In this document: one piece after another, positions 1 through 64,000 of the stretch | How positions within the stretch are numbered: position 1 is the stretch's first letter | Layout of the letters: every line of letters starts with the position of its first letter | Source: a virus | Taxonomy: Duplodnaviria > Heunggongvirae > Uroviricota > Caudoviricetes | Strand: one strand, 5' to 3' | Length of the DNA stretch: 64,000 bases | IMG/VR virus record: IMGVR_UViG_3300041411_000102 | Location: 1 to 64,000 of that record | The notes under the pieces: generated by a model | The model's database searches: none | What the model was told of the DNA's origin: nothing | The model's input: the letters and a program-made list of their open reading frames with translations, nothing else | Position numbers and translations under genes: made by a program

Positions 1-1
1 C

Positions 2-778
2 ACTTCAGTTAATCTTGGTATTAATAAAGTAAGAACCGTTGGTGAAGTGGTGGCTGTAGAGTCTGGTATCATTGAACAACCTGCAAATACAATTGATACA
101 ATCCTCACACCAATGCTTGGTTGGGATAGTGTAAACAACCCTGTTGCAGCAACTCCCGGTGAAGATCGTGAGACAGATGAACAGCTTCGTCTTAGGTTCC
201 GCAATGGGAAGTTTGATCGTGCAACTAACACATTAGATGCTATCTACTCTGCACTTATCAATCTTGATAATGTTAGTGAAGTAACTATCTACGAGAATGA
301 TACAAGTGTTGTAGACGGTAATGGCGTTCCAGCTCATAGCTTCCTTCCTATTGTTTCTGGTGGTTTGTCTACAGATATTGCTAATGCTATTTGGGATAAC
401 AAACCAATTGGTATTCTTAGTTACGGTAACACCACTGTTAGCATTTCTGATGTTCAGGGGTTCCCTCACGACATCAGTTTCTCTCGTCCAGACCCTGTTG
501 TAATTTATATTAGCATGAACATCACCACAGATGTGAACTTCCCACCTAATGGGAATGACGCCATCAAATCAGCACTCTTGGGATATTTCACTGCTAACTT
601 TGGTACTGGGGATGATGTAATTTATAGTCGTCTGTATACGCCTATAAATTCGGTCCAAGGTCATGAAGTTGTATCTCTTACTATTGGCACGTCGCCTGCT
701 CCTGTTGGTACGGGTAACATTGTAATTGCCTTCGACGAGATTGCATCGCTGTCCAGTGTCAACATAGTTATCACATAA
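2..778 (+). CDS. Baseplate J-like protein, C-terminal fragment; the ORF is open from the edge of the window
   Basis: The frame is open from nt 2. It sits first in an operon of tail genes. The placement and length suggest a baseplate-J/wedge protein. Confidence 0.5.
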   Translation, partial: TSVNLGINKVRTVGEVVAVESGIIEQPANTIDTILTPMLGWDSVNNPVAATPGEDRETDEQLRLRFRNGKFDRATNTLDAIYSALINLDNVSEVTIYENDTSVVDGNGVPAHSFLPIVSGGLSTDIANAIWDNKPIGILSYGNTTVSISDVQGFPHDISFSRPDPVVIYISMNITTDVNFPPNGNDAIKSALLGYFTANFGTGDDVIYSRLYTPINSVQGHEVVSLTIGTSPAPVGTGNIVIAFDEIASLSSVNIVIT

Positions 779-787
779 GGAGGTAGC

Positions 788-1552
788 ATGTCAGAATTGA
801 ATTTGTTCAATATTGAGGACCACCTTTCCGTTGCCAGATCTAGAGTGACTGAACAGTTTCGTTTAGACGAAGATGGACAATCTGGCGGGGTCATATTCGA
901 CAAGTACCTTCAACTCCTACTTGGCGGAAAGATTGAGCTTCAAGAAGTCTTTCGCCAACTCATGCAAGAGCGTTCTATTGATACTGCTGTTGGTGCTCAA
1001 TTAGATATTATTGGTGACATTGTAGGTCAGCCCAGAGAACTTATTGACACGGCGCTACTGACGTTCTTTGCTTTCGTTGGCTATCCAGATGCCCAGTCTT
1101 ACGGTGACTTGGATAACCCAGCCATTGGCGGTCCATATTACGACATCAACAATCCACTAGCTGGGAACACACTGCTTACAGATGAACAATATCGCTTGTT
1201 CATTAAAGCCAAGATTGTAAAGAATAATACAAACGTAACCCCCAACCAGTTCATAGAGTTCATGCAATTCATATTTGGAATTGATATGAGCTTGGTTGTT
1301 GCAGAGGGTAATGCTGAAGTTACTGTGATGTTAGGAAGAGAGTTATCTTCTTTTGAGAAAGTACTTCTTACTTATACATCCTATTCTTCAGGCTACCCTT
1401 CCAGATTTATTCCAAAGCCAATTGGCGTAAGAATCAATTTTGGTGAGTTTATTGCTGAAGACTATTTTGGTTTTCAAGGTGCTCTGAATGCCAAAGGCTA
1501 CGGAGATTTAAGTGATTTATCATTGGGTGGGCTATATGCTCAGCTCATCTAA
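788..1552 (+). CDS. Baseplate or tail assembly protein (P2 gpI-like position)
   Basis: AGGAGG RBS 8 nt upstream. Lies between the baseplate J-like gene and the tail fibre gene. Confidence 0.45.
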   Translation: MSELNLFNIEDHLSVARSRVTEQFRLDEDGQSGGVIFDKYLQLLLGGKIELQEVFRQLMQERSIDTAVGAQLDIIGDIVGQPRELIDTALLTFFAFVGYPDAQSYGDLDNPAIGGPYYDINNPLAGNTLLTDEQYRLFIKAKIVKNNTNVTPNQFIEFMQFIFGIDMSLVVAEGNAEVTVMLGRELSSFEKVLLTYTSYSSGYPSRFIPKPIGVRINFGEFIAEDYFGFQGALNAKGYGDLSDLSLGGLYAQLI

Positions 1553-1568
1553 CAAAGGATGCTATTAA

Positions 1569-2690
1569 ATGGCGAGTGAAGTTTCTAAACCCGATTTTAG
1601 TTTTCAATGGTCTTCGGGCGGCTCAATTGTAGCCCCAAGTGACGTAAAGATTCAGACTGGCTGGACTGCTGAAGTCCCACCTTTTCAGTGGGAAAACTGG
1701 TCACAGAATCGTCAGGACAATGCAATCCTACATTTGTTCCAGAAAGGTATCAGCGAGTGGGATGCCACATCTAATTACTATTTCACTACCTCAGGTGTAC
1801 GTAGTTACGTGCAAGGGTCTGATGGTAATATTTATGTTGCTGTACAAGATAGTGTAGGACAAAACCCCACTACTGACGCTACAGATACGTATTGGAAAAT
1901 TGCCTTTATTGACCAAACAGCACTGGCAACAGCCCTTTCAGAAAGTGCCCCAAATGTCGCTTCGGCTTCAGGTGTATCAGTTGATATTCCATCGGCATCA
2001 GCTACAGCGACATTTACCATCGGGTCAGCTATTGTGGGTGTGGGCCTAACCGGTGCCTCCTACCGCCTTGCAACAGTGTCTAAGTCCATAAACCTTGCTA
2101 CAACAGGGGCTGGTGGCATGGATACTGGTACTGCCCCTGTCAGTGGTTATGTAGCTATATACCTCATTTATAATCCATCCTTAGCACTGTCTTCTACTAA
2201 CCCGTCACTATTGGCCCGTGAAGCTGTATCTGCAAGTCGAGGTGAAGTTTATGGTGGGGCTAACATGCCTGCTGGATATACAGCAAGTGCCTTAATCAGT
2301 GTTGTCGCCACCAATGCAAGTAGCCAGTTTAAAACGGGACAGTACCAGACTGGACGGAAAGTAGCAATTGACCCTGTGCAAGTATTGGCGGGCGTACTTA
2401 ATACTCCCACATATACTTCACTCTCCATAGCCGGTGCTGTTCCCCTTAATGCAAAACTTGCATCTATGACTATGCAGGGCACATCTACAGTCTCTACGCT
2501 TATCACCTTCCAGATTGCATCGACTGCAAACGGTATGGACGCTGCCCAAGTGTCTAGCAGTCCAGTAACGCAGATTGGAGCCCCAGCAAGGGACATTTCA
2601 CTGCTTACACCACAGACAGTGTTCAGGATTAATAATGCCTCAACTGGCACCACAGCTTTTCAAGTGTTTGCCGTCAACTACACATTCTAA
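1569..2690 (+). CDS. Tail fibre or receptor-binding protein
   Basis: 373 aa, rich in Ser, Thr, Ala and Gly with beta-rich repeats. Located in the tail module just ahead of the tailspike. Confidence 0.55.
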   Translation: MASEVSKPDFSFQWSSGGSIVAPSDVKIQTGWTAEVPPFQWENWSQNRQDNAILHLFQKGISEWDATSNYYFTTSGVRSYVQGSDGNIYVAVQDSVGQNPTTDATDTYWKIAFIDQTALATALSESAPNVASASGVSVDIPSASATATFTIGSAIVGVGLTGASYRLATVSKSINLATTGAGGMDTGTAPVSGYVAIYLIYNPSLALSSTNPSLLAREAVSASRGEVYGGANMPAGYTASALISVVATNASSQFKTGQYQTGRKVAIDPVQVLAGVLNTPTYTSLSIAGAVPLNAKLASMTMQGTSTVSTLITFQIASTANGMDAAQVSSSPVTQIGAPARDISLLTPQTVFRINNASTGTTAFQVFAVNYTF

Positions 2691-2702
2691 GGGGAAATTA
2701 TT

Positions 2703-2864
2703 ATGAAGGTGCATGTAAAATTTGAAGATGAAACGAAGACTAAAATTGTAGAAGCGTTTAGCTGCCCACAAAGGAGTGATATCCCAAATCAAGGGGATGT
2801 TGAGGATGATTCAGAGACGTACCTTGAGTTCCTAAAACTATTTGAACCGGTTAGTCAAGAATGA
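2703..2864 (+). CDS. Small hypothetical protein (53 aa), missed by the 60 aa ORF cutoff
   Basis: ATG at 2703 translated by hand. Its stop overlaps the next start as ATGA at 2861. Confidence 0.4.
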   Translation: MKVHVKFEDETKTKIVEAFSCPQRSDIPNQGDVEDDSETYLEFLKLFEPVSQE

Positions 2865-3979
2865 TACTAGATAGTCGGGAGTATCTAGACCCCGATTGCG
2901 AAGGTGACCAGTCCTGTGGATTAAACCAACTACTAATTGACGGTGCTGGTGGGGATATTGAAATACTTCCCGGTGAATATCTAATCGCAGACACGGGTGT
3001 TATTCACAACAGGACAGCACTCCATATGAGGTGTGCTACGATAAAAGCTCACCAAGATTTGCCCCCAAATAAACCCTTAATACAAAACTCCACTGTATCG
3101 GGCGCGGCCAACACCTACTACGACACCGATATCCAGATACACGGAGGGAAGTTTGATGGAGGGATGCTTCCTGATAGAGCTAATTCACTTCTAGGGTTTC
3201 TAAAGTGTAAGGACCTACTACTTGATAGGGTAGAGATGTGCAACAGCACCTATATGGGGCTAGCAATAGGGGGTAGTCTTAGACCAGTAGTGACAAGGTG
3301 TGAAGTTCACCACACAGGCAAACCCAATGTAACTTCTGAGGGTGGGGCTGCGATATGGCTTGGCACTACTGGTGACGGTTCTAGATGTGTCAGGGCAGAC
3401 ATAGTAGATAACTATATTCATGAGACGCAGTGGTCAGGTATTTATGCCAGTGGGAGAATTATTAACGTACACGGCAACCAGATTTGGGATACCAGAGAAA
3501 GTGCGTTCTTCGGCGTTGTGGATGGGCTAAGCTATCTACACAACCACACACGCAGCACTAGCCGTAAAAATATATCAGCATCTGGTCTTGAGCTTGGTGG
3601 TGGGAGTGCGATCATTGCCGACAGTACTTTTGAATACATTGGGAACTGTGCAGTGTCTTTAACCGATGCAAAAAACGTCGATGTTCATGATTTGTTTTGC
3701 ACTGAGATTGGCACGGAGCGGAGTTATTTTCCGCAGGCTTCGGTGATAGAAATCAACAGCCAGCACCCAACATACAGCCAATGTAACGGTAACAATATCC
3801 ATGACATCCGGCTACAAAACTCAACTGCACTGTTTGCAGTGTTAGCTGTTGTTGGACCCGGACAGCCTGTTTCCGATCTGAGATATGGACCATTCAATAT
3901 CGCCGGTACATCCTTTACATCTGGCTCCCAGATTTATTTCCAAGCTGGCCTAAAAGGTTCAAATGTTGTAGGGTACTAA
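2861..3979 (+). CDS. Tailspike or depolymerase-like protein with a pectate-lyase-type beta-helix
   Basis: N-terminal 'GDIEILPGEYLI' resembles the pectate_lyase_3/tailspike motif. Periodic Asn/Gly-rich rungs follow. Confidence 0.5.
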   Translation: MILDSREYLDPDCEGDQSCGLNQLLIDGAGGDIEILPGEYLIADTGVIHNRTALHMRCATIKAHQDLPPNKPLIQNSTVSGAANTYYDTDIQIHGGKFDGGMLPDRANSLLGFLKCKDLLLDRVEMCNSTYMGLAIGGSLRPVVTRCEVHHTGKPNVTSEGGAAIWLGTTGDGSRCVRADIVDNYIHETQWSGIYASGRIINVHGNQIWDTRESAFFGVVDGLSYLHNHTRSTSRKNISASGLELGGGSAIIADSTFEYIGNCAVSLTDAKNVDVHDLFCTEIGTERSYFPQASVIEINSQHPTYSQCNGNNIHDIRLQNSTALFAVLAVVGPGQPVSDLRYGPFNIAGTSFTSGSQIYFQAGLKGSNVVGY

Positions 3980-3997
3980 TTAGCACAGGGTATTAAT

Positions 3998-4528
3998 ATG
4001 TCCACCAACTACAATCTGTATAAAAAGCTCCTTGGAGTTGGTCTTGGCTCTGCCTTGGCAATTTCTGGAGCATTCATAGTTGCACCATTTGAAGGTAAGG
4101 AGAACAAAACTTATATTGATCCTGTTGGTATCGTGACGGTGTGTTATGGTAATACTGGTAAGGAAGCTATTCTTGGAAAATCTTACACAGATGATCAGTG
4201 TCTAGATCAGATGGCTACAGACTTAAAAGAGCATGACAAGCAATTGATGTCTGCTGTTAAGGTTCCATTTAAGTCTGATTACCAACATGCTGCAATGCTC
4301 TCTTTTGTCTACAACGCAGGGATTGGTAATTTCTCGTCTAGTACAATGCTTAAGAAACTTAATGCAAAGGATTATGACGGAGCTTGCCAAGAGCTAACCA
4401 AATGGGTTTATGCGAAAAAGAAAATGCTGAAGGGTTTGGTTATTAGGCGTTCATTGGAATATAAATATTGCATGGGTGAAGTTCCATTAGAGGTTATCAA
4501 TGAAGTTAAAAAAGCCAACCCTAATTGA
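3998..4528 (+). CDS. SAR endolysin (T4-lysozyme/GH24-like muramidase)
   Basis: Catalytic triad spacing E-x8-D-x5-T in 'PFEGKENKTYIDPVGIVTVCYG'. N-terminal Gly/Ala-rich weak TM 'LLGVGLGSALAISGAFIVA' fits a signal-arrest-release domain. Confidence 0.8.
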   Translation: MSTNYNLYKKLLGVGLGSALAISGAFIVAPFEGKENKTYIDPVGIVTVCYGNTGKEAILGKSYTDDQCLDQMATDLKEHDKQLMSAVKVPFKSDYQHAAMLSFVYNAGIGNFSSSTMLKKLNAKDYDGACQELTKWVYAKKKMLKGLVIRRSLEYKYCMGEVPLEVINEVKKANPN

Positions 4529-4742
4529 AGACTGGAAGAAACAGCTTCATAGCTACAGTGCTTTATCCTTATTCGCGAATATCTTGATCGCCCTAGCATA
4601 CGGCCTGTCCCTAGCATTTGGAATGGGGCTTGTCTATATGAGCCCTTTCTATATTGTTCTGGTGATGGGCGGTGTAGCTAGTCTTGGTGCAGCAGGTCGC
4701 TTTATCAAGCAACAGAAAGAGGATGAAGAGAATGTTCAATAG
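4500..4742 (+). CDS. Holin, possibly a pinholin partner of the SAR endolysin
   Basis: 80 aa with two TM helices and a charged C-terminus. GAGG RBS. Start overlaps the end of the endolysin gene. Confidence 0.6.
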   Translation: MKLKKPTLIEDWKKQLHSYSALSLFANILIALAYGLSLAFGMGLVYMSPFYIVLVMGGVASLGAAGRFIKQQKEDEENVQ

Positions 4743-5160
4743 CTGGATGTTCTATCTCATTCTCGGTTTGTCTGCAAGTACTCTCTCTTTAGGCTGGCTT
4801 TCTCTGTCTCTACACGATGATAAGCTCATAGCTGAGCAAGCACTAGTCCAAGCCATCAACGTCAATTCTGATATGCAAAAGTCCCTTAACTTACGGGATT
4901 TAAGCTGTCAGATTGACAGCGTTAGTGTGGTTGAAGTGGAAGCAGAGAAAAAGGATCTTCAAACTAAAATTGAGGGTGTGTCTGAGAATATTGAGAAGCT
5001 ACGTAAACCAGTAGTAGTCAAACAAGAGAACATTAAGAATGAAAATCTTAAACCTAATGTATTGCCTGATGATGGGTTGCTTTCTGATAACATTGTCAGC
5101 CTGCTCAAACAAGGTTACTGCACCACATACCCCACAGACAGTGAATGTCTTCCCAAGTGA
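4732..5160 (+). CDS. i-spanin (Rz-like)
   Basis: N-terminal TM 'MFYLILGLSASTLSLGWLSLSL' followed by a periplasmic coiled coil. The tracked ORF starts at 4684; I prefer the ATG at 4732, or 4723, which sits after a GAGG RBS. Confidence 0.6.
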   Translation: MFNSWMFYLILGLSASTLSLGWLSLSLHDDKLIAEQALVQAINVNSDMQKSLNLRDLSCQIDSVSVVEVEAEKKDLQTKIEGVSENIEKLRKPVVVKQENIKNENLKPNVLPDDGLLSDNIVSLLKQGYCTTYPTDSECLPK

Positions 5161-5329
5161 TGCACTCTTGGTTAATCCTTGCCGTGCAAAACCTGCTGGC
5201 GAAAGTCTGATTGATCTAGCTCTTGCACAGAATCGGAATGTCGGATGTATTGGTTTATGGGAAAAGCAGATGGATGCTATCCGTAAGAACAAGAAGTCTC
5301 AGATGGAGCTGTACAAGAATGCCAAATGA
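5039..5329 (+). CDS. o-spanin (Rz1-like outer-membrane lipoprotein) overlapping the i-spanin in another frame
   Basis: Lipobox 'LITLSAC' with Pro-rich sequence and conserved Cys downstream. Begins in the +1 frame inside the i-spanin and runs past its stop, the overlapped spanin layout. Confidence 0.6.
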   Translation: MKILNLMYCLMMGCFLITLSACSNKVTAPHTPQTVNVFPSDALLVNPCRAKPAGESLIDLALAQNRNVGCIGLWEKQMDAIRKNKKSQMELYKNAK

Positions 5330-5636
5330 CTCAGCTAACATTAGAATCAACAACCTATGGGAAAGATTGTGTTTGGGTATGCTTTCTTTGATTGTTAGCG
5401 CTCTATTCCTAACCTACCAAGGTCAAAGGACAGACTTCAAGAATCTTGAAGAGAAAGTTCTTACCATGCAGACAGGCAAAGTAAACCGTGAAGATTTAAG
5501 AGAGGTAGAGAACAGGCTAAACAATAAGATTGATGCCAGTATCTCAGACCTTATTTCCAGAAGTGCTGCTGATAAAGCAGAGATTATCCGTACAATTGAA
5601 CTCTACTTTGTAGGTGTTAAGAACAAACAACGGTAG
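5319..5636 (+). CDS. Type-II membrane coiled-coil protein, i-spanin-like
   Basis: The start overlaps the o-spanin stop. One TM 'LCLGMLSLIVSALFLTY' followed by a coiled coil. Confidence 0.45.
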   Translation: MPNDSANIRINNLWERLCLGMLSLIVSALFLTYQGQRTDFKNLEEKVLTMQTGKVNREDLREVENRLNNKIDASISDLISRSAADKAEIIRTIELYFVGVKNKQR

Positions 5637-5645
5637 AGGCATCCA

Positions 5646-6005
5646 ATGATATGGACAATACTAGAAAGGACCATCCACCTACTCACTTTTGTGTTATTGG
5701 TGGCGATGTTAGCTATCATAATGTCTAATAGCAAAAGCTCAGAAAACGTAGGTAACTTTGATTTGAAGTTGGATGTAGTAAAGCAAGAATCTCTGAATGC
5801 TATAAAGAACAATGTTGAATACTTTGAAAAACGTATTAACAATGTATCAGAGAAGCAAGACAGCTATCAAGTTGGTACTGACCAACGTGTATATGTCCTT
5901 GAGATGCAGATGAAACAGTTGCAAGCTGATAAGAAACAGACACAACGGATTATAAATAATAACCAGTCTAATGCTGTTATCTATCAGAATGCTAAAGAAC
6001 AATAA
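5646..6005 (+). CDS. Type-II membrane coiled-coil protein, i-spanin-like
   Basis: GAGG RBS. TM 'LLTFVLLVAMLAIIMS' followed by a coiled coil. Confidence 0.5.
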   Translation: MIWTILERTIHLLTFVLLVAMLAIIMSNSKSSENVGNFDLKLDVVKQESLNAIKNNVEYFEKRINNVSEKQDSYQVGTDQRVYVLEMQMKQLQADKKQTQRIINNNQSNAVIYQNAKEQ

Positions 6006-6063
6006 TAAGAACTGCCATGCAGACATTTGATTAGTGACGCCATTCACTATATCTCAGATACTT

Positions 6064-6106
6064 AAAAACCCCGCTCTCCGTCAATGGGAGAGCGGGGTTT
6101 TCTTTT
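6064..6106. terminator. Bidirectional rho-independent terminator between the convergent late (+) and early (-) blocks
   Basis: aaaaa-CCCCGCTCTCC-gtcaatg-GGAGAGCGGGG-ttttctttt, a GC-rich 11 bp stem. Confidence 0.85.
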
Positions 6107-6115
6107 GTCTAAGAT

Positions 6116-6562
6116 TTAGTCAGAGCTGTAAGACGAGCTACTGTCTGAACTCCCCGAATCATAGCTGCTGGATGATGAGCTTGAATCACTACCGTAACGA
6201 GAGCTAGACGAATCATCATAGCTTGAGTAAGAACTAGAAGAGGATTCATTTGAATAACTCTGCACAGGCTCTGGAACACTCGCAGGTTCACTTCGTTCTA
6301 CATGTTGACTAACACTTGGAGTTGAATCGATCAAAGAATCCAATACCAAGTAAGTTAGAGCCATATCTTGAAAGCTTGTATCAACGTGCTGTGTTGGTGG
6401 TACATAAGTCGGCGTAGTTACAGGAGCTGTACGAGGGTAAAATTTAGCTTGAATGCTCTTCCCTGTACGTTGCTTCTGGGGAAGCTGATAAACAGGTTCT
6501 ACACGATCAACTACGTCCATTTGCTTTTCTTTCTTGAACCAAGATTTAATTTTATTCCACAT
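6116..6562 (-). CDS. Ser/Tyr/Asp-rich low-complexity protein, co-operonic with the SPFH gene
   Basis: C-terminal ~50 aa read 'SSSSSYSSYDDSSSSRYGSDSSSSSSSYDSGSSDSSSSYSSD'. The start abuts the SPFH stop. Confidence 0.5.
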   Translation of the reverse strand: MWNKIKSWFKKEKQMDVVDRVEPVYQLPQKQRTGKSIQAKFYPRTAPVTTPTYVPPTQHVDTSFQDMALTYLVLDSLIDSTPSVSQHVERSEPASVPEPVQSYSNESSSSSYSSYDDSSSSRYGSDSSSSSSSYDSGSSDSSSSYSSD

Positions 6563-6563
6563 G

Positions 6564-7424
6564 TTATTTACCTACTGAAAGAAAGGGAGTTGCATTGCCC
6601 GGAATCACTGTAGTTGGAAGTACACCGTTCCAACGTTCAGCACGAGTCAGTTCAATCAAGTTACTATTGCTAGACAAGGCATCAGAACGTTTCTTGATGG
6701 CACCGGCCTCAGCCTCACCTTTCAGTGAAATACTAAGAGCTTCTGCTTTAGCTTGAGCAAGTTGGCTATCGGCACGAGCTTGAGCTTGGGTTACTGCAAT
6801 TTGAGCACTCACCATTTCCTTATCAAGATTCTGCTTCTGAGTTTGAACTTCTACTTCAGCCTTCATACGAGCTTCTACAGACTTTTCATAGGCATCAGAG
6901 AAATCAATATTTTCAAGTTGAACACTATCAATCACAACAGGGCCTGTGATACTCCCTTTTACAGCATTAGAGACATCGGCGACGAACTTGGCACGCTCTT
7001 GTACTGCGCTGATTGCCGTATACTTACCAAAGATGTTTTCTACTTGGTTAGGTACTTGACGATTAATCAAACGTTCAACCATTCGGTCAATATCGCCAAA
7101 GTTAGTATAGACATTCAATACTTCAGAAGCTGGCACATGAAACGTCACACTTGCACGGATATCGGCAGGTTGTTGGTCACGGCTGTAAGCTTGGAGCTTG
7201 TCATATTTCACAGTGAACGTTTGCACACTGATCTTAGTCACAGATTCAATGAACGGAATCTTGAAGCCCAGCCCCGGTTCAGCCAAACCTGTCACCTTGC
7301 CATTACGCAATTGAACACCACGTTCACCTTCTCCGATTGTGTAAAAACTACCAAGTGTGACACTCAACAACAGAATAGCGATGAAACCACCGACTACAGA
7401 CATTACGATACTTTTAGGTTGCAT
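6564..7424 (-). CDS. SPFH/band-7 (stomatin/prohibitin/HflC-like) membrane protein
   Basis: N-terminal TM followed by an SPFH core ('VQLRNGKVTGLAEPGLGFKIPFIE...TFTVKYD') and a C-terminal coiled coil rich in A, E, Q and K. Confidence 0.75.
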   Translation of the reverse strand: MQPKSIVMSVVGGFIAILLLSVTLGSFYTIGEGERGVQLRNGKVTGLAEPGLGFKIPFIESVTKISVQTFTVKYDKLQAYSRDQQPADIRASVTFHVPASEVLNVYTNFGDIDRMVERLINRQVPNQVENIFGKYTAISAVQERAKFVADVSNAVKGSITGPVVIDSVQLENIDFSDAYEKSVEARMKAEVEVQTQKQNLDKEMVSAQIAVTQAQARADSQLAQAKAEALSISLKGEAEAGAIKKRSDALSSNSNLIELTRAERWNGVLPTTVIPGNATPFLSVGK

Positions 7425-7547
7425 TTATTGTTTCTCCTGAAATAGTTTATTAGTCATTTTCCAAACATCCTGATACGTTGCCACTATACCACGTCCAACC
7501 AGATATGCAAATACGATTGCTCCTGTTATTACAAAGACTCCTGTCAT
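7425..7547 (-). CDS. 40 aa single-TM protein, translationally coupled upstream of the SPFH gene
   Basis: Translated by hand as MTGVFVITGAIVFAYLVGRG.... ATGA overlap with the preceding ORF. Confidence 0.4.
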   Translation of the reverse strand: MTGVFVITGAIVFAYLVGRGIVATYQDVWKMTNKLFQEKQ

Positions 7548-7720
7548 CCTTCCACCCCATTGTAAGGTTCATGTTTAGTCGTGTTCATCAAGAAACTACT
7601 ACTTCGTTGATTGACAACCTGTAGTTCGAACTCTTGCTCTTCTTTAGTCATAGGTGACTGCTTACTTTTATACCGACAAACAACGCCGATTGCAACCACT
7701 AATACTGCCCAAATAATCAT
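7544..7720 (-). CDS. 58 aa single-TM protein
   Basis: Translated by hand as MIIWAVLVVAIGVVC.... TAATG overlap with the 7720..7911 ORF. Confidence 0.4.
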   Translation of the reverse strand: MIIWAVLVVAIGVVCRYKSKQSPMTKEEQEFELQVVNQRSSSFLMNTTKHEPYNGVEG

Positions 7721-7911
7721 TATTCTGTCCTCTTCACAACAGATTCAAACATAGTCTTATCACTCTTAGATTCTGTAACCTTATGCTTTACAGCTTCCAC
7801 TTGCAACACTTGTTTCTGTTTATAAACCTGTGAGTCAAGATACACATATCCACCTACTAGCACAACAACCAGAAGGAGTACGCCTGCAATTAGATCTTCA
7901 TAACCTTTCAT
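7720..7911 (-). CDS. 63 aa single-TM protein
   Basis: Tracked ORF. TM 'LIAGVLLLVVVLVGGYVYL'. Confidence 0.45.
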   Translation of the reverse strand: MKGYEDLIAGVLLLVVVLVGGYVYLDSQVYKQKQVLQVEAVKHKVTESKSDKTMFESVVKRTE

Positions 7912-7921
7912 GTTTTAATCC

Positions 7922-8266
7922 TCAAGGGTAACGAATGTATTTAACTTTCTTAGATTTCTCCACAGTCTTTTGACGAGCTGCTTCTTGTTTATCATTCTCT
8001 ACCAGCTCAAGCAATCTGTCAATAATTTTCTTTGCTCGTTCTAGTGAGCCGCGTGGCCCGAATTCATTAGCAAACGCTTCTCTGCTCATGCTATCAGTGT
8101 AGCCCATCCAATCAAGCTTCAAACGTGCAGGATACCAAGACAAAGAATCCTGCCAGACATGTACTTCGGCTGTGTATTCTGTGATGTCAACACCATCGTA
8201 TGTCTTTGTAGTTTGTTTAATTCGTGTTTTCATATTACCACCATAATGATTTATATTTCTGCCCAA
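7922..8266 (-). CDS. Hypothetical protein
   Basis: Tracked ORF in a co-directional block. Confidence 0.5.
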   Translation of the reverse strand: MGRNINHYGGNMKTRIKQTTKTYDGVDITEYTAEVHVWQDSLSWYPARLKLDWMGYTDSMSREAFANEFGPRGSLERAKKIIDRLLELVENDKQEAARQKTVEKSKKVKYIRYP

Positions 8267-8699
8267 AAAGACTCAAACCTTCTTGAACTCTCTTCTCATG
8301 TACATCCATATCAGCATAATAACGAGCTTTCTCTTCCTGATTATCACATTCAATTGTGTAAGGAACTGAGTAACCTTCTTTGGCAATGCCGCCCTCAACA
8401 GGAACCATCTCAAGACTAAAGCTATAGTCTCTCATATCGGGCTCTTTATTCTCAAAAGCATACATCATTTTCTTGATGTCGTCTAGCCAATTTTGTACTT
8501 CTTGATCTGTGACATCAATATCAGGATTAGCACAATATTCACTCGGGACACCTAGACACTTTCCTTCTTTGTTACGTTTCTCCAATACTTCGTGGAAACG
8601 TAAGAGTCCTGCGTAGATGATTGGGGACAGGGTGTGGTCAAGACTGTATGTGTCTCTGTAGCCAAATTGCCACTTACCCTTTCGTTTGATTACTGACAT
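8235..8699 (-). CDS. Hypothetical protein
   Basis: ATG at 8699 gives a TAATG overlap with the upstream gene. The longer tracked start at 8735 overlaps that gene. Confidence 0.5.
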   Translation of the reverse strand: MSVIKRKGKWQFGYRDTYSLDHTLSPIIYAGLLRFHEVLEKRNKEGKCLGVPSEYCANPDIDVTDQEVQNWLDDIKKMMYAFENKEPDMRDYSFSLEMVPVEGGIAKEGYSVPYTIECDNQEEKARYYADMDVHEKRVQEGLSLFGQKYKSLWW

Positions 8700-9070
8700 T
8701 AAATATAGCACTCCGAATAAAGTGTTCCCGGACAATGATCTTCACGGATAATCTGACCAGCAGATTTAGCAATTGGATAAGCTTCTTTGCGAGTTAGGAA
8801 GTTACCATATTGATCTGTGAAACCTTGAATCATCTTATCAAATCCACACCACTCTTGTAAGACCTCTTCCATCATCATAATCTGCATTTCCATGATAGGG
8901 CAGCTATGACGTGTCCCTGTTACAATATATCCATTGTAATTATAGGCTGCTTGGGCAATACGACGTTGGACACCATAATATTCCCATCGGGTACGACCGT
9001 CCTCCATGATGTTACCACGAAGACGTTCTTGGTATTGTTCTACTACAGATTTGATTCGTTCGATTGACAT
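8699..9070 (-). CDS. Hypothetical protein next to the RNR gene
   Basis: The tracked start at 9142 is a TTG. The ATG at 9070 is preceded by a GAGGAT RBS. Confidence 0.45.
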   Translation of the reverse strand: MSIERIKSVVEQYQERLRGNIMEDGRTRWEYYGVQRRIAQAAYNYNGYIVTGTRHSCPIMEMQIMMMEEVLQEWCGFDKMIQGFTDQYGNFLTRKEAYPIAKSAGQIIREDHCPGTLYSECYI

Positions 9071-9080
9071 TAAATTATCC

Positions 9081-9287
9081 TCAAAAAGATGTCTTGCAGT
9101 AAACACCAAAACGAGAATTATCCTGAGCCAAACCAGCACCAATCATGAGTGTACAAGGAAGACATTCATCTGGAGTAAGAGCCCACATCTCTTCAGCGTA
9201 CAAACCAATACTTCTTTCACTCCAACCTTCCCGACGTTGAATGTCAGCAACTACAAGCAATTGGTATTCGAATTCTTGACGTGTCAT
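9081..9287 (-). CDS. Hypothetical small protein with a CxxC motif
   Basis: Tracked ORF containing 'ECLPC'. Confidence 0.4.
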   Translation of the reverse strand: MTRQEFEYQLLVVADIQRREGWSERSIGLYAEEMWALTPDECLPCTLMIGAGLAQDNSRFGVYCKTSF

Positions 9288-9302
9288 TTATAAAGCTCCA
9301 AT

Positions 9303-9341
9303 TAAAAGAAAACCCTACAGAACATCTCTGCTCTTGTAGGG
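9303..9341 (-). terminator. Rho-independent terminator on the minus strand
   Basis: Minus-strand stem CCCTACA-loop-TGTAGGG followed by TTTTCTTTT. Confidence 0.6.
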
Positions 9342-9368
9342 TAAAGTGTATCACATCAGATTATCGTG

Positions 9369-9560
9369 TCAAGCTTTGTTAAGGCAGTTTTTACACATAC
9401 AAGCGTCGTTCAGATCCAACCCTTTACTCTGCACACTGAAGCACCAGCAGACATTCTTTCCTAGCATAATGTCGCATCTAACCGGCATTTCACATCGAGG
9501 ACAAGAGTGAGATACGTTCGATTGTGTACCGACCTTTTCCATTAGTTCAATGTAGTCCAT
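9369..9560 (-). CDS. Small Cys-rich protein, zinc-ribbon-like
   Basis: Nine Cys in 63 aa, including 'CPRC' and 'CKNC'. Confidence 0.45.
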   Translation of the reverse strand: MDYIELMEKVGTQSNVSHSCPRCEMPVRCDIMLGKNVCWCFSVQSKGLDLNDACMCKNCLNKA

Positions 9561-11779
9561 TAAAAGCTAATCTCACATACGCCACCTGCACAGGCTTGAC
9601 TTCCCATTGTATCAACTTCAGTGTAGCTTTGTTGAGAAAGATCTTTGGAGAAGTCCACATCAACGAATTCATTATTGATTCCAACCCATTTGTGCAGATT
9701 GTGACAATCCTTGAGCATAAAGGTAAGTTTCATAACATCCTCATCAAAGTTCTTTTCTGCAAACTTCTTAACTCGACGTACCCAATCTCGTTTCAGCAAG
9801 TCCCGTGCATCATCTGGATCAAGTTTCAATCCAAAACCAAGTGCTGTATCACAAGCCATCCAGAGGTTATTACCAAATGCTTGCAATGCACCAACAACCA
9901 ACCCAGATGCAAACATTGAGCTATCCCCATACATGTCCACAATCTGTTGTGCTGTGAACACTTCAGTGAATGGAGCTTGAGCATATGCACGATCACCCAT
10001 AGAACTGAGAAGAGAGATACCAGCAAACCATTTACGGTTGTTGTAGATGTACTCCTCAACTTCATCCCAATCATCAACTGTAATAGTGTTACTTACGTTG
10101 TGACGAAGATCAGGGTCAACACAAAGTTCGTAGTTAGTACCATGTTCAATCCAATATTGCTGAGCAGTTTTTACATAGTCAAGCTGCTTCACACCCATCA
10201 AATCAGACTTGTAAATACTACCCTCTTTACTTTCAACAGGGAAGCTGACTACAACATCTGTCCCGTTACTACTCCACACAGAAGGCTCAACCATCTTAGG
10301 GTTGGTTTTAGTGATGATACGAGTAACTTCATCACCTACGTTCATCTGTACATTACGGAGATACTTAGGGCTGTGTTCCCCGTGAATACCAGAAGCTGTA
10401 CCAAGAATAACAGAAGCATTACCACTTGGTTTAACTGCTGTGCAGCGAGCAGATTGGTTAATGCCCAACATCTTAGCGACAATTTTATTAATTGCTTTTA
10501 CTTCATTAGCAGCAGCAATCATATTCTCATGGTTAAACATGACATCGGGGTTGTTCATCCAACCAGTCAGACTTACACCGAGCAAAGCCTCTTTCTCTGT
10601 AATTCGTCGTGTTGCATCAGAGAGATATTTAAAGTTTGTATAGCCCGCTTGAAGAGTACCAAGAATTGCACCTGCTTTGGCTACTCGCATCAAAGAAGCT
10701 AGATCAACACACTTACTACCATTTCCTTCGACAAGATTACAGAATTGAAAGCCTGATTCACCATTCTCTGCAACTGGCAACATGCCAATTTCTACGCAAG
10801 GGTTAAAGCAAAACTCTTTGTTCTCTGTGAAGATAAAGCCGGGTTCACCAAAGTCTTTAACAGACTTCATAATGTTAGCCCACTCTTCACGACTCAGTTC
10901 ATCACGTACAAGCATCACAGAGTTATTACTACGACCACGTTGAGGGTTATCAACAAACCAATCACCAGTCTTGGCTTTCAACATCAACTCATCATCTTTA
11001 TCAAACATACAGATGGTTGCAGACCGGCGAACACCACCACTCAAAACAGCATCAGACATGTGCATAACAAAGTCATAGGCTGTGATGGTAGGAACGCTAA
11101 CAGCTTCTGTTTTCCCCTCAACTAGTGCTTCCAGCAACGCTTCACACTTAACCAACGCACTACGCAAACCATCTGGACCGGGAGCCTTAAAACCACCGGA
11201 AATCAAAGCCCCTTTAGGACGAATCTTGTTGAAATCAAAGTGTACTTGGCAACCTTTGTATTCAAGGAAGCTGCCACCATCTACAAAGTAGCTACTGAAC
11301 AGTACACCAAAAGCATCAGCCCAACCTTCAATTGTATCTGGAACTTGGAATACTTTTACTTTCTTCTCATAACGCTTGTGTACTTGTGGAAGTTTTGCAA
11401 TGTGATGGGACTGAACAGAGAAGCCAACACCACAACCACACAGCAGAAGGTACATACACTCTTGAAAGAATGTTGCACGATCACAATGAGATACAGAGCA
11501 GTTATACATACGAGCTTCATGTTTAAACAGTTGCTCACCACCGAACTGCAATGCTCGTTGTGCCCCCAATACAGCTTTGTCTTTGTAAGCTTGTTCTGCA
11601 AAAGCAATATATTCTTCAAGTTCTGGTGTCATTACAGAAGCGTACTTTTGACGGTGCATATTCATTACACGAGAAACAGATTCTTCCCATGTTTCGTATC
11701 CACCTTTAACTTCATCCCAACGAGAATAACCCATGTAGAACTTAGAGGACGACATCATATTTTTGCCAGCGGTATTCAA
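9560..11779 (-). CDS. Ribonucleotide reductase large subunit, about 739 aa, probably the monomeric class II NrdJ type
   Basis: Finger-loop 'NPCVEIGM' and a C-terminal Cys pair. No NrdB seen in the window. The TTG start sits 7 nt after a strong AAGGAG RBS. Confidence 0.7.
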   Translation of the reverse strand: MNTAGKNMMSSSKFYMGYSRWDEVKGGYETWEESVSRVMNMHRQKYASVMTPELEEYIAFAEQAYKDKAVLGAQRALQFGGEQLFKHEARMYNCSVSHCDRATFFQECMYLLLCGCGVGFSVQSHHIAKLPQVHKRYEKKVKVFQVPDTIEGWADAFGVLFSSYFVDGGSFLEYKGCQVHFDFNKIRPKGALISGGFKAPGPDGLRSALVKCEALLEALVEGKTEAVSVPTITAYDFVMHMSDAVLSGGVRRSATICMFDKDDELMLKAKTGDWFVDNPQRGRSNNSVMLVRDELSREEWANIMKSVKDFGEPGFIFTENKEFCFNPCVEIGMLPVAENGESGFQFCNLVEGNGSKCVDLASLMRVAKAGAILGTLQAGYTNFKYLSDATRRITEKEALLGVSLTGWMNNPDVMFNHENMIAAANEVKAINKIVAKMLGINQSARCTAVKPSGNASVILGTASGIHGEHSPKYLRNVQMNVGDEVTRIITKTNPKMVEPSVWSSNGTDVVVSFPVESKEGSIYKSDLMGVKQLDYVKTAQQYWIEHGTNYELCVDPDLRHNVSNTITVDDWDEVEEYIYNNRKWFAGISLLSSMGDRAYAQAPFTEVFTAQQIVDMYGDSSMFASGLVVGALQAFGNNLWMACDTALGFGLKLDPDDARDLLKRDWVRRVKKFAEKNFDEDVMKLTFMLKDCHNLHKWVGINNEFVDVDFSKDLSQQSYTEVDTMGSQACAGGVCEISF

Positions 11780-11789
11780 TTGTTACTCC

Positions 11790-12425
11790 TTAGATATTAA
11801 AAGTTTCTTTTCCTAGAGCGATGTCTAGTTTTAAATTAATTGCACGAATCTTGATTGCATCATATGCTCTCTGATTTAGCTGAGAGTCTTTTGAGTATTC
11901 ATCCAGACGGCGTAAGAATACATCATATTTAGCTTGTTGCCAAGTTTTATGAGCTTCATTTTGTGTAGTGAAGTGTCCTAAGTTCTTTTGAATTTGATCT
12001 TTGTTTCTCTTGTCCTTAATAGAAGCCCGGAATATCTTTGAGCGACCTTTAGCAATTTGATCTTTCAACAGAGATACTCCCAAAGGCCACTTACCTCTGA
12101 TTGCTTTACTAGTTACGAGAAGGGTGTTGATATAGGATGGAACAAATACTGTAGTATCAGGACTATAAATATTATTTCCTTTCACAAGAATGTCTTTATC
12201 TAAGTCCAGACCTTTCCAATTTTGTTGCTCCATCCAAGCCTTGAAAGTACTTGCAGTCTTCCACTCTTCACAAACTGTTGTGTCTTTGTAAGTCGGATGC
12301 CGTTCTTTCTCCCTGTCAGAAAAGCCTCTTCGAAGCATCTCAAGCCAAGTGTTGTAGAAAGGACATTTAGCAACAACATAGTCTAGGTCATTAATTCCAA
12401 CTCCATAAATTAGTTTTCTTGACAC
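11790..12425 (-). CDS. Homing-endonuclease-like protein, 'LDKDIL...YSPxTCxFVP' family, paralogue 1
   Basis: Shares W..F..W and 'GLDLDKDILVKGNNIYSPDTTVFVP' motifs with the ORFs at 20860, 27628, 44491 and 60512. Confidence 0.55.
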   Translation of the reverse strand: MSRKLIYGVGINDLDYVVAKCPFYNTWLEMLRRGFSDREKERHPTYKDTTVCEEWKTASTFKAWMEQQNWKGLDLDKDILVKGNNIYSPDTTVFVPSYINTLLVTSKAIRGKWPLGVSLLKDQIAKGRSKIFRASIKDKRNKDQIQKNLGHFTTQNEAHKTWQQAKYDVFLRRLDEYSKDSQLNQRAYDAIKIRAINLKLDIALGKETFNI

Positions 12426-12434
12426 TTTATCTCC

Positions 12435-12836
12435 TTAAAATTCACTAGCCAATTGTTCAACCGTCTTAACTGTATCACATTTACCAAACCCAAACTTATT
12501 CATTCCACTAAGCATGTTTTGCAAAGAGATATCACCACAATTACGAATCTGATCTTCAATACTCATACCCGATTCTTTCCAAACTTTATCTTGCCGTTCC
12601 GAGAAGGAGAATCGAGGACCATACTCAACTTTCTGTGTGAGTCGTGTGCGGTGGGTATTAATCTCTACTTCATAACCATTTTCTAGATCAACTCCAAAGC
12701 TGTAAAGAATTGCATCTACTTTTTCTTTATCTTGTGCTTTCCAAGCTTCTTGCCATTCAGGGTGTTGCTCAACATCTACAAAGGAAAGGTATTGATCATA
12801 TTCACTTACCGGGAAATTAAAATTATTACCGCTCAT
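12435..12836 (-). CDS. Hypothetical protein
   Basis: Tracked ORF. Confidence 0.5.
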   Translation of the reverse strand: MSGNNFNFPVSEYDQYLSFVDVEQHPEWQEAWKAQDKEKVDAILYSFGVDLENGYEVEINTHRTRLTQKVEYGPRFSFSERQDKVWKESGMSIEDQIRNCGDISLQNMLSGMNKFGFGKCDTVKTVEQLASEF

Positions 12837-13030
12837 ACTTCTACCCCATTAGCCAAATCTTCTTGAAAGTATTCAAATGCCGAAACATCATTATTTAGTG
12901 CCAACTCAATATCTTCGATAGTGTCCACGATGTACCTACTCGATTCTGAGATTGACATACCAAGTCGTACCATATAAAGATTCTGAAGCTCTTGGATAAA
13001 GTTGGAAATTGTGTATTCGTTATTAATCAT
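12833..13030 (-). CDS. Hypothetical small protein
   Basis: Tracked ORF with an ATGA overlap. Confidence 0.4.
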   Translation of the reverse strand: MINNEYTISNFIQELQNLYMVRLGMSISESSRYIVDTIEDIELALNNDVSAFEYFQEDLANGVEV

Positions 13031-13031
13031 T

Positions 13032-13472
13032 TTATTTCTCCTCAGCCTTTAAGAATCGACCATTTACTGTGCTTCTGTTATTTTCAGGTTTCAATCCATT
13101 AAGAATAGCGTGGATCGTATTTTCTCCTGCTGTTACCCATTCCAGATTGTACAGGTTATTGTTAGTCTTGTCTCCGTCTTTATGATTAACATATTCTTTA
13201 TTTTCTGGGTTAGATATGAACGCTTTTGCAACTAGTCTATGTACTCTGTGAGTTGTTACTTTACCTTCCTTAGCCAGCCTAACAGTAAGGTAGCCAGTAC
13301 CGTGTAAGGAAGATTTACGCTCTAGTTGAGGTACAAATTGTTTAACTAGTCCGTGTGGGGACATTCTATCAACCCAACGCTCTAAACTTATTACAATGCC
13401 ATCTTCACGTATCTGATACAGCCCCTCAAACCCTTCAATGTCCTTTGAAATCATTATACACATTACCTTCAA
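13032..13472 (-). CDS. HNH homing endonuclease, HNH_3/NUMOD-type
   Basis: 'HRVHRLVAKAFISNPENKEYVNHKDGDKTNNNLYNLEWVTAGEN'. Inserted just downstream of thyX and overlaps its 3' end. Confidence 0.75.
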   Translation of the reverse strand: MKVMCIMISKDIEGFEGLYQIREDGIVISLERWVDRMSPHGLVKQFVPQLERKSSLHGTGYLTVRLAKEGKVTTHRVHRLVAKAFISNPENKEYVNHKDGDKTNNNLYNLEWVTAGENTIHAILNGLKPENNRSTVNGRFLKAEEK

Positions 13473-14331
13473 TTAGTTGACGAAACTGGATAAAGCCTTT
13501 CAAGTTACCACTCCACATATTACCTTCTTTATCCATATGGGTCATGCCATCTTCCCACAAATACTTGTCTGTTTGCTGTGGCTCTTTCATAGGACTAGCG
13601 CAGTGTTCGAACGGCGATGCGTGAACAGGTGTAGATTCTACCAGACGTTGATAAACTTTACGAGCCTTTTCAATACTATCATCAAGCAATCTGTAACTTA
13701 CTTGAGCACAGCAGCTAGAGCTAATCGCAAGTGCATCTTCTAGGGTAATTCCACAACCTTTTAGCCAGTATCCATCACCAAAGTAGGGCGTATGCCAGTC
13801 TCCCGGTTGAAGCGTTACAACACTACTTTCCTTCATTGCTTGGTACATCCGCTCAGCAAGTTCTTTAATTTCTGGTTGTGCATCTTCGTGCTTACGCAAC
13901 CAGAAGAAGTTATCAAACTCTGTACTAGTTAGAACAGTTTTCATCAGTTGGAACGGTTCAAGGATACGATTTACAATTTGTTTATGAGCGCCTTGAGCCG
14001 ACATTTGTTTAGCATTATATGAAACTTCATTTGCAGCGTCTTTCCACAGAGCTTGTACTACATCCAACTCATACCCACTAAGCTCTTCTTTAGCTTGCAT
14101 ACCACTCTGGTTTTTACCCCAATGAACCGGAGTTGCGGGATCATTTTCTACTTGAGTAATCATCTTTTCAACTGGAACAGCCCGACTACTCATTGCATTG
14201 CGACTAAACAACCGGTGAGTCATGATCTCCGAGTGTATGAACCTAGGATACTCCAGCTCAAAAGTAGTGATACGCTTCCCGTTTACAGCACTATAGCTGT
14301 CAGCTATGATTTTTGCTTTAATTTGACTCAA
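13435..14331 (-). CDS. thyX: Flavin-dependent thymidylate synthase ThyX
   Basis: ThyX signature 'HRLFSRNAMSSRAVP', matching RHRxxSxxxxSxR. Confidence 0.85.
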   Translation of the reverse strand: MSQIKAKIIADSYSAVNGKRITTFELEYPRFIHSEIMTHRLFSRNAMSSRAVPVEKMITQVENDPATPVHWGKNQSGMQAKEELSGYELDVVQALWKDAANEVSYNAKQMSAQGAHKQIVNRILEPFQLMKTVLTSTEFDNFFWLRKHEDAQPEIKELAERMYQAMKESSVVTLQPGDWHTPYFGDGYWLKGCGITLEDALAISSSCCAQVSYRLLDDSIEKARKVYQRLVESTPVHASPFEHCASPMKEPQQTDKYLWEDGMTHMDKEGNMWSGNLKGFIQFRQLIEGNVYNDFKGH

Positions 14332-14959
14332 TTTGTTTAACTCCTTTATTTAATCTTGCTGAATTACAAGAGAAGCATGCCATTGTAATGTTGTTTGCAG
14401 AATGCAGTCCACCACTAGAGAGTTCAATAATGTGTTCAAGTGTCCTATCATCTTCTTCTGTAAACTCTTTACACCAGTAACAAAGTTCTTCTGAATAAAT
14501 CGATTCTATGAAAGCATCAGTTACTGTACCATCTTCGGTGACCTTAATCAAGCTACGTCTATTAAATTGGTTGATCCGATGTAGCGTTCTCCACCTATTT
14601 CGATTAGCGTCCCTGTATGCCTGAGTGCGGATTTTAGCCTTCTCTTTATCATAGTATTTCTCCTTAGCACAAGATTTACAATAAGATGATAGATTTGCCG
14701 AACCCCTTTTGGCGGGAGGAAACTCTTTAAAAGGAAACATCTCCTTACAGCAAGCACACTGCTTCATTTCGTTATCAAAATCTACAACAGATTTTTCTAG
14801 CTTATTGTACCCAAGCCTTTCTCTATTAGCTACTACTCTACAATCCGTGCACCAACTATTTCTGTACCTAACAGATCCATCTTCATTTCTTTTAGTTACG
14901 GAGAAATTTTCAAGAGCCTTAATTTCTAAACACTTCGTACAGCATTTATTCTCTATCAT
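14318..14959 (-). CDS. HNH endonuclease with N-terminal Cys-rich zinc-finger repeats
   Basis: C-terminal 'EHIIELSSGGLHSANNITMACFSCNSAR' is an HNH motif. Several CxxC pairs lie N-terminal. Confidence 0.7.
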   Translation of the reverse strand: MIENKCCTKCLEIKALENFSVTKRNEDGSVRYRNSWCTDCRVVANRERLGYNKLEKSVVDFDNEMKQCACCKEMFPFKEFPPAKRGSANLSSYCKSCAKEKYYDKEKAKIRTQAYRDANRNRWRTLHRINQFNRRSLIKVTEDGTVTDAFIESIYSEELCYWCKEFTEEDDRTLEHIIELSSGGLHSANNITMACFSCNSARLNKGVKQIESN

Positions 14960-15125
14960 ATTCCTTATCTTTCAAATACTGCTTAAACTCTACCCAATTC
15001 GGGATATCTGGGAAGTAGACATAAGCCAAGCCAGACGACATAATTGTATCATAGTCTTCCTCGGTTTTGATCACATCTTCCCACTTTAATTTTGGTCTGT
15101 CTGTTGGAACGTTTGCGTGGATCAT
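14946..15125 (-). CDS. Small hypothetical protein (59 aa), missed by the ORF cutoff
   Basis: Translated by hand as MIHANVPTDRPKLKWEDVIK.... ATGA overlap with the MazG-like gene. Confidence 0.35.
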   Translation of the reverse strand: MIHANVPTDRPKLKWEDVIKTEEDYDTIMSSGLAYVYFPDIPNWVEFKQYLKDKEYDRE

Positions 15126-15601
15126 AGAAACTCCTTACTGACATACTGCTCAAGCGTAGGTCGCTTATGGTCAGCAAGCTTCATCACTTTACCATCTTCC
15201 GAACGTTTAACACAATAAAGAGTTTCACCTTCGTAAACAGTTTGATCAATATAACACTTAGTTCCTAATGCATCTAGTACTTCTTTACTCATTAGTGCAT
15301 AAGTGTAGCTGGTAGTAATCTTACTTGTGTTATTCTCACAAACACTTGCAAGAGCTTTCTTTGTATCACAGCCAAATGAGTAAAGAAGATGTTCAAGCCA
15401 CGTGTTGAGGTACTGAACGTCACAATAGGCGTCAAGTGCTTCAGTCATATCTTCTTGGTCACAAGCTTCGACCAATTCATTTGCTTCTTCTAAAATTAAC
15501 TTAGCTTGTAGTTTCAGTTGCTTCCATGCCTCGTAATCATTCCCCATGGAAGGTTGATTGTTAATACCATAGTTGAAGCGCAATACATCTTTCTTTGACA
15601 C
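15122..15601 (-). CDS. MazG-like nucleotide pyrophosphohydrolase
   Basis: All-alpha sequence with 'EEANELVEA', an EExxE pattern. Confidence 0.45.
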   Translation of the reverse strand: MSKKDVLRFNYGINNQPSMGNDYEAWKQLKLQAKLILEEANELVEACDQEDMTEALDAYCDVQYLNTWLEHLLYSFGCDTKKALASVCENNTSKITTSYTYALMSKEVLDALGTKCYIDQTVYEGETLYCVKRSEDGKVMKLADHKRPTLEQYVSKEFL

Positions 15602-15614
15602 GATCTCTCCTTAA

Positions 15615-16055
15615 TTATTTCAAATATTCTTTGCAAAACTTAGGAACATCAAATGTGTTCCAATCTTTATATTTACCCTGACCAAAATGAATCCTCTTAT
15701 CTGCATCGAACTTGGTAAGATTATCCTCTAAATCATCCACCATTGCAACAAGAGAATCATTCAGAATCCATTTCTCATGTGTACCAACAAAGCCAGTCAT
15801 AAAAGGAAAGTGCTTCTTTAGGAAATACACTTTCGATCTGTGATGATTACCTTTCAATCGGCTTACAAACACTATACCAAAGTATTTACTAAGTTGCTCA
15901 AGTTTTTCTACAGCACCCTCCATTGGAACAAGATTGTCGTAAAGGTTTTCATCTCGCCAGAAGTCTAGTGGATCTTCCAAGTGAGGTGACGCTTGTCTGT
16001 AAAGGGTGAGTGTGTCTACAACTACGCCGTCGACATCAATACCTAGAAGTCTCAT
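15615..16055 (-). CDS. HAD-family 5'(3')-deoxyribonucleotidase
   Basis: N-terminal 'LGIDVDGVVVD' is the DxDGV motif. About 146 aa. Confidence 0.65.
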   Translation of the reverse strand: MRLLGIDVDGVVVDTLTLYRQASPHLEDPLDFWRDENLYDNLVPMEGAVEKLEQLSKYFGIVFVSRLKGNHHRSKVYFLKKHFPFMTGFVGTHEKWILNDSLVAMVDDLEDNLTKFDADKRIHFGQGKYKDWNTFDVPKFCKEYLK

Positions 16056-16591
16056 TTAATCTTCCCTGTCAACACAAGTTCAAGCTCAGCAAGTACGTTG
16101 AACGCGGTATGTGCCAGATGAACAATATTACTCTCTTCATCAGTCCGATCAATAGCTGGAATACCTTGAGCTTTCTGAATAAACCCCTTCACTCGATGAC
16201 GACTAGCCGCAGCAGAGAACTCAGTTTCGGCGTTAGGCAAGGACTTCCAATCATGAGGCTTATAACCTTTGTTCTCTGCTGCCCATGTCATTACCTTTGC
16301 AACTTCAGTAATTGCGTTGGGGAAACCTGAATCAAACAAATCCATTTGTACTTTACCAACTTTGCGTTCTTCTAGGATTGGCCGCACGATTGCAGATGTT
16401 TTACCAACACTTAGAAGTTCCAATTCGTTTTCGTGAAATAATTCAGATCGTCCTTGATCATCTCGTACAGAATACACGAACACATTTCCACAGTTTACTT
16501 CAACAGTCCCGATAAACCCTTCAGGAACGTTTGGTGTATCTTCCACTGAAATAACCCTATCTCCGGCAGTGAACTTATTTACAATCGTCAT
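16052..16591 (-). CDS. Putative dATP/dGTP pyrophosphohydrolase, MazG-like C-terminus
   Basis: C-terminal 'ENKGYKPHDW...AASRHRVKGF...IVHLAHTAFN' recalls phage dNTP diphosphohydrolases. Weak call. Confidence 0.35.
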   Translation of the reverse strand: MTIVNKFTAGDRVISVEDTPNVPEGFIGTVEVNCGNVFVYSVRDDQGRSELFHENELELLSVGKTSAIVRPILEERKVGKVQMDLFDSGFPNAITEVAKVMTWAAENKGYKPHDWKSLPNAETEFSAAASRHRVKGFIQKAQGIPAIDRTDEESNIVHLAHTAFNVLAELELVLTGKIK

Positions 16592-16730
16592 TCGATACAG
16601 CCTCCTTCAATCGTTTAATCTGCTCAAGCATATCCGCTTGCTGTTGTTTGAGAGTATATAACTCCTTAGTCAACCCGTCAACCTCAATCTGAAGCTGGTC
16701 AACGGCTTTTAGTAGTTTATAATTTTCCAA

Positions 16731-17039
16731 TTAAAGCCCCGTTACTTTAGCAATCCATTTACCAAGCTTACTGTGCTGATTAATTCCTGCCTCACCTGTA
16801 AACAACCACAGAAATGGAGCACATACAGCCCAAATAGGAAGCATCCAGAGTGTGTTGAGACGATTAGCTACTGTACGTTTTGTATAGACATCATCATAGT
16901 AATATACTCGATACTCACTGTTATCCTCAAACAAGAACTCTAACAGACCTTCTGGTGTTTGTGGAAGATATTTATTTTCTTTAAATTCAGCCAGTAGTTT
17001 GTATTTATATGCTTCGTGTACTCGGTTGTGAATGCTCAT
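16731..17039 (-). CDS. Hypothetical membrane-anchored protein
   Basis: Tracked ORF with a C-terminal hydrophobic segment. Confidence 0.45.
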   Translation of the reverse strand: MSIHNRVHEAYKYKLLAEFKENKYLPQTPEGLLEFLFEDNSEYRVYYYDDVYTKRTVANRLNTLWMLPIWAVCAPFLWLFTGEAGINQHSKLGKWIAKVTGL

Positions 17040-17593
17040 TTCCCGTGCCTCTCTGTGAAATTACCTTGACTGTCTTCCCAGTCTTTACGAGCTTTCTTAG
17101 CCTCATCTAGTGTATCAAATTGGCCTATATACTCCCTGACAAATTGACCCTCAACAACCATATTACCTCGTGCTATCCATTTGCCATTATCTTTCCTAAA
17201 ATTAACCCCGTTAACACCGGAGCTATTATTCTTTGATATACTAGCATTACGGGCATTGACCTGTCTAGGAACATCTCGCAGATTGGCTATTTTATTATTC
17301 AACCCATCTCCGTCCCAGTGGTCAATATCACCACTGGGCCAAACACCGTAATGTAAAAACCAAGCAACCCTGTGAGCTTTATGCTTAGTATCGTTGATCC
17401 TTACATTAGTATAGGTTGATTCACCATAATCACATTGACCAATTATCTCCTTACCTGCAAACAAAGTGTGCCACCGTTTCATGGCACTTTCTGTTTTAAA
17501 GTGATAGCTTGGTCTGTGATCTTTCCAAAATAACTTGCCAGTCAAAGGGTCATATGTAATCGACTCCTTTATGATTTGGTCAATATTTTGCAT
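17036..17593 (-). CDS. HNH homing endonuclease (HNH_3)
   Basis: 'HRVAWFLHYGVWPSGDIDHWDGDGLNNKIANL'. Start moved to the ATG at 17593 so it does not overlap the upstream gene. Confidence 0.65.
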   Translation of the reverse strand: MQNIDQIIKESITYDPLTGKLFWKDHRPSYHFKTESAMKRWHTLFAGKEIIGQCDYGESTYTNVRINDTKHKAHRVAWFLHYGVWPSGDIDHWDGDGLNNKIANLRDVPRQVNARNASISKNNSSGVNGVNFRKDNGKWIARGNMVVEGQFVREYIGQFDTLDEAKKARKDWEDSQGNFTERHGK

Positions 17594-18482
17594 GAATCCA
17601 CCGAGCATTTTTATCCATAACCATTGGTTCCAAAACAGGCATAGAGTCAATGATTAGTCCGGTCCCCAGAATCGGCCTTTTAATATTTACATTGTTGTAA
17701 TTGAATGCAAGTTTGTCATCATCAATCAAACAACCACACTGCATACCCCAATAAAGTCCTGTACTATTGCCCCAGTAATCAATCTTAAATGTCTCATGGT
17801 AGTGGCCTTGCGATGCATTCATGCCCATCTGCTGACTAAGTTGGATAATATTACTTGTCTTCCCGTGATGCATGTAGCACTTCTGACCATTTGGGAGATC
17901 TACAGTAAGATCAAAGCTCCACTTCCATCCACTATCTACAACCAACACTTCGTTATACGATTTTATGTAGTGTTTTGGAATACCAAACACCTTAGCCTTA
18001 CGCCACACCAAACTACCATGATTACTTTCAAGAATATCCATCTTTGGAAAGATCTTAAATAACTCTGCAATCACAGGCAAAGCTTGACGAATCTCATCAC
18101 CAGCGCTTGGCAGATCTGGGTCACTATCGTGAAAGCTCAGGGCGTGACCATCAACCTCATCACCCAAACAGATAACACGGGTGGGATTGTACTTATCTTT
18201 CAAATGTTTCAAGAAAGCAATAGCATCTTGGTGATGATAAGGAATGTGCAAATCACTGATCAACAAAATTCGACTGTTGTCATGTTCAACAGAGTCATTC
18301 TTACGGACAGAATAAGTTTCTGAAGAACGGCGGTTGTCCACAACAACTTGGCTGAACTCTTTGCGCAAGTAATCAGAAACAGTGGACTTACTTACATCAA
18401 GAAGTTCTGCAATCTTCCTCCAACTTTTACCTGTCTTTGCTAGCTCAATTGCTTTTTCTTTCCATTCGCTCAAAACTATCAC
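17580..18482 (-). CDS. HTH-fused PPP-family metallophosphoesterase, lambda Ser/Thr phosphatase-like
   Basis: N-terminal HTH 'WRKIAELLDVSKSTVSDYL'. Phosphoesterase motifs 'DLHIP', 'GDEVDG' and 'SNHG'. Confidence 0.6.
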   Translation of the reverse strand: MIVLSEWKEKAIELAKTGKSWRKIAELLDVSKSTVSDYLRKEFSQVVVDNRRSSETYSVRKNDSVEHDNSRILLISDLHIPYHHQDAIAFLKHLKDKYNPTRVICLGDEVDGHALSFHDSDPDLPSAGDEIRQALPVIAELFKIFPKMDILESNHGSLVWRKAKVFGIPKHYIKSYNEVLVVDSGWKWSFDLTVDLPNGQKCYMHHGKTSNIIQLSQQMGMNASQGHYHETFKIDYWGNSTGLYWGMQCGCLIDDDKLAFNYNNVNIKRPILGTGLIIDSMPVLEPMVMDKNARWIHAKY

Positions 18483-18661
18483 TCCTGATCTTTAATAGTG
18501 AAAGACTGTGTACTTTCTGAGTCAAAACAGTCTAGAGAATATGTTGCATAACACAGGTTATTTCGAAAGCACTTCACAAACCCATTACCAATAATAATTT
18601 CATCATACTGGGATTTACCCAGTATTGTAGATTTGCCGGCGTTCAATAATTCAGTTTTCAT
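18479..18661 (-). CDS. Hypothetical small protein
   Basis: Tracked ORF. Confidence 0.4.
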   Translation of the reverse strand: MKTELLNAGKSTILGKSQYDEIIIGNGFVKCFRNNLCYATYSLDCFDSESTQSFTIKDQE

Positions 18662-18884
18662 TTAATCTCTCCTTCAATTTAACTATAAGAGTATACAACT
18701 CCAAATTCATCTGCAAAACAGTGTCAAGTATCTCCTGTTTCTCATAAGCGTTGTACTTCACAAATTCATCAGAAATAACTTCATTACGCAGTTTCCAGTA
18801 TGTAAGTGGATCGACTTCAACAGTGATTTCTCCAACCTTTAAAGGCTTCTTCGGAAACATATCTATAACACTTCCCATACCCAC
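18651..18884 (-). CDS. Hypothetical small protein
   Basis: Tracked ORF. Confidence 0.4.
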   Translation of the reverse strand: MGMGSVIDMFPKKPLKVGEITVEVDPLTYWKLRNEVISDEFVKYNAYEKQEILDTVLQMNLELYTLIVKLKERLNEN

Positions 18885-18981
18885 CTCTCAAGCTAAACAC
18901 CAAGTTGTTGTGTCCAGATGTTGAAATAAACACTAAACTGAATAAATTCACACCAGAAGATTGCTGTCCAATAATCTTTAA

Positions 18982-19173
18982 TCATTTGAAATTCTCCAAG
19001 AATTCTTCGTCAGTTGGGATTGTTTGCATATGATCAGAAATATTAATTACATTAGTAGCTTCGACTTCTGGTTGGTTCAGTAGTTCGAGCACTTTATCAA
19101 CCTTCATTTCCAAAGTTGCAATCTTAATACTCAATTCGGTGAAAAGAAATTCTTTGGTAATTTTGTTAGTCAT
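18982..19173 (-). CDS. Hypothetical small protein
   Basis: Internal ATG (MTNKIT) preferred. The tracked start is at 19218. Confidence 0.4.
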   Translation of the reverse strand: MTNKITKEFLFTELSIKIATLEMKVDKVLELLNQPEVEATNVINISDHMQTIPTDEEFLENFK

Positions 19174-19372
19174 TTTTATATCTCCAATGAGTAATACTTT
19201 GAAGCTCAAATTTACCACATTTAGTAAACCACTTAGGACCGGTTGTAGTACGAGCTAGAAAACCAATATCTTCGAAACCAGAGTTTGAGTTCTTTACATG
19301 TACATCATCTGTTGTACAGCCATAAGCTTGTGTTTCTTCTGGCAAACCATCTTCAACACTAATCCAAACCAT
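19166..19372 (-). CDS. Hypothetical small protein
   Basis: Tracked ORF. Confidence 0.4.
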   Translation of the reverse strand: MVWISVEDGLPEETQAYGCTTDDVHVKNSNSGFEDIGFLARTTTGPKWFTKCGKFELQSITHWRYKND

Positions 19373-19886
19373 TCTTCAATACCTCCCTTACAGCATCTCG
19401 CCTAGCCTGTGGATTCTTAGCAACCTTAATTCCTCGGTCACTAAGCCATTTATCAATTTGTGCAGCTTTCATTTTCATAATAATTAATACCTCTTTTTCA
19501 ACAAACGCAGATTGGATGTCAATCCCCAAACGTTGACTTAGAGAAACCGCCGCGTGGCAGTCAGGACACAACTCTCTGATATCATCGAACGTGACCCATA
19601 GTATCATTTTAGACCATTCACAAAAGCTTGTCCAGTCTTTAAAGCCATATCCGCCATGTAGGTGGTCTACCTCGCAAGATCTGTGTTGCTTACCACACAT
19701 TTCGCAGTCTGAAACCCAAACATCTTTACCAAACTTACCTACGGGAGCCTTGTAGCGGCGAGACATCTTGTAAGCAATTTTCACAGGTGCCCTAGACCAG
19801 ATACGTCGAATCTGAGAGCGAAGCCAATTGAAGTAAGCTTTTTCATCCTTGAAAATATGAGGTACATCATCCCAAGGGTTACTCAT
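19359..19886 (-). CDS. Endonuclease VII-like His-Me finger protein, a possible Holliday-junction resolvase
   Basis: 'CEMC-x9-VDHLHG-...-LCPDCH' matches the T4 endonuclease VII pattern CxxC...DHDH...CxxC. Confidence 0.45.
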   Translation of the reverse strand: MSNPWDDVPHIFKDEKAYFNWLRSQIRRIWSRAPVKIAYKMSRRYKAPVGKFGKDVWVSDCEMCGKQHRSCEVDHLHGGYGFKDWTSFCEWSKMILWVTFDDIRELCPDCHAAVSLSQRLGIDIQSAFVEKEVLIIMKMKAAQIDKWLSDRGIKVAKNPQARRDAVREVLKNGLD

Positions 19887-20815
19887 TCCAAATACCTACC
19901 CATATCCCACTTATCTTTATGTTCTCTTAGAAGGTAAAGAAAGAATCCGTTTTCATTCAAACGATCTTGCCAGTCCTCTTCCCATGCAGCGGAGTAGCAC
20001 TCATAAACTCTTTGTGCCAAATCACGCTCAGTTTTACAGTCAGCAAGTAGCTTCACAGATGTTGCTGGACCTACGCCTTTAACTTTAATCCCAAACCGCT
20101 CTCTTGTGATATCGGAGAGCTTTTCAATACCGGGGATTGCATCAGCCCCGTCACCAGTTAGGAGTTGTGTAGCAAAGTTATAGGACTGTTGGAATCCGTC
20201 GTTCCAAAAGATTCCTTTCTCTGGTTTAAAATAATTGTGTATCCAACCACGAGAATTTGCAAACAGATCTTTATCACAGGCCGAAAGAATAACATTTGCA
20301 TCGTCTTTATTTTTAGACTTTAAAGCCTTTGTGTAACTTTCCCAAGCGTAGATGTTGCACACATCGTCAGTTTCTTTTGATACAGCTTCAACCAACTGTG
20401 CTTTATACTTCTTGGTGACAAACTCCCTACACTCTTCAAACAATAAAGGTTTAGGTGGGCGACCTGACTTGTACTGAACATATTTCGATTCAAAGTCTTT
20501 ACGGAAGTTCCCTTCACCTTCAATACAAATTTTATAGTCTGTACAATCAGTTGCGTCAAGAATGTTCTCAATCTTTTGTTTGATTGATTGAAATGCAAAT
20601 CTTGTTTCACCGATTACAGAGCTAATTGTTTGAAACTCAAATTCATCTTTAGCCCACTTGTCTTGTGATTTAATCCAATCATTGAAAGCTGTCTTTGAGT
20701 CAAACAGCTTCTCACGACCCGATGCTTTGTGGATAACATTACATTCATTCTTTTGATGCATTGCTGCTGAACTATACACGATCGTATCCGTATCTAGTAC
20801 TAAGAGCTTTGACAT
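19883..20815 (-). CDS. 5'-3' exonuclease / flap endonuclease (T7 gp6/FEN-like)
   Basis: 'TGDGADAIPGIEK' plus an H3TH motif 'GVGPATSVKLL'. N-terminal PIN-like acidic residues. Confidence 0.75.
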   Translation of the reverse strand: MSKLLVLDTDTIVYSSAAMHQKNECNVIHKASGREKLFDSKTAFNDWIKSQDKWAKDEFEFQTISSVIGETRFAFQSIKQKIENILDATDCTDYKICIEGEGNFRKDFESKYVQYKSGRPPKPLLFEECREFVTKKYKAQLVEAVSKETDDVCNIYAWESYTKALKSKNKDDANVILSACDKDLFANSRGWIHNYFKPEKGIFWNDGFQQSYNFATQLLTGDGADAIPGIEKLSDITRERFGIKVKGVGPATSVKLLADCKTERDLAQRVYECYSAAWEEDWQDRLNENGFFLYLLREHKDKWDMGRYLE

Positions 20816-20821
20816 TCAACC

Positions 20822-20853
20822 TCCTAAAAAGAAAGCCGGGTATTTCACCGGCT
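20822..20853 (-). terminator. Intra-operon terminator on the minus strand
   Basis: Minus-strand stem GCCGG-loop8-CCGGC followed by TTTCTTTTT. Confidence 0.5.
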
Positions 20854-20859
20854 CATTTA

Positions 20860-21564
20860 TTAATAGTAGATTTCAAGACTAGACAACAATCGTTCTTCTA
20901 CCAACCCCTTCCATTTCAAGGAAAGCTGATTCATTTGTTTACGTTTTTCAATAAAGTAAGCAGTAGATGCCTCCTCCTTTGTATCAAATGTTCCAAGATA
21001 TACTTTTGCACAACCAGACATGAACTTATCACCGGAGCGGGTTTTAGTATAACCTTTGGCTTTCCTAGTGTTCACGACCGCATTGTTAATTTCTCTTGGT
21101 ACAAAAGCACAAAACTCTGGACCATATACTTTGTTACCTTTAAGGATGATGTCTTTATCAATAGCCCATTTATCTTCCTTGAACCCTTTCTGCCACTGGC
21201 ACCACTCAGCAAACTCTTGGAAGTTGTACCATTGAGGGTCAACTTCACAACCCAAGTAAGGCTTATTATGTCCTCCGTAGCACCTATTAAAAATACCCAT
21301 CCAAAGAGTATAGGCTTTATTTTCATTGGAACCTACATACGGTCCCTGTACCATGAAACCTCTCCCAAACAACAAAGGTTTCATCCTGTCCCGTACAGTT
21401 TTCCTAAGTATATGCCCGCTTTGTGTGGTTGTTTCATAGCCAGTATCAAGAAACTTTAACGTTACTGACATCACACCATTGTAAGCTGTGACTTCAGCTT
21501 TGCCGTCAGGAAGATCCACAACTTGACCAACAACTAGTTTTGATTTTGTACCATTATACCCCAT
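20860..21564 (-). CDS. Homing-endonuclease-like protein, paralogue 2
   Basis: Family motifs 'WAIDKDIILKGNKVYGPEFCAFVP'. Confidence 0.55.
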   Translation of the reverse strand: MGYNGTKSKLVVGQVVDLPDGKAEVTAYNGVMSVTLKFLDTGYETTTQSGHILRKTVRDRMKPLLFGRGFMVQGPYVGSNENKAYTLWMGIFNRCYGGHNKPYLGCEVDPQWYNFQEFAEWCQWQKGFKEDKWAIDKDIILKGNKVYGPEFCAFVPREINNAVVNTRKAKGYTKTRSGDKFMSGCAKVYLGTFDTKEEASTAYFIEKRKQMNQLSLKWKGLVEERLLSSLEIYY

Positions 21565-21817
21565 TGTCTTCGGTCAGCTCCTGATATTTCTTAAATACTG
21601 CATCAGCAGCTTCTTTCTTCTCTAGAAAATCATCCTTAGCTTTCAACTTACTAGCACCGTGGATATTCTTAATATCTTCTTTTGCCAAACCTTGCGGGTT
21701 TGTGTCTTCGTCATACTTACTGTCAGCCTTCAACTGATTGATGTCAGCGGTAAGAGTAAGCTTTTGGGACTCAAGATCAGTCAGACGATCATAAAGTTCT
21801 TTCTGGGAAATGCTCAT
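21554..21817 (-). CDS. Hypothetical coiled-coil protein
   Basis: Tracked ORF. Confidence 0.45.
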   Translation of the reverse strand: MSISQKELYDRLTDLESQKLTLTADINQLKADSKYDEDTNPQGLAKEDIKNIHGASKLKAKDDFLEKKEAADAVFKKYQELTEDNGV

Positions 21818-21884
21818 TGTGTTTCTCTCCGGTAATTTTAATTTATTTAAAAGGTTTGAGACTTCCTTGTCTCATGTGTTTAGA

Positions 21885-22577
21885 TCAGAAAGGGAGCAAA
21901 TCTTGCTCTTCTTCATCCAGTTCCACAGGCGCTGGTTTAGCCTTCGGTGCTGCTGAAGGAGCTTCCTCTTCAGCAGGCTTAGCCTCAGCTTTTTTAACTT
22001 TGTAGCTACCCATAACATCATCAACAACTTCATCCGAGGAAGTGCGGCCCTCATAAGGAATGTGCTCAACTACTTGCACAGTATCCAGAGTAACGGTCAG
22101 TTGACCTTCAGGATTACGATAGCCGAACAACTTCAAAGTACAAACTGAACCATTCCCAATATCCTGAGTGAATGCCTGACCATCTTTGTCAATAACATTG
22201 ACAGTCATTGGGTTGCCTTTTTTGCTAAACTCAGGCTTTGCCAAACCAAAGCCGTACATACCTTCTACAACATCGTAGTTAGTCTTACCCTCTTCAACAT
22301 CCTTGGACAAAGGATATTTAATCCGACGCGGTGGCTTAGTAGTCTTGTCCTTACCTACAAGAGCAAAGCCTTTGTTCAACATCACTTCGTCCAGCAACTT
22401 ATCCTTAGTGGCTTCATCCACAAACGCTGTCAGACTAAACTCTTTGTCAGTCGATTGATACTTAGATTTCGGAGTATGTACAGCAGCATAGAACACAGGA
22501 GCATTCAGTACATATACGTTAAAAGTTTCCAAAGTACCGCTTTTAGGAAGTTGCTTAACAATTACAGAAGTAGTCAT
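21885..22577 (-). CDS. Single-stranded DNA-binding protein, T7 gp2.5-like
   Basis: Acidic C-terminal tail ending in Phe ('DEEEQDLLPF') and an OB-fold-sized core. Sits in the replication block. Confidence 0.6.
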   Translation of the reverse strand: MTTSVIVKQLPKSGTLETFNVYVLNAPVFYAAVHTPKSKYQSTDKEFSLTAFVDEATKDKLLDEVMLNKGFALVGKDKTTKPPRRIKYPLSKDVEEGKTNYDVVEGMYGFGLAKPEFSKKGNPMTVNVIDKDGQAFTQDIGNGSVCTLKLFGYRNPEGQLTVTLDTVQVVEHIPYEGRTSSDEVVDDVMGSYKVKKAEAKPAEEEAPSAAPKAKPAPVELDEEEQDLLPF

Positions 22578-22672
22578 ATTTAATTTTCTCTATTAAGTTG
22601 TGTATAGTTTTGTTCACATTATTGTGAGGGATTGATTCTTACGAATCGTTATCTACGTTTCCGTAAATTCTT

Positions 22673-22987
22673 TTACATAAAGCCTAAGGCAATATAACCA
22701 AAGCCTAGAGCCAGAAGTGGAGCAAGGAAGTATACAGCAAGTTGAGACTTCCACGCATCTTTATCTTCTTTATTTTGTTGTAGACCACGAGTACCAAGAA
22801 TCAAGCCAGTGACACAAGTAAAACCGTAAGCATGTGCTACACCAATTGATTTAACACCTAGAGGAACTAGGAACCAACCCCACAAGATTGACAGTGCCCA
22901 TGCCCAATATACTGCTAGGAAACCAATTGCAACGAGTGCTAATACAACGATAGCGATGATAGCAAGAATCTTTAGTGCTGTACTCAT
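22673..22987 (-). CDS. Small integral membrane protein with 3-4 TM helices
   Basis: Hydrophobic over most of its 104 aa. Confidence 0.5.
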   Translation of the reverse strand: MSTALKILAIIAIVVLALVAIGFLAVYWAWALSILWGWFLVPLGVKSIGVAHAYGFTCVTGLILGTRGLQQNKEDKDAWKSQLAVYFLAPLLALGFGYIALGFM

Positions 22988-23001
22988 TTATTTCTCCTTA
23001 A

Positions 23002-23268
23002 TTAGTGTTTAGTTGGTTCAGTTTTCTTCTTAGCCACCTTAATCTCTGTCACATTCCCAGCTTCTTCATTCTCAAAAGGGCTTTCGCCCGACAGATGATC
23101 ACCAAACAACTGACTATCAACAAAGCTCTTTACAGCCTGATTCATAGCATCACGTTTACTGGATTCCCAAAGTAGAAAGTCTTGAATATCTGAGAAGACA
23201 TATTCTACAGTAGAAATTGATGCATCACCAACTTTTTCTACAGTATCGCGAAGGGTTACACTGCCCAT
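23002..23268 (-). CDS. Hypothetical protein
   Basis: Tracked ORF. Confidence 0.45.
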   Translation of the reverse strand: MGSVTLRDTVEKVGDASISTVEYVFSDIQDFLLWESSKRDAMNQAVKSFVDSQLFGDHLSGESPFENEEAGNVTEIKVAKKKTEPTKH

Positions 23269-23489
23269 TATCGCACCTGTTTGCTAGCAATACGAGCGAA
23301 CTCTTCTTGATAGATCTTCACAGACTTATTCCCGTTAGCTTTCAAGTCGCGGAGATATGAGCGGGCTTGCTCGCGTGTTTCGACTTCTGCATAGATAGTG
23401 GTGTCATCTGCTACGGTGTATTGAATCTTAGTTTGCATTTTGTTTATCCTCAGTTTAAAACAATTCAATACGTTGTTCAAGAACTTCAT
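23268..23489 (-). CDS. Hypothetical protein
   Basis: Tracked ORF. Confidence 0.45.
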   Translation of the reverse strand: MKFLNNVLNCFKLRINKMQTKIQYTVADDTTIYAEVETREQARSYLRDLKANGNKSVKIYQEEFARIASKQVR

Positions 23490-23646
23490 AGTAATCTTCC
23501 ATTACTTGCGATTGGAAGAAAAGAAGGTCACGCTCTTTCTCTGGAAGCCCTTTATAAAAATCTGTTCCAATAAAGGTTAACAGTTTTTCAAGCCGTTCAC
23601 CAAGCTCATTTTTCTCATCTACGACACGTTGCTGATGTGGTTGCAT
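23455..23646 (-). CDS. Hypothetical protein
   Basis: Tracked ORF. Confidence 0.4.
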   Translation of the reverse strand: MQPHQQRVVDEKNELGERLEKLLTFIGTDFYKGLPEKERDLLFFQSQVMEDYYEVLEQRIELF

Positions 23647-23742
23647 CTCTTCTCTCCTTTACAATTTAATTTGTACTATCTATTCTCGCATGATTTATTG
23701 GGTTTGTACAGCGGTATTTTCAGGTATTTTGGATTTGTTTGA

Positions 23743-25887
23743 TTAGTGGATCTCAGAATACCGCTTACCTGATTGAGTCTCGCACCCCAGCAGTCGTCTC
23801 AGTTTATATGTTTCATTTACTTTGTCAACTGCTTCTTTGATGATTTTAGTGAATTCTGCTTTAAATTTATCGCTGTCTTTCACGCACAGAATGCACTCAT
23901 CATGAAATGAGCCTGTCAAAGTTTTATTTCCGTATCGCTTTTCTGTTTCCGTGAGAATATTATCAACCCACATATCAAAGAAATATGAGCCTGTCCCTTG
24001 TGCCAATGTGGAGAATCGATCTGACTCTTTACGAAGTGCATAGCAAAATCCATTGATAGGATTTACAAGCCACTTATGTCCACGGCTGTCTCGGATTACA
24101 CATTGATCCTCTGCAATAGCCTTTACAGACCAATTAAGTTTCCAATAAGCCTCATGCAAAGCTTTACCTTCTTTCAGGCTTACACCTGCTGCCTGTGCGA
24201 TCTTAGCAGCTCCTGCGTTGTACACACTTGCATAGTTGGTAGTCTTACCTTTCTTACGGGCAGCTTTAGCATTTGCAGACTTAATTCCTTTCTTAAAGTC
24301 TTCATACTCTTTTCTTGTCACCATACCAGCAGTAAGAGCCATCAAAATATGTGGATCGTAGTCTTCTTCTTGCATTGTAGCTACATACTCAGGGTCATAT
24401 GGTAGCATAAGGCCATGTTTCACACGATCCTCCAGCGAGGACATATCGCTGCCAAGTAAGCACTTACCATCGCCAGCAATTAAAACCCCACGAATTTCCT
24501 TTCCATATGCCTTGTCAATCCCGGCCAGATTTACCAGTTCCCGATGCATTACACGCAAAGTATTAGTAAAGCCACCAATACGAGCTTGCAACCACTTCCC
24601 ATTCTTCAGGTCACGGATAAACCCTTTAATTACCCCTAGTCGATGTTTGGCTACGTTGTACTCCGCATACTTACGAATTTCTGGAACTTGCTCAGCCAAC
24701 TCTAATACGGATTCACACAACTCTTTACCATCGTCGCCGCCAACTGTAATCTGAGGAATTGCACGCTCTTCAGGTTTGCTATCTTTCCATTCAGTCCACT
24801 TGCTGTGATGACTGCCTTCTTTTGGTTTTCTGGCAATCCAAGCATTAAACTTTTCTTCATCCTTCTCATACTTGAAACTGATTGGCGACCAACCATGAGA
24901 ATAAAGTAGGTTTTTCACTTGGATAGGTGATGATGCACTTGGTTCCTCGTAACCGTTTAATACCTTAAAAACCCCCTTAACTTCTGTTGTTTGCACCCGC
25001 AAAGTACCGAACTCATCAACCTCTTGAGCTTCAAACACTTCCATCAACTCTTTCCACTTAATACCAATTGCAGAAAGAGAGCCGTCCTTCTTGAAAGGTT
25101 TCTTTGGAGCTTCCTTTTTCGTATATTGAGGAACTTTAGGCATAGCACTTTCAAGTTCATCTTTTGCTGCATTACAAATCACTTCAAGTTTGGCTTCTGT
25201 TTCAAGGAGTAAGTCAACGTCAACTTCCCACATTGTCTTCTCTTGAAGCCTTGCACAATCCATCTTAAACATTAGGAAAGTCAGAAGACGATTAATATGC
25301 TCTTCTACAGACAATCCTACAAGGGCATCAATTGCCAACACTTCACTATCAGAAATCCTTTTGCCACCAACAGCTCCAGCATCAATCTCTGTCTTGGCTG
25401 TTGTGTAGATTTCAATCAGACGTTTTTTAAGATCCTTCCAAAGTGCTTGGTTAATCTCAACGTCCTTGATTACTCGATTTTCATACACTTCATAGGGTTG
25501 TTCATTCCAATCCTCAACTGCTGGTTTCTCAATTCCATAATCCTCATGGAATGTACCCAAGCCATGAGTTCGTCTCTCAAAATTCAGATACCAACTGACG
25601 GCCAAGGAATCAATCAACATCAACTTTGACAAATCAATATTGAAAAGCTTTTCCATCAGCGGTACGTCGAATGAGATGCCATTGTGCATTACAATAGGAA
25701 TTTCATTGTCAATGTGCCATTGGAAGAACTTAACAATGCGCTCTGACTCTGTTGCCCCATTAAAAACTTTTACTTCCTTCATATTCATCTGGAAACCAAG
25801 AACATGAAGCTTTGTGGCTACATCTAGGAAGCCGTCACTTTCCAAGTCTGCGACTGTTGCTTGTTTCCAGTTATAAATATTTTTCAA
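23743..25887 (-). CDS. Family-A DNA polymerase with 3'-5' exonuclease (T7 gp5-like)
   Basis: Exo I 'DLESDG' and Exo II 'HNGISFD'. Polymerase motif A 'GSDMSSLEDR', motif B 'RKKGKTTNYASVYNAG' and motif C 'SFHDEC'. Confidence 0.85.
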   Translation of the reverse strand: MKNIYNWKQATVADLESDGFLDVATKLHVLGFQMNMKEVKVFNGATESERIVKFFQWHIDNEIPIVMHNGISFDVPLMEKLFNIDLSKLMLIDSLAVSWYLNFERRTHGLGTFHEDYGIEKPAVEDWNEQPYEVYENRVIKDVEINQALWKDLKKRLIEIYTTAKTEIDAGAVGGKRISDSEVLAIDALVGLSVEEHINRLLTFLMFKMDCARLQEKTMWEVDVDLLLETEAKLEVICNAAKDELESAMPKVPQYTKKEAPKKPFKKDGSLSAIGIKWKELMEVFEAQEVDEFGTLRVQTTEVKGVFKVLNGYEEPSASSPIQVKNLLYSHGWSPISFKYEKDEEKFNAWIARKPKEGSHHSKWTEWKDSKPEERAIPQITVGGDDGKELCESVLELAEQVPEIRKYAEYNVAKHRLGVIKGFIRDLKNGKWLQARIGGFTNTLRVMHRELVNLAGIDKAYGKEIRGVLIAGDGKCLLGSDMSSLEDRVKHGLMLPYDPEYVATMQEEDYDPHILMALTAGMVTRKEYEDFKKGIKSANAKAARKKGKTTNYASVYNAGAAKIAQAAGVSLKEGKALHEAYWKLNWSVKAIAEDQCVIRDSRGHKWLVNPINGFCYALRKESDRFSTLAQGTGSYFFDMWVDNILTETEKRYGNKTLTGSFHDECILCVKDSDKFKAEFTKIIKEAVDKVNETYKLRRLLGCETQSGKRYSEIH

Positions 25888-25899
25888 AACTTAGCTCCT

Positions 25900-27609
25900 T
25901 TATAGTGAGTCGCCTTCCCACTCATATTGGAGGAGAAGACCTGTATCTTTTTGGTACTGAGTTTTAAACTTATCTTCCCCGCCGTATGTACGGTTTTTAA
26001 TACAAGAAATAAAGCTATTAGATTTCAAATCTCCTTGGGCATGCTTGTTACGCTCAAAGCCCATGATCACAGAGAAGGCACGCATAATACCACGACTGCC
26101 TGTCAGTTGGGAAGCCAAAACTTCACCACCATTTTCATGGTCACGAGAATCTTTTCCTTTTGGGGGATTCAAGTGGCTATACAAGTCAATGTGAATATCA
26201 AGCTCTGCTGCAAGGTTAGCCAACTCACTCGACCATTTGTTAATAAATTCGTTAGCTTCCCCACTTGTTAGATGGTCTACCAAACGAGTCATGTTGTCGA
26301 GTGCGTGGAATCTTACCCCATACTCCATTGTGTTATAACGGATAGCTTTAACAATCTCCTCAATATTAAAGCGATTGTGTGCAGCTTGTCCATCACTTTC
26401 CCACAAGAACAGTTTACCTTCAAGACCATAGGCTGTCTCTAGGTACTGTTCTCGGTGCAGCTCATGAATAGCCGGGACATGGTAAGGAATACCATCAATT
26501 TTACCTGCCATGTTGTAAAGTGTAGATTTGTTTGATTCTTCCAAAAGAATAGCAAATACTTTTTCGTTATGCTCTGTAATGTTGTGTGCATGTTTCATGT
26601 GGGCAATCAGTGTTTTACCCAAACCAACACCTGCTGCTGTACAAGATGCCTCACCAAATACTTGACTGCAATTAATGTCTGTCAGAAACTGCCAAGGATA
26701 CGACAAGCCCGGTTTAGGTGGGGTGTCATCACGAGACATTACAGTACTTACACCAACAACACCCTCAGTCACTGGTTTCGCACTTTTCCAAATACAGAAA
26801 TCAGCAAACAAGTCCCCATCACCTTTCAACAATGCTTCGTTAGCATCCTTGGCGTTAGTTGGGTAAACAGCAACTTTTACATCTGGAAGAATTTTCTGTA
26901 CATCTTTTACAGCTTTCTTACCAGCTTCATCGTTATCAAAGACTAGCACTGTCTCTGTAAAAAACTTATCAATCTCTTTACGCATACGCCCAAGAGTTGT
27001 TACAGCACTTCCAACACCGTGGGGCAAACTTACAACTGCAAACTTATTCCACTGACTTTTACGTTTGGCCGCATGAGCCTCTAGCATCATCTCTAGTGCT
27101 CGACAGTCATTTTCGCCTTCCGTCACATACAAACGTTTTACACCAGACTTCTTGGCAATCTCCCAGTTAAATAGATCAGCACCTTTAATATCACCAATAG
27201 ACCACATTGCCTTTTTATCGAGCATAATAGCTTTGTAGCCTACAAGCTTACCCTCAAATGTATAGGGGAAGTTTAGAGTGAACGGTGTTTTACCATCATA
27301 TTCACTGTAAGCCAACTTTACGCCAGAGCGAGCAAAGTACTCTGCTGAAATACCCCGATGATCCTCACGAGGAGACTTGAGATTACGAATCTCTTGAATC
27401 TCTTCTTCAATTTCATCTTCACTTTTACGCTTTGGGGGCTTAGGTTGTTTTCCATTATATGGATCAAAAACATACGCCTCAAGGCCACGAGCAGCACAGG
27501 AAAAACAGTATCCTGTAAAGATGTTTTTGCCATCATCGTAAAAAACTTGCAAACCCTTGTCAGACGTGCAATGTGGTACATCATGTTTCAATCGTTCTAC
27601 ACAGGCCAA
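25900..27609 (-). CDS. Bifunctional primase-helicase (T7 gp4-like)
   Basis: N-terminal Cys4 zinc ribbon, TOPRIM 'VTEGENDCRAL', and DnaB-type Walker A 'GVGLGKT'. Confidence 0.85.
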   Translation of the reverse strand: MACVERLKHDVPHCTSDKGLQVFYDDGKNIFTGYCFSCAARGLEAYVFDPYNGKQPKPPKRKSEDEIEEEIQEIRNLKSPREDHRGISAEYFARSGVKLAYSEYDGKTPFTLNFPYTFEGKLVGYKAIMLDKKAMWSIGDIKGADLFNWEIAKKSGVKRLYVTEGENDCRALEMMLEAHAAKRKSQWNKFAVVSLPHGVGSAVTTLGRMRKEIDKFFTETVLVFDNDEAGKKAVKDVQKILPDVKVAVYPTNAKDANEALLKGDGDLFADFCIWKSAKPVTEGVVGVSTVMSRDDTPPKPGLSYPWQFLTDINCSQVFGEASCTAAGVGLGKTLIAHMKHAHNITEHNEKVFAILLEESNKSTLYNMAGKIDGIPYHVPAIHELHREQYLETAYGLEGKLFLWESDGQAAHNRFNIEEIVKAIRYNTMEYGVRFHALDNMTRLVDHLTSGEANEFINKWSSELANLAAELDIHIDLYSHLNPPKGKDSRDHENGGEVLASQLTGSRGIMRAFSVIMGFERNKHAQGDLKSNSFISCIKNRTYGGEDKFKTQYQKDTGLLLQYEWEGDSL

Positions 27610-27627
27610 TTTATCTCTCCTATTAAT

Positions 27628-28389
27628 TTAAATCAGAAACTCTTTAAGTTTAGTGATAAGCCTATCATCAACTCTGCCAGCATACAAACCTACAAGTTCA
27701 GAAACCCTGATTTTCTTATAGTCCATATAAGCTTCATATGCCAATTCAGGGGTGGGAAACCTGCCCAGAGCTTTCCTATAACCACCAGCACCACAACCAG
27801 CCTGATAGTTTCCTCTATCTTTTACATAGCTCACACCTGTTGGTAAGTCGTCTGTTTTTGTTGTTGGAATTATAAACAGAGTATTAATCTCTTGAGGTAC
27901 AAATATGCAAACATCTGGACTATAGACTTTACCTGCCGTAACTCCTCCGAGCAGGTCTTTATCCAATTGCCAACCTTTTTCATTAAAACCTACTTGATCT
28001 TGACACCAACCACCAAAATTCTGGAAATTGTGCCATACCTCATCTACAGCACAGCCAACATAAGTCGGGCTTCGTAATGAACTGAGAATACTATAACACC
28101 TCTCCATTGCGCCCTTCCAAAACATATACTCTCTGCCACCAGACTTGTAACCCTCTAAGCTATTTTTGTCGATCCCATAATAACCGACACCAAAAACAGA
28201 ACGAAAGAATGGGTTGGCAACCTCACCCCTTCGTAAATCTCCTGTACTCACAGTCTTAATGTAAGCGTGGTCGTCTTGAAATTGAACAACTACATCGAAT
28301 GCACCATTGTATTCAATAACAACACACTCACAACCTTGGTTTGTTTTAAACCTTTCACCCACTTTGGGTTTATTCATTTTACCCGGCAC
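27628..28389 (-). CDS. Homing-endonuclease-like protein, paralogue 3
   Basis: 'GWQLDKDLLGG..KVYSPDVCIFVPQEIN'. Confidence 0.55.
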   Translation of the reverse strand: MPGKMNKPKVGERFKTNQGCECVVIEYNGAFDVVVQFQDDHAYIKTVSTGDLRRGEVANPFFRSVFGVGYYGIDKNSLEGYKSGGREYMFWKGAMERCYSILSSLRSPTYVGCAVDEVWHNFQNFGGWCQDQVGFNEKGWQLDKDLLGGVTAGKVYSPDVCIFVPQEINTLFIIPTTKTDDLPTGVSYVKDRGNYQAGCGAGGYRKALGRFPTPELAYEAYMDYKKIRVSELVGLYAGRVDDRLITKLKEFLI

Positions 28390-28454
28390 TATCTGCTCCT
28401 TTACTCACACTCTTCTCCCCTCCAACACCCTGCAAAGAGTATTAATCAAATTGC

Positions 28455-28484
28455 TTCAAGAATAGACGTTGTAGTATTCTTGAA
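28455..28484 (-). terminator. Possible hairpin terminator
   Basis: 10 bp inverted repeat TTCAAGAATA/TATTCTTGAA with only weak T-richness downstream. Confidence 0.3.
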
Positions 28485-29418
28485 GTGTGGCGTAATCTTT
28501 CATCAAATCAGCATCCACCTTACCATAAAGAAACGAATAATTATACTCACAATCTCGGAATACCCGTCCGTCAATATCTTCTGATTCATAAGCCAGTTCA
28601 TTAATGGATTCAAAGATTTCTTTATCCTCTTCAGTCACTATCTCAAAATCACTGATTGCATATTGTACACGACCGTAACCATCATTCCAATCATTTCTTG
28701 TGTCTTCCATTGCACGAGCCAGCTTAAAGTACTTATCTTTACTGTCCAACACTTCAAGAACATCAGACCATTCAAAGTCATCGTCAAGATTATACTTAAC
28801 CTGCAACCTCGCTTTAGCCAACACTTCTTTCTTAGCTTTCTCGGTCTTTTCTGCCTCTTGCAGCTCCTTACGGATCGTACCCTTAAGAGTGTCGGCATGA
28901 CGCTTGAACGAATCTTCAGCACTCTTAATTAGCGTTAACATACGGTCTTTCTCATCGCTCACAGGGACATTGCGCTGCAAGTCCCCAAGGTATCCAGCAG
29001 AATGAGTTGTTGTAGTCTTTGTACGTGAACGTTGTGTCTTAAACTCTGATGTACTGTAATTATTTGGAATACCAATGTCCTTCATAATCTGTGTGATCTT
29101 CTCACGCACTTTCAGATTATTTTCAATAGCTGGAATATTAGATTGATGTTCTTCCAATACTTTAGCGCGTTCTTGTTCAGCTTTGGCTAGCAGTGAGGTT
29201 AGTTTAGTATCAACCTCTTCAATAGTTTTAGGGTCACGCTCATAACAGCTGCTTCCGTATTTGAAAGCATTCACTGCATATGTGTTAGCCACAGAAGGCA
29301 TTGTAATTTTATTCAACTTCATCACAGAAGGGATGTTGCTTTCAGCTTTCTTTTCAAGATCAGATACAAGACCCTTCACGAATGTAAAAGCTTCATCGAT
29401 GTTCTTTACGTATTTCAT
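28456..29418 (-). CDS. Hypothetical coiled-coil-rich protein (320 aa)
   Basis: Tracked ORF with K/E-rich helical repeats. Confidence 0.5.
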   Translation of the reverse strand: MKYVKNIDEAFTFVKGLVSDLEKKAESNIPSVMKLNKITMPSVANTYAVNAFKYGSSCYERDPKTIEEVDTKLTSLLAKAEQERAKVLEEHQSNIPAIENNLKVREKITQIMKDIGIPNNYSTSEFKTQRSRTKTTTTHSAGYLGDLQRNVPVSDEKDRMLTLIKSAEDSFKRHADTLKGTIRKELQEAEKTEKAKKEVLAKARLQVKYNLDDDFEWSDVLEVLDSKDKYFKLARAMEDTRNDWNDGYGRVQYAISDFEIVTEEDKEIFESINELAYESEDIDGRVFRDCEYNYSFLYGKVDADLMKDYATLQEYYNVYS

Positions 29419-29621
29419 TTGGCTACCTCCTTCAAAATAAAATATGCACCGTTAACACACGTCACTTTAGGATTGTCAGCAGGACTAACTCTAAAACTTT
29501 TCAGTCCCCCATTGACACTACATTTCTCTTGTCCCTGTGCCCAATCGTTCTCTGTCACAAATGCAAATGCAGAAATCACACCAATGAAAATACCCAGCCC
29601 GAAGAAAATTAACTCGCTCAT
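29415..29621 (-). CDS. Small signal-anchored or secreted protein
   Basis: N-terminal hydrophobic 'LIFFGLGIFIGVISAFAFV'. Confidence 0.45.
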   Translation of the reverse strand: MSELIFFGLGIFIGVISAFAFVTENDWAQGQEKCSVNGGLKSFRVSPADNPKVTCVNGAYFILKEVAK

Positions 29622-30016
29622 GCTGCCTCCTCATACCAACCCATAGCCTGCTCAAACAATCGCTCCGCATCATAAAAAATGCTTCCCGCTTCGTCAACAC
29701 TATCAATACTTGAATAATAGCTGTCACCATCATGATTGTAATCCCAACCAAGCTGGTAGCTACACACTTCACCTGTCTTGAAAGCAATATGAGCATTGAA
29801 ATAGCTAACATACGAGTGGCAATCAAAGTGGGGTTGATCCCACATTGAGCCGTCTCGGTTGAATCGTGCAAATGCTGGATGTTTAGGATAGACGTACAAA
29901 TAGACACACCATTTGTTCTCACCACCATATCCAATGTGCTTAGAGACTGACACTAGGAAGTTATGCCCTTCTTTCTTCCATTCAAGCTTTGGTTTCCAGC
30001 CTTCTAGATTAGCCAT
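29618..30016 (-). CDS. Hypothetical protein
   Basis: Tracked ORF. Confidence 0.5.
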   Translation of the reverse strand: MANLEGWKPKLEWKKEGHNFLVSVSKHIGYGGENKWCVYLYVYPKHPAFARFNRDGSMWDQPHFDCHSYVSYFNAHIAFKTGEVCSYQLGWDYNHDGDSYYSSIDSVDEAGSIFYDAERLFEQAMGWYEEAA

Positions 30017-30276
30017 TATTTATTCTCCTGAAGGAATTTAAGAATTTCTGTGTGCAGCTCTTGGACCGTCATCTTCGATGCAAATGGGTTGACTACATTT
30101 AAGAGTAGTTGCATAGCTTCCTCAAGTTTTGTTTCAGCCTTCAAAGACAATTCAGCAGCCGCATGGCGTGCATCACGATGTCCAGATTTATAAGCATATA
30201 CCTTGTTAGGGAAGTCTGCATAGTCAAAGTCACTTGGTACAGGAATATTCATAATCTTATTGTGCAGATTCATCAT
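30016..30276 (-). CDS. Hypothetical protein
   Basis: Tracked ORF. Confidence 0.45.
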   Translation of the reverse strand: MMNLHNKIMNIPVPSDFDYADFPNKVYAYKSGHRDARHAAAELSLKAETKLEEAMQLLLNVVNPFASKMTVQELHTEILKFLQENK

Positions 30277-30503
30277 TCAACCTCCGGCAACATTTCCAAG
30301 CACCACTGAAGAATTTCCCGCTTACTGTGCCGATAGAGAACACCGTCTGTGTAAGGGTCCATACCAAAAGGACATTGCATAGGATCTTCATAGTCCTTGA
30401 AAGCTTTCTCAAGCAATGCCTTGTACTCTTTCAAACCATATTGTTCTTTCATCCCATCTCTCCCACAGCCACTATTCTTCAAATAGCCTTCGCTGCATAG
30501 CAT
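30273..30503 (-). CDS. Hypothetical protein
   Basis: Tracked ORF. Confidence 0.45.
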   Translation of the reverse strand: MLCSEGYLKNSGCGRDGMKEQYGLKEYKALLEKAFKDYEDPMQCPFGMDPYTDGVLYRHSKREILQWCLEMLPEVE

Positions 30504-30560
30504 TACATTAATAATTATTCAAATTTATTTGCTTAGATAGCTTAAGAATAAGCGAGCCAG

Positions 30561-30806
30561 TCACAGCATCAGGAAATTGTTTTCACCAAGATCAAGAGTA
30601 ACAGCGCTCTCTGTTTCAATCCAGACCTTGGCACCACAGCTCAGAGGTTTATCAGGACTATACACAACCTTACTGGGTCCGTCAATAAAGACCTCGTGTG
30701 CATAGTCATTTGACTTGTATGTCTTGACTGTCAGTGTTGGGTTGTTCTCCCCATTCTTAGCGTTAGCCTTGATGACATGTTGATTAACGTGGATAATTGT
30801 TTTCAT
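30561..30806 (-). CDS. Hypothetical protein
   Basis: Tracked ORF. Confidence 0.45.
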   Translation of the reverse strand: MKTIIHVNQHVIKANAKNGENNPTLTVKTYKSNDYAHEVFIDGPSKVVYSPDKPLSCGAKVWIETESAVTLDLGENNFLML

Positions 30807-30946
30807 TGCTGCCCAGCCTCCAAACTAATTAGGTATGCACAAGCATCACCGTATTCTATGAACTGCATCAGTAGGGTACCATTTTCGTAGACGCCGTATC
30901 TCCACGGCCTGTACCACTTATCAAGATCTCTGATTTCGTATTTCAT
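30803..30946 (-). CDS. Small protein of the W-x-V/I-R-D/E-L family, paralogue A
   Basis: ATG at 30946 (MKYEIRDLDKWYRPWRY) in an ATGA overlap. Similar to the ORFs at 31186 and 31401. Confidence 0.45.
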   Translation of the reverse strand: MKYEIRDLDKWYRPWRYGVYENGTLLMQFIEYGDACAYLISLEAGQQ

Positions 30947-31065
30947 CCTAACACCCTGTCTACTAAATAGGCCAGTATGAAGACGCTGATGGTGGACAGA
31001 AGAAGCCCTAGACAAAGCTTAACACGCCTGTTCTTTTTAAGATTCTTGAATTTCCAATGATTCAT
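30943..31065 (-). CDS. 40 aa single-TM peptide
   Basis: MNHWKFKNLKKNRRVKLCLGLLLSTISVFILAYLV. Coupled by ATGA overlap. Confidence 0.35.
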   Translation of the reverse strand: MNHWKFKNLKKNRRVKLCLGLLLSTISVFILAYLVDRVLG

Positions 31066-31185
31066 TTTGCAAGACCCTCCATCTTTTTGGTGTACTCTGC
31101 ATTGTGTTCGATCAGCACAGGACGTATGTACGCATAAGCCACCAAATAAAATATTACAAAACTCAGTAGGGCTACGCATAGCATT

Positions 31186-31404
31186 CTAATCCACATGTCC
31201 ACACTCCTTATTAGGACAGAAAATTGTGCAGACACCCTTAACCATCAGATGTGTGCAGCATTTATCACAATACAATCCGGTCTTCTGTACTCTGTCGTTC
31301 ATGAACCTGTAGGCAGCTTCAATGTCTTCAAATTCTGCAACAATCTGGTCTTCCTTATATACAGAGTATTTCCAACCCCAGTCCCTTACTCTCCAAGTCT
31401 TCAT
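31186..31404 (-). CDS. Small protein family paralogue B, with a C-terminal Cys-rich extension
   Basis: 'MKTWRVRDWGWKYSVYK...' followed by 'CDKCCTHLMVKGVCTIFCPNKECGH'. Confidence 0.5.
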   Translation of the reverse strand: MKTWRVRDWGWKYSVYKEDQIVAEFEDIEAAYRFMNDRVQKTGLYCDKCCTHLMVKGVCTIFCPNKECGHVD

Positions 31405-31613
31405 TTGAAAACCTCCAATTTACCGGTAGAACCGAAATTCTCGCAGATGGTTCTCACCAAAGCATCCTCTTCCTCATCCATTTTTGCAGCGTTCATGAAT
31501 TTATAAGCTTCAACATCACCTTCAAACCTAGCTACAATCATCCTGTCTTTGTGCACAGCAAAGCGGTAAGGTCTGTGCCATTCGTGTAGCTCTCTGACTT
31601 CCCAACTGGTCAT
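31401..31613 (-). CDS. Small protein family paralogue C
   Basis: 'MTSWEVRELHEWHRPYRFAVHKD...'. Confidence 0.5.
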   Translation of the reverse strand: MTSWEVRELHEWHRPYRFAVHKDRMIVARFEGDVEAYKFMNAAKMDEEEDALVRTICENFGSTGKLEVFK

Positions 31614-31822
31614 TTGCTCAACTCCTTGATTTGCTTTTCCAGTTCATAATTCAGAATATTAAGCTGATTACGGAGGGTTGTCAAGTGATCTTGGAGAACC
31701 ATGCACTCGTCACGGTCTGAGGCACTGTTAGCACAAGCTGCCTTTTCGAACTCTTTATAGCAGTAGCCTGTAGCCATCAACTCAAGGTTTACGTCTGCAA
31801 TGCTCATTTTGTTATGCTCCAA
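31610..31822 (-). CDS. Hypothetical small protein
   Basis: Tracked ORF. Confidence 0.45.
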   Translation of the reverse strand: MEHNKMSIADVNLELMATGYCYKEFEKAACANSASDRDECMVLQDHLTTLRNQLNILNYELEKQIKELSK

Positions 31823-31826
31823 TAAT

Positions 31827-32012
31827 TTATTTAACTGTGTAGTAGGAAATCTTCTTCTGGATGACAGTGTACTCGCCGTGGTGCTGTATTGGCAAGTCCT
31901 TCAGGAAAGCTTTCATCCTTTTGTGTAAGACGTATTCTTTACCGTCCTCCATCTTGATTTTCCGATCAAGGAATTTATTATTTTCATCCAGAATGTATAT
32001 TTTAGTGATCAT
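31827..32012 (-). CDS. Hypothetical small protein
   Basis: ATG at 32012 (MITKIY). The longer tracked form starts on a TTG. Confidence 0.4.
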   Translation of the reverse strand: MITKIYILDENNKFLDRKIKMEDGKEYVLHKRMKAFLKDLPIQHHGEYTVIQKKISYYTVK

Positions 32013-32068
32013 TTTCCGTTTGCTCCCTAAGATCTTCCACTGTCTTGTCCAAGCTGTAGTTGTGGTGC

Positions 32069-32215
32069 TCAAGGGTGCCAGTAATCAAAATCTTTCTGCT
32101 CTTGTACCTTCTCATAGACCTTGTCAGCTTTTTCACAGTCTTCGCAATACTCTTTATAGTAGACTCCGTGCTGACATTCATCTGGATTGTAACAATCATC
32201 CTCGTAATCGTCCAT
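32069..32215 (-). CDS. 48 aa Cys-rich protein, the first gene of the minus early block; missed by the ORF cutoff
   Basis: Verified codon by codon as MDDYEDDCYNPDECQHGVYYKEYCEDCEKADK.... Strong AGGAGA RBS. Confidence 0.45.
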   Translation of the reverse strand: MDDYEDDCYNPDECQHGVYYKEYCEDCEKADKVYEKVQEQKDFDYWHP

Positions 32216-32411
32216 ACATTTCTCCTAACATTATTGGTTCACTTCAGATACACCAATCTTACCCCTCACCAGCCCTCTGTCAAGGGTAATTTTACAAATT
32301 ACGCAATGATTTAAAAATATTCTCTAGGCTATCAATTCAGGGAAAACCTCCTTGGGCATATTCCTTTGGTACGTTCATTTAGCATATGTCAGAGGATTTT
32401 TCGAAATTGTG

Positions 32412-32440
32412 TTGACAGCATAAGCTGATGACGTTATCCT
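32412..32440 (+). promoter_or_regulatory. Sigma-70-like early promoter for the plus early block
   Basis: TTGACA-N17-TATCCT lies about 30 nt upstream of the AGGAG RBS of the first + gene. Confidence 0.45.
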
Positions 32441-32468
32441 AGGCACATCAACCAATGAGGAGAGTATC

Positions 32469-32630
32469 ATGAAACTGGAAACCAAAGACCGTAACCTTAC
32501 CGCAGAAGAGTGGCAGGCTGTACGTGATGAAGCTGAATTTATTGCTACGTATAAAGGCTATTCGTTTAGTGATGCTATGAAAGCAGCAGAAGAACGTGTC
32601 CGTAAAGCTGTTGGGAAAGAAATCAAATGA
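32469..32630 (+). CDS. First early gene (53 aa), missed by the ORF cutoff
   Basis: AGGAG RBS. Verified by translation. ATGA overlap with the next gene. Confidence 0.5.
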   Translation: MKLETKDRNLTAEEWQAVRDEAEFIATYKGYSFSDAMKAAEERVRKAVGKEIK

Positions 32631-32839
32631 AAAAGAAATTCAAAATAATCGACACATCAACAGGACAGAAGCTTAAGCTACGTGAGAAGGAGATGCTTGT
32701 CATGAATGATCAAGGGGTGTTCTTCATGGTAGGGAACTTTATGGATTATGATACGTATGTCAGGAAGCTGTCTGATGTGTGTAAGCCCTCGCTAGAGGGC
32801 AAGCCTAGGTTTGATGTGGTATGGAAGGGAGAAGATTGA
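32627..32839 (+). CDS. Hypothetical early protein
   Basis: Tracked ORF with ATGA coupling. Confidence 0.5.
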   Translation: MKKKFKIIDTSTGQKLKLREKEMLVMNDQGVFFMVGNFMDYDTYVRKLSDVCKPSLEGKPRFDVVWKGED

Positions 32840-33087
32840 TGTCGGATTTTAATGTTGGTGAGACAGTACGAATGAATCAGAATTTCAGCCTGTCTGATTT
32901 TGAATTCTTTGATGTATTTATCTTTGCACGAAACAAGCGTGTACCAAGTTGGGAGGAACGAAAGGTGTTCTACACTAATCGATCAACCTTCACAGTCTTG
33001 GACACAGAATGGCCTAAGATGTTGATTCGTGATAACATGACACTTGTTGAGTACTCTGTGCGTATGGATGGGTGGGTGACAGTATGA
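32839..33087 (+). CDS. Hypothetical early protein
   Basis: ATG at 32839 (MSDFNV) after a GGGAGAAG RBS, with a TGATG overlap. Confidence 0.5.
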   Translation: MSDFNVGETVRMNQNFSLSDFEFFDVFIFARNKRVPSWEERKVFYTNRSTFTVLDTEWPKMLIRDNMTLVEYSVRMDGWVTV

Positions 33088-33299
33088 AAGAAAAGACACA
33101 TATTCTCTAAACATCCCAAACAAAAGATAAATTTACTTGCACCTGAAGTCTGAGATATGAGACAATTCACTTATGAATTTGAGTGACAGTGCTTGACTTT
33201 TGAAATTCAAATTCCATCAAAAATGGCTACAGCCCTTATGGGACGTGGCCTTGAGGGCATTTATTTGTCAATGTGTTTCTTTATATAGAGAGATGATGT

Positions 33300-34625
33300 A
33301 TGGATGTAGAGGAAGAATGGAATACCTACAAGATAGACGAGGATAAATATGAGGTAACAGCTAACAATAAGATGGTATATAATGTAATCAATACTAGGTT
33401 GCTTGTATACGATATTGCTATCAAGAGAGATGTATCTGAGAAGGTTAAGAGATTAGAGTATAAGGAATATAACACCTTAGCTTGTATCATCTATAACCTT
33501 ATTTCTTGTATTCGTAAGAATAGAAAGCTTGTGTATTCCCGCAATACAGCAGAGAAATGCAAGAACAAGAAGAAGATTACGGTGTACAAAGTAAAGAAAG
33601 TGGTTGACTGGCTTGAGCAACAAGAGTATATTGTCAACTTTATTGCACCACCATCTAAAGAAAAGGATGAACGTAAAGTGAGTTATATCGTCCCCACACT
33701 GAAATTCGTAGAAGAATTCTGTGATTCAACAGAAGTCCAGCGTATGGCTGAGCTTGCATACCAAGAAGCCTACGCTTACATTGAACTTCGTAATGAGGAT
33801 AAAGAACCTGTTCCTTTCCGTAATACAAAGCAAACACAACGACTTGAAGCTGTAGTTAAGAAGATCAATCTACTGAATGACATCTGCACAGTACGCGATA
33901 AGTTTGGAAATGTATTGAACAACTTCTATTGTCGGGTATTCAATAATGATTTTGGGCATGGTGGTCGTTTCTATCGTGCAGATGTCCTACGATTGCCACA
34001 CAGTGAAGGTCGTCTAGGTCGATATGATATCACTATCAACGGAAACCCTGTAGTTGAGGTGGACTATGGTAATTTGCACTTTCGTATAGCCGCAGTTCGT
34101 GAACATATCAATCTGGACAATGTTGCATCTGATGTGTACATGGGTATCCTTGAACAGCATGAAAAGACAGACTCTAATCGTGCAATTGTCAAGCTCGCTG
34201 TAAACATCATGTTGAATTCACTTGATAGTGATAATGCTATTGCTGCAATCCAGAAAGAAATTAATTTCAAATTCAATGGAAAACAAGACCTCCCACTTAA
34301 GACAGGTACAGAAGTTTTCAACCGAGTGAAGAAAGCCTATCCTGAATTTGAGAATGTTTTCTGTAATGGTGATGGCTATGGCAGCGTGCTACAGAATTAT
34401 GACAGCGAGCTAGCTGCCTGTGTTCTGGATGTAATGTCTAGTAAAAATATTCCTTGCCTTCCTGTCCACGACTCATTCATAGTAGAGCAGCAGTATCAGC
34501 GAGTCTTGGAAACTGCAATGGGTGAAAGTTTCCGTAAACTATTTCAGGTTGACGTACCTGTTCCTGTTGGTGTAGGTTATAGGGATGAGTTTGGTGTAGT
34601 TCAAGAATATAAAATTATTGTTTAA
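33300..34625 (+). CDS. Minimal family-A (Pol I-like) polymerase-domain protein, 441 aa, with no exonuclease domain
   Basis: Three motifs in Pol-A order and spacing. 'VDYGNLHFRIAA' resembles DYSQIELRI (motif A). 'SNRAIVKLAVNIMLNS' resembles RRxAKxxNFGxxYG (motif B). 'LPVHDSFIV' resembles VHDE (motif C). Confidence 0.4.
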   Translation: MDVEEEWNTYKIDEDKYEVTANNKMVYNVINTRLLVYDIAIKRDVSEKVKRLEYKEYNTLACIIYNLISCIRKNRKLVYSRNTAEKCKNKKKITVYKVKKVVDWLEQQEYIVNFIAPPSKEKDERKVSYIVPTLKFVEEFCDSTEVQRMAELAYQEAYAYIELRNEDKEPVPFRNTKQTQRLEAVVKKINLLNDICTVRDKFGNVLNNFYCRVFNNDFGHGGRFYRADVLRLPHSEGRLGRYDITINGNPVVEVDYGNLHFRIAAVREHINLDNVASDVYMGILEQHEKTDSNRAIVKLAVNIMLNSLDSDNAIAAIQKEINFKFNGKQDLPLKTGTEVFNRVKKAYPEFENVFCNGDGYGSVLQNYDSELAACVLDVMSSKNIPCLPVHDSFIVEQQYQRVLETAMGESFRKLFQVDVPVPVGVGYRDEFGVVQEYKIIV

Positions 34626-34631
34626 GGAGAG

Positions 34632-34856
34632 TTGAAAATGAGTGGTAAATTTGTAAGTTTGGTACTGGTTGATCGTGAAGCACAGAACATTGATGATGAG
34701 TGGGGTCGAGGTTTTAAAGGTATCACTCATTTGGAGTTTGAAACTGTTCAAGATGCTCGCCAGTTCTTTCTTGAGCAAGATACTGTGTACAGTCATCGGA
34801 CTCCAGCAGGGAAGGGCACACGATTTGTGTTGATTCCTTACATGGGGAAGAAATAA
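34632..34856 (+). CDS. Hypothetical protein
   Basis: AAGGAG RBS. Tracked ORF. Confidence 0.5.
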   Translation: MKMSGKFVSLVLVDREAQNIDDEWGRGFKGITHLEFETVQDARQFFLEQDTVYSHRTPAGKGTRFVLIPYMGKK

Positions 34857-35155
34857 TGAAACGATTCACAAAATCCATGCTGAAGAGTGGTGACAGAGTA
34901 GAGCTTCGTAATGGTGTAATGTATGTTGTCTTGACAGACACTCGTTCAGAGATTCTCCTCTACTCAACAAGTTGCTACAATAGCTGTGAACTTACAGAAG
35001 ATCTTCTCAGCAAGAGCTATCCAGATTCTGATGTTATGAAAGTGTACACTGTAAAGAATTTATCTGGTATGCTCGACTTGGAAAGTGAGATTGAACTGAT
35101 TTGGGAACGTCCAACCTATTCAGAAATGTTTGATTATATTGAGGGATTTAAATGA
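34856..35155 (+). CDS. Hypothetical protein
   Basis: ATGA coupling. Confidence 0.5.
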   Translation: MKRFTKSMLKSGDRVELRNGVMYVVLTDTRSEILLYSTSCYNSCELTEDLLSKSYPDSDVMKVYTVKNLSGMLDLESEIELIWERPTYSEMFDYIEGFK

Positions 35156-35535
35156 CATTCGATATCAATAAACCACCAGTCGTAAACCGTGCTTACAAAA
35201 TCCTCTATTTCACAGACGAAGTAGAATGGCCTTGTGGTGACTACGAAGAACTTACTGCATACCTAAAAGACTTGAAAGATAAATACTGTAAATTCAAGTC
35301 TTGGAGTCTCAACTACGAGTGGACAGGATATGAAGACTGTCACTATGAGGTGGAATACACTCGCTATGAAACTGATGAAGAGCTAGATTCTCGTATTCAG
35401 AATGAGGAAGAAGACCTCCTAGAGTGGCAACAGAAGTATGCAGAAGTAGTTACAAAGAGTATGGAAAAGGAAGATAAAGAAAAGACAGAGCGTCGTCTTC
35501 AGTATGAAGCATTGAGGAAGGAGTTTGAGAAATAA
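35152..35535 (+). CDS. Hypothetical acidic protein
   Basis: ATGA coupling. Rich in Glu and Asp. Confidence 0.5.
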   Translation: MTFDINKPPVVNRAYKILYFTDEVEWPCGDYEELTAYLKDLKDKYCKFKSWSLNYEWTGYEDCHYEVEYTRYETDEELDSRIQNEEEDLLEWQQKYAEVVTKSMEKEDKEKTERRLQYEALRKEFEK

Positions 35536-35540
35536 CCTCA

Positions 35541-35567
35541 CAGGCCGCTTGACGGCCTTTTCTTTTG
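35541..35567 (+). terminator. Rho-independent terminator
   Basis: AGGCCG-cttga-CGGCCT followed by TTTTCTTTTG. Confidence 0.7.
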
Positions 35568-35609
35568 CCTGTATGATTCTCACATCAGCCACTCACATAG
35601 AAGACTTTC

Positions 35610-36104
35610 ATGAATATCTTTGTCACCAACATTTGCCCAATCAAATCAGCACAAGACCACTGTGATGTCCATCTGAGGAAGCTCTGCGTTGAGGTAGCAC
35701 AATTATTGTCAACAGCACACTTTGTTCTAGACGGCTCACAAGTTGGTTACAAACCTAGTCATCAAAACCACCCGTCAAATATCTGGACCCGCTCAACCTC
35801 AGCTAACTACCAATGGCTTTATGCTCACTTCAAAGCCCTCTGCTCAGAATACACATTCCGCACAGGAAAGATTCATAAGACATCTGAGCTACTAAGTGTG
35901 CTAGATAAGCTGCCATGCAATATCAAGAAAGCTGAGCTTGACCCATTCGCTATGTGTATGGATGATGAGTATAAGCGCTTGGGGATTTTTGATCAGACGA
36001 TTGCTTACAAAGCCTATCTTCGTGAGAAATTCCGTGAGTGGGGTTGCAGGGAGAGACCGATTAAGGTACAGTGGACAAATAGAAATCAACCGGAGTGGGT
36101 ATAA
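35610..36104 (+). CDS. Possible DenV-like pyrimidine-dimer DNA glycosylase
   Basis: The N-terminal pattern resembles T4 endonuclease V: 'MNIFVTNICPIKSAQDHCDVHLRKL' against '[24 protein letters not shown]'. Weak. Confidence 0.3.
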   Translation: MNIFVTNICPIKSAQDHCDVHLRKLCVEVAQLLSTAHFVLDGSQVGYKPSHQNHPSNIWTRSTSANYQWLYAHFKALCSEYTFRTGKIHKTSELLSVLDKLPCNIKKAELDPFAMCMDDEYKRLGIFDQTIAYKAYLREKFREWGCRERPIKVQWTNRNQPEWV

Positions 36105-36310
36105 AAATGAACTGGAAAAACATTGAAACAGATGGTATTCCTGACTGGACTGGTGAATACCTTGTACGCCACATTAAGGATAGCTGGCCTCTATACCTTG
36201 TAGCTCGTATTGAGAATGAACATTTCTTCGATGAGATGGATGAGATGGCAAAGCTAGATGTTACTCATTGGGCAGTGATAGAGTCGCCACTAGGGGTATT
36301 TTTGAAATGA
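36095..36310 (+). CDS. Hypothetical protein
   Basis: Tracked ORF. Confidence 0.45.
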   Translation: MGIKMNWKNIETDGIPDWTGEYLVRHIKDSWPLYLVARIENEHFFDEMDEMAKLDVTHWAVIESPLGVFLK

Positions 36311-36780
36311 TTGAAATTAAAGACGGTGATGTATTCCGCTGGTACTACAAAGACGATGATGCTTATCGTGCAAGGAGCCCCAATGGTACAGCTTATTGGT
36401 GCATGGATAACCAGTGCTTTGCTACAGTTCGTGATGGTGTAACTTATCTGATCGATACTTACTGGGCACATTATGGTTGTGAGTATATTGGAAATGAAGT
36501 TAAGATCGTAGATGTTGAACGTGTTGATCTAGAATTTGTCTGCAACTTGAAAGAGATTGAATGGATCAGTGAATACTACATTCAAGATTATGATAAGGTT
36601 TACAATCTTAGTCGCCAAAGTCGTTGCTACAAACATTATGCAATTGATAAGGGTGCTCAGCCTAGCAAAGCAGCTATTCTTAAGAAGATTACTGCTGAAC
36701 GTGACCAGTTAGTGCGGGATGTGGATCACAGCCAATGGCGTATTAAGATGTTGAATGAAGAGATTGAGGAGTTGAAATGA
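36307..36780 (+). CDS. Hypothetical protein
   Basis: ATGA-coupled ATG at 36307. Confidence 0.5.
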   Translation: MIEIKDGDVFRWYYKDDDAYRARSPNGTAYWCMDNQCFATVRDGVTYLIDTYWAHYGCEYIGNEVKIVDVERVDLEFVCNLKEIEWISEYYIQDYDKVYNLSRQSRCYKHYAIDKGAQPSKAAILKKITAERDQLVRDVDHSQWRIKMLNEEIEELK

Positions 36781-36962
36781 GAGTTGATTACTTACTAGGT
36801 TTTCTACAATATCTTAGTCGAGAGCATGATATCGACATTGTCAAGGAAGAGTTTTCAGATTGGGGTGATGGGAGTTCTAACCTTCACAGTCTGAGTGATG
36901 AGGATGTACTAAAGTTAGCTAAAGAGTACAGGCATCATGTGATTAACACAGGAGAAATTTAA
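36777..36962 (+). CDS. Hypothetical protein
   Basis: ATGA coupling. Confidence 0.45.
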   Translation: MRVDYLLGFLQYLSREHDIDIVKEEFSDWGDGSSNLHSLSDEDVLKLAKEYRHHVINTGEI

Positions 36963-37235
36963 ATGATTTTCGATAGTTGGACATACAATCAATTCTACAT
37001 GGAACGTACATCTTGGAGTGCTGAGCAAAAGGCTCCTATACATTTCAGTGTGGAAGAGATACAATGGGCTATTGAACAGACTGAATATAAATACTTCGGT
37101 CAATATGAGTTCAGTGATCAGCAAGAGATGGCTATGGAGATTCTGTTGTGGGTTGTTAAACAATCTATGAAAGAGAAGCCTGATGTGACAGGGTATGAGA
37201 AGTATGAAGGCAGAGACATTGGAGATTTGAAATGA
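36963..37235 (+). CDS. Hypothetical protein
   Basis: Tracked ORF. Confidence 0.5.
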   Translation: MIFDSWTYNQFYMERTSWSAEQKAPIHFSVEEIQWAIEQTEYKYFGQYEFSDQQEMAMEILLWVVKQSMKEKPDVTGYEKYEGRDIGDLK

Positions 37236-37417
37236 AAATCTACGTACTGGAAGAAATGTTTTGGGATGATTGTGACGGACACAATATCAAACTACTTGAC
37301 GCCTACTATGATCTTGATCAAGCTAATATTGAACGTGACTTAATGGCAGAACAATATGGATTTGAATATGATAGCCATAAACGCAGCTATAGAGTTGTTG
37401 GAGTTAATCTGAAATGA
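37232..37417 (+). CDS. Hypothetical protein
   Basis: ATGA coupling. Confidence 0.45.
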   Translation: MKIYVLEEMFWDDCDGHNIKLLDAYYDLDQANIERDLMAEQYGFEYDSHKRSYRVVGVNLK

Positions 37418-37686
37418 ACAGAAAAGCCTTTGAACAATTCTTCCAGAAACCAGAAGGCTTCTTCTGGGATAACGAATTGCAAATGTATTATGAACACAAG
37501 GATTATCGTTTCAAATATCCTCTTGAAGCTATTGGTAATTTCAATCAGAAGTGGATGGGTTGGTTAGCTGCACAACAAGTGGCTCAGAACGGCTCGGAAT
37601 ATACATACACAGGAACAGGTAGCGATTACCTCGATTGTGTTTTAGGTGTCGGTGGTTTTGAACAGTATGGTCCTATTGACAAATGA
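37414..37686 (+). CDS. Hypothetical protein whose C-terminal 20 aa are duplicated downstream
   Basis: Ends '...DYLDCVLGVGGFEQYGPIDK'. Confidence 0.5.
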   Translation: MNRKAFEQFFQKPEGFFWDNELQMYYEHKDYRFKYPLEAIGNFNQKWMGWLAAQQVAQNGSEYTYTGTGSDYLDCVLGVGGFEQYGPIDK

Positions 37687-37883
37687 ATCCATTATTCACC
37701 AAAGAAACCCTATCCAATTCCATCTTCAAATGGGAAGACTTGGCGGGAAAAGAGCTACTGATTAAGGTCGGAAGTGTTCCTGATGAGCTAGGTAAGGGTG
37801 AACACATCTGCGTGATTGGTGTGGAGAAAACTACCGGTAAATGTTATGTTTTGGTTAATGAATTGCGGAGGTATAGGGAATGA
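37683..37883 (+). CDS. Hypothetical protein
   Basis: ATGA coupling. Confidence 0.45.
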   Translation: MNPLFTKETLSNSIFKWEDLAGKELLIKVGSVPDELGKGEHICVIGVEKTTGKCYVLVNELRRYRE

Positions 37884-37972
37884 AAGAGTTTAAGAAAGCA
37901 GATTACTTGGACTGTGTTTTAGGTGTTGGTGGGTTTGAATCGTTTGGTCCAATTACAGGAGATGGGAAATGA
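37880..37972 (+). CDS. 30 aa mini-ORF duplicating the tail of the 37414 gene
   Basis: MKEFKKADYLDCVLGVGGFESFGPITGDGK, ATGA-coupled at both ends. Confidence 0.3.
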   Translation: MKEFKKADYLDCVLGVGGFESFGPITGDGK

Positions 37973-38214
37973 AATATATCATCCTCTATGAATATTACAG
38001 TTGGACAGAGGGTTGTGGGGTTGTGGGGTGTTGCTCAAATTCAAGTTCTGAAGTGCATATCTGGAAAGAAGAAAGATTTAACACAGATGGTGCCTATGAA
38101 TCTAATTTCTCTTGTCCTCTGATAGAGAACGAACAAGAGTTGAGAGAGTATATTCGTTCCGTAGATTCTTATTATGATGGATTTGAGGTTCATCCAGACA
38201 CAGTTTATTTTTAG
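37969..38214 (+). CDS. Hypothetical protein
   Basis: Tracked ORF. Confidence 0.45.
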   Translation: MKYIILYEYYSWTEGCGVVGCCSNSSSEVHIWKEERFNTDGAYESNFSCPLIENEQELREYIRSVDSYYDGFEVHPDTVYF

Positions 38215-38225
38215 GAGAATACTAA

Positions 38226-38507
38226 ATGAACAATCACACAAAAGAATTTCTAACAAAACTCTCAAGCCTCCTTGAAGAATATAAAGCCAATCTAGAAATT
38301 GAGGGAGACAGCTACAGCGGTGGTCCTATGCAAGTCACGTTGGAAGTATTGAATCCTCAGACGTTTGATGAGCACTATGATGAATGGCTTGCACAACATC
38401 CGGGTGAGAAGTATCCACACGGCAGTACTGTGCTTTATTCCTATGCAGAGTGGATTGATTTAGGGCATCATCTTGATGCAGATAAGATTAAGGAGATCAT
38501 TAAATGA
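38226..38507 (+). CDS. Hypothetical protein
   Basis: Tracked ORF. Confidence 0.5.
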   Translation: MNNHTKEFLTKLSSLLEEYKANLEIEGDSYSGGPMQVTLEVLNPQTFDEHYDEWLAQHPGEKYPHGSTVLYSYAEWIDLGHHLDADKIKEIIK

Positions 38508-38657
38508 AACCAGAATACAAACTGAAGTACGCAATCCTTGAAGGAATGGTTGAAAAATGATCACAAAACTCCTAATTATATTGACAATTATGATAATAAT
38601 GGGCGGAGGATTCGCTTTAGTGTTTATACTTGATAAAATTGCAGAGGAGATTGGTAA

Positions 38658-38927
38658 ATGAGCATATACTTTGAAACATACAGTGAATTTGAAGACTGGT
38701 GCATTGAAAATAACTTTGATGCAGACAATCAAATTGATCGAACCGAAGAATCACACAAACGTGACACTCTTGTTTGTTTTTACATGAAACATAAAGAGAT
38801 GGACATTTATCGTGATGTCAGCTTTACAGCAAGTTATGATTGGGGTTGGTCAAATGTCGATGTTGGTGAAACTGATTTGACACGTAAAGTCACTCAAGTG
38901 ATGACAGAAAAAGTGGAGTATGTTTGA
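38658..38927 (+). CDS. Hypothetical protein
   Basis: Tracked ORF. Confidence 0.5.
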   Translation: MSIYFETYSEFEDWCIENNFDADNQIDRTEESHKRDTLVCFYMKHKEMDIYRDVSFTASYDWGWSNVDVGETDLTRKVTQVMTEKVEYV

Positions 38928-39145
38928 TGGCAACCCTTGACGAATCCCTTCGTGAGAACAAAGAATGGTATAAAGCATTTCACTCAATTCCAGTCACAAA
39001 CAAATGTGATGCAGGTTGTGGGAAAGAGGCTACAACATGGTTTGGTAATACTTCTTGTACAACTTGTGGTGATAGACGTTGTGTGGGAATTATGCAAGCT
39101 GACTACGACAAGCATCGCTATGAATCTGAAGATGAGGGATACTAA
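38924..39145 (+). CDS. Small Cys-rich zinc-ribbon protein
   Basis: 'CDAGCGKEATTWFGNTSCTTCGDRRC'. Confidence 0.5.
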   Translation: MMATLDESLRENKEWYKAFHSIPVTNKCDAGCGKEATTWFGNTSCTTCGDRRCVGIMQADYDKHRYESEDEGY

Positions 39146-39468
39146 TGTCTTTCAAGCCATTTTTACCAGACTACAAACCAAAAATTGACATCCTAGATAG
39201 GCGGCAACAATACGTTGATCAACTAAGTAGGCAAAAAGACAAGCTGATTGATTCAGCTTTCTTGCCATTACTTAAAGGAAGTCTTGTAAATTACAAAGGA
39301 AGATTGCAGTGTATTGTTAATCATGCTAAGGTTGAGACATATTATCTGGACAGTATTCCAGTAATAGAAATTTATCCTTTGCGTTGGGAGGATACGTATA
39401 ATGAACTGGGTGATCCTAAACTTACTTGTTATTGGGATTATAAGATTTTGTATGAGGATGAAGAATGA
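39145..39468 (+). CDS. Hypothetical protein
   Basis: Tracked ORF. Confidence 0.5.
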   Translation: MSFKPFLPDYKPKIDILDRRQQYVDQLSRQKDKLIDSAFLPLLKGSLVNYKGRLQCIVNHAKVETYYLDSIPVIEIYPLRWEDTYNELGDPKLTCYWDYKILYEDEE

Positions 39469-39716
39469 TCACATATAAAAACATCACTCTCGTTAAGTGC
39501 AGCTCAGGTGATTGGGAGGGCTTGTATCTTGACAATGATCTGTATTGTGAAGCTCACAGCATTCCTACACATGATATCTTTGACTTGATCAACAATCACC
39601 ATATTCAAGAGGCTAAATCTTTTGAAGTGAATGAGGATTACACAGAAAAGGTGGTTGAGTATCACGGAGGTTATCCTAAACTTCTTAGTGAGATTTCCGA
39701 AGAGGTTAGAGTGTGA
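39465..39716 (+). CDS. Hypothetical protein
   Basis: ATGA coupling. Confidence 0.5.
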   Translation: MITYKNITLVKCSSGDWEGLYLDNDLYCEAHSIPTHDIFDLINNHHIQEAKSFEVNEDYTEKVVEYHGGYPKLLSEISEEVRV

Positions 39717-39886
39717 CAAACCTAGTAAAATGCCTCGGTACAGATTGTGACAGACGCTTATCCTGCACAAGATTCACACAGGAATCTCTGCCAAAGTACC
39801 AAGCCTTCCTCGTGATGTGTGTAGCTTGCAAAGATCCGAACAACGGATGTAAGTGGTTTGTAGATAATTCTCAAGAGAAAGCTTGA
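39713..39886 (+). CDS. Possible 57 aa Cys-rich protein with a GTG start
   Basis: GAAGAGG RBS 5 nt upstream of the GTG. Translates to 'CLGTDCDRRLSCTRF...CVACKDPNNGCKWF'. Confidence 0.3.
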   Translation: MTNLVKCLGTDCDRRLSCTRFTQESLPKYQAFLVMCVACKDPNNGCKWFVDNSQEKA

Positions 39887-39974
39887 CACGCTGTACCAAA
39901 ACAGAGACAATACGGATATCAAAGAGAGGGCGTTAAAACGCCGTATACATCACAGGAATTTAGGAGAGAATGTT

Positions 39975-40376
39975 ATGAAGATCAGCACACGAACAGAACA
40001 GGTCATTGACGTTGGTGATTGGGATCAACTAGTAATTGACACTTATGGCAAGCCTTACAGCTTCCAACAACAAGATGGTTGTAAAGAGCGTCAACGTGTT
40101 AAGATTACAATTCCGGATGAAGCTTATGATTATGAGAAAGACACAGTTCCTGAAATCGTTAACCACAAAGATATGGGCGTCAGTTTTAAAGCTTGGCTTG
40201 ATCGCAACCCAAAACAACTTTTGAATGTGCTACGCCCTGATTGGGATAATGGGATCGGCAGCCTTACTCTTTGGTGGGAACGTAACTTTTATCCAGATGT
40301 TCAAATGATTGCAAACGACTTACACGAAAAAGGTCTGATTGAAGCTGGTGATTACACCATTAATATTGATTGGTAA
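39975..40376 (+). CDS. Hypothetical protein
   Basis: TAGGAGAG RBS. Confidence 0.55.
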   Translation: MKISTRTEQVIDVGDWDQLVIDTYGKPYSFQQQDGCKERQRVKITIPDEAYDYEKDTVPEIVNHKDMGVSFKAWLDRNPKQLLNVLRPDWDNGIGSLTLWWERNFYPDVQMIANDLHEKGLIEAGDYTINIDW

Positions 40377-40388
40377 GGGAGAAAGATA

Positions 40389-40613
40389 ATGTCAGTAAAA
40401 ACTAAGCGTGTATCAGTAACAAAGCGTCCATCCGCTGAACAGATTCAGAACGCGAATCGTTGGGAACAATTTATTAAAGCTAGTGGCTATTCTTTTAAAG
40501 AACTTACTGAAGAGTGGTTAGACTTCTTTTCAGCACAGGCTGATCCACTGACTGCTAGCACAGAACTTGTTCGTCTCATTGACCTTGCAATCTTAAAGGA
40601 TGAAACTAAATGA
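40389..40613 (+). CDS. Hypothetical protein
   Basis: Tracked ORF. Confidence 0.5.
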   Translation: MSVKTKRVSVTKRPSAEQIQNANRWEQFIKASGYSFKELTEEWLDFFSAQADPLTASTELVRLIDLAILKDETK

Positions 40614-40792
40614 GTAATTCAGCCCAACTAATGACCATGAACGGATTGGGAATTCTCCCATTCAAACGTGATAATCAATGGACTGTGTGTTGCAAGGATG
40701 CAACTGGTCAAGTTAAAACTGGTAACAACATCACTAAGACATTTGGAAATGTGAGTGATGCGATGGAATTTGCAAAGGGGTTGGTGAAATGA
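40610..40792 (+). CDS. Hypothetical protein
   Basis: ATGA coupling. Confidence 0.45.
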   Translation: MSNSAQLMTMNGLGILPFKRDNQWTVCCKDATGQVKTGNNITKTFGNVSDAMEFAKGLVK

Positions 40793-40983
40793 AATACGAA
40801 TTCAATAACGGTAAATATACAGTTCAAGAAGAGAATGGCACAAACTTCAAGGCTCTTCGTTATGGTGAAGAGTGGCGTGATCTGACTGGAGACGGCCTTG
40901 TACTTTCAATGCTTTACGATTATGATGATCTTATGACTAAATACATCGAACTTGAATTTATCCTGAAAGGTCTTGAGAAATGA
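40789..40983 (+). CDS. Hypothetical protein
   Basis: ATGA coupling. Confidence 0.45.
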   Translation: MKYEFNNGKYTVQEENGTNFKALRYGEEWRDLTGDGLVLSMLYDYDDLMTKYIELEFILKGLEK

Positions 40984-41195
40984 AAAAGGAACAAAAGATT
41001 ATCGCCTACACTTGTGACATCTGCACAAAGGATATGGTTCCGTGGGAAGTTACAGAGAGTAGAAATACAGCTTGTCTATCAATTACAACTGAAGTCTGGT
41101 ATGGTGGATTAGATGAGCATAAAGACATCTGCGAACATTGCAGTTCAATCCTTTATAAAACAGTACAGGAATTGAAGAAAGGACAAACCCTATGA
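40980..41195 (+). CDS. Hypothetical Cys-containing protein
   Basis: ATGA coupling. Contains 'CDICTKD...CEHC'. Confidence 0.45.
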   Translation: MKKEQKIIAYTCDICTKDMVPWEVTESRNTACLSITTEVWYGGLDEHKDICEHCSSILYKTVQELKKGQTL

Positions 41196-41419
41196 ACCAC
41201 CTTACCGAACTCCTAGAACGGCTCCAGCAGGCAGAAAATGCCTATACAAAGTCGAAAAGTTCGCTAGATAATAGCCTTGAGTACATATTATGCCGTGAAG
41301 AGCTTAAGCAAGCCAGATTCTCTTACGATAAAGCTTGTGCTAGGTTTGTTAAAGAGCTACTATCGAATGACGAATTCATGGCTGAGGCTAGTCGATTTAT
41401 TAATGTGGAGGAATATTGA
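41192..41419 (+). CDS. Hypothetical protein
   Basis: ATGA coupling. Confidence 0.45.
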   Translation: MNHLTELLERLQQAENAYTKSKSSLDNSLEYILCREELKQARFSYDKACARFVKELLSNDEFMAEASRFINVEEY

Positions 41420-41420
41420 G

Positions 41421-41648
41421 ATGGAAGGATTTGGAGCTTTGCTGTTCCTTGGAGTAATACTTGCTGTCGGTGGTGCTATAGGTAATTTCACAAGCGAACA
41501 TGAAGTTAATATTAAATCTATAACAACTGGACAAGAACTGTGCAAGCAACACGAAGGTCTTTATATGATTAACTCTAAAAGAATAGGATCAAGTGTCCAC
41601 TGTAAAGACGGTAGTGAATTTAGTCTTGAGAGTGAAAATGAACGATAA
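41421..41648 (+). CDS. Small signal-anchored protein
   Basis: GGAGG RBS. N-terminal 'MEGFGALLFLGVILAVGGAIG'. The tracked frame 41277..41648 starts too early. Confidence 0.45.
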   Translation: MEGFGALLFLGVILAVGGAIGNFTSEHEVNIKSITTGQELCKQHEGLYMINSKRIGSSVHCKDGSEFSLESENER

Positions 41649-41835
41649 ATTTATGTCCCGCAAGTTTTGGTTGTGTTGTTCTGTACAAATCATTCTGTTC
41701 GTATTCCTTTGGTTTGGGAAAGTGCCTGTAGATATGGTGCAGAACTTGACAGGAATTATCATTTCCGGTTATTTGATTGGCAATATAACCCAGAAAACAC
41801 TACTAAAGGTAAAAGAAGATGAACCATCTCTTTAG
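41638..41835 (+). CDS. Small membrane protein with two TM helices
   Basis: ATG at 41638 (MNDKFMSRKFWLCCSVQIILFVFLWFG). Confidence 0.45.
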   Translation: MNDKFMSRKFWLCCSVQIILFVFLWFGKVPVDMVQNLTGIIISGYLIGNITQKTLLKVKEDEPSL

Positions 41836-41928
41836 CATCGGAGAGAAAGTAGTCCTCCAAAGTAAACTCTTATCAGAACACAACTCTCTGATATCATCGA
41901 AGCCATCATTGAAGCTAATGAAGATTTT

Positions 41929-42132
41929 GTGTGCAGACTTACAGGACAAATCATCTACACAAACGAAGGACACGCCTACATTCTAGACACTCCTCTTGTG
42001 GATTTTATAGAATGTGATGGTGTGGAAGCTTTGTGGTTGGAGGAGTCTTTGAAGAAATATCAAGAGCCCGGTGAAATGGATTACAAAGAATTGATGCAGA
42101 CATTGAAGAATAGTGTTTTGGAGTGGAATTAA
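41929..42132 (+). CDS. Hypothetical protein with a GTG start
   Basis: Tracked ORF. The first codon is GTG. Confidence 0.35.
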   Translation: MCRLTGQIIYTNEGHAYILDTPLVDFIECDGVEALWLEESLKKYQEPGEMDYKELMQTLKNSVLEWN

Positions 42133-42136
42133 ACAA

Positions 42137-42382
42137 ATGAACAAACAATTTGAGCGCCACTTAGAACATTTCTTAGTCAATATCCTTGGAGGTGACAAAA
42201 TGAATAACCTACAACTTGCTCTGCTGCATACTGCCGGAAGTATTTATGAAATTGCTTCTGGGCAAAGCTTTACACAACGTGTATTGATTCCGAAAGCCAT
42301 TAAATTATACAAAGAGAAAAGCTATTTGTATAAGGGGATCAATAGATATGTTCAATGGAGGGAGCACGCATTCCTTGGCTAG
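42137..42382 (+). CDS. Hypothetical protein
   Basis: ATG at 42137 (MNKQFERH). Confidence 0.45.
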   Translation: MNKQFERHLEHFLVNILGGDKMNNLQLALLHTAGSIYEIASGQSFTQRVLIPKAIKLYKEKSYLYKGINRYVQWREHAFLG

Positions 42383-42501
42383 AATTTATTTTCATAAGGC
42401 TATTGCTTTCACATTGGATCACATGTCACATTAGCCTTACAAGAATGAGTCAACAGCGTTACACAACAACGTAATACCACAACACACATAGGGGATTTAG
42501 A

Positions 42502-42747
42502 ATGAAATTTCTTACCATTAAAGATTGCCTCGACAGCTTCATGGATGGCTACTCCTTTTCCGAAGCTGTGCTTGATGCAACAAACGCTTACAGGGAAGGT
42601 AAAGAAGAGCTTGAAGCTTTCTTGGACGAACACCTTTGGTCGGCTGATGATACAGCATTCGGGAGTGACGAGGACAAGCGATATTACGTAACCCTCGGAA
42701 AAATAGAGGAGATTTTAGTCGAGAACAACCTGATCTACAATGACTGA
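42502..42747 (+). CDS. Hypothetical acidic protein
   Basis: AGGGGA RBS. Confidence 0.5.
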   Translation: MKFLTIKDCLDSFMDGYSFSEAVLDATNAYREGKEELEAFLDEHLWSADDTAFGSDEDKRYYVTLGKIEEILVENNLIYND

Positions 42748-42794
42748 AAAATAATTTCAAAATTTGCTTGCATTCGTGTAAGACATTCGCTATC

Positions 42795-42823
42795 CTTTGA
42801 ATCATACAAGGAGATTCAAGAGA
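42795..42823 (+). promoter_or_regulatory. Promoter of the TTGCAT-N17-TATCCT type
   Basis: The same unusual -10 hexamer as at 32435 and as the minus-strand promoter near 54726. Intergenic position. Confidence 0.4.
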
Positions 42824-42865
42824 CGGCTGTTAAGAAGTAGCCATCTGACGACCACGGAGACAAAG

Positions 42866-42887
42866 CACAAGGAAATGGTTCCTTGTG
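42866..42887 (+). promoter_or_regulatory. 7 bp stem-loop in the 5' leader of the 42918 gene
   Basis: CACAAGG-aaatggtt-CCTTGTG with no following T-tract. Confidence 0.3.
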
Positions 42888-42917
42888 TTAAGTATCTTAA
42901 ATCTTAAGGTGAATGAA

Positions 42918-43130
42918 ATGACAACCATTAATCAAGCCCGCGGTTCATTTAGTCCTATCAATGGTAGTAAAGTTCGTAGGGTTTTCAACGATGATACGGG
43001 CATGTTCTTAGGGACAATCACTAAGCTCGATAGGAATCAAGGCTACAGAGTTTTCCGCCTCAAGGACGGCAAGATTCGCACCAAGAAGCTGCTCAGCGAT
43101 GCGTTTAAAACAATTCGCAGGGAGAATTAA
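42918..43130 (+). CDS. Hypothetical basic protein
   Basis: AAGGTGAATGAA RBS. ATG at 42918 (MTTINQ). Confidence 0.5.
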   Translation: MTTINQARGSFSPINGSKVRRVFNDDTGMFLGTITKLDRNQGYRVFRLKDGKIRTKKLLSDAFKTIRREN

Positions 43131-43133
43131 GTC

Positions 43134-43499
43134 ATGATTATCAAATACTTGATTACTCGTGATGGTCGTGAGTATGTGATGGACTCTGTGCCAGATTGGG
43201 CTGTTGACAATGACGACTATGAGGTCACAGAGTTGGTGGCTAAGGAATCTGTTGATGGTGTACCTATAAACATTCCTAACACAGATGACACACAAGAACG
43301 TATTGAGTTAATGAATGAGCTGTTTCAATTGCAGGACCTTGAAATCTCGCGGTTAAAGGCTCAGCTAGAGAAATTTGTTGAAGTGGTTGAGGGTATCGTA
43401 GAGCTTACCGAAGTGATTAGCCAGAGCAACATTGAGAATCGTTCTAAGCTGCTCGTTATCTCTGAGAGCTGCAAGAAGATTTTAAAGCCTAGCGAATAA
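43134..43499 (+). CDS. Hypothetical protein
   Basis: Tracked ORF. Confidence 0.5.
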   Translation: MIIKYLITRDGREYVMDSVPDWAVDNDDYEVTELVAKESVDGVPINIPNTDDTQERIELMNELFQLQDLEISRLKAQLEKFVEVVEGIVELTEVISQSNIENRSKLLVISESCKKILKPSE

Positions 43500-43517
43500 G
43501 TGGAAAGATTTACACCA

Positions 43518-43543
43518 AGCCCCTTGACTGGGGCTTTTTCTTG
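43518..43543 (+). terminator. Rho-independent terminator
   Basis: AGCCCC-ttgact-GGGGCT followed by TTTTTCTTG. Confidence 0.75.
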
Positions 43544-43587
43544 TCCTAAGATTGGTACATACAAACCAAACACAAAAGGGTTCCAAA

Positions 43588-43767
43588 ATGAAAAACTCTA
43601 AACGCTTCAAGCAGTCCTACCGTGACACTATCAATTCAATGGTGTGTGACAACGTATACCCAAACAGCTCACACCGTACAAAGATTGCCCTGTCCTATGC
43701 GTTTGGTGTAGGTGAGATGTACGAGTGGGCTAATGATTTGCTCTCTGCTAAATTAATTTATAAATAG
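43588..43767 (+). CDS. Hypothetical protein
   Basis: ATG at 43588 after an AAAAGGG RBS. Confidence 0.45.
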   Translation: MKNSKRFKQSYRDTINSMVCDNVYPNSSHRTKIALSYAFGVGEMYEWANDLLSAKLIYK

Positions 43768-43769
43768 GT

Positions 43770-43798
43770 GTTGACAGAGCTTTCTAGCTACCCTAAAC
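43770..43798 (+). promoter_or_regulatory. Promoter of the TTGACA-N17-TAAACT type
   Basis: Intergenic. The same -10 hexamer recurs at 47500. Confidence 0.4.
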
Positions 43799-43847
43799 TC
43801 TAAGACATAGGAAGCAGAAAGCTTCTAAACGAACAGGAGCAACAGCC

Positions 43848-44018
43848 ATGAACATGTCCCAACTCAAAGCCCGTGTAGAAGCAGCCCTCAAAGCCGGCAT
43901 CCTCTCTAACGAACAAGCTGTAGCCGCTTATGCAGCTTTGTCTTCCAAGACTCACTACGGTGCTTCGGCAAGCAATGCCACTCGTGATCGCATGTTGACT
44001 AATCGCTTCGGTGTCTAG
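43848..44018 (+). CDS. 56 aa Ala-rich small protein, missed by the ORF cutoff
   Basis: Translated by hand as MNMSQLKARVEAALKAGILSNEQAVAAYAALSS.... Confidence 0.4.
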   Translation: MNMSQLKARVEAALKAGILSNEQAVAAYAALSSKTHYGASASNATRDRMLTNRFGV

Positions 44019-44227
44019 TGAAAAAGCTTATAGGTCAGCTTTCAGTCGGTGACAAAGTATTCACTCATGTAGGTGGCAGCAAGTTCAAATCAGCTTGTGA
44101 GGTTAGAGAGATAACTTTTAACAACGTAGGGCAGGACAATGAAACAGCCACTATACTTTTTGATGATGGTGTGGGCCAGTGGCTACAGAATTGGTATACA
44201 ACTGAATTGATTGAGGTGATAGGATGA
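44018..44227 (+). CDS. Hypothetical protein with a GTG start
   Basis: Tracked ORF. TAGTG overlap with the preceding gene. Confidence 0.45.
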   Translation: MKKLIGQLSVGDKVFTHVGGSKFKSACEVREITFNNVGQDNETATILFDDGVGQWLQNWYTTELIEVIG

Positions 44228-44430
44228 GTAGTCAAGTGATGTGTTTCTGTAAGGCTTGCAAGGCTAACCGTGTAGGTATTAAGTCTGGGTTATCCGGTGG
44301 CGGTCATTTTGTTGGGTTGGTGTTGACGTTGCTTACGGGCCTGTTATTCGCGCCTGTATACGTGCTGATGATGCTTTGTAGTGGCAGTGTGAGGTGTACG
44401 ACTTGTGGGTCAGTTGCAAGAAAGCTTTAG
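44224..44430 (+). CDS. Cys-rich membrane protein (zinc ribbon plus TM)
   Basis: 'CFCKACKAN...' followed by TM 'FVGLVLTLLTGLLFAPVYVLMML', then 'CTTCG'. Confidence 0.5.
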   Translation: MSSQVMCFCKACKANRVGIKSGLSGGGHFVGLVLTLLTGLLFAPVYVLMMLCSGSVRCTTCGSVARKL

Positions 44431-44451
44431 GGTAAAACCGTTGTAAACATC

Positions 44452-44477
44452 GCCCGTTAACTCGGGCATTTTCTATT
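44452..44477 (+). terminator. Rho-independent terminator
   Basis: GCCCG-ttaact-CGGGC followed by ATTTTCTATTG. Confidence 0.55.
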
Positions 44478-44490
44478 GTGAGGAAAGAGT

Positions 44491-45333
44491 GTGAAGAAGA
44501 AACGCATCAAATACTGTAACTCAACAGATATCGGAGCCATTGGCAAGACAGATCAAGGTAGTTTTGAGGTTGTCAGTCAGGACAAACCTCGTTGGTACAC
44601 TGTTAAATTTCTGGTGACCGGCTACACTAAAAGTGTTCGAAAAGATTACCTTGTTGAAGGTTCAATGACTGACCCCTACTTCCCGAGCAAATATGGTGTT
44701 GGATATCTTGGGGAAGGTCCATATAAGACAACATCGGACATTGTGAGGGCTTGTGGCACAAAATACAAAGCTACACCAGAGTACAGTCGCTGGAATTCAA
44801 TGATGGGGAGGTGCTATCAGTTAGCCAACACCGAGTATCTTAGATATGGTGCATTAGGGACTTATGTTTGTGAAGCGTGGCACAACTTCCAAGTGTTTGC
44901 TAAGTTCTTTGATGACAATTGGACAGAAGGATTAGACCTAGATAAAGACATTCTAGTTTATGGTAATAAATGCTATAGTCCAGAAACATGTGTGTTTGTG
45001 CCTAAATATATTAACAATTTATTAGTGCATACTAAGAATGTTTTGAATGGTTATCCTGTTGGTGTCTATTACCAGAAACAGGGACCAAACATGGTTAACC
45101 CGTTGAGGAAGCCTTTTACATCCGAGATTGACAAGAAGAACCTAGGATTTTACGTTACTCCACAGGAAGCCCATAAAGCTTGGCAAGAAGCAAAGGCAGA
45201 CAAAATCTTCTCATCTGTCAATAGGTATTCTGAAGAAAAATTCTTTGACTCGAGGGTTGCGGATGCGCTACTATCTAAAGCATGGAAGCTGAAGACAGAT
45301 GCTCAGCTTGGGATTGAAACAGTAAGATTGTAA
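44491..45333 (+). CDS. Homing-endonuclease-like protein, paralogue 4, GTG start
   Basis: 'GLDLDKDILVYGNKCYSPETCVFVPKYINNLLV'. GAGGAAAGAG RBS. Confidence 0.55.
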   Translation: MKKKRIKYCNSTDIGAIGKTDQGSFEVVSQDKPRWYTVKFLVTGYTKSVRKDYLVEGSMTDPYFPSKYGVGYLGEGPYKTTSDIVRACGTKYKATPEYSRWNSMMGRCYQLANTEYLRYGALGTYVCEAWHNFQVFAKFFDDNWTEGLDLDKDILVYGNKCYSPETCVFVPKYINNLLVHTKNVLNGYPVGVYYQKQGPNMVNPLRKPFTSEIDKKNLGFYVTPQEAHKAWQEAKADKIFSSVNRYSEEKFFDSRVADALLSKAWKLKTDAQLGIETVRL

Positions 45334-45343
45334 GGTGAATGAG

Positions 45344-45934
45344 ATGAGACAGTACCTAGTGGGAAGTTGGAACAATGCGGATGAGTACCAGTACAGCGGC
45401 GAAATGCTTATGGGTCATCGTAATGGCGCTTCCCGTGAGGTTCCTCATTTTACAGCCTCGGGAAATGCCAACGTCGCAAAATACGGCGACAACGACTTAA
45501 CACCTAAGGCTTCCAAAGTAAGCATCAAAGATAAGATCTTACCTCAGTTCAAACGCTTGCAGACTCTTCAGTCGCAAATGGTGGAGCTTGAGACTGAATA
45601 CAAAACAACAGACATGTCAATTTCCGAGTATTCAGTATTGCGTGACGTACTGGTTGCCAAGCTTCAGAGACAAGAAGTCTTATATAAGCGTGCAATATCG
45701 GTCAAACCTACACGCTTTGATGATGAAATGCCGGAAGAATACCTAGAAGATGAGGCAGTTTATGTGGTTAATTCAAGAGCTACCTCTACTGTCCACACCA
45801 GCACATGGGTTGATGACCTACCAGCCTCAAATAGCTTGAAATTACCACTGCAAAAGACTTTACAGGTGATCAGAACGTTGGTAAAGTGGCACAACAAAGC
45901 GAAGGCTTACATTAAAACCTTAAAGGAAGTCTAG
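45344..45934 (+). CDS. Hypothetical protein
   Basis: AAGGTGA RBS. The GTG at 45335 is an alternative start. Confidence 0.5.
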   Translation: MRQYLVGSWNNADEYQYSGEMLMGHRNGASREVPHFTASGNANVAKYGDNDLTPKASKVSIKDKILPQFKRLQTLQSQMVELETEYKTTDMSISEYSVLRDVLVAKLQRQEVLYKRAISVKPTRFDDEMPEEYLEDEAVYVVNSRATSTVHTSTWVDDLPASNSLKLPLQKTLQVIRTLVKWHNKAKAYIKTLKEV

Positions 45935-45935
45935 T

Positions 45936-46070
45936 ATGGGCACTCAACACGTCACATTAAGCTCCGCTCTACTCACCGTAGAAGACCTAGTAGCACAAGG
46001 TCACACATCGTTCAAGGTGTTTAAAGAATTTGGTTTGTGGAATGTGATTGTTAATGGAGAAGGGAAATGA
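45936..46070 (+). CDS. 44 aa small protein
   Basis: AAGGAAG RBS. ATGA-coupled to 46067. Confidence 0.4.
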   Translation: MGTQHVTLSSALLTVEDLVAQGHTSFKVFKEFGLWNVIVNGEGK

Positions 46071-46390
46071 GCTTAGATGTATATCTCAGTACCAAAGAAG
46101 ATGGTGTTGTTTTTGATTACAATGTCACTCACAACTTAAATAAGATGGCTGACGCTGCTGGTCTTTACAAAGTGTTGTGGCACCCTGATGCAAACGATTT
46201 TGAAACAGCAGAACAAATGATTCCATTCCTGAAAGAAGGTCTGCTAGAGTTGGTGTGTAATGAAGACCACTATAAGACATTCAACCCTGAAAATGGTTGG
46301 GGCAGTTATGAAGGTCTTGTCAAGTTCGTCAGCAAGTATCTTAATGCCTGTACAATGTATCCTCAAGCAACTGTTGAAGTGAGCCGCTAA
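46067..46390 (+). CDS. Hypothetical protein
   Basis: Tracked ORF. Confidence 0.5.
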   Translation: MSLDVYLSTKEDGVVFDYNVTHNLNKMADAAGLYKVLWHPDANDFETAEQMIPFLKEGLLELVCNEDHYKTFNPENGWGSYEGLVKFVSKYLNACTMYPQATVEVSR

Positions 46391-46391
46391 T

Positions 46392-46535
46392 ATGAATCAC
46401 AACACAGCAGATACATTCCAAAAGCTAACAAAACGTTCTTCAGCTAAACAGTATGAAGAAGATGGCTATAAGAGTAAGCACAAAAATTCTTATAGTGAAC
46501 AACGTAAGGCTAAGCGGAATTGGAGAGAGGAGTGA
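46392..46535 (+). CDS. 47 aa basic small protein
   Basis: Translated by hand. TGATG overlap with the next gene. Confidence 0.4.
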   Translation: MNHNTADTFQKLTKRSSAKQYEEDGYKSKHKNSYSEQRKAKRNWREE

Positions 46536-46750
46536 TGGAATACACAATTTATTTTATCAGTAACCATCAAGGTAAGAAAATGTATCTGGTGAATCTCCCA
46601 GACGAAGATAATTGGTTAAGTGGTGTTGGGTTTCAAAGTGATAAGACAGCGGCTGGCACATGTCCTACACTTGAAGACGCACACAAAGTCATTGCTTGGT
46701 TGAACGAAGATCCTAGTGATCGTACAGAATACCTTGTAGAGGCTGCCTGA
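46535..46750 (+). CDS. Hypothetical protein
   Basis: GGAGAGAGGAG RBS. ATG at 46535 (MEYTIYF). Confidence 0.5.
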   Translation: MEYTIYFISNHQGKKMYLVNLPDEDNWLSGVGFQSDKTAAGTCPTLEDAHKVIAWLNEDPSDRTEYLVEAA

Positions 46751-47058
46751 TGACTATCCAATTTAAAGAGGGCACCAAATACAAGCTCCAAGCCGACTAC
46801 TATGAATCAATTCTTCTTGAATGCACATATGTTGAGGATAATACAGTCTGGTTCTCTGTTGTGAAGTCCTACGCAGTCGCTAGACAACCTTACGATGATG
46901 CTTATAAGCTTGACAGGAAAACGAATAAACTATACAAGCTCAATAACGCTTGTGCTTCTTGGGACTCTATCGAAAACACACTCTCCGAGTACACTGCTGA
47001 AGACGCTTGGAGCAAAAGAACAGGGAATGATTATTATAGTGGTATCGGACAGGACTGA
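46750..47058 (+). CDS. Hypothetical protein
   Basis: ATGA coupling. Confidence 0.5.
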   Translation: MTIQFKEGTKYKLQADYYESILLECTYVEDNTVWFSVVKSYAVARQPYDDAYKLDRKTNKLYKLNNACASWDSIENTLSEYTAEDAWSKRTGNDYYSGIGQD

Positions 47059-47063
47059 AGGAG

Positions 47064-47092
47064 TTGACGAACGGGTATTGCTAAATTAATGT
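47064..47092 (+). promoter_or_regulatory. Promoter-like sequence TTGACG-N17-TAATGT
   Basis: Intergenic, about 50 nt upstream of 47145. Confidence 0.4.
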
Positions 47093-47144
47093 CCTTGGTT
47101 TATAGTTTAATTACTGAAACAAAAACCACATAGAGATTGAAGCC

Positions 47145-47444
47145 ATGAGAAATGACATGAAAAACACCTACAGTTTCCTGACTCTTGAATTGACTTTCAT
47201 CGGTCTTGGTGTTCCCTTCCTGAGTGACAAAGCAAAAGAAATCATTGCTAACATGCCTATTGAGCACGCCAAAGCTATCAACAAGGAGGCTTGGAGGCAA
47301 CGTAAACAGGCTAACCGCATAGCTAATAGACACTGCAACTGGAGCCAATCAGGTAACATAAGCACCTATGAGAACGCTGCACAACACTCGATGGTGGCTG
47401 AAGAGGTTTGTAAAGAGACTTATAAAAGAATGCTTAAGGGTTGA
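47145..47444 (+). CDS. Hypothetical protein
   Basis: Tracked ORF. Confidence 0.5.
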   Translation: MRNDMKNTYSFLTLELTFIGLGVPFLSDKAKEIIANMPIEHAKAINKEAWRQRKQANRIANRHCNWSQSGNISTYENAAQHSMVAEEVCKETYKRMLKG

Positions 47445-47450
47445 GAATAT

Positions 47451-47476
47451 AGCCCTCTTCGGAGGGTTTTCTTTTG
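47451..47476 (+). terminator. Rho-independent terminator
   Basis: GCCCTC-ttcg-GAGGGT followed by TTTCTTTTG. Confidence 0.75.
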
Positions 47477-47499
47477 TCTGAAAATAAGTGAAATTATTC

Positions 47500-47527
47500 C
47501 TTGACCTACACCCTCAGTCTGCTAAAC
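47500..47527 (+). promoter_or_regulatory. Promoter TTGACC-N16-TAAACT
   Basis: Follows a terminator. Same -10 as at 43770. Confidence 0.35.
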
Positions 47528-47576
47528 TATAAACAGAAGGAAGGGAAAGCTCTTCCAAACAAACAGGGTCAAGACC

Positions 47577-47723
47577 ATGAAAACCATCATCAAGCTGTTT
47601 GCAATGTCTCATAAAATCCCTGTTGCAATCCGTAGTAATGATGCTATGATGTTCTACAAGCAAGTGGCAAAGATTCATGGGATGAGGTTGGAGCATAGTT
47701 TTTATGGTTTTGTATTAGTGTAA
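47577..47723 (+). CDS. 48 aa small protein
   Basis: Plus-strand ORF preferred over the antisense tracked ORF 47514..47696. Confidence 0.35.
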   Translation: MKTIIKLFAMSHKIPVAIRSNDAMMFYKQVAKIHGMRLEHSFYGFVLV

Positions 47724-47766
47724 GACTCAACCAAGATTGATACATTCTCAAATAAGGAAGATTCTC

Positions 47767-47955
47767 ATGTATACCATTCTCTTGTACGTCGCTTTGTGTT
47801 CATCTCCTAATGTCTGTGATGCCTATCAGCCAGCCTCTTGGTCTGTTAGCACACAACAAGAAGAGAATGAAGCCTTTGACCAATGTGCTAAGCTTGAACG
47901 TAAGTATATGGGTAAGAAAGGATATAAAGAATCTGATTGCTACATTGCTGAGTAA
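47767..47955 (+). CDS. Small secreted Cys-containing protein
   Basis: AAGGAAG RBS. Signal-like 'MYTILLYVALCSSPNVCDA'. Confidence 0.45.
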   Translation: MYTILLYVALCSSPNVCDAYQPASWSVSTQQEENEAFDQCAKLERKYMGKKGYKESDCYIAE

Positions 47956-48036
47956 TAAATCAAAATAATGTTTGCAAAAGATTTGTACAGGGTCTAGAAT
48001 TACCCTAATGAAACAAAACACACAGGGACACAGAAA

Positions 48037-48285
48037 ATGACTACTCAAACCAAAGACTTCTCCTACTTTGATCAAGGCTTGTTCACCATGTTCATTCCTA
48101 ACACTAAAGAGGCTGAACAGGCTTGGAATGAGATGTCTGACATTACTCAAGGCACTGGTAAGGTGCCAACTGTACAGGCTAAACAGTTTATTTATCAACT
48201 GAAGAAAGCAGGTTACACAGTATCAAAAGGTAAGAAGCCTTCTATCTCAATTGATGACATTCTTCTTGACGAATTGTTTAATTAA
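48037..48285 (+). CDS. Hypothetical protein
   Basis: Tracked ORF. Confidence 0.5.
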   Translation: MTTQTKDFSYFDQGLFTMFIPNTKEAEQAWNEMSDITQGTGKVPTVQAKQFIYQLKKAGYTVSKGKKPSISIDDILLDELFN

Positions 48286-48296
48286 GGAATACAGCC

Positions 48297-48449
48297 ATGA
48301 TCATCTCCCTGATAGCTTTCTACAAAATCTTTCTTCAAGACAGCCAACCAATTAAAAATAAGCCTCTGTATCATAGAACATGGAAAGACGAAGTGGAAGG
48401 CTATCCAGCCTCTAGCTATGCTAAGAGCTTGGAGATGGTTGTCCACTAA
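48297..48449 (+). CDS. 50 aa small protein
   Basis: AAGGAA RBS. Translated by hand. Confidence 0.35.
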   Translation: MIISLIAFYKIFLQDSQPIKNKPLYHRTWKDEVEGYPASSYAKSLEMVVH

Positions 48450-48562
48450 AGTGGTTCATTGAAAATAATTGATAAATTTCTTTAGAAAACAGCTTGCGTA
48501 ATGTCTGACAGTGGTCTATTCTCTTAATACAGAGAACGAAACACATCTAGGAGTAACAGATC

Positions 48563-48838
48563 ATGACTTCCATTCAAAACCGCTTTCAAGTCTTCTCCCA
48601 CAACAATGGCAAGCTGGTGGTTGTAGCTCAGTTCCAAGTTCATCAGTACAAAGAAGCTATCGAGTGCTGTGAAGCTCAGAAAGAACTTCTGACTATCATG
48701 GGGTCAACATTCTCCCCTTTCGTCAGTGACATGAATAACCGTGGAATGATCGTTGCAGAAGCCGGTAAAGGTGATCTTGATAAGTGGAACACAGCAAACA
48801 AAGGTAACTTTCTTGCAGGTTATCACCTGACCAAATAA
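48563..48838 (+). CDS. Hypothetical protein
   Basis: TAGGAG RBS. Confidence 0.5.
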   Translation: MTSIQNRFQVFSHNNGKLVVVAQFQVHQYKEAIECCEAQKELLTIMGSTFSPFVSDMNNRGMIVAEAGKGDLDKWNTANKGNFLAGYHLTK

Positions 48839-48879
48839 TCTAATATAGAGCCCCTAACGGGGCTCGTGGAGTAACAGAA

Positions 48880-49044
48880 ATGAGCTATGAAAAGAATCCA
48901 ATCATCATCCCTTTCCTGAAAGTTATCAATGGTATTCAATTAGTGATGTGGGACTATTCAGAACGTGCAGAAGTGTACGAACAGTTTATTATGATGGGGG
49001 ATGAGTATGCAGAATATACGCCTGTTAGGTTTGAAGCGCTTTAA
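48880..49044 (+). CDS. 54 aa small protein
   Basis: GGAG RBS. Translated by hand. Confidence 0.4.
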   Translation: MSYEKNPIIIPFLKVINGIQLVMWDYSERAEVYEQFIMMGDEYAEYTPVRFEAL

Positions 49045-49072
49045 TTACGCTCGGAGTATAATAGAACATCTT

Positions 49073-49100
49073 AGCCCTTCATTTGAAGGGCTTTATTGTG
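49073..49100 (+). terminator. Rho-independent terminator
   Basis: AGCCCTTC-atttg-GAAGGGCT followed by TTATTGTG. Confidence 0.6.
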
Positions 49101-49200
49101 CCTGAAATAAATGTATTTAATTGAAAATAAAGCTTTACGGGGCAGATGAATCTGGATAGAATGGACACATCAGAACGAAACATTAATTAGGAAGAAGATC

Positions 49201-49380
49201 ATGAAAGACCAAATTGCTAAAGAACTTAACCTTATAGGTCTTGAAGAACACATTCAAATCATTCGTGTACAAGACAGTGAGGTTGACTTTGTTGTCAATG
49301 GATCTACCCACTACTATGCTAAGACTAACAAGGCTGGTACAAAGATCCTTAAGAATTCTATCCGCAGGAACTTCTCATGA
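49201..49380 (+). CDS. 59 aa small protein
   Basis: AGGAAG RBS. ATGA-coupled to the next ORF. Confidence 0.4.
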   Translation: MKDQIAKELNLIGLEEHIQIIRVQDSEVDFVVNGSTHYYAKTNKAGTKILKNSIRRNFS

Positions 49381-49526
49381 TCATAGGTATTAGCAACGGA
49401 AAGCAATACACCCTTTACAAGTATGATGGTCTGTCAGGCTTGTGTGACCTTGCAGAGTACAGTTTCCCTCAATGGTGTAGGTTTGAAAAGATCTATGTTG
49501 ATGGTGTATTAATGGAATCTGAATAA
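49377..49526 (+). CDS. 49 aa small protein, the last gene of the plus block
   Basis: ATGA coupling. Confidence 0.4.
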   Translation: MIIGISNGKQYTLYKYDGLSGLCDLAEYSFPQWCRFEKIYVDGVLMESE

Positions 49527-49547
49527 ACATCCTAGCAGGTTATTATA

Positions 49548-49568
49548 ACGTCCCACATTGTGGGACGT
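49548..49568 (+). terminator. Hairpin at the end of the plus block
   Basis: Perfect 8 bp stem ACGTCCCA-cattg-TGGGACGT with weak T-richness after it. Confidence 0.45.
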
Positions 49569-50246
49569 AGTTGTTCCTAGTCACTGGAAAGACTCTCACA
49601 ATCTCCTTTCAAATCTCTAGCCTGTAAAATCCCCTCTAAGCCTTATCAGTTCTAGTGTACACATGTACTCTCAGTTGGTGATAAGTGGCTAATAGTCCTC
49701 TGTCAAGCAATGGGCGAGACATCTCTGATGTTAAGCCTGATGTCGAATCCCTCCAACTTCCCCTGTAACGATTCCTTTCCACCCATCCCAACCACCAGCT
49801 CTTAGCCAATCCTTTCACACAATCCTCACAATACATTGACTTAAGCTAGTGAAGTGTGCTAGTTGTGCAACACAGATTATTATGGTTGACATACACCGGT
49901 CAGTATGAGTGGCTAGAGGTACATGACAGGTTATTGATAGCTAGTGTGTATGAGGTAACATTTAACGAATATCCGATTATACGCAATGTGAATTATGGTA
50001 ACGCTCAGTGATGAGTAATAACTATCGATCAGTGACTTGGCACAAGGTATGCATAGACTACTTGCTAGTTGTTTAATACTATTAGACTAGGAGTGATGAT
50101 AGATAGAATTGTCTGGATATTTTAACGGCTATGTGATAGATAGGGTGACGGGGTAGTCACGAGTTAAGCACCCAATATCGATATCCAGTTGTTTTGAAAG
50201 TATGAACCCTTATAAATAAAGGCTTTCAGATATTCTAGGCACAGAA
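49569..50246. repeat. Large non-coding region with short direct repeats and a 90 nt G-poor tract rich in C and T
   Basis: No credible ORF on either strand. 'TGATAGATAG' occurs twice, 'AGTGATGA' three times, and (C)TAGTG five times. 49741-49830 has almost no G on the + strand. Confidence 0.5.
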
Positions 50247-50282
50247 AAATAGGAGTCACTAATGAAAGCTGACTCCTAAAAA
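50247..50282. terminator. Bidirectional terminator closing the minus block D
   Basis: aaaaat-AGGAGTCA-loop11-TGACTCCT-aaaaat. Confidence 0.7.
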
Positions 50283-50297
50283 TAGGGGGTTGGAAAT

Positions 50298-50861
50298 TTA
50301 CACTGTTGGAAGAAGGTGTTTCCAAGTAAAGCCATCAAGGATATTACGAATACAACCCTCACTTACACCATAAGTTTCTCTTAGTTTCTTTCTAGTACCA
50401 TGTTCATTAGCTGCATACAGTCTACGAATCTCTATTACTTGAACTTCTGTAAGCTTTGATAGGTGATGTGTCTCACCGGATGGTGTAGGAAGTCTGTTAC
50501 CTATCTTTGGATTCTTCCAATAGTGTTCTTTATTCTCCTTCTGTGTAACCCACTCTAAATTAGACATCTTGTTATTTGTTGTGTCTAGGTCTTTATGATT
50601 CACTTCCAGTTCATCCATCATAGGATTAGGTTGAAAGGTCAGCATGACTAATCTATGTACAAGTAGTGACTTACGCTTTCTAGGTTCAGGATAAAGCTGT
50701 ACTAGAATATAACCTGTTGTGTTAGGGCTACCTTTAAGGATTATTTCTTCTCGTCTGTAAGCCTTTACTAAACTCTTAACGCGTCCCATGTTACTAACTT
50801 GGTAGCCGGGATACCCTTCAATGTCTCTCCATATTTCTTCTTGAATCATTTCACACTCCAC
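50298..50861 (-). CDS. HNH homing endonuclease (HNH_3/NUMOD-type)
   Basis: 'HRLVMLTFQPNP...VNHKDLDTTNNKMSNLEWVTQKEN'. Confidence 0.75.
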   Translation of the reverse strand: MECEMIQEEIWRDIEGYPGYQVSNMGRVKSLVKAYRREEIILKGSPNTTGYILVQLYPEPRKRKSLLVHRLVMLTFQPNPMMDELEVNHKDLDTTNNKMSNLEWVTQKENKEHYWKNPKIGNRLPTPSGETHHLSKLTEVQVIEIRRLYAANEHGTRKKLRETYGVSEGCIRNILDGFTWKHLLPTV

Positions 50862-50953
50862 CGCACGTATATAATATTATCAGAAATAAAGTGCACCCTA
50901 GTAAGATGTAGGTGTGCACCGCACTGTTAGTTTAATAGAACATGAAAGTGCAG

Positions 50954-51526
50954 TCAATCAGAGTGACGATCAATCAACCTCTCTACCACCCTCTCATACC
51001 TTGAAAGCCTTGTACTTAAACCTTCTTTGACTAAGTGAGCATTTGATATTTTAACTATCTCATCTAGGATTGCTTTCTTGTCCTGAACTTCTGGGAACAT
51101 ATCAGCGTAATCACGTACAGCTTCTTGTATACGTTCGAAGATAGAGTCTGCAATGCTGTACATAGCTTGTGAGCTTTCAAAAGCTTTGGTGGGACTGATC
51201 CACGAAGGGCGAAAGAGTGAGTTTTTATTCCTATCTCGTGCTTTACGTTTGTATGCACTCATGTAAGTTCCTTTCTTATCAATCAGTTCAGGGTTGTGTT
51301 TCATTACAATCCCAGTTAATTCGTAGTTGGTGCAACCCTCTGGTCTGAGTGCAAGTGCTATAATTTCAATTAGTATTGGGTCATCAGCTTTCTTGTATTC
51401 AACAGTCTTTAGGTTTCGTTTACACCAATCAACACTTACAGCGCCGTCTAAGGCGCTTGATATTTGTGCGTATGTTAACCCCTGCTTTCGCAGGGATACA
51501 GCTTGTTCCTTAATCGTTAGGGTCAT
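50954..51526 (-). CDS. HTH-containing DNA-binding protein
   Basis: N-terminal 'LRKQGLTYAQISSAL'. Confidence 0.45.
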   Translation of the reverse strand: MTLTIKEQAVSLRKQGLTYAQISSALDGAVSVDWCKRNLKTVEYKKADDPILIEIIALALRPEGCTNYELTGIVMKHNPELIDKKGTYMSAYKRKARDRNKNSLFRPSWISPTKAFESSQAMYSIADSIFERIQEAVRDYADMFPEVQDKKAILDEIVKISNAHLVKEGLSTRLSRYERVVERLIDRHSD

Positions 51527-51743
51527 AGCTTGTTATCTCTTCTCCTGTCTCTAAGTCTTCTAGGTAATAATACACATGAGGGTTTTCTTTAATACAACCT
51601 CTAAGGCATTGGCGTGCATCACTAACATCTTCAAAGTAGTCAATCGTACTACCTGTATTTGTTTCAAAGTCTTCCCAGTGTAGCCAGTACCTTTCAATCT
51701 CCACTGTACTTAGAAATTCTTCTTCTGCTAAATGATCTATCAT
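51510..51743 (-). CDS. Hypothetical acidic protein
   Basis: Tracked ORF. Confidence 0.45.
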   Translation of the reverse strand: MIDHLAEEEFLSTVEIERYWLHWEDFETNTGSTIDYFEDVSDARQCLRGCIKENPHVYYYLEDLETGEEITSYDPND

Positions 51744-52312
51744 CAGTTGCTCTCCACAAATTTAATCAATCGTTGTTTATCATCTTCATTGTACAAATTA
51801 AAACAAGGAACGTTATGCTTCTTAGCCAACTCCCAAGCTGTCCTAGTGCCACCTTTCAACTGACCATGTTTATCTACCTGTGCCCAGCAGATAAGAAAGC
51901 TTGAGGGATTATTAAGATTTGACCCCAGTATTTGAAACGTATTACGTGCATGTAGTGCCTTAGCTCCTTTAGAGCACCTGTCCCAAGCTGGGTGTGTCTC
52001 AGAGGCTAGCTTATAGGCTTCCTCTTTCTTGCTCATTCTGTCCAACACTTTGTACCAGTCTTTATAGTATTCATCGTAAGTTGTAAATGAAGCCCAAGGA
52101 ATATAAATCTGTGCAAGGATAGGACAGTTAAAACCATCTGAAGTTTCAGAACCCCACTTCTTAGATCCATCCTCAAATGCTGTGTCTGCACCACCTGCTG
52201 CACCAGAACGTAGAATATAACCTTTCTCACATAATTTATAAGCAATATCTTCCATTAACTTTAGAATATCTTTTGGTGTTTGTCGTGAACCAATACCTGT
52301 GTAGTATTTCAT
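51743..52312 (-). CDS. Rossmann-fold protein, possibly SLOG or DprA/LOG-like
   Basis: 'YTGIGSRQTP...LRSGAAGGADTAFEDG', a glycine-rich nucleotide-binding loop of the DprA/YpsA/LOG type. Confidence 0.35.
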   Translation of the reverse strand: MKYYTGIGSRQTPKDILKLMEDIAYKLCEKGYILRSGAAGGADTAFEDGSKKWGSETSDGFNCPILAQIYIPWASFTTYDEYYKDWYKVLDRMSKKEEAYKLASETHPAWDRCSKGAKALHARNTFQILGSNLNNPSSFLICWAQVDKHGQLKGGTRTAWELAKKHNVPCFNLYNEDDKQRLIKFVESN

Positions 52313-52446
52313 CTATGTCTCTCCTTCGTGGGTAATTCTTCCAAATACTCTAAATCATACTCATAGAACAACTTATTCTCTGACCAATCTTGTTCTTCCC
52401 AGCAATACCATCGTTCTTCGTCCTCATCAATCTCTTCTTGTGTCAC
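52309..52446 (-). CDS. 45 aa acidic small protein with a GTG start
   Basis: GGGGGATAGA RBS. ATGA-coupled to 52312. Confidence 0.3.
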   Translation of the reverse strand: MTQEEIDEDEERWYCWEEQDWSENKLFYEYDLEYLEELPTKERHR

Positions 52447-52449
52447 ACT

Positions 52450-52635
52450 CTATCCCCCCAATTTTGACTCATAGTCAAACACCCACTTATCATAAGCCTC
52501 TACAGGACTACTCCCTACTCCACAAGCTGCCCATACCCACCATTCTCTATCAGATGCTCCATCTTCTGGTTCATTCTCAATTGGTATTTCACAGACATAA
52601 AGCCCTTCTGGTGTTTTAAGGATTATTGGTTTCAC
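52450..52635 (-). CDS. Hypothetical protein
   Basis: Tracked ORF. Confidence 0.45.
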   Translation of the reverse strand: MKPIILKTPEGLYVCEIPIENEPEDGASDREWWVWAACGVGSSPVEAYDKWVFDYESKLGG

Positions 52636-53048
52636 TAGCCAACCCTCGTAATATAAACCTTATCCACATCCATCCAAGCATATAACTCAAAGGACTCCCC
52701 TAAAATATCTTTGCACTTATCTACTAAGTCTTGACTGATGTTAGTATCCAAAACAATATTCTTTGGAATTCTATTGTGCCCACAACAAGCTCCATGTGTC
52801 ACAATACCAGCTTTCCATAGTGCCTTAACATCTTTTACAATGCAAGCATCAACACAGACAGTTTCACGTCTGATAATTGGAAGTAATTCTTTAGGAACTT
52901 CTAAGACAACTTCAGGATCTTCTCCTACGCACCAATTGTAGCTATAGCAATTACAAGTCATTCCAAACCCTCCCACTAACATGACCTTGATGGTACATCT
53001 CCCAAGCATCTTCTGTGCGCTTATCAGCATAGAAGAAACTGTATTCAC
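52635..53048 (-). CDS. Cys-rich hypothetical protein
   Basis: 'VCVDACIVKD...THGACCGH'. Confidence 0.45.
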   Translation of the reverse strand: MNTVSSMLISAQKMLGRCTIKVMLVGGFGMTCNCYSYNWCVGEDPEVVLEVPKELLPIIRRETVCVDACIVKDVKALWKAGIVTHGACCGHNRIPKNIVLDTNISQDLVDKCKDILGESFELYAWMDVDKVYITRVG

Positions 53049-53157
53049 TATCTCGTGTTATATCATATCCTCTACGAACAGCATAGTATTCAAACTCTTC
53101 TTTGGTTTGCTGTTCAAACAGATCCCAACCATCTTCATTGCAGCCGTTAGATTTCAT
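52951..53157 (-). CDS. Hypothetical protein
   Basis: Tracked ORF. It overlaps 52635..53048 and one of the two may have the wrong start. Confidence 0.35.
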   Translation of the reverse strand: MKSNGCNEDGWDLFEQQTKEEFEYYAVRRGYDITRDSEYSFFYADKRTEDAWEMYHQGHVSGRVWNDL

Positions 53158-53291
53158 TCTAGAAATCCTCCACCTTTGTACGTATCAACCTTACCAGCCT
53201 TCTTGATACGCCTTTCAGCTTCTTTCAAAGCAGCTCGATAATCCCAACCTTCATATTTATGCAAGTATTCTGCAATTTCTCTAGAGTTCAT
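53154..53291 (-). CDS. 45 aa small protein
   Basis: GAGGAGGAAAT RBS. ATGA-coupled. Confidence 0.4.
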   Translation of the reverse strand: MNSREIAEYLHKYEGWDYRAALKEAERRIKKAGKVDTYKGGGFLE

Positions 53292-53300
53292 ATTTCCTCC

Positions 53301-53558
53301 TCAACACCAAGCCGAACATTTCTCACATGGGCACGATAAACCCATAGGCTTATATCGATCTTCTACAGGAATACTGTCCCACAGACATTTTGTATCAGGA
53401 ATATTCCCAATCTGCCTACTACGAAACTTACTAATATCCCCATTTGTAAAAGGATACTGGCTTTGCTTGTATCGTGCAATAGATTCTTCCAATTCTTTCC
53501 TAATCTCTTTCAGTTGATCTTCTATTGACTGAAATCTTTCTTCAATTGTTTGGTTCAT
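53301..53558 (-). CDS. Hypothetical protein
   Basis: Tracked ORF with a C-terminal 'CPCEKCSAWC'. Confidence 0.45.
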   Translation of the reverse strand: MNQTIEERFQSIEDQLKEIRKELEESIARYKQSQYPFTNGDISKFRSRQIGNIPDTKCLWDSIPVEDRYKPMGLSCPCEKCSAWC

Positions 53559-53740
53559 TTCTCGCTCAACTCATCAAGAGCATCTTTATATTTCTCAAAC
53601 ATGATATCAAATGCCTGTTCTAGTGTAAGATTATTTGGATTAGCCAATGCAGGTTTCCTGGACGACGCAGTAGGAGCTTTTGGTCTAGTGATTCCATCAG
53701 GCATTGGTGTTGGTTGTTTTGCTGTCATGATTTCTCTCAT
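53555..53740 (-). CDS. Hypothetical protein
   Basis: ATGA coupling. Confidence 0.4.
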   Translation of the reverse strand: MREIMTAKQPTPMPDGITRPKAPTASSRKPALANPNNLTLEQAFDIMFEKYKDALDELSEK

Positions 53741-53814
53741 GTACTTTAATCAAGAAAGACAAATACATTCTGTCCTCGTATTTGGTGCAATGTTTTAAGG
53801 CTAGCTGTAGTCCT

Positions 53815-53997
53815 TCAATCATTATTTTCTCCTAAAAACTCTTCAATCAAATCATTTATATTAATAAATCTATAATTGACATAGCTGTTAGCTGCAAATT
53901 CATCAGGGAACTCTACGACAGCACACTTATGCTTATCGCTAATCCAGCAGATGAAGTCCTTGATCATTTCTCTGTCATGGGAATATTCTTTGGTCAT
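53815..53997 (-). CDS. Hypothetical protein
   Basis: Tracked ORF. Confidence 0.4.
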   Translation of the reverse strand: MTKEYSHDREMIKDFICWISDKHKCAVVEFPDEFAANSYVNYRFININDLIEEFLGENND

Positions 53998-54042
53998 TGT
54001 CTACTCTCCAGTAAGTTTCACTTTATGTATCTTTGTGCTGAG

Positions 54043-54219
54043 TTATGGACGACTCTCCGAAGCAATAATAGCTAAGATACCAATTGGTGCTGTTACAGGC
54101 CAGATAAGGCATAGAGGAATATCTTGTCTCCAAGGATATTTCATTCCTCTGATATAACAAGCTGTAGCATTGGTGTAGACAAATATAAGTGAAACGATAA
54201 GATATATAAGAACTAACAT
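54043..54219 (-). CDS. Small membrane protein with two TM helices
   Basis: ATG at 54219 (MLVLIYLIVSLIF). Confidence 0.4.
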   Translation of the reverse strand: MLVLIYLIVSLIFVYTNATACYIRGMKYPWRQDIPLCLIWPVTAPIGILAIIASESRP

Positions 54220-54220
54220 T

Positions 54221-54681
54221 TTATTTAATCTCCAATTTGTTTTCAAAGTACTTACTGTATTGAGCAACTGTTTTTACATAAACATCCAGCTCATCAGAAC
54301 GAATCCATCGAGCAACGGTTGATGTATATGTGTACCAAGAGTTCTTCAGGTATGTCCTGTCTTTTGTTTTCAGCACCCTCATTGAGAATTTACTAGCCTT
54401 AGCTTCTTCCTCTATTCTTACAAATACATCATAGTAGCCCCATATTGAAGACGACTAAACCAACTTGCTTTAAAATATTTCCTCTTAAACCCTAAACTCC
54501 TTTCTGCAACCATGTGCCCCACTTCGTGATAAAGTGTTTCGTAGAAGTGCTTTTGGAACAAACTAACGCAGATAATCCTCTCTTCAGGTACAATCCACCC
54601 TTCGTCTCCAAGGAGTTTCAGGTGGTATTGTAAGTCGTATTTCTTGCATACATATCTGAGAGCTAAAATTCTTTTAATCAT
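54221..54681 (-). pseudogene. HExxH (ImmA/IrrE or SprT-like) zinc metallopeptidase split across two frames
   Basis: The 87 aa ORF 54418..54681 carries 'YHEVGHMVAE'. An open reading frame continues in the -1 frame from about 54460 to 54221. Reads as a frameshift, either programmed or a sequencing error. Confidence 0.35.
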
Positions 54682-54725
54682 GATAACCTCCTAAAATGTT
54701 TGTAGGTAGTTTTATACCCTTATAA

Positions 54726-54754
54726 GAAGGATAACACCCTCAGGCATACTATGC
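54726..54754 (-). promoter_or_regulatory. Minus-strand promoter TTGCAT-N17-TATCCT
   Basis: Reverse complement of 54726-54754. Third copy of this hexamer pair, placed intergenic upstream of the HExxH gene. Confidence 0.4.
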
Positions 54755-54812
54755 AAGCTCTTTTCACTGAACGCAGCTATTTATAGTGAAAATCTTCGGT
54801 AAAAGTGCCTTT

Positions 54813-55196
54813 TCAATCGATTTTCTCAGGGTATTTGTAATCGTTTGTTTTGTAGTCGTGGTGAAACTCTAAAATCAGACCTACAAAGGCCCAGCAAGGG
54901 TATGTTTTATTCGCTGAAACTAGTTGCTTTAAAGTAGAGAATCCAGTTGATTCAAGAAACGTGCTGATTTCTAGTCCGAGCTTTTTACATGTACGCTTCA
55001 GATACTTAAGTTCAGTTGCTGGAACGTGGCGTTGTGGGAAACGTACACCATATTCTGACCCAAGTGCTCGCCACACTGGTTCATCAGCGAAATCATCTTT
55101 TAGATTAGCTTTTGCCCACTCTTGGTCTGCAATCCTCTTAAGTCGAACAGCTTCACGTTGTTCTTGACTCATTGGTGTAAAAGTTGGGTTACTCAT
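54813..55196 (-). CDS. Hypothetical protein
   Basis: ATG at 55196 follows an AAGGAGAAACAAG RBS. The tracked start is 55220. Confidence 0.5.
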   Translation of the reverse strand: MSNPTFTPMSQEQREAVRLKRIADQEWAKANLKDDFADEPVWRALGSEYGVRFPQRHVPATELKYLKRTCKKLGLEISTFLESTGFSTLKQLVSANKTYPCWAFVGLILEFHHDYKTNDYKYPEKID

Positions 55197-55341
55197 CTTG
55201 TTTCTCCTTCTTATGGTCACGAGGGCAGGTGAAGTCCCGCTTGTGTCCTATAAATGTTCCACCACATAGTGTGCAAGTACAGAAATAGTTTCCCGTACTA
55301 CCATCTTCATATTTCTTTGTTGGCACATCTTTAAAGTTCAT
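55189..55341 (-). CDS. 50 aa Cys-rich small protein
   Basis: AAGGAGATAGAAA RBS. 'CTCTLCGG...CPRDH'. Confidence 0.4.
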   Translation of the reverse strand: MNFKDVPTKKYEDGSTGNYFCTCTLCGGTFIGHKRDFTCPRDHKKEKQDE

Positions 55342-55564
55342 TTTCTATCTCCTTCAATTTAAGCCGTCGTTCTAAGTTAATCACGTATTCAAAATGCTTT
55401 TCCATATAACTTGACAGTCTGAAATCTTCAGACAACCTCTTTTCCTTATACTCTTTGAAAGCTATGAAGTCTGGCTCAGCACCTAATGCAAATTCTGCTT
55501 CCCAAGCTAGACGTTGTTTAACTAACCCTACCACTATCTTTCTCCCAAATATTATTGTAAGCAC
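55331..55564 (-). CDS. Hypothetical protein
   Basis: Tracked ORF. Confidence 0.45.
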   Translation of the reverse strand: MLTIIFGRKIVVGLVKQRLAWEAEFALGAEPDFIAFKEYKEKRLSEDFRLSSYMEKHFEYVINLERRLKLKEIENEL

Positions 55565-55928
55565 CTAGCAACGACCTATTCAGCCACTGATCGTTCCAAT
55601 CAAAATCATCCTCAACATCCAGAATAGTAACTCTAACACCTACATCAGAAATCTCGTCCTTTTCTTCTTGGTTCAAACTATTAAAGTTTTCTCGGGTGAC
55701 AAATACAATCTCATCCGCCCACCAAATCAACGCTTGAGAGATTGGAATCAAGGCATACTCTTTATCACAACCTACAGCACGAGTGTTGAAACCAAACTCT
55801 TTGTGCAGCACATTAGCTAGGCTAGGTGAGCGAAGTAGTCCAGCCGAACAACAGCACAACACTTTCTTGGCCGATGTCTGAAACTTGTTACCTACGTTAG
55901 CCAGCTGGTTTCGTTTCCCTTTAAACAT
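55518..55928 (-). CDS. Low-molecular-weight protein-tyrosine-phosphatase / ArsC-like protein
   Basis: P-loop 'CCSAGLLRS' matches CX5R(S). About 136 aa. Confidence 0.5.
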   Translation of the reverse strand: MFKGKRNQLANVGNKFQTSAKKVLCCCSAGLLRSPSLANVLHKEFGFNTRAVGCDKEYALIPISQALIWWADEIVFVTRENFNSLNQEEKDEISDVGVRVTILDVEDDFDWNDQWLNRSLLGAYNNIWEKDSGRVS

Positions 55929-56101
55929 TTTCCTCTCCCTTCAAGCTTTCAATATACTCAAGCACAAGTTTAGTTTGTTCCATCGCAAACTCAATAAGAT
56001 GATTATCCTCTCAACCACATGCTTTAGAAATCTTCTTGCAGCGTTTGTTACAACCCTCAAGTTCACGGTGTAGTAGTGTCAGTTGTTTCTCTAGTTGTAG
56101 C

Positions 56102-56632
56102 TTATTCAATCCCAAGTTCCTTCTTAGCCTTCTCTACAATATCCTTAGCCTGTGCATACAGAGTAGGATCACCTTCAGTTAGCACTTCAAGCAACAACTC
56201 TTTCTCTTTAATATAAACCTTTGCAAAATCTTTATCGTGTTCAAGAATTGACTTGCTGTTAGAGATAAGATCTGCAAGTTTGATTGTCTTAGCTTGTGGT
56301 GAAGACTGTGCTGTGTGCATACGATCAATCTCTTTACGTCTGGCACGATTACCGTCTTCTGGTTTAGAGACATCTGAAAGCCAGCCAACAAGTTCAGCAA
56401 CTTCTTTTCCAAACTCCTTCTCAATCAATTCGTTTGTAATGTTGCAATCTTCCTGTACGTCATGTAGGTATGCTGCTGCAATCATATCATCCGTACCATA
56501 TGCAGCATAAACTGTCATTGCAACCTCTGCTGGATGGTGGTAATAAGACTCTCCAGTGTATTTTCTCTTTTGTTGAACAGCTTCGTGCGCAGCTATGGAG
56601 AATATACGAGCTTTACTTGTTAAATTGTTCAT
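56102..56632 (-). CDS. HD-domain hydrolase resembling the SpoT/RelA (p)ppGpp hydrolase domain (small alarmone hydrolase)
   Basis: 'HPAEVAMTV...AAYLHDVQED' fits the H...HD...D HD-domain signature. 176 aa. Confidence 0.65.
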   Translation of the reverse strand: MNNLTSKARIFSIAAHEAVQQKRKYTGESYYHHPAEVAMTVYAAYGTDDMIAAAYLHDVQEDCNITNELIEKEFGKEVAELVGWLSDVSKPEDGNRARRKEIDRMHTAQSSPQAKTIKLADLISNSKSILEHDKDFAKVYIKEKELLLEVLTEGDPTLYAQAKDIVEKAKKELGIE

Positions 56633-56649
56633 AGAACCTCCTATTTAAT

Positions 56650-56690
56650 TTGTACAACCACTATAACCAAAAAGAGGGCTCAAGCACAAT
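56650..56690 (-). terminator. Weak candidate terminator
   Basis: Minus-strand GGGC...GCCC hairpin followed by CTCTTTTT. Confidence 0.25.
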
Positions 56691-56711
56691 GCCCAAGTCC
56701 TCTATAAATCT

Positions 56712-56903
56712 CTATTGGTCGAATATTGTTGATGCATTTTCTTCATAATAAGTTTTAAGCATTTCACTGATTTCACGGGAACTCCAACCACGACCCACAA
56801 CTACTTCGTGGTATTTTCCTTTGTCTGAGTGAAATTTAGGGTTCCATTCACATGCGTACATCCAAGAAGAATCAGAAAAGAGGTACAAAATACTTCTGTC
56901 CAT
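56712..56903 (-). CDS. Hypothetical protein
   Basis: Tracked ORF. Confidence 0.45.
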   Translation of the reverse strand: MDRSILYLFSDSSWMYACEWNPKFHSDKGKYHEVVVGRGWSSREISEMLKTYYEENASTIFDQ

Positions 56904-56911
56904 GTTTCACC

Positions 56912-57355
56912 TCACAGATACTTAAGATCAAGGAAGCCTTCATACTCTTGGTGTGTAAAACTTACAATATTACTGGCTGCTCGAATGTAGCCAGTTTTCT
57001 TAGACATTGTAAGGCTTACTTTATGCACAATCTTACCTACACGGGCCTTACGAATCTTGTAGGTGCTGAAATTAAATGGAGATTTAAAACGATCACCACC
57101 ATGCCAATCTTGATAGAAGTTATTGTGCAATTTTACCATTGTCTGGAATGAAACGGTGCTACGTTTCTTGTTGTCGTAGTCGTTGCTCGCAAAATACCCT
57201 TGTAAAAGATTACGTGTATATCCCAAACCTTTGGCAAACTCAGTGAGACTTTTCAACTGAACTTTTTTAGTATCAATCATCTCCTCCGGTTGAATCCACT
57301 TGTCAGAGAGTTTCTTTGCTTCCTGTACCTCTTTGTCCATTTCAACGTCAGACAT
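56912..57355 (-). CDS. Hypothetical protein
   Basis: Tracked ORF. Confidence 0.5.
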   Translation of the reverse strand: MSDVEMDKEVQEAKKLSDKWIQPEEMIDTKKVQLKSLTEFAKGLGYTRNLLQGYFASNDYDNKKRSTVSFQTMVKLHNNFYQDWHGGDRFKSPFNFSTYKIRKARVGKIVHKVSLTMSKKTGYIRAASNIVSFTHQEYEGFLDLKYL

Positions 57356-57365
57356 TTTGTTCTCC

Positions 57366-57857
57366 TTAAATTTTAATTACTTCTACATTATTCGCACGAA
57401 GGTATTCAAGACCCGCCGTGCTTCGGTAGTCATTACGATAATAGACCTTTACGATACCGCTGTCAATGATATCAATTGAACAAAGCTCACAACATGCGTG
57501 TGTGCAGAAAAGTGAAGCCCCAATGGCGCTCTCATTGCTTTTAGCCAGTGCCAAAAGGCTGTTTTTCTCGGCATGCCTGCACTCTCGTTTAGTAACAAGT
57601 TTGTAGTGATGTCCTTCTTCGTCTTGGTATGGATAGATTTCTTTAAACTCTTCAACATCCATCCACCCACCTGCACCATTACTGTAAACCCTATCCTCAA
57701 GCGGACCTTCTAGGAAACTTGGTAGTCCATTATAAGAGACAGCAATCACTGCATTATTCTTGACTAAGCAGCAACCAACCTTGAGTCTGACACCTGAAGA
57801 TGTTTCAGCAGCAGCCTCTGCAATCCTCATGTACATAAGTTGATGTTTAAGTTTCAT
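57366..57857 (-). CDS. dCMP deaminase
   Basis: Zinc-binding motifs 'CRHAEKN' (H-A-E) and 'CTHACCELC' (PCxxC-type). Confidence 0.75.
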   Translation of the reverse strand: MKLKHQLMYMRIAEAAAETSSGVRLKVGCCLVKNNAVIAVSYNGLPSFLEGPLEDRVYSNGAGGWMDVEEFKEIYPYQDEEGHHYKLVTKRECRHAEKNSLLALAKSNESAIGASLFCTHACCELCSIDIIDSGIVKVYYRNDYRSTAGLEYLRANNVEVIKI

Positions 57858-58093
57858 GAGTAATAGCTACCCATCTTAACTGATTTGTTCAACTTAGCCA
57901 AACAGATAGTACAAGTGTCCCAGTAGTGAGTTTCTGAGTAGTAATCATAACCTGCACCATAATACTTCTCTTCAGCGACTAGGTATTCTTCTGGGTGCTG
58001 ACAGCTTGCCTCTACTTCTGATTTCAGTTTGTTGTATTTCTCTAAAGCTTTCAATGCTTGAGACTTCTTTTTAAGCAGCTCTTCTGTGTTCAT
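57854..58093 (-). CDS. Hypothetical protein
   Basis: ATGA coupling. Confidence 0.45.
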   Translation of the reverse strand: MNTEELLKKKSQALKALEKYNKLKSEVEASCQHPEEYLVAEEKYYGAGYDYYSETHYWDTCTICLAKLNKSVKMGSYYS

Positions 58094-58103
58094 AATTTTC
58101 TCC

Positions 58104-58418
58104 TCACTTCTTGCGGGTGGCCGTGCCTCTGCAACTTAGCTCTCCACTCTCTGATTTACTAACTGTCTTCTGAAGTTTGCTAGCTACAACAGTATACCGA
58201 TTTTTACCATAAACAGAATCTATATATTCTTGTGCAGTAACTCTTGATGAAGTATGCACAAACCAATATTCTCCCATAGCATTCTGAATATAAAAGGTTG
58301 ATGGTGGTATGAACAAATAATCCGTAAATGTTTGATAATCTACAATTGTTACTTTAGGATCTTTAGTTTTCTTTTCACTCGTAGTCATAGTCATAACCAT
58401 CCTCTGGGTAAGGTCCAT
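58104..58418 (-). CDS. Hypothetical protein
   Basis: Tracked ORF. Confidence 0.45.
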   Translation of the reverse strand: MDLTQRMVMTMTTSEKKTKDPKVTIVDYQTFTDYLFIPPSTFYIQNAMGEYWFVHTSSRVTAQEYIDSVYGKNRYTVVASKLQKTVSKSESGELSCRGTATRKK

Positions 58419-58507
58419 TCCATTCTTCTGTTTCTAGATCTTCTTCAGTATCTTCGTAATACTCATCAACACACTTATCCAAGAAAGAATCAAATGGTGA
58501 ATATGCA

Positions 58508-58690
58508 CTACTCATAGTTCAAAGCTTCTTTAACTGCTGATGTAACATCTTCTCCTAGATTATCCACACAGTCTTGCTCATCACCCAAAAGCCAACCTTC
58601 AATGCTCGATTCCAGCTGAGTTTCCATACTCCAGTCATTCTGGTTATTGCGCCGATGTGTTGCATCAAACATTTCTTTAGTTTTAATCAC
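58508..58690 (-). CDS. Hypothetical acidic protein
   Basis: Tracked ORF. Confidence 0.4.
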   Translation of the reverse strand: MIKTKEMFDATHRRNNQNDWSMETQLESSIEGWLLGDEQDCVDNLGEDVTSAVKEALNYE

Positions 58691-58875
58691 CTTACAAAGT
58701 GCTCCTCAATGTAAAAAGAAATTCCAGCCAAACTACCAGAGTCAAACAGTTCTAGTTCCAATGCTGAACAAACTGCTGTTGCTTTATCTTGGCTATCAAA
58801 CAAGCCAACATTCTCACGGTGTCCGAAATCTACTTTAACTAACATGTATAGTGGCATTTTATTCTCCTCAGTCAA
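58687..58875 (-). CDS. Hypothetical protein
   Basis: ATGA coupling. Confidence 0.45.
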   Translation of the reverse strand: MTEENKMPLYMLVKVDFGHRENVGLFDSQDKATAVCSALELELFDSGSLAGISFYIEEHFVR

Positions 58876-58996
58876 TACAATTAGATTCTACATCGTATCC
58901 CATATTCCAGTAAGGGTCTACATCAAAACAAATCTCTTGGATAGCTTGTACATCTTCTTGGTAGTCGTCAAGCTCTATAAGATCGTAGTAGTTCAT

Positions 58997-59221
58997 TTAA
59001 TCATCCTTTGCAAAACTAAACAAGCTTTTAATATCATCCCAAGGTACATTCTGATCAAGACAAACTTGTTTAGTACGTTTTACAATTACTTCGTGGAGCT
59101 TTGGTCGCCAAACATCTAGAACTTTCTTAACACCTTCGATATCCGTCTGAATAGACACCAAACCAATGATGCTCTCTGTCAGTTGGTGGTGTTCCTCCAA
59201 GTAAGTTAGTCGGTCCATCAT
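58997..59221 (-). CDS. Hypothetical protein
   Basis: Tracked ORF. Confidence 0.45.
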   Translation of the reverse strand: MMDRLTYLEEHHQLTESIIGLVSIQTDIEGVKKVLDVWRPKLHEVIVKRTKQVCLDQNVPWDDIKSLFSFAKDD

Positions 59222-59309
59222 TCTTCCTCCTCAGAATTCTCTGACTTTTCCTGTGCAGCAAGGTCAGCTTGTTGTTCTGCGATGAGCTCTTCAACTTCTT
59301 CGTAGGAAA

Positions 59310-59486
59310 TCACTTCACTTCCTCCCACATACGACTAATAAGAAGGTCCAATGCTTCATCAACCTCCTCCACAGAATCAACATCGCCAATTGTTGCCCAT
59401 TGAGCTGGTGTAGCTTCATACTTAAGGAATTTGTAACGTCTAGCATCCAATGTTAGCTCATTATATACTTCTTTACTAATGTTCAT
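59310..59486 (-). CDS. 58 aa small protein
   Basis: GGAGACGAAGA RBS. ATGA-coupled to 59483. Confidence 0.4.
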   Translation of the reverse strand: MNISKEVYNELTLDARRYKFLKYEATPAQWATIGDVDSVEEVDEALDLLISRMWEEVK

Positions 59487-59680
59487 TCTTCGTCTCCAAC
59501 TTGGTACATAGAAAGCTCATCATCAACCCACTCTTTAGCAACACCTACCCAATTCAAACCGTTAACTTGACCGTCTGCTTTCAGGTCTTCCATATAATCT
59601 GTAATTAGGTCCAAAGCCTTTTCAAGACCTTCTCGGTATCCTTTACGGAATTCAAAACTTTCATCATTATGAGTGTGCAT
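59483..59680 (-). CDS. Hypothetical acidic protein
   Basis: Tracked ORF. Confidence 0.45.
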   Translation of the reverse strand: MHTHNDESFEFRKGYREGLEKALDLITDYMEDLKADGQVNGLNWVGVAKEWVDDELSMYQVGDEE

Positions 59681-59750
59681 TTATTTTTCTCCTTTGTGTT
59701 TGGGTTAGTGGAGCCAATAATACATGCACTCCACTGGTTTGTGCAAGGGG

Positions 59751-60515
59751 TTATTCAGTTTCTTTCGCTACAGATTTTACTGGCTTTGCACGAGAAGCTT
59801 TCTTTTCAGCAGCGTCACGAGCTGCCAGAGCCTTCTTTACACCCAATTCTACAGCATCTGCAATGATTTCGGACAAACTAGGCATTTCGTCAAAGTCTTC
59901 TTCATCTTCAAGTGCTTGATTAGCTTGACATTCCGGCGAGCCACAATCACACGGAAGAGACTTCTGATATTCGTAGAAGTTTTCCATACGTGTTTCAAGT
60001 TCTTTTGCACCAAACCAGAATTCCTTACCATCATTACACAAAAGAACTTCTTCGTCCGTGAGCAGACCCTTGTAAGTTGAAGTAATTTCCTCTTCAAGCT
60101 GTTTAATACCAAACTCAGTTTGAGACTTTACATCAGGATTTTTCCCCACAGAACCCCAAAACGCGCAATGCGCCATGAACTGAATGTGTTCAGCCCAACC
60201 GTGTTGCTTGCAAGCCAAGAAGATTCCTGTTGCAGCGCTCATACAGTCATACTCAATGAATCCGACAACATTTGCCTCGGATTCTTGTATTGCGTTGATC
60301 ACCATTCGTTCGCTAGCAACAGACCCACCCCTCGAATTTATACGGATCAAAATTTCATCTTGTGGTCCAGAACTACGTAGAATATTACACAAATCAACAT
60401 AATTCTCAGGTTCTGTAATAGGACCGGTCAAATAATAAGTATGTTGCTGACCACGGACTTCAGTTGTAAAGATGTTCTTCGGTTGAAAGAACGGCATAAA
60501 GTTTTCTTCACTCAT
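59751..60515 (-). CDS. ClpP-like (S14) serine protease
   Basis: 'IRINSRGGSVASERMVINAIQESEANVVGFIEYDCMSAATGIFLA' resembles the ClpP core 'INSPGG...IYDTMQ...MGQAAS'. Confidence 0.55.
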   Translation of the reverse strand: MSEENFMPFFQPKNIFTTEVRGQQHTYYLTGPITEPENYVDLCNILRSSGPQDEILIRINSRGGSVASERMVINAIQESEANVVGFIEYDCMSAATGIFLACKQHGWAEHIQFMAHCAFWGSVGKNPDVKSQTEFGIKQLEEEITSTYKGLLTDEEVLLCNDGKEFWFGAKELETRMENFYEYQKSLPCDCGSPECQANQALEDEEDFDEMPSLSEIIADAVELGVKKALAARDAAEKKASRAKPVKSVAKETE

Positions 60516-61201
60516 TCGGGCATCTCCCAGTCTAGATTAAAACCATAATATTCAATTTCTGCATCACGTCTAGCTTTTGCAGCATCTTTCAGGTCTTTGA
60601 AGAAACCAAGATAGTGCCTTTTATAGTTCTTTGTAATTGTTGCTACAAAACCATAACCATCTCCACTGTCTCTGATACCCGGAATACCATATCGACTTTT
60701 CTTCGGCCTCTGATTAAATTTTTGTAAACTAAGATCATCTGTCCAAATACAATTTTCTGGAGAATACCCTTTGTTAACATCAACCCTTTCAATAGTGTGC
60801 TGTGGTGATGGTCGAAGCCCCATATCTTCTATGAAGTTGTTAATCCCATCGATTCCAGCCGCTAACCAACGATCACAGACATCAATACCCCTAGAACCAT
60901 AGTTTTTACTAGCCTTTGATGTAGGAGTACAGCGCTTTTTAATCTGACTTAGAATTTTATATTCATCAGATTGTACAACCCCACCAAATGATTTCTTATC
61001 AGCTGCATCTTGGTAAGCACATCCACAAGAAGTTGTGTGACCAAATCTAAGTGACTCTGCCTTTACCTCAATCTCTCCTCCGCACTCGCAAATACATTTC
61101 CATTTTCGATAAGATCGGCCTGAAGGTGCCCTGAACTGGAACACCTCCTTAGCTATTAGTTTACCGAACCTCTCGTTAGTTAAGTCTAATGGTACACCCA
61201 C
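60512..61201 (-). CDS. Homing-endonuclease-like protein, paralogue 5
   Basis: 'KNYGSRGIDVCDRWL...FIEDMGLRP...IERVDVNKGYSPENCIWT'. Inserted between phoH and the ClpP-like gene. Confidence 0.6.
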   Translation of the reverse strand: MGVPLDLTNERFGKLIAKEVFQFRAPSGRSYRKWKCICECGGEIEVKAESLRFGHTTSCGCAYQDAADKKSFGGVVQSDEYKILSQIKKRCTPTSKASKNYGSRGIDVCDRWLAAGIDGINNFIEDMGLRPSPQHTIERVDVNKGYSPENCIWTDDLSLQKFNQRPKKSRYGIPGIRDSGDGYGFVATITKNYKRHYLGFFKDLKDAAKARRDAEIEYYGFNLDWEMPE

Positions 61202-61210
61202 AATATCTCC

Positions 61211-62017
61211 TCATTCATTCTCTTTTGCTCGATCTTTCATCATCCCAATTGCAATATCTTTAACCAACCCACCACGAACAATTTCATCTGGGGAGTTAAA
61301 GTCAATTACTGCAACACCTTTCAAGTTGTGACGTTTTGAGAAAGACATGAACCACTCAAGACCAGACTCACCTTGAATATCCTTCTGCAAAATATCACCG
61401 CAGAGGACCAATTTGCAGTTATCAGATACTCGCGTAACAATACTTTGCATTTCTTCCTTTGTGGTCTGTTGTGATTCGTCGATGATCAGAAATGATGGCA
61501 TGTCAAAGGAACGACCACGGATGGACTCCACTTCCTGCACCTGAATTTCACCTGACTCCCCGTCTTTCAGTGCAATTTCGTATGCCCCGGCACCAATACG
61601 AGACTTAATAGTATCAAGTACGTTACGCACGTAGGGGTATAATTTCATCAGCGATGTGCCGGGTTTATAGCCTGATGTTTTACCAGTTTGGACATATGCA
61701 CGAGCTACGATAATTTGTTTGATTTCGTTCTTACGGAACTTATCAGCAGCCACAACAGCAGCACAAAAAGTCTTACCCGTGCCATGCAATCCCAAGCATA
61801 CGATTGCTTTTACTTCAGGATCTTCCAAAAGACGGAAGTATTCTTTCTGTTTTGCAGTCTTAGCCACAACTGGTGGCGGGTTATTACGTTCCTCCAGAAA
61901 CTTTTCCTTAATCTCAGGCTTAACACCACCATTTCTGGTGGACCGTGTTTTCTTCCTCGGGACCAATACTTCTTGGTCATCGACTACAGTTAGATATGCC
62001 CGACTTTTACCCGCCAT
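61211..62017 (-). CDS. phoH: PhoH-like ATPase
   Basis: Walker A 'GLHGTGKT' and Walker B 'FLIIDESQ'. Typical PhoH length. Confidence 0.8.
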   Translation of the reverse strand: MAGKSRAYLTVVDDQEVLVPRKKTRSTRNGGVKPEIKEKFLEERNNPPPVVAKTAKQKEYFRLLEDPEVKAIVCLGLHGTGKTFCAAVVAADKFRKNEIKQIIVARAYVQTGKTSGYKPGTSLMKLYPYVRNVLDTIKSRIGAGAYEIALKDGESGEIQVQEVESIRGRSFDMPSFLIIDESQQTTKEEMQSIVTRVSDNCKLVLCGDILQKDIQGESGLEWFMSFSKRHNLKGVAVIDFNSPDEIVRGGLVKDIAIGMMKDRAKENE

Positions 62018-62119
62018 ATTAGTATTTCCTTCTCAGTAATTAAATTTTCACACCTTTTCTTTACTTCACCACTTTCCCAACATCTCTAGCTTCCCACACT
62101 TCAATCTATTATGCAAGCT

Positions 62120-62356
62120 TTATTTCACGATATACACAGGTTCTGTAGAGTCTTTCCAGCTTTCTAGTTCCTTTAGCTTCCCCTCCCTGTCCAACTCAGC
62201 CAAACTATTACTCATCCCTGTATTCGTAGTCTCCTTCTCAGGGTCAGTTGTAGCAATGATTGCACGAAGTTTATGCATGTAATCCATTAGGGGACTTTCA
62301 TGATGCACATGCTCAAGTCGTTCATGAATCCACTTCAAGAAATCTCTGTCTTTCAT
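62120..62356 (-). CDS. Hypothetical protein
   Basis: Tracked ORF. Confidence 0.45.
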   Translation of the reverse strand: MKDRDFLKWIHERLEHVHHESPLMDYMHKLRAIIATTDPEKETTNTGMSNSLAELDREGKLKELESWKDSTEPVYIVK

Positions 62357-62589
62357 TTAATTAGCCCCGCATTTTTAAACAATTGAATCGTTTCATAATT
62401 AGCAACGAACATATCTTCCCCTTTCTGTTGAGCATTCATAGCAGCTCCATACAGTGCAAGAGACATGATCTTTTTAATTGAATCCTCTTCAATTTGTGGA
62501 TCTTTGCAAGGCTTCACTTGTGGCATACGACTATTACGAGTAGCCATCCCGCCCTCCATATCACTACCCGGATACGCTTCTTGTACCAT
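62353..62589 (-). CDS. Hypothetical protein
   Basis: ATGA coupling. Confidence 0.45.
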   Translation of the reverse strand: MVQEAYPGSDMEGGMATRNSRMPQVKPCKDPQIEEDSIKKIMSLALYGAAMNAQQKGEDMFVANYETIQLFKNAGLIK

Positions 62590-62870
62590 TACTTCCCCTC
62601 CAATTCAAGTGCCCAATCAAGCTCATCATAAAGATGTGTACTCTTCAGGACATTAGTTAGTTTAATATTAACCCGTTCCAAATATGCCTTCTCCTCTATG
62701 CATTTGCTCAACACATGATACAAAGCTTCAGCATAACCTATTTGATTAAGGTTAGGGTCCATTAATACTTGTTGGAGAGTGCCGTAGCATCCGTTTGGAT
62801 CTAGCATCCGCAGCTTGTCAATCTCCTGTGGTTTCATTCTTCTCTCCAAACAATTTATTATGAGCTTCAA
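62589..62870 (-). CDS. Hypothetical protein
   Basis: Tracked ORF. Confidence 0.45.
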   Translation of the reverse strand: MKLIINCLERRMKPQEIDKLRMLDPNGCYGTLQQVLMDPNLNQIGYAEALYHVLSKCIEEKAYLERVNIKLTNVLKSTHLYDELDWALELEGK

Positions 62871-63330
62871 TCAAATCACTGTGCAGATCACAGCGAGAAT
62901 TCATCCTAGCATACCACGCTTTATACTTCTCAACTCCTTCTTGTTCAATTTGTGAAAGCATCCATTCTTCCCAACTACCAGATTTGTTGAAGAGATGTCT
63001 AAAGTCTTCGTGACTGATGCATTCGTCTGTGTTGAATGTTCCACAGACTGTTAATAGATCTATTTCTTTCTGAAGCCTACTTCCAAATTGTGCTAGTTTG
63101 GCTTTTCGTATATCTTGTCCATCAATAGCAGACTGCACACCTCTATCGAAATCCAGAAGATCTTCAATTGTCGGTATGTCTTTTGGATCGAATGTTCCAA
63201 GACCAGTTAGTAATAGATCAAAGTCTTCAACCTCTATTGGTCCTAGGCAATGATCTGACGAGCACCCACCTAGTCGTTCAAAGTCTGTCAGGGTGTCGTA
63301 AGGTTTACCGCTTGAGCAGCATACTTTCAT
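62818..63330 (-). CDS. Hypothetical protein
   Basis: Tracked ORF. Confidence 0.5.
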   Translation of the reverse strand: MKVCCSSGKPYDTLTDFERLGGCSSDHCLGPIEVEDFDLLLTGLGTFDPKDIPTIEDLLDFDRGVQSAIDGQDIRKAKLAQFGSRLQKEIDLLTVCGTFNTDECISHEDFRHLFNKSGSWEEWMLSQIEQEGVEKYKAWYARMNSRCDLHSDLIEAHNKLFGEKNETTGD

Positions 63331-63626
63331 TCTTCATCCTCCCAGTAATCAAGCTCTACATAGTCTGACCAATCAGCTTCACAGCCGCATTCTGACGGTT
63401 CGTATGCATGGCAAAAGCAATCCCTAATGTTTAAGACTCTAGCCCCATGACAAGCTCCACATTCAATACCATCTTGAGCAAACTCTTCCAGTCTATCTCT
63501 ACAGAATTCACACTCCCTAGTATCAAATTCCCGCATTGTTTCCTCATCGATAGCGCCGATTTTAAGCAGTGCTTCAACCGAACTGTGAATCGACTCTAAA
63601 GCCTCACTTTTGAATTCTTTAGTCAC
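63327..63626 (-). CDS. Cys-rich acidic protein, zinc-binding
   Basis: 'CEFCRD...CGACHG...CFCHAYEPSECGCE'. Confidence 0.45.
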   Translation of the reverse strand: MTKEFKSEALESIHSSVEALLKIGAIDEETMREFDTRECEFCRDRLEEFAQDGIECGACHGARVLNIRDCFCHAYEPSECGCEADWSDYVELDYWEDEE

Positions 63627-63796
63627 TCTTCCACCTCGAACCTTGCGTTAAAGCCAATCCAGTAACAAGCTACAAGAAGTTCCTCTTCTGTCTTGGACAA
63701 TTTCTCAAGTTTCTTAATGACAGCATCGTTTCTTGTGAACCCACCATCAATAGCTTGATCGTGAAGCATATCTTTTAATTCATTAATGTCGCTCAT
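63623..63796 (-). CDS. 57 aa small protein
   Basis: AGGGGAATTAG RBS. Translated by hand. Confidence 0.4.
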   Translation of the reverse strand: MSDINELKDMLHDQAIDGGFTRNDAVIKKLEKLSKTEEELLVACYWIGFNARFEVEE

Positions 63797-63823
63797 CTAA
63801 TTCCCCTATTTATAACCTTTAGG

Positions 63824-63988
63824 TTAGTACCAAACATTACTTTGCATTGTATACGGAGGCACTAGATACATACTAGCAAATTCCTCTGCTGATTGCTTTG
63901 TACTGAATTCTGCAAGTCTTTCTTTTCCGTAGTACACACGGAAAGGTTTCTTGGATTTGTATTTCATTTCGCAGATACGGATTTTCAT
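63824..63988 (-). CDS. 54 aa small protein
   Basis: Strong AGGAGTGTTTAA RBS. Translated by hand. Confidence 0.4.
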   Translation of the reverse strand: MKIRICEMKYKSKKPFRVYYGKERLAEFSTKQSAEEFASMYLVPPYTMQSNVWY

Positions 63989-64000
63989 TTAAACACTCCT

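Follow-up and report, generated by a model that had tools for sequence, protein, structure and literature searches.

What is an SPFH/Band-7 protein doing in a bacteriophage, and are the very small membrane protein genes that run into its gene partners or mere neighbours? The locus that raises this question lies in a 64,000-nucleotide stretch of a Caudoviricetes record (IMG/VR IMGVR_UViG_3300041411_000102, positions 1 to 64,000; hereafter the window), whose source phage is distantly related to the Pseudomonas KIL/PAK_P1-like myoviruses (DNA polymerase identity 57%). The initial annotation of the window had listed three small ORFs, chained by ATGA/TAATG overlaps, that run into the SPFH gene and a fifth ORF, and our reading of its open reading frames recovered all five on the minus strand, with the same coordinates and the same junctions (Table 1). 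The p63 and p58 genes overlap by 1 nt (TAATG), p58 and p40 by 4 nt (ATGA), the p40 stop codon abuts the start codon of the SPFH gene (TAA/ATG), and a 1-nt spacer separates the SPFH gene from p148. Each of the three small ORFs, described earlier as single-TM proteins of 63, 58 and 40 aa, carries one strongly hydrophobic N-terminal segment, and Shine-Dalgarno sequences of the GAGGA/AGGAGA type can be read 5' of p63, p58 and the SPFH gene. On identical contigs, the JGI and Logan gene callers, which are independent of each other, arrived at the same five genes. Because dN/dS against a relative lies between 0.03 and 0.20 for p63, p58, the SPFH gene and p148, these four of the five ORFs are real genes under purifying selection. 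Profile scans of p63, p58, p40 and p148 against Pfam, PHROG, NCBIfam and PADLOC returned only sub-threshold noise, and a megablast search with this region found no match among 50,697 phage records.

Table 1. Genes of the SPFH module and the adjoining terminator, in window coordinates.
Feature	Coordinates	Strand	Description
p63	7720..7911	-	63 aa, single-pass membrane protein, C-terminal motif FESVVKRTE
p58	7544..7720	-	58 aa, N-terminal TM, motifs YKSKQxPMTKEEQ ... PYNGVE
p40	7425..7547	-	40 aa hydrophobic ORF between p58 and the SPFH gene
SPFH/Band-7 gene	6564..7424	-	286 aa, N-terminal TM anchor
p148	6116..6562	-	148 aa, without TM, S/Y/D tail
Bidirectional intrinsic terminator	6065..6101	.	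15-bp stem, A-run upstream, T-run downstream

The five genes form the 3' end of a replication/nucleotide-metabolism operon and are not a separate unit. The minus-strand array is unbroken from the module through RNR to DNA polymerase, the p114 gene stops 10 nt upstream of p63, and promoter-like sites occur at chance level (18 found vs 15.4 +/- 3.6 expected). At the downstream end stands a hairpin with 9 GC pairs in its stem, which is read as a bidirectional terminator because an A-run precedes it and a T-run follows it; it is common to the module's operon and to the convergent late/lysis unit, in agreement with the initial annotation. Rfam, searched over 5500-8500, yielded only sub-threshold, terminator-driven look-alikes, with no match inside the insertion that holds p40. 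The module had also been placed right after the lysis cassette. It is near the cassette and convergent with it, but does not directly adjoin it: two TM plus coiled-coil ORFs (5223-5636 and 5646-6005, plus strand) intervene between the spanins and the terminator, and the true spanin (phrog_4349) is encoded on the strand opposite to the module. Membership of the module in the lysis cassette was rejected, as the convergent transcription units meet at a shared boundary.

The SPFH call itself is borne out by HMM search. Pfam PF01145 (Band_7) matches with 120.2 bits (cut-off 23.6; E 1.3e-34) over profile positions 2-175 of 176, and phrog_200 matches at 7.5e-56. The nearest solved structures in the PDB are HflC (4.4e-11), HflK (1.5e-8) and prohibitin (1.6e-7), and the HflK/prohibitin alignment extends to residues 240-248. 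Scores against the HflC equivalog TIGR01932 (55.3 bits, cut-off 134.4) and against HflK (TIGR01933; 30.3 bits, cut-off 159.4) both fall short. On these matches the 286-aa protein is identified as a true full-length SPFH/Band-7 protein of the HflC/HflK/prohibitin branch, and as a relative, not an ortholog, of HflC/HflK. Its parts are a TM anchor (approximately residues 6-27), the SPFH domain (29-203) and a coiled-coil helix (approximately 176-264), and its C-terminal motif W-N-G-x-L-P-T-T-x-I-P-G is conserved (alignment A1). The order of secondary structure was taken from a single-sequence AF2 model, which is of low confidence except for the long helix at 176-264 (core pLDDT 82-89; whole-model pLDDT 52). 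The gene has a dN/dS of 0.03, and no second SPFH gene was found at ORF level within 3500-10500.

Phage SPFH genes as such are not new. The initial annotation knew of no described phage system with this layout; homologs of the SPFH protein occur in 276 phage records, and such genes have been noted since 2006 (PMC1524935, PMC8540360), with their role called "still not clear" (PMC8540360). Functional work on a phage SPFH protein, or on gp19/gp20 of coliphage N4, did not turn up in our literature search.

In most of the viral lineages sampled, the SPFH gene has directly upstream of it a member of a phage-specific micro-protein family. Its members (alignment A3) are single-pass proteins of 33-65 aa, with a TM from approximately residue 4, invariant G8 and G19 set 11 positions apart (signature IG-x11-G) and a post-TM region that is basic or N[VI]xFK; the family has no counterpart in Pfam or PHROGs. 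An initial HMM, derived from 21 seed ORFs and tested among 631 decoy TM ORFs, detected 32 more ORFs at >=15 bits, all of them upstream of an SPFH gene and co-oriented with it, and 0 elsewhere. When a second HMM was run over all 11,886 ORFs of the loci, a member was found just upstream of SPFH in 59 of the 80 viral loci, a count that overstates independence since the loci are interrelated, and there were 0 matches with E<1e-3 elsewhere in the loci. Per SPFH cluster, the family is present in 27/42 at 90% identity and in 11/18 at 70% identity; a single bacterial locus of 80 carries it. Stop-start codon overlap between micro-protein and SPFH genes is frequent. A first upstream survey, confined to TM ORFs within -30 to +60 nt of the chosen SPFH start, had scored 27/80, an under-count: many micro-proteins end 61-101 nt upstream of the SPFH start, and some of these gaps are an N-terminal extension of the SPFH ORF. 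The 21 viral loci (of 80) in which the family was not found include those of the jumbo phages GAP32, BF and fHe-Yen9, and of Skarpretter and Kc166B.

The micro-protein also occurs, partly unannotated, in cultured phages of Agrobacterium, Mesorhizobium and Rhizobium that belong to different families (OLIVR1 and RHEph10 gp079 are examples). These members were detected only via their SPFH loci and the HMM made in this analysis, and tblastn of a 64-aa micro-protein against cultured phages gave no match, probably through low-complexity masking. ORFs as short as 33-40 codons go uncalled in deposited phage genomes or are assigned to the wrong strand. Because the family is so tightly linked to phage SPFH genes, the earlier suggestion that the small TM proteins are SPFH partners gains support, though not in the form then proposed, as equivalents of NfeD.

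Within the window, profile comparison makes p63 the probable, diverged local member of this family. It heads the small-ORF run, on the same strand and upstream of the SPFH gene, and in the loci L105 and L006 the immediate upstream neighbour of the SPFH gene is a p63-like gene. Aligned to the family with hhalign, p63 scores 26.2 (Prob 61%, E 8e-5, 33 in-register columns); six decoys stay at 13.6-17.3, and none of 100 column shuffles attains 26.2. It is the top non-family ORF of the window against the micro-protein HMM (7.8 bits, E=2 in the large search), and its positional ortholog in L006 reaches 12.8-14.2 bits. Orthologs of p63 occur in all four lineages of the clade (dN/dS 0.20 vs L005). The likeness of p63 to the family lies mainly in the TM helix and is weak on sequence alone.

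The other small ORFs differ in standing. p58 shows no kinship with the micro-protein family (hhalign 8%) and was rejected as one of its members; its conservation marks it as a separate, clade-specific and well-conserved family. Its counterparts in L005 and L109 are 61-75% identical to it, public data contain 36 clusters with lengths of 56-63 aa, and dN/dS is 0.17. p58 may be a second, clade-specific SPFH partner. In the DNA alignment, p40 occupies an insertion of 105 nt, specific to its lineage, between the p58 and SPFH genes. Its only match among 5.8 billion protein clusters is to itself, and its open frame is by itself not beyond chance. Conservation of the small ORFs in related phages therefore holds for p63 and p58, but not for p40, which is absent from every relative compared. 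Against the micro-protein family, p40 gives an hhalign score of 20.1 (Prob 34%), above all decoys, and 6.9 bits with the HMM. It appears to be a recent insertion and a candidate coding ORF, and may be a second, weak paralog of the micro-protein. The content of the p58-SPFH slot varies between nothing, p40, a 69-aa and a 106-aa product.

p148, at the end of the operon, is a narrow-clade ORFan that is predicted to be disordered. The tract of approximately 50 S/Y/D residues attributed to its C-terminus was counted as its last 48 residues, with 30 S, 6 Y and 6 D. At the other end lies a basic amphipathic stretch (MWNKIKSWFKK), with a central motif FQDxALTYLVLDS in between. It has no match in Pfam, PHROG, NCBIfam or PADLOC, none by tblastn against phages, and homologs in only 3 clusters among 1.84 billion representatives; a single-sequence AF2 model has almost no secondary structure (pLDDT 56.7). 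In relatives it is under purifying selection (dN/dS 0.08 vs L005), but it is confined to a narrow clade and frameshifted in L006. We infer a disordered cytoplasmic accessory that can be lost.

Comparison with other phages bears on which of these genes belong together. Sibling phages keep the p63-like and p58-like genes, and have the SPFH gene replaced by a lipoprotein-type one of 22% identity. In coliphage N4, the gene for gp19, a membrane protein, overlaps that for gp20, an SPFH protein with a lipobox. This is likewise an early/middle pair in which a small membrane protein gene overlaps the SPFH start, and gp20 has the C-terminal WNGxLPTTxIPG motif in common with the window protein, which matches phrog_200 proteins in general. 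The two systems also differ: gp20 has a lipobox anchor and an identity of only 27% to the window protein, and gp19 has two TMs and stands outside the micro-protein family.

Charge distribution offers a rule-of-thumb prediction of topology. The flanks of the SPFH anchor are basic on the N-terminal and net acidic on the C-terminal side, which suggests an N-in orientation with the SPFH dome and coiled coil in the periplasm. A periplasmic SPFH domain is independently indicated, because the SPFH proteins of the sibling phages and of N4 are anchored by a lipobox. In the micro-protein family an excess of K+R follows the TM in 45/45 members (2.9 vs 0.13), and by the same rule these proteins are predicted to be N-out/C-in; their basic tails would therefore be cytoplasmic and their helices able to pack against the ring of SPFH anchors. 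The conserved IG-x11-G forms a small-residue face, a candidate packing side toward those anchors. A C-terminal motif is common to the p63-like proteins and the 106-aa 2-TM proteins, in which it is predicted to lie on opposite sides of the membrane.

We tentatively favour, at somewhat less than an even chance, a reading in which this early/middle operon ends, on its 3' side, with genes for an inner-membrane SPFH scaffold made by the phage and for small single-pass partners. The set would work like HflK/C or prohibitin, as a multimeric cage that encloses a patch of the inner membrane while infection proceeds, with the micro-proteins as transmembrane adaptors that either recruit a client or are the client themselves. 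Candidate clients are the host's FtsH-type quality control or membrane proteins of the phage. Among the observations that count against the partner model, the variable p58-SPFH slot fits casual insertion of unrelated small genes equally well, and 21 of the 80 viral loci have SPFH without the micro-protein family. In a wider version, which we hold to be rather improbable, micro-protein and SPFH would constitute a phage-specific two-component cage with a cytoplasmic adaptor tail and a periplasmic dome that captures or shields an inner-membrane target, to which the present clade adds p58 and p40 as further adaptors, and the disordered p148. Such a cage might seal off FtsH of the host, or some other machine of quality control or defence, or it might protect phage membrane proteins. 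If true, it would represent a new class of viral host-membrane takeover device across unrelated phage families.

It is also conceivable, if unlikely, that there is no functional module: SPFH would act alone, and the small ORFs and the S/Y/D gene would be unrelated operon-end filler. SPFH does stand alone in its chromosomal homologs and in several phages, and the singleton insertion of p40, the p148 frameshift in L006 and the changing slot content all fit this account. It leaves unexplained why, in divergent phages, the micro-protein family occurs only beside SPFH genes, often with stop-start overlap, and why p63-like and p58-like genes persist at loci whose SPFH gene has been swapped.

Exclusion systems typically involve small early membrane proteins, and the set could block DNA entry by other phages or neutralise a membrane-acting abortive-infection effector. 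The fast turnover of small genes in the p58-SPFH slot resembles arms-race loci, and N4 gp18, which adjoins gp19-gp20, is annotated as superinfection exclusion, an annotation made by similarity only. We nevertheless judge superinfection exclusion or counter-defence distinctly unlikely. None of the five proteins matches any family of PADLOC-DB, with its anti-phage defence/exclusion profiles, or has homology to known exclusion proteins in the Pfam and PHROG scans, and the SPFH protein evolves very slowly, unlike typical arms-race genes.

A role in lysis timing, with the small TM proteins and SPFH as antiholin-like or holin-raft regulators of the neighbouring cassette, is very unlikely. The module consists of membrane proteins throughout, and its adjacency to the endolysin/holin/spanin cassette, across the two intervening ORFs, is kept in all clade relatives examined. 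It is, however, on the other strand, convergent across a strong terminator and co-linear with RNR and DNA polymerase, and none of its five proteins matches a lysis PHROG at E<=0.01. In other phages the module is located among early/middle DNA-metabolism genes, where thymidylate synthase and dUTPase, or primase and dUTPase, adjoin the SPFH locus, or, in N4, near early/middle RNAP genes, and not beside lysis genes. The NfeD-type partnership put forward in the initial annotation, with the small TM proteins as stripped-down equivalents, is extremely improbable and was rejected, also in the form that they promote SPFH oligomerisation, as is proposed for NfeD (PMC13086221). Many bacterial SPFH genes do share an operon with nfeD, and the small proteins have a membrane anchor and lie upstream, in nfeD's usual place, but p63, p58 and p40 have no match to the NfeD domain (PF01957) at E<=0.1, their tails of 20-40 residues cannot form an OB-fold, and NfeD partners SPFH proteins of the stomatin/flotillin type, whereas the window protein belongs to the HflC/HflK/prohibitin branch.

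Phage SPFH proteins have been listed for twenty years without an assigned role (PMC1524935; PMC8540360). Most of those sampled come with a dedicated, often unannotated micro-protein, and bacterial copies come without one; what was an oddity of annotation thereby becomes a defined unit of two genes. Tractable systems are at hand in gp19-gp20 of coliphage N4 and in the Agrobacterium and Rhizobium phages OLIVR1 and RHEph10, respectively. Were the pair a cage with a specific client, it would provide a compact model for client choice by SPFH proteins, relevant to prohibitins and HflK/C.

Among known systems, the nearest solved relatives by sequence are the E. coli HflK/HflC cages around FtsH (PDB 7vhp, 7wi3, 9cz1). 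These have in common with the phage protein an N-terminal single TM, an SPFH domain and a long coiled-coil helix, and a periplasmic domain, which for the phage protein is predicted. In contrast to the K/C pair, the phage has one SPFH gene, its candidate partner is a micro-protein of 33-65 aa and not a second SPFH subunit, and the link to FtsH is putative. Bacterial prohibitin-like SPFH proteins (Cellvibrio, Pseudomonas; Yersinia y2843 type) match the window protein along the whole of its length with 60-70% identity and often have a cytoplasmic N-extension of 10-30 aa, but are monocistronic among housekeeping genes and lack the micro-protein. NfeD-SPFH operons (YbbJ-QmcA, NfeD-FloA, PH1510-PH1511) likewise have a small or medium membrane gene directly upstream of SPFH, and a role in assembly has been proposed for NfeD (PMC13086221). 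They differ in the NfeD domain and OB-fold that the phage proteins lack and in their SPFH subfamily, and the micro-protein family is phage-restricted in our sample, the one bacterial locus aside. In B. subtilis, small membrane proteins are reported to recruit an SPFH protein, YdjG/YdjH-YdjI (SamGH-SamI), with PspA (PMC8581546; bioRxiv 10.64898/2026.02.06.704340); there the SPFH protein is described as cytosolic and phage-shock-linked, and we found no sequence relation to the phage module. The phage module extends this known theme of an SPFH protein plus a small membrane partner.

What appears to be new here is a dedicated, largely unannotated family of single-pass micro-proteins (33-65 aa) with near-exclusive linkage to phage SPFH genes. 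Across 80 IMG/VR loci encoding relatives of the window's SPFH protein (45-95% identity), many carry a 33-55 aa single-TM ORF whose stop lies no more than a few bases from the SPFH start codon, the measured gap depending on the start codon chosen. A first HMM, built from 21 such ORFs and searched against TM ORFs in all frames, recovered 32 further ORFs at 15 bits or above, all 32 on the same strand as SPFH and upstream of it, and none elsewhere. The HMM was rebuilt from 45 non-redundant sequences and searched against every ORF of 20 aa or longer from the window and 102 loci (11,886 ORFs); 59 of the 80 loci had a family member upstream of SPFH, and no match at E<1e-3 lay away from that site. By SPFH cluster, 27/42 (90% identity) or 11/18 (70%) have a member; the surveyed loci are phylogenetically related to each other. 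The consensus is M-x-x-L-[AS]-x-I-G-x11-G-x-[YW]-W-x-x-x-N-[VI]-x-F-K (x11 placing G8 and G19 11 positions apart) followed by a charged tail, extended by RYxYxxDExGNE in some members. No Pfam or PHROG entry matches the family; no domain is assigned to any of its 156 database clusters, which are named "hypothetical" or inconsistently.

Among cultured phages, Agrobacterium phage OLIVR1 and Mesorhizobium phage Cp1R7A-A1 encode clear members that are unannotated in GenBank, and weaker matches occur in Rhizobium phages RHEph10 (gp079) and Pasto (gp010). The GenBank record of OLIVR1 annotates the SPFH region as two 'band 7-like' CDSs, on the wrong strand. No member was found in the SPFH-bearing GAP32-type jumbo phages, Skarpretter or Kc166B, nor in 79 of the 80 best bacterial loci, in which the SPFH gene is monocistronic amid housekeeping genes. 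Within one viral clade, the set comprises the micro-protein, SPFH and a conserved 75-82 aa protein with an N-terminal TM segment (containing NNNKFHAMLLGC).

The initial annotation had described a five-gene membrane module in the window, and this layout was recovered in position, strand and junctions. The ORFs run head to tail, joined in order by a TAATG overlap, an ATGA overlap, a stop abutting ATG and one spacer base, and GAGGA/AGGAGA-type ribosome-binding sites can be read upstream of p63, p58 and the 286-aa gene. A hairpin forms the shared end of this operon and of a convergent plus-strand unit encoding a phage lysozyme (Pfam 1.5e-37), a DUF7940 holin-like protein and an Rz-like i-spanin, with a lipoprotein o-spanin embedded in the i-spanin gene. 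The module had been placed right after the lysis cassette; convergence and the shared terminator stand, while direct adjacency does not, two more genes and the terminator intervening. These two genes, which may encode additional lysis or membrane factors, are kept in four clade relatives (L005, L006, L105, L109) and match phrog_4172 and phrog_3899, both of unknown function. Upstream, the minus-strand array runs on through p114, p166 and a class II RNR-like gene to DNA polymerase, the module being its tail end; a promoter scan gave no signal above chance ahead of p63. Where the window encodes its class II-like 739-aa protein, close relatives have class I RNR alpha and beta genes instead, which suggests that RNR class was swapped within the clade.

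Features of the module, its surroundings and compared loci (dN/dS against L005)
Feature	Record	Positions	Strand	Remarks
p63 ORF	window	7911-7720	minus	dN/dS 0.20
p58 ORF	window	7720-7544	minus	dN/dS 0.17
p40 ORF	window	7547-7425	minus	
SPFH ORF, 286 aa	window	7424-6564	minus	dN/dS 0.03
p148 ORF	window	6562-6116	minus	dN/dS 0.08
Hairpin, 15 bp, 9 GC	window	6065-6101	both	flanked by A-run and T-run
Two ORFs, each N-terminal TM + coiled coil	window	5223-5636; 5646-6005	plus	between spanin genes and terminator
739-aa protein	window	9560-11779	minus	weak match to B12-dependent (class II) RNR insertion domain
F-E-x-x-x-K-x-T-[EQN], p63 C-terminus	window	7720-7760		
106-aa proteins with the same motif	L191; L192	3183-3503; 3397-3717		
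Lipobox SPFH	L191; L192; L194	3519-4370; 3740-4585; 3406-4284		about 22% identical to window SPFH
S/Y/D gene	L006; L105	4858-5183; 4001-4426		L105 copy intact
75-82 aa protein	L059; L078; L095; L101	about 3800-4100 each		directly 3' of SPFH
OLIVR1 micro-protein (MT234338)	L197	1079-1195		E 1.8e-10
Cp1R7A-A1 micro-protein (MT188704)	L198	about 1039-1140		E 9.5e-10
N4 gp19-gp20	L201	3058-4093 (NC_008720 8057-9092)		gp19 68 aa, 2 TM; 8-nt overlap with gp20 start

The same five genes are called on the JGI source contig and on an identical Logan contig. Against L005, whose SPFH protein is 95% identical and at a synonymous divergence of 0.8-1.5, dN/dS values of 0.03-0.20 establish that purifying selection acts on p63, p58, SPFH and p148. 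Compared with three other lineages, the p40 ORF fills a clean insertion of 105 nt that lies after the p58 stop and before the SPFH ribosome-binding site. Among 5.8 billion protein clusters searched p40 matches only itself, and it has no comparator for dN/dS. With its translational coupling and TM-like segment, p40 is a plausible candidate gene.

The SPFH assignment of the 286-aa protein was confirmed by profile search (Pfam Band_7, 120 bits, E 1.3e-34; phrog_200, 7.5e-56). Its closest solved structures are HflC, HflK and prohibitin-1/2, and since it scores under the HflC and HflK equivalog cut-offs it is best classed as a relative rather than an ortholog. An AF2 single-sequence model was poor, yet its elements followed the expected order: a TM helix, an alpha/beta region, then a helix of roughly 90 residues. 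Homologs occur in 276 phage records (top identity 54%, GAP32) and in bacteria, at about 60% identity in Pseudomonas and 65-70% in Cellvibrio. The Cellvibrio genes, the closest bacterial homologs, are chromosomal and monocistronic (MAGs L111, L113, L188), a hint, not evidence, as to the host range of the clade; the GC content of the window is 40.5%.

Conservation of the small ORFs was assessed in clade relatives retrieved through p148 and p58 homologs. It holds for p63, with p63-like genes in every lineage, and for p58, found in six of seven lineages examined (36 clusters), and fails for p40, seen in the window only. Evidence on short TM proteins is inherently weak. By hhalign, the p63-clade alignment and the family profile match in register across 33 columns (Prob 61%, E 8e-5, score 26.2), against 13.6-17.3 for six unrelated single-TM alignments and with 0 of 100 column shuffles reaching 26.2. 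With the rebuilt HMM, the top sub-threshold ORFs were the L006 p63 ortholog (12.8 bits), p63 (7.8), one decoy (7.1) and p40 (6.9). We conclude that p63 is probably a diverged family member and that p40 is possibly a second copy, while p58, judged by its sequence, is unrelated. The p63-like proteins also share an extreme C-terminal F-E-x-x-x-K-x-T-[EQN] with otherwise unrelated 106-aa two-TM proteins; predicted topologies would put the motif on opposite membrane sides and do not explain the sharing.

No profile library scanned matched p148, and when its non-repetitive first 101 residues were searched with phmmer against the full set of 1.84 billion representatives, only three homolog clusters came back. 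All three share, in this order, MWxKIxSWFKK, FQDxALTYLVLDS and an S/Y/D tail ending SSSYSSD; AF2 predicts p148 to be essentially structureless. Relative to the intact L105 copy, the L006 gene has a 51-nt in-frame and a 25-nt frameshifting deletion; this reflects natural pseudogenization or else a mistake in assembly. Sibling phages L191 and L192 lack p148, and in L194 its position is taken by a different TM protein of 100 aa. It is a real, narrow accessory and is probably dispensable.

Throughout the wider clade, a p63-like gene and an SPFH gene occupy the slot ahead of the convergent lysis unit, together with a p58-like gene in all but one lineage. The three siblings retain p63-like and p58-like genes beside a lipobox-anchored SPFH, which looks like a non-orthologous replacement within one fold, and extra 69-aa and 106-aa two-TM proteins are inserted at the position of p40. 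The window's p58, p40 and p148 are a clade-specific elaboration. In other phages the micro-protein/SPFH pair lies beside thymidylate synthase and dUTPase, or the SPFH gene beside primase and dUTPase; because these genes, and early/middle genes in coliphage N4, adjoin it, the consistent neighbourhood of phage SPFH genes is DNA metabolism, not lysis.

Charge counts around the TM segment predict an N-out/C-in micro-protein: in all 45 family members, a 2-3 residue N-flank nearly free of K/R precedes the segment and about 2.9 K/R fall in the 15 residues past it. In the SPFH proteins the N-flank is basic and the C-flank net acidic, which predicts them to be N-in with a periplasmic domain, a placement that agrees with HflK/C and with lipoprotein anchoring in the sibling phages. 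In the simplest model, the anchor helices of a periplasm-facing SPFH ring would pack against micro-protein helices running antiparallel to them, the micro-protein tails extending into the cytoplasm.

SPFH genes have already been annotated in phages (PMC1524935); a paper that notes them in lytic PAK_P3/KPP10-type phages calls their role unclear (PMC8540360), and no functional study of a phage SPFH protein was found in the literature searched. In fold, and probably in mode of action, the window's SPFH protein is of the HflK/C and prohibitin kind. The arrangement resembles NfeD-SPFH operons in pairing SPFH with a small membrane protein, but NfeD membership fails, and the initial proposal that the small TM proteins are stripped-down NfeD equivalents falls with it. 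The theme recurs in the gp19-gp20 pair of N4, where a small membrane protein gene overlaps the SPFH gene among early/middle genes; gp20 is lipobox-anchored and has in common with the window's SPFH a C-terminal WNGxLPTTxIPG. The adjoining gp18 is annotated as superinfection exclusion. N4 gp19-gp20 offers a tractable model of the module.

Follow-up and report, generated by a model that had tools for sequence, protein, structure and literature searches.

Why should a phage that already encodes a complete DNA polymerase carry a second, minimal one? The question is raised by a 441-aa ORF on the plus strand at 33300..34625 of the viral DNA analysed here (64,000 nucleotides, referred to as the window), which lies exactly where the earlier note, made from the sequence alone, had placed it. 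The three polymerase-like motifs named there were located at residues 254-263 (VDYGNLHFRI), 294-307 (RAIVKLAVNIMLNS) and 388-395 (PVHDSFIV). The first motif spacing, 39 residues by count, agrees with the estimate of about 40, whereas the second is 96 residues and not about 105. The ORF has no exonuclease domain, in line with the reported lack of exonuclease motifs. The complete polymerase was confirmed at 23743-25887 on the minus strand; it matches PF00476 (E 3.5e-13), contains an RNase H-like exonuclease and adjoins a Toprim/DnaB primase-helicase at 25900-27609. The 441-aa gene is present in a single copy, and no paralog was found within the 64-kb window. Its location in an early or host-takeover region is plausible; in the window a divergent promoter region is followed by many small ORFs.

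Searches of Pfam, NCBIfam, PDB sequences and PADLOC gave nothing above threshold for the ORF or for distant members of its family, and PF00476 did not match the ORF even at E<=10, so that the Pfam gathering threshold was not reached. The AF2 model of the 441-aa protein (pLDDT 84.9, pTM 0.81) has a right-hand palm in which neighbouring beta-strands end in the aspartates of motifs A and C. The best Foldseek matches of this model were Pol-A palm and fingers folds, with no non-polymerase fold on top; the best 29 matches in PDB were all (29/29) family-A DNA polymerases or mitochondrial RNA polymerases, with E-values down to 7.7e-7. HHalign of the family against a PolA profile of 56 sequences gave a probability of 87-94% (E 4e-6 to 1e-7); the catalytic residues D705 and D882 of E. 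coli Pol I fell opposite motifs A and C, respectively. All three motifs matched the catalytic and triphosphate-binding residues of Pol I in the alignment based on A1, and motifs A and C did so again with a broader profile. Residue conservation was counted over 188 family sequences that are 22-55% identical, and D255, D391, K298, R223, E253 and Y280 were found in 188/188. As AF2, Foldseek, HHalign and residue invariance agree, the likeness to Pol I is not due to chance. A DNA-binding regulator whose polymerase-like domain has lost catalysis would fit the predicted winged-helix domain, the dedicated operator-like site described below and the missing Pfam PolA match. However, sequences this divergent have all, or almost all, kept both aspartates that bind metal, the Lys and Arg that bind triphosphate and the Arg that contacts the template, and a dead domain is therefore considered highly improbable. 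Sequence profiles and the predicted structure thus make it near certain that the ORF is a minimal family-A nucleotidyl transferase, predicted to be catalytically competent, with a palm, trimmed fingers and a vestigial thumb and without a proofreading or 5' nuclease domain.

The 230-aa N-terminus had been described as resembling nothing known, which did not hold. Residues ~30-132 (33387..33695) are predicted to fold as alpha-beta-alpha-alpha-beta-beta, which by its topology looks like a winged-helix DNA-binding domain; in the 2024 description of the family this domain was unlike any known domain (PMC11348598). Residues ~134-250 contain a reduced thumb region and the 'TGR' beta-hairpin motif of Pol I (GGRFY). 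The short helical region that takes the place of the Pol I thumb in the sequence (residues ~134-208, 33699..33923) has helices 144-157 and 177-195 according to AF2 secondary structure; by their place in the sequence they might correspond to the two antiparallel helices of the TV-Pol thumb. The HHalign match to Pol I begins only at residue 200-209, and the 2024 paper reported no homologous thumb in the family (PMC11348598). The beta-hairpin YCRVFN..GGRFYRADVL (residues 209-231, 33924..33992), with strands 211-215 and 222-225 in the AF2 model, was aligned by HHalign to 'TGRLSS..PNLQNIP' of Pol I. This places the invariant R223 on the Arg of TGR, next to G222 (187/188).

Motif A (VVEVDYGNLHFRI, residues 249-263, 34044..34088) contains the predicted catalytic D255. 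Its HHalign register is D255=D705, H260=E710 and R262=R712 of Pol I, so that the steric-gate position of Pol I (E710, D+5) is held by H260, which is kept in 183/188 sequences. The O-helix, or motif B, corresponds to AF2 helix 291-306 (34170..34217) with R294-x3-K298. The A1-based alignment gave R294=R754 and K298=K758; this register is less certain, since HHalign with the broader profile shifted the segment. R294 and N306 were each conserved in 184/188, and D278 of the fingers, besides RxxxK, in 179/188. In an ungapped helix register N302 and N306 occupy the positions of F762 and Y766, and the ORF thus lacks both the family-A O-helix aromatics (F762/Y766 of Pol I, Y639 of T7 RNA polymerase) and the steric-gate Glu (E710). 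Motif C (CLPVHDSFIVE, residues 386-396, 34455..34487) places the predicted catalytic D391 in the turn between strands 387-389 and 392-396 of a beta-hairpin (AF2). H390-D391-S392 were aligned by HHalign with H881-D882-E883, and H390 is kept in 187/188. The combination of His260 and HDS was considered as a family-wide, RNA polymerase-like signature and dropped, because other members carry Trp, Glu and FDE/YDE; a subset (AUR84708, ICP1 ORF100.1) keeps E, Y and DE at the pocket positions. The missing O-helix aromatics and the much reduced thumb would suit short, non-processive synthesis.

By profile comparison the ORF is not a novel family and belongs to divPolA2, named in 2024 by Yutin et al. in Virol J (PMC11348598). 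Hmmsearch with the A1 HMM found the divPolA2 prototypes Barba18A gp034 (E 5.3e-29) and AUR84708 (MG592441.1; E 1.6e-19), and a broader HMM found them with E 9.5e-56 and 1.2e-45. Foldseek matched the Barba31A protein with E 5e-20, and tblastn reached 115 barbaviruses. In layout the ORF agrees with divPolA2, where a globular N-terminal domain and a palm predicted to be active, without exonuclease, make up about 430 aa. The ORF also fits in its coexistence with a regular replicative DNA polymerase, here together with the Toprim-DnaB protein, and in its variable neighbourhood, with no conserved neighbour gene and unrelated flanks. It differs from the prototypes in that the partner polymerase is PolA and not PolB, and in that the present subfamily has His at the steric gate and not Trp or Glu. 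divPolA2 is a very large family, found in model phages such as ICP1, and the profile was matched by 7,124 clusters at 50% identity. One to three copies occur per genome, and four contigs carried two. Because its search patterns were subfamily-specific, a GTDB scan yielded no more than four phage contigs in MAGs.

Every gene copy in the closer subfamily, defined by a protein identity of about 38% or more, is accompanied by a conserved leader element, at 33213..33296 (+) in the window. An nhmmer profile gave, at each of 38 loci, a single match directly 5' of the gene, with E-values from 3e-18 to 5e-7. In the 64-kb window the element occurs once (E 6e-13; next best E 0.57). No recognisable copy was found in the distant members Barba18A, Vibrio 1.063.O, HNL01 and ICP1. 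Within the element lies a dyad-symmetric site, CTACAGCC-N13-GGCCTTGAG (33227..33255), with the consensus CTnnAnnC-N13-GnnTnnAG and half-site centres ~21 bp apart. An AT-rich spacer (33256..33282) leads to an ATAT box (33283..33286), whose columns 88-91 in alignment A4 are invariant or nearly so in 30 leaders, and a purine-rich, Shine-Dalgarno-like stretch then precedes the start codon at 33300. The distance from T56 to ATAT was 19-20 nt in 12 of these leaders and 29-31 nt in the other 18, with nothing intermediate. The two length classes are one helical turn apart, and the centre of the dyad precedes ATAT by ~30 or ~40 bp.

An RNA or ssDNA hairpin was ruled out for the dyad. Symmetric conserved pairs were retained in 25-30/30 sequences, variable pairs were unpaired in 16-20/30, covariation was below the shuffled mean, and RNAalifold found no structure in the leader. 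The leader cassette also matches itself on the minus strand and is inverted in three loci (L171, L191, L166). Since the pairs are conserved without covariation or an RNA fold, and since the cassette occurs in both orientations, the dyad is a putative protein-binding site. The bare pattern is unspecific alone (2 matches vs 0.84 expected), and weight was therefore placed only on the full profile and its position.

One use of such a site would be as a promoter: in a small RNA polymerase of the single-subunit type, the winged helix would read dyad and ATAT box while the enzyme transcribes its own gene and the arm as an 'autogene'; the transcript might also prime replication. T7 RNA polymerase primes replication at the T7 origin. 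However, no T7-style genome-wide phage-specific promoter, multi-copy long repeat or repeated long promoter consensus was found, the single leader copy being all that the 64 kb contain, and the two-class spacing is unlike the rigid T7-type promoters. The region already has sigma-70-like promoters, and the protein shows no sequence-profile similarity to T7-like RNA polymerases. A bulky steric-gate residue, where T7 RNA polymerase has Gly, argues by inference only against rNTP selectivity. Some members have the full DNA polymerase-type set E/Y/DE and, in ICP1, take the place of the H/N/S type at one and the same locus, and an RNA polymerase would be useless to mobile elements made up of an integrase and this gene. 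Mainly because of the lacking repeated promoter and the bulky gate residue, this role is considered rather unlikely.

Leader and gene form one sharply bounded unit. In blastn the window and its closest relative (L174) were 84% identical in nucleotides over exactly 33093..34627 (+), and the proteins were 89% identical; no similarity was found in 6 kb upstream or 3 kb downstream. Even in this relative the downstream 74-aa ORF is absent as a conserved neighbour, and neither an MP-like partner nor any other conserved neighbouring gene was found. These boundaries and unrelated flanks might point to a selfish 1.5-kb cassette of the TV-Pol 'transposon-virus' type, whose polymerase would copy or spread the module among phage genomes with little benefit to the phage. 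The variable neighbourhoods, the one to three paralogs per genome, the allelic replacement at one ICP1 locus and the occurrence of relatives in integrase- and IS-rich bacterial islands fit such a cassette. On the other hand, no recombinase, terminal repeats or target duplications were seen at the phage copies, and gene-boundary mosaicism is ordinary in phages. That the catalytic residues are strictly kept across 7,124 clusters and that the gene holds a fixed place with respect to the strand switch suggests that it serves the phage, and a purely selfish cassette seems quite improbable.

The gene is situated just past a divergent intergenic region (32215..32469), ~0.8 kb upstream, where the coding strand switches. 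Sigma-70-like promoters point both ways (TTGACA-17-TATCCT, +, 32412-32440; TTGACA-16-TAAGAT, -, 32283-32256), and the cumulative GC skew has its minimum at ~32 kb. In L171 and Barba18A the gene heads arms with primase-helicase and DNA polymerase; no helicase or recombinase was found in the arm of the window. Relatives are found beside integrases in Rhodobacterales mobile elements. A Paracoccus relative with the same two-domain architecture (HHalign to the family: probability 100%, E 1.2e-51) has a lambda-type integrase directly upstream, and a Thioclava copy adjoins IS21. In CRISPR-positive ICP1 isolates a family member lies at ~58-61 kb, in a locus of allelic replacement where E/Y/DE-type members stand in for the H/N/S type. 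The early bidirectional theta origin of ICP1 was placed by coverage 'near the 60 kb position' (PMC7145576, PMC9040626).

The specialised DNA polymerase, the priming polymerase and the small RNA polymerase proposed in the earlier note all stay candidates. The mechanism considered most likely, although at somewhat less than even probability, is that of a site-specific initiator primase-polymerase. The protein would be made early from its own leader, and its winged helix, probably as a dimer, would bind the dyad that travels with the gene. Binding would bring the polymerase domain to the adjacent AT-rich/ATAT segment, at a distance of one or two helical turns, where it may start or extend a short nucleic-acid chain to be passed to the phage T7-type replisome, consisting of PolA (23743-25887) and the primase-helicase (25900-27609). 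Expression of the gene would be autoregulated through this binding as well. That the winged helix binds the dyad, that initiation is de novo and that the site is an origin is what we infer from several suggestive observations. A winged-helix-like domain is combined with a gene-specific dyad that lacks RNA-type covariation and has a two-valued distance to ATAT; leader and gene move as one module without a conserved partner; and the gene lies just past the divergent junction, adjoining the GC-skew minimum. The position of the ICP1 member also matches the early origin region of ICP1 (~60 kb). By analogy, the lambda-type integrase context is that of the TV-Pols, which are predicted prim-pols, and CCPol-MP is a primase-polymerase.

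Several points speak against an initiator primase. The phage already has a Toprim primase-helicase, and a second primase has no obvious need. The dyad could be merely autoregulatory or the operator of a third party near a promoter, and the leader element was found only in the closer subfamily, with Barba18A, Vibrio 1.063.O and ICP1 lacking a recognisable copy. The ICP1 origin is mapped at coverage-peak resolution only, and origins are in any case frequently found at strand switches. The divPolA2 authors (Yutin, Tolstoy, Mutz, Wolf, Krupovic and Koonin), who reported variable neighbourhoods and speculated along much the same lines as the earlier note, favour a repair DNA polymerase or an RNA polymerase (PMC11348598).

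The first of these two options, an accessory DNA polymerase that would act on primed substrates in repair, gap filling or translesion synthesis, with winged helix and dyad only autoregulating expression, has a limited but appreciable probability. The sequence is closer to Pol I-type DNA polymerases than to T7 RNA polymerases (HHalign 94% vs 2.5%, the latter with a T7/T3/SP6-type profile low in diversity, Neff 2), the C-terminal VP..V.VG is Pol I-like, and the steric-gate residue is bulky (His, Trp or Glu). A dyad centre ~30 or ~40 bp upstream of ATAT is as expected of a promoter-proximal operator. A DenV-like pyrimidine-dimer glycosylase is encoded 1 kb downstream of the gene, but this neighbour is not conserved in relatives. 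Furthermore, the Tyr/Phe by which the O-helix positions a nascent base pair is missing, a sequence-specific DNA-binding domain has no obvious use in repair, and two or three paralogs per genome as well as integrase-linked relatives would be odd for a repair enzyme.

An origin-specific primase-polymerase would explain how T7-replisome phages of this sort start theta replication. It would be the second Pol I-derived primase after CCPol-MP and would define a portable 'origin plus initiator' cassette; an RNA polymerase, in turn, would be by far the smallest known of the single-subunit type. Whichever reading holds, the dyad site and the winged-helix domain are concrete reagents for first experiments. 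In a bolder and more doubtful generalization, divPolA2 might stand beside DnaG and AEP as a third type of initiator-primase for replication, with a Pol I-derived core tethered by the winged helix to a private dyad and firing a phage or mobile-element theta origin. The two co-varying pocket flavours His/Asn/HDS and Glu/Tyr/DE would then be makers of RNA and DNA primers, respectively, and the 1.5-kb 'site plus enzyme' module a portable origin swapped by phages. New relative to PMC11348598 are the leader dyad, which accompanies the gene within a 1.5 kb unit, the bacterial integrase-linked relatives, the ICP1 origin coincidence and the winged-helix-like reading of the N-terminus.

Among known systems, the T7-type single-subunit RNA polymerases, including the small heterodimer N4 RNAPII, have no profile-level similarity to the ORF (the HHalign probability of 2.5% obtained with the low-diversity profile). 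The ORF is one third to one half their size, lacks the specificity loop, the N-terminal promoter-binding domain and the C-terminal FAFA, has a bulky steric-gate residue and is not associated with a repeated promoter set. Pol I Klenow and T7 gp5, the kind to which the window's own PolA belongs, align with the ORF in motif A (DYxxxxxR), the TGR hairpin, the O-helix R-x3-K, motif C (HD) and the C-terminal VP..V.VG. In comparison with these enzymes the thumb is smaller (~65 residues instead of ~130), the fingers are shorter (136 instead of 177 residues between the catalytic aspartates), the 3'-5' exonuclease is absent, Y766, F762 and E710 are replaced, and the match falls below the PF00476 threshold.

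Judging from shared sequence features, divPolA2 is probably a branch of the TV-Pol family, described in 2008 as predicted prim-pols in integrase/transposase contexts (Iyer, Abhiman and Aravind, Biol Direct; PMC2579912). Both have a minimal family-A-like core with an invariant Arg in the beta-hairpin, two palm Asp, a fingers Asp with RxxxK and no nuclease, both have an optional N-terminal accessory domain, and both are found not only in phages but also in elements of Rhodobacterales, Vibrio and other bacteria that are linked to integrases or transposases. Ma-LMM01 gp030, taken here as a TV-Pol for its adjoining transposases, gave a weak HHalign match to the family in the correct register (E 1.6e-3, probability 16%), with D-x4-H, VK..N and HDG common to both; it belongs to a different PHROG, and an HMM search of the first 50 kb of Ma-LMM01 found nothing. 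TV-Pols are linked to a D5-type helicase or, in forms with the N-terminal domain, to a resolvase, lambda-type integrase or transposase. Neither such a helicase nor a recombinase adjoins the phage copies; an integrase does adjoin the Paracoccus relative. The only biochemically characterised TV-Pol, CCPol-MP of SCCmec, is a DNA primase-polymerase (Bebel et al., eLife 2020, PMC7581432; Rice 2023, PMC10061031). CCPol, which keeps the equivalents of E710 and F762 where the ORF has His and Asn, is likewise a PolA catalytic domain without exonuclease, and a mobile element encodes it; the ORF differs in having no adjacent Cch-type helicase and no conserved small downstream partner. CCPol-MP needs an added DNA-binding module to initiate and primes at a preferred site beside its own operon; there the module is a separate OB-fold protein (MP), whereas in the present protein it would be the fused, predicted winged helix.

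The ORF described in the earlier note was confirmed as 441 aa at 33300..34625 (+), beginning MDVEEEW, and the three motifs quoted from it were located at residues 254-263, 294-307 and 388-395. A Pfam search returned only SWIRM, below threshold, a PDB sequence search gave zero matches, and PHROG 4756 (function unknown, E 1.6e-49) was the sole family match. In a 90%-clustered database 851 relatives were found, all without a name. A 58-sequence family profile retrieved 7,124 cluster representatives (50% identity) at E<=1e-3 and 4,332 at E<=1e-10. Every relative in annotated phages was labelled 'hypothetical protein'; the hosts of these phages, which have genomes of 80-145 kb, are Vibrio, Aeromonas, Pseudoalteromonas, Shewanella and Rheinheimera.

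An AlphaFold2 model with the 58-sequence alignment as input had a mean pLDDT of 84.9 and a pTM of 0.81, with disorder confined to residues 1-27. Foldseek against the PDB gave family-A DNA polymerases first (Aquifex Pol I, 7.7e-7; apicoplast Pol, Pol theta, Taq), then mitochondrial RNA polymerases and nothing else. As a check of the kind that the earlier note had proposed as a refutation, the family was also compared by HHalign with a PolA profile made of E. coli Pol I 520-928, T7 gp5, the PolA of the window and 53 diverse IMG/VR PolAs. The 58-sequence alignment matched with a probability of 87% (E 4e-6, 206 columns) and a 188-sequence alignment with 94.3% (E 1e-7, 210 columns). GGRFYRAD..VLRLP of the ORF was placed on TGRLSSTDPNLQNIP of E. 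coli Pol I and VPVPVGVG on VPLLVEVG. In motif A, VVEV-D255-YGNL-H260-F-R262-I corresponded to IVSA-D705-YSQI-E710-L-R712-I, and in motif C, PV-H390-D391-S392-F corresponded to QV-H881-D882-E883-L, so that both catalytic aspartates were aligned (D255=D705, D391=D882). The O-helix pairs R294/R754 and K298/K758 were aligned in the 58-sequence run only. The spacing between the two aspartates is 136 residues in the ORF compared to 177 in Pol I, and the Pol I thumb of about 130 residues is replaced by about 65 residues forming two helices in the AlphaFold2 model. An exonuclease domain is absent, as had been noted, and the structural interpretation offered in the earlier note is correct. D255, D391, K298, R223, E253 and Y280 were invariant (188/188), and H390 (187/188), N306, R294 and S392 (184/188 each) and H260 (183/188) nearly so. 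Because catalytic residues are invariant across sequences of only 22-55% overall identity, the enzyme is almost certainly active; that it is an inactive regulator is very improbable indeed.

The ORF is a divPolA2, since the two reference proteins of the divPolA2 paper (PMC11348598) were matched by HMM and a Barba31A protein outscored canonical PolAs in structure comparison. With an HMM from close relatives only, the E-values were 5.3e-29 for Barba18A gp034 and 1.6e-19 for AUR84708; the broader family HMM gave 9.5e-56 and 1.2e-45. In BFVD, the Barba31A protein was matched by Foldseek at E 5e-20, and canonical phage PolAs started only at 1e-7.

A non-coding gap of 130-350 bp typically lies 5' of the gene in relatives, and a divergent junction just before it was seen in three related loci (L164, L166 and L171) and in Barba18A. 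Alignment of leaders drawn from 74 IMG/VR loci, of the closer subfamily with proteins 38-89% identical, revealed a conserved element of about 85 nt. Distant members carry no recognisable copy, and the claim is therefore restricted to the closer subfamily. An nhmmer profile of the element gave exactly one match at each of 38 loci (E 3e-18 to 5e-7), and in every case the match adjoined the gene on its 5' side. The sole match in the 64-kb window was at 33213-33296 (E 6e-13; runner-up E 0.57). As the element is unique per locus and in the window, it is not a general phage promoter. It contains a dyad core, CTnnAnnC-N13-GnnTnnAG, at 33227-33255. Four conserved symmetric pairs were retained in 25-30 of 30 sequences, and the variable positions between them were unpaired in 16-20. 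The covariation score (0.128) was below the shuffled mean (0.168), with 489 of 500 shuffles scoring at least as high, and RNAalifold predicted no structure for the element; a hairpin was thereby ruled out, and to judge from its sequence the core behaves as a putative protein-binding dyad. An invariant ATAT box (33283-33286) lies 3' of an AT-rich spacer; next come a purine-rich ribosome-binding stretch and then the start codon. The distance from dyad to ATAT fell into just two classes, 19-20 nt (12 leaders) and 29-31 nt (18 leaders), with intermediates absent, and the two classes thus differ by one helical turn. A role as a repair polymerase, for which the dyad would be a plain autoregulatory operator, is less probable than the initiator role proposed below.

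Leader and gene move as one module. Nucleotide homology between the window and an 89%-identical relative covered 33093-34627, with unrelated flanks on both sides, and no conserved neighbouring gene was found among related loci. That the module is a selfish cassette is quite improbable. One 83.9-kb phage contig carries two paralogs, the first heading the terminase and portal arm and the second the Toprim-DnaB primase-helicase and DNAP arm; an 18-mer is common to both leaders, in opposite orientations. Two-paralog phage genomes of about 84-93 kb have the paralogs some 30 kb or more apart with a copy of the element at each, and in one the element core is inverted between the copies. Contig CAZTDV010000007.1 (L164/L170 and L171), in the GTDB bin 'Sediminibacterium', is one such two-paralog contig and clearly a phage, given its terminase and portal genes; others underlie the IMG/VR loci L176+L185, L194+L196 and L184+L198.

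Every ICP1 isolate has a member of the family, always at the same single locus, where two alleles occur: ADX88600 (495 aa, family HMM E 3.6e-52) and ORF100.1 (434 aa, E 3.5e-44). The locus lies at about 58-61 kb in CRISPR-positive isolates, and in isolates L251 and L252 the very divergent alleles occupy the same locus, at about 52.7-54.2 kb or 59.6-60.9 kb. An acyl-carrier-protein-like gene is found just upstream of the family member in ICP1 and in Vibrio phage 1.063.O. The pocket of the 495-aa allele is His/Asn/HDA; that of the 434-aa allele, which a HigA-like gene precedes, is Glu/Tyr/YDE. Because the DNAP-like flavour E/Y/[FY]DE and H/N/HD[SA] alternate at the same locus, both are suggested to share one common job. 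The same exchange argues against a single-subunit RNA polymerase, which is unlikely on other grounds too. No long multi-copy repeat was found in the window, where a repeated promoter is absent; a T7-like RNAP profile (77 sequences, low diversity) gave an HHalign probability of 2.5%, with no profile similarity; and the position of the T7 RNAP glycine is bulky, being His in the ORF, Trp in barbaviruses and Glu in AUR84708 and ICP1 ORF100.1.

We tentatively propose that divPolA2 could be an origin-linked initiator primase-polymerase. Such a role would be consistent with the fused, putatively sequence-specific DNA-binding domain and the private phased dyad beside an AT-rich stretch. It would also fit the position of the gene beside the strand switch and GC-skew minimum, heading replication-gene arms in relatives, and the loss of processivity and fidelity features. 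The coincidence of the ICP1 family locus with the early ICP1 origin, placed near 60 kb by coverage (PMC7145576, PMC9040626), the relatives in integrase-borne elements and, by analogy, the CCPol-MP precedent may likewise count for it.

Several other features of the window were observed. Right beside the divergent junction, at 30803-31613 (-), three or four tandem paralogous genes of about 70 aa each share the motif W.(V/I)R(D/E)...W..PY...V...G......F (e.g. MKYEIRDLDKWYRPWRYGVY.., MKTWRVRDWGWKYSVYKE.., MTSWEVRELHEWHRPYRFAVHK...) and form a small expanded family. The 29-nt sequence TCAGGACACAACTCTCTGATATCATCGAA occurs at 19561-19589 and again, with 97% identity, 22 kb away at 41873-41901 on the arm transcribed in the opposite direction; a weaker third copy at 44571-44597 falls within an HNH endonuclease gene. 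The repeat might stem from a gene fragment common to these places or from a site related to homing endonucleases. A gene at 35610-36104 (+), 1 kb downstream of the one for the polymerase, encodes a DenV/T4 endonuclease V-like pyrimidine-dimer DNA glycosylase (PF03013 E 2.2e-6, PHROG 624 E 8.6e-54); in only three of the related loci does this gene also occur near the polymerase homolog. A 54-nt direct repeat on the rightward arm (37624-37677 and 37901-37954, 83% identity, 277 nt apart) probably reflects two tandem paralogous small genes. The leftward arm (-) carries a gene for a ribonucleotide reductase resembling class II (B12-dependent) enzymes (9560-11779), called from a weak match to the RNR-II insertion domain. 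Together with a FEN/5'-3' exonuclease-like gene on the same arm (19883-20815), it would complete a T7-style replication and nucleotide-metabolism module.

Bacterial relatives were found by tblastn of plasmids in Thioclava (2e-13) and Paracoccus (1e-7). The Paracoccus relative, of about 510-619 aa, lies directly downstream of a lambda-type integrase with IS elements around. Its HHalign match to the divPolA2 family spans both domains (query residues 58-424) with a probability of 100% and E 1.2e-51, compared to a probability of just 17% for the PolA profile. Its homologues, without exception labelled 'hypothetical protein' and from Rhodobacterales, are encoded on chromosomal contigs as long as 400 kb. 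In Paracoccus versutus pBEN (1251412-1266020, locus L250), ORFs 4697-5911 and 5921-7780 form an unannotated two-gene unit, in which the integrase gene (DUF6538 and Phage_integrase) directly precedes that of a winged-helix and polymerase protein of the family. The unit, flanked by a pair of identical IS (rve) copies and by a gene with a TerB domain, is a candidate self-replicating integrative element. The 311-aa copy in Thioclava electrotropha pTElox9 (7845-8780), without the N-terminal domain, starts 70 nt past an IS21 istB gene, with AbiEi/AbiEii and a methyltransferase-helicase cluster alongside, and has probably been truncated within an island of defence genes or mobile elements.

A literature search found the name divPolA2 in no paper besides that of 2024. 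The ORF is a further member of a known, uncharacterised family that was published in 2024, and probably already in 2008, with the same guesses at its function. The present analysis adds the assignment of a winged helix, a phased dyad element specific to the gene, the limits of the module, bacterial relatives linked to integrases, and the coincidence of the family locus with the origin in ICP1. Together these make divPolA2 function directly testable. The TV-Pol family was defined in 2008 by Iyer, Abhiman and Aravind as minimal PolA-like enzymes from transposons and viruses that lack a nuclease and have a thumb of two helices, an Arg in a beta-hairpin, two Asp in the palm, and an Asp plus RxxxK in the fingers; an accessory domain at the N-terminus is present in some, and a prim-pol function was predicted for the family (PMC2579912). 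CCPol of SCCmec, the only characterised TV-Pol, is a DNA primase once bound to the OB-fold protein MP, and it retains the equivalents of E710 and F762 (PMC7581432). Ma-LMM01 gp030, the one phage protein that we assigned to the 2008 list, on account of its neighbouring transposases, matched the divPolA2 family weakly but in correct register (HHalign E 1.6e-3), and shares D-x4-H, VK..N and HDG with it. Four core features of TV-Pols, namely the beta-hairpin Arg, the two palm Asp, the fingers Asp with RxxxK and the lack of a nuclease, are present in the ORF, and the TV-Pols with an N-terminal domain in the 2008 paper have the same architecture, taxonomy and neighbourhood as the Paracoccus relative; divPolA2 is likely the TV-Pol branch carrying that domain.

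Follow-up and report, generated by a model that had tools for sequence, protein, structure and literature searches.

The window, by which we mean the whole 64,000-nucleotide (64 kb) stretch analyzed here, contains a gene-free convergence zone of 770 bp (49527-50297) that is very probably the concatemer junction of a linear phage genome, with one copy of a direct terminal repeat (DTR) of ~430 bp and the flanking signals for cutting and packaging. The window derives from a phage distantly related to the Pseudomonas phages KIL3, phiPsa374, and Adele, and the zone most likely represents a feature usual in this phage family rather than a novel RNA or an origin of replication. The initial annotation, whose observation of the zone was partly confirmed and whose interpretation was partly supported, had proposed four readings, and it is the packaging site that is backed by the architecture and by boundary motifs homologous to experimentally defined DTRs.

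A conserved non-coding zone between convergent gene blocks

In agreement with the initial annotation, the zone does not appear to code for protein. Stop-free runs of 49-69 codons exist, the longest not exceeding 69 codons, and neither their position nor their strand is common to the relatives. The proposed comparison with relatives revealed no open frame shared in position or strand (n=12), and three small ORFs within 49527-50297 gave no match in Pfam or PHROG. The tblastn matches comprised 14-19 residues and tracked nucleotide identity only, and alignments of the relatives showed conservation in short blocks separated by gaps that are not multiples of three. These results count against decayed gene remnants (pseudogenes) or missed small protein genes, a reading that the stop-free runs and the turnover of cargo genes on both sides of the zone would favor, and which we regard as extremely improbable. 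Twelve distinct uncultured relatives retain the conserved blocks in order and content, whereas the flanking genes vary; in the window, the neighbors comprise unknowns beside an HNH endonuclease and a DprA-like protein. Used as a nucleotide query in near and distant modes, the zone had no match among 50,697 phage records, and no clade relatives were found in 185,579 bacterial and archaeal genomes. The features of the zone are as follows.

49548-49568, plus strand: intrinsic terminator hairpin closing the plus gene block, ACGTCCCACA/TGTGGGACGT (terminator scan)
49569-49733, plus strand: left flank outside the predicted repeat, with conserved blocks CCTCTAAGCCTTATC, TCTAGTGTACA, and GACATCTCTGATG ahead of the left cut site (alignments)
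49728-49736, plus strand: left boundary motif ATGTTA|AGC, predicted first DTR base 49734 (homology)
49734-50165, no strand: predicted direct terminal repeat of 432 bp, one copy in the assembly (bounded by the two motifs)
49741-49830, plus strand: C-rich, G-poor tract just inside the left boundary, with the semi-conserved word CYGTAACGATTCCTTTMCA (composition)
49934-49961, plus strand: weak candidate sigma-70-type promoter TTGATA-16-TAACAT, facing the right boundary (sequence scan)
50118-50168, plus strand: right boundary element TATTTT-N39-GTT|AAG, predicted last repeat base 50165 (homology)
50166-50249, plus strand: right flank outside the repeat, AAGCACC..ATATCGATATCCAG (family consensus AAACACCTCAGATAGATATCCAG), CCCTTATAAATAAAGGCTTTCAG, and ATATTYT (alignment)
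50250-50278, minus strand: intrinsic terminator closing the minus block, AGGAGTCA...TGACTCCT followed by ATTTTT (RNAalifold)

The plus block was thought to close with two hairpin terminators, and a terminator scan placed them at 49073-49092 and 49548-49568. The second is preceded by a conserved AGCAGG (49533-49538) and followed by a poor U tail (AGTTGTT); all 12 relatives have a hairpin of 8-10 bp at this position, with differing stem sequences. Downstream of it, GGCTTTCTTGTGTCTGTA is common to phage vB_PseuGesM_254 and a member of the window's clade (L007). The minus-block terminator is preceded on its own strand by a conserved CCCCCT, and in an RNAalifold analysis of 13 sequences five of its seven pairs showed compensatory double changes. 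This hairpin does terminate the minus block, but the bidirectionality claimed for it did not hold, because AAAAAT follows it on the plus strand.

Boundary motifs shared with known terminal repeats

The DNA polymerase of the window phage is 57% identical in amino acid sequence to those of KIL3, PHB09, and phiPsa300. KIL3, phiPsa374, and Adele have linear genomes with DTRs of 0.5-1.2 kb between convergent gene blocks; published lengths are 526 bp for phiPsa374, 1165 bp for Adele, 1190 bp for PaP1, and 628 bp for vB_PseuGesM_254, whose packaging was described as 'T7-like'. The terminal repeat of phiPsa300, Adele, vB_PseuGesM_254, and KIL3 occupies a gene-poor region, with a plus block of small genes on one side and a minus block on the other, and the same layout is seen in the window, where a gene-poor zone separates two blocks that both read towards the ends. 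As references we used the PhageTerm-defined DTRs of three phages, phiPsa300, Adele, and vB_PseuGesM_254.

At the left boundary, TAAGC is invariant in all 12 relatives, and the three reference DTRs begin at the same position of a YTA|AGC motif, which in Adele and vB_PseuGesM_254 has the form ATGTTA|AGC found in the window. ATGTTAAGC occurs once in the 64 kb and, in the reference-phage loci, only at annotated DTR starts. Moreover, a metagenome contig of the clade (L018, JACCDR012057751.1) breaks exactly at the predicted left end, |AGCCGG. The 'left' profile recovered the left flank in three relatives absent from that profile (L013, L016, and L025). The left block resembles the reference termini only in the short motif and in the tail of the terminator, and the shortness of this motif, together with a left-block profile that does not reach the reference phages, would count against the DTR reading.

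The right boundary is marked by a longer composite pattern. TATTTYN{38,40}GTTAAR has a single occurrence in the window and one in every clade locus that includes the zone. The three reference DTRs all end in this pattern with a spacing of 38-39 (TATTTY-N38-39-GTT|AAR), and the reference loci contain it nowhere else. The boundary alignment is gapless across 15 sequences, and the invariant words of the window's family, which are confined to the boundary motifs at 49731-49736 and 50118-50168, fall on DTR-end positions. A profile of the right block built from the clade only (right2) matched the junction of vB_PseuGesM_254 (nhmmer, E=5.5e-6 in 46 kb), and the match aligns GTT|AA with the last base of its DTR, directly after which this phage has AAACACCTCGGATAGAAATCCAG. 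The right2 profile gave no match to phiPsa300 or Adele, and the left, mid, and right1 profiles gave none to phiPsa300, Adele, or vB_PseuGesM_254.

Record ends point to the same positions. The KIL3 record is broken exactly at ...GTTGTTGTT|AAGTAAG (GTT|AAGT), and the KIL paper makes no statement on how its record ends were picked. A phiPsa374 contig in IMG/VR opens with AGCGAAGCG, with the right motif located at 526. The Sanger run-off ends of PaP1 do not coincide with the motifs but lie upstream of them, by 7 and 10 nt; the precise cut sites may accordingly be shifted by a few bases, or vary from phage to phage. None of the long clade contigs in IMG/VR is interrupted at the boundary site, which is expected for collapsed repeats and lends no support. 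A covarying helix closing on GTTAAR (GGTG/CACC, GGGG/CCCC) was considered as well and rejected, its partners being inconsistent sequence by sequence.

The interior of the predicted repeat

The two motifs delimit a predicted repeat of 432 bp, which would be single in the assembly because its two end copies were merged. The distance from motif to motif is 371-1003 bp in the relatives, the DTRs of the reference phages measuring 523, 628, and 1165 bp. The repeat is non-coding in the window, and L004, L005, and L013 carry one small plus-strand gene inside it; Adele, KIL3, and PaP1 likewise have a gene inside the repeat. At the position equivalent to the weak promoter candidate, L001 has TTGATA-16-TAGCAT, and L004, L005, and L013 have TAGACA-16-TATACT preceding the inserted small gene. 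Only about half of the relatives show the candidate; for KIL3, its authors annotated three plus-strand promoters in the corresponding region. AAGTGCAC was discarded as a recurring promoter word, being present in the window as a single copy.

Patchy conservation over ~750 nt without an ORF, together with the weak plus-strand promoter candidate, might instead indicate that one strand of the zone is transcribed, as a long structured non-coding RNA or from a degenerate tRNA-like gene, as the initial annotation had considered while failing to fit a tRNA. However, ARAGORN found no tRNA or tmRNA in the window, no Rfam family was found at gathering or permissive thresholds (best E=1), and folding of the single sequence did not surpass shuffles on either strand (MFE z-scores of -0.75 for plus and -0.03 for minus). 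RNAalifold on 12-13 homologues of the right and left blocks returned consensus pairs only in the minus-strand terminator, and the relatives tolerate the insertion of a gene of 300-600 nt in the middle of the zone. An RNA of this kind is thus hardly credible.

A C-rich tract next to the left boundary of the predicted repeat

The initial annotation had noticed a tract nearly without G at 49741-49830. With 39 C and 6 G, this is indeed the 90-nt stretch with the most extreme C-minus-G value in the 64 kb. Across all 12 clade members, the first 100 nt of the predicted DTR contain 26-41 C and 5-10 G; the composition is kept, the sequence is not. An exact 29-mer of the tract gave no match in IMG/VR, and no C-rich tract was found at the equivalent position in four reference phages. 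Along 49741-49830, the strand with its 3' end at the left terminus is G-rich.

The tract was initially taken as a Rho-utilization (rut) site. Its composition agrees with that described for rut sites (~80 nt or more, C in large excess over G, unstructured, untranslated), and no conserved ORF covers it. According to this reading, the zone would be a region of Rho-dependent termination in which 49741-49830 acts as a putative rut site on untranslated read-through RNA of the plus block, ending transcripts so that they neither pass the junction nor continue antisense through the minus block. The location of the tract, ~170 nt downstream of a plus-strand terminator with a poor U tail, is in line with this, and so is the conservation of composition where sequence is not conserved, which fits a rut-like element. 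On the other hand, the tract is not needed for the shared function, since four reference phages of the same terminal architecture lack one at that position, and it explains none of the conserved blocks and invariant motifs elsewhere in the zone. As the identity of the whole zone we consider Rho-dependent termination rather unlikely; as a role of the tract, a rut site is possible, and it could add to a tract inside the terminal repeat without replacing the identity of the zone.

Short repeats and the question of an origin

The short repeats described in the zone were only in part recovered. TGATAGATAG occurs twice as an exact copy (50097 and 50134), as reported, with one further copy at 90%, and CTAGTG/CTAGTT is present five times, all on the plus strand, against ~0.6 expected from the window-wide density. 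AGTGATGA, said to occur three times, has two copies in the zone. The label 'iteron-like' is not justified, as the short repeats are not kept in the relatives and form no regular array: the two exact 10-mers and the 90% copy are spaced by 162 and 37 nt, and their alignment columns are variable among relatives. TTAAGC was also tried as an 'iteron' (three plus-strand copies against ~0.3 expected) and dropped, two of the three copies being the repeat boundaries.

A replication origin in the zone, with the short repeats serving as iterons for a phage initiator or with a G-rich minus-strand transcript forming a priming R-loop at the strand-biased tract, is very unlikely. Such a reading draws on the large conserved non-coding region, the few short direct repeats, and the G-rich minus strand of 49741-49830. 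It is opposed by the scarcity, irregular spacing, and lineage-specific nature of these repeats, by a GC content that stays within 0.35-0.52 throughout the zone and shows no AT-rich dip for unwinding, by the lack of an initiator-like gene alongside the zone, and by the lack of a conserved minus-strand promoter upstream of the G-rich stretch. Furthermore, the origin of vB_PseuGesM_254 was predicted by its authors to lie at a different site (70.5 kb), and an origin would leave unexplained the coincidence of the invariant motifs with DTR ends.

Proposed processing of the junction

The collapsed terminal repeat, which we favor and which would be a short DTR of the kind found in Vandenendeviridae-like myophages, implies a specific arrangement of the packaged DNA. 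We infer from the shared boundary motifs that the window phage itself is cut at the predicted sites; for the cutting chemistry, T7-type packaging serves as the model. The left physical end would start at A49734 in ATGTTA|AGC and the right physical end would stop at T50165 in TATTTT-N39-GTT|AAG, so that virion DNA is predicted to begin with AGCCTGATG and finish with CACGAGTT. The minus block (50298 onwards) would then lie at the left end of the virion genome and the plus block (ending at 49526) at the right end, each reading towards its own end, and the terminators would be convergent because both blocks read towards the virion ends. By analogy with T7-type phages, replication would yield head-to-tail concatemers with one repeat copy per junction. 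A terminase would recognize conserved sequence in or beside the repeat, for which the TATTTT box at fixed distance and the AAACACCTCAGATAGA.ATCCAG flank are candidates, and would cut at the two boundary motifs. DNA synthesis would duplicate the repeat, leaving each packaged genome with a repeat at both ends. A scan of ten large window ORFs revealed no terminase gene; the large terminase is probably encoded outside the 64-kb window.

Taken further, YTA|AGC and TATTTY-N38-39-GTT|AAR with a AAACACCTC-type flank may together constitute a signal that terminase recognizes and cuts, conserved in no fewer than five genera of ~85-100 kb myophages, and the clade tract (first ~100 nt) may be selected as composition rather than sequence, either as a Rho-dependent insulator keeping convergent transcription off the junction or as a DNA-end element. 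We put this combined proposal forward tentatively. A literature search retrieved no earlier description of the boundary code, and in the transcriptome papers on PAK_P3 and PAK_P4, which report sRNAs elsewhere, the only relevant remark concerns an untranscribed 'genome terminus'.

Reading the zone as the meeting place of the ends of a linear genome would remove a false lead, namely that of a new RNA or origin. The predicted physical ends at 49734 and 50165 are testable, and would allow correct linearization and annotation in an uncultured lineage. The boundary motifs point to the DNA read by the terminase; if they do form a terminase signal, the physical genome ends can be read from sequence alone, and if they are general, this would extend to the termini of the whole family, which includes candidates for phage therapy and biocontrol (Pakpunavirus, Otagovirus, and Flaumdravirus).

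Comparison with known systems

Like rut sites, the tract at 49741-49830 is C-rich, G-poor, and untranslated over ~90 nt downstream of a weak intrinsic terminator. Rut sites are, however, defined functionally, and the tract is a candidate by its composition; its location at a DNA end makes a role at the DNA level equally possible.

The concatemer junction of T7 contains a terminal repeat of 160 bp that is short, exact, and non-permuted and occurs once per junction. Each boundary is cut site-specifically, with duplication of the repeat; processing requires conserved sequences immediately beyond the repeat, and there are promoters close to the junction. The T7 genes all read one way, away from the left end, and processing needs the phage's own RNA polymerase. 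The window differs in having no sequence relation to T7 and in that its flanking blocks both read towards the ends.

A closer counterpart is vB_PseuGesM_254 (OR575930), where a gene-free terminal zone likewise separates a plus block of small genes from a minus block and adjoins a putative endonuclease gene, as it does the HNH gene in the window. Its left end is ATGTTA|AGCC, and its right end, GATATTTT-N39-GTT|AAACACCTCGGATAGAAATCCAG, is homologous to window positions 50110-50190. In contrast, the repeat interior and flanking genes cannot be aligned to the window, with essentially no flanking-gene synteny (a weak match for only two of the window ORFs tested). The repeat of 628 bp compares with a predicted 432 bp, and it has its own TCATCATG word array, absent in the window, and no C-rich tract at its left edge.

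The termini of Otagovirus phiPsa374/phiPsa300 (repeats of 523-526 bp), Pakpunavirus Adele/PaP1 (repeats of 1165-1190 bp), and Flaumdravirus KIL3 (the break in its record) share no nucleotide homology with the window outside the boundary motifs. Adele, PaP1, and KIL3 further differ by a gene of ~590 nt inside the repeat, which is gene-free in the window, and PaP1 by run-off ends offset by 7-10 nt. They are alike in their convergent flanking blocks and in their boundaries, starting with CTA|AGCG or TTA|AGCG and ending with TTATTTT-N38-39-GTT|AAACACC or GTT|AAGTAGC, and one member of the window's own clade (L008) carries GGTTAAGTAGC, identical to the sequence of this group.

Gene setting and conservation of the zone

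The zone (49527-50297) is bordered on the left by a plus-strand block of small genes, extending from ~32.6 kb to 49526, and on the right by a minus-strand block that runs from 50298 to beyond 64000. The window is that of a phage. Its products include a DNA polymerase, a primase/helicase and an exonuclease, together with a ribonucleotide reductase, a thymidylate synthase, a PhoH-like protein and a tail fibre. The polymerase shares 57% identity with its counterparts in Pseudomonas phages KIL3, PHB09, phiPsa300 and related phages. A gene for a DprA-like protein lies two genes beyond the HNH gene that abuts the zone.

Features bordering and delimiting the zone
49073-49092, plus strand: terminator hairpin
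49548-49568, plus strand: terminator hairpin
50250-50278, minus strand: terminator hairpin
50298-50861, minus strand: HNH homing endonuclease gene (NUMOD4 and HNH_3 domains), abutting the zone on the right

Anchored on the DprA-like protein and its 190-aa neighbour, searches of IMG/VR and JGI metagenomes gave 12 distinct relatives (L001, L002, L004-L008, L010, L013, L016, L025 and the partial L018). In each of them the corresponding convergent junction holds an ORF-poor zone, 700-1400 nt long, with conserved blocks in identical order. Block profiles built from nine sequences recovered the blocks in three relatives left out of the building, and nowhere else in the window. The flanking genes turn over on both sides: the abutting HNH gene is found only in the window and L008 (L002 has an unrelated HNH), in other relatives the conserved promoter-like block is followed by small genes of different kinds, and the last two plus-strand genes of the window were found in no relative. 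The non-coding zone is thus the constant part, with a variable cargo slot on either side.

Both plus-strand terminators claimed in the initial annotation were recovered, and the hairpin at the zone is present in 12/12 relatives with differing stem sequences. The right-hand hairpin stands as a minus-strand terminator but not as a bidirectional one, the plus strand having AAAAAT after it. The hexamer AGCAGG (49533-49538), 8-10 nt upstream of the plus-strand hairpin, occupies the same position in 11 relatives of 12 despite differing upstream genes.

TGATAGATAG occurs in the zone as two exact copies, as annotated, and CTAGTG/CTAGTT as five, all on the plus strand (~0.6 expected at window-wide density); AGTGATGA, counted earlier as three, has two. 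The repeats had been offered as possible origin iterons, but they are few, irregular and not conserved, and the zone has neither an AT-rich dip nor an initiator gene, which makes an iteron-type origin very unlikely. A structured RNA or tRNA is likewise very unlikely: ARAGORN identified no tRNA or tmRNA in the zone, Rfam gave no match, and the fold predicted for either strand does not surpass that of shuffled sequence (z = -0.75 and -0.03). RNAalifold recovered the minus-strand terminator, with double compensatory changes in 5/7 pairs, and no other structure; the left block gave nothing. The zone was correctly described as non-coding, and hidden or decayed genes are very unlikely, since its three small ORFs have no Pfam or PHROG match and no open frame across the zone is common to the relatives. 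No nucleotide match to the zone was found among 50,697 phage records.

Boundary motifs and terminal repeats

The zone is very probably where the ends of a linear genome with direct terminal repeats (DTRs) are merged, and a further early suggestion, a packaging site, is supported by boundary motifs and a layout that match annotated DTRs of related phages. Such linear genomes are reported for the related Pseudomonas phages phiPsa374 (DTR of 526 bp), Adele (1165 bp), vB_PseuGesM_254 (628 bp, 'T7-like' packaging) and PaP1 (1190 bp, from run-off sequencing). The DTR annotated in the phiPsa300 record is non-coding; plus genes run towards the right end there and minus genes towards the left end. Joining the ends via one repeat copy gives exactly the convergent gene-free zone of the window. 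Adele, vB_PseuGesM_254 and KIL3 share this layout. In vB_PseuGesM_254 the two end copies are identical across 628 bp, and a putative endonuclease is the first gene beside the repeat.

Boundary motifs of annotated DTRs (/, repeat boundary)
phiPsa300: start ...TTTACTA/AGCGAAGC; end ...CATTGGTT/AAACACCTC
Adele: start ...CTGATGTTA/AGCGACAGC; end ...CGTGGTT/AAGTAGC
vB_PseuGesM_254: start ...GTTATGTTA/AGCCCACC; end ...CTCTGTT/AAACACCTCGGATAGAAATCCAG

The only invariant words in the window's family are TAAGC (49732-49736, inside CTGATGTTAAGCC) and ATATTT...GTTAA (50117-50122, 50163-50167). Aligning the 12 clade sequences and the three reference phages on the cuts required zero gaps, and every one has a TATTTY box 38-39 nt before GTT/. 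The pattern TATTTYN{38,40}GTTAAR has a single match in the window (50118-50168) and one in each clade locus containing the zone; the reference loci match it at the annotated DTR end and nowhere else. ATGTTAAGC also has a single occurrence in the window (49728-49736), and its sole occurrences among the reference loci are in Adele and vB_PseuGesM_254, at the annotated DTR starts. The clade right-block profile matches the vB_PseuGesM_254 junction (E=5.5e-6), with GTT/AA falling on the last base of the DTR.

Record and contig ends independently show the same motifs. The KIL3 record, whose source paper is silent on the choice of ends, ends ...GTTGTTGTT and starts AAGTAAG..., with TATTTT 38 nt upstream and GTACTA/AGCGAAACG 1132 bp before the record end. 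In IMG/VR the contig of phiPsa374 opens with AGCGAAGCG and has the right motif at 526, and L018, a metagenome contig of the window's own clade (JACCDR012057751.1), starts exactly at /AGCCGG, aligning to ...GGCTA/AGCACAGG of relative L006. Scanning IMG/VR with the right-hand pattern identified further 85-98 kb contigs with a YTA/AGC partner 500-1300 nt upstream; as ~8 chance matches are expected on a rough estimate, some of these are not real. A useful by-product is that this motif pair, apparently conserved across at least five genera, would predict physical ends from sequence; a literature search found no prior description of it.

For PaP1 (HQ832595; L054:1-20, L055:420-440, 1590-1616), Sanger run-off sequencing places the right end 7 nt and the left end 10 nt upstream of the respective motifs; for Adele, of the same genus, PhageTerm puts the ends at the motif positions. 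Either cut sites differ between phages or one method is imprecise, and the exact cut position is therefore uncertain by several bases.

Predicted terminal region of the window
49569-49733: left flank, conserved
49734-50165: predicted repeat, 432 bp, bounded by the motifs
50166-50249: right flank, conserved, common to vB_PseuGesM_254

Motif-to-motif lengths in the relatives are 371-1003 bp. By analogy with T7, whose repeat needs adjacent sequences, we infer that the two flanks are the best candidates for a terminase recognition sequence.

Cargo slots and elements inside the predicted repeat

Variable genes and associated elements
49134-49162: promoter-like site downstream of the 49073-49092 terminator, preceding small ORFs 49201-49380 and 49377-49526
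50862-50953, minus strand: promoter-like block GGGTGCACTTYATTTCTGATAATATTATATACGTGCRGTGGAGTGTG (also L007:6575-6680, L008:6562-6665, L010:5545-5650)
L005:8012-8305, minus in the locus, plus in window orientation: small repeat-internal gene (homologous stretch in L013, shorter ORF in L004)

The GGGTGCACTTYATTTCTGATAATATTATATACGTGCRGTGGAGTGTG block, a predicted promoter, is conserved and preceded by two or three further (G)TGCAC(T)TT words. Behind it the window and L008 have the HNH endonuclease, L007 has two small ORFs and L010 has one; L004 likewise has a small ORF at this position. The site behaves as a variable gene slot beside the left genome end. ORFs 49201-49380 and 49377-49526 are without counterpart in any relative, which makes this a second cargo slot, beside the right end. 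Two separate HNH homing endonuclease genes (44491-45333 and 50298-50861) are no more than 6 kb away from the terminal region, and KIL3 also has several.

In L004, L005 and L013 a small plus-strand gene sits in mid-repeat, equipped with a terminator of its own and a good sigma-70 promoter (TAGACA-16-TATACT). The corresponding site in the window (49934-49961) has no more than a weak promoter candidate with no gene after it. Genes of ~590 nt lie within the repeats of Adele (PaAdele_001), KIL3 (gp0166) and PaP1 (gp157). A gene so placed would be present in two copies per virion.

The stretch 49741-49830 was rightly described as G-poor and C-rich (39 C, 6 G), and nowhere else in the 64 kb does C exceed G so strongly. 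The predicted repeat begins with this tract, which takes up its first ~100 nt. Every one of the 12 clade members retains the composition (G 5-10, C 26-41 per 100 nt) but not the sequence. It is possibly a rut site for read-through from the plus block, as initially proposed, or possibly an element with a role at the DNA end. The tract is absent from the four reference phages with this terminal layout, and is thus clade-specific and outside the shared packaging machinery.

Comparison with known phages

ARAGORN identified no tRNA gene in window positions 1-64000, whereas the related phages KIL3, phiPsa374, PaP1 and vB_PseuGesM_254 have clusters of 11-12 tRNAs; here such a cluster may be located outside the window, or be absent. 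At least 10 copies of (T)TCATCATG are found in vB_PseuGesM_254 (L033:300-760), within the right half of the terminal repeat and just past it, a genuine array of repeats at a genome end with no counterpart in the window. The zone is very probably an ordinary feature of an already known kind, a short DTR and the junction it forms, here in an uncultured lineage that is new.
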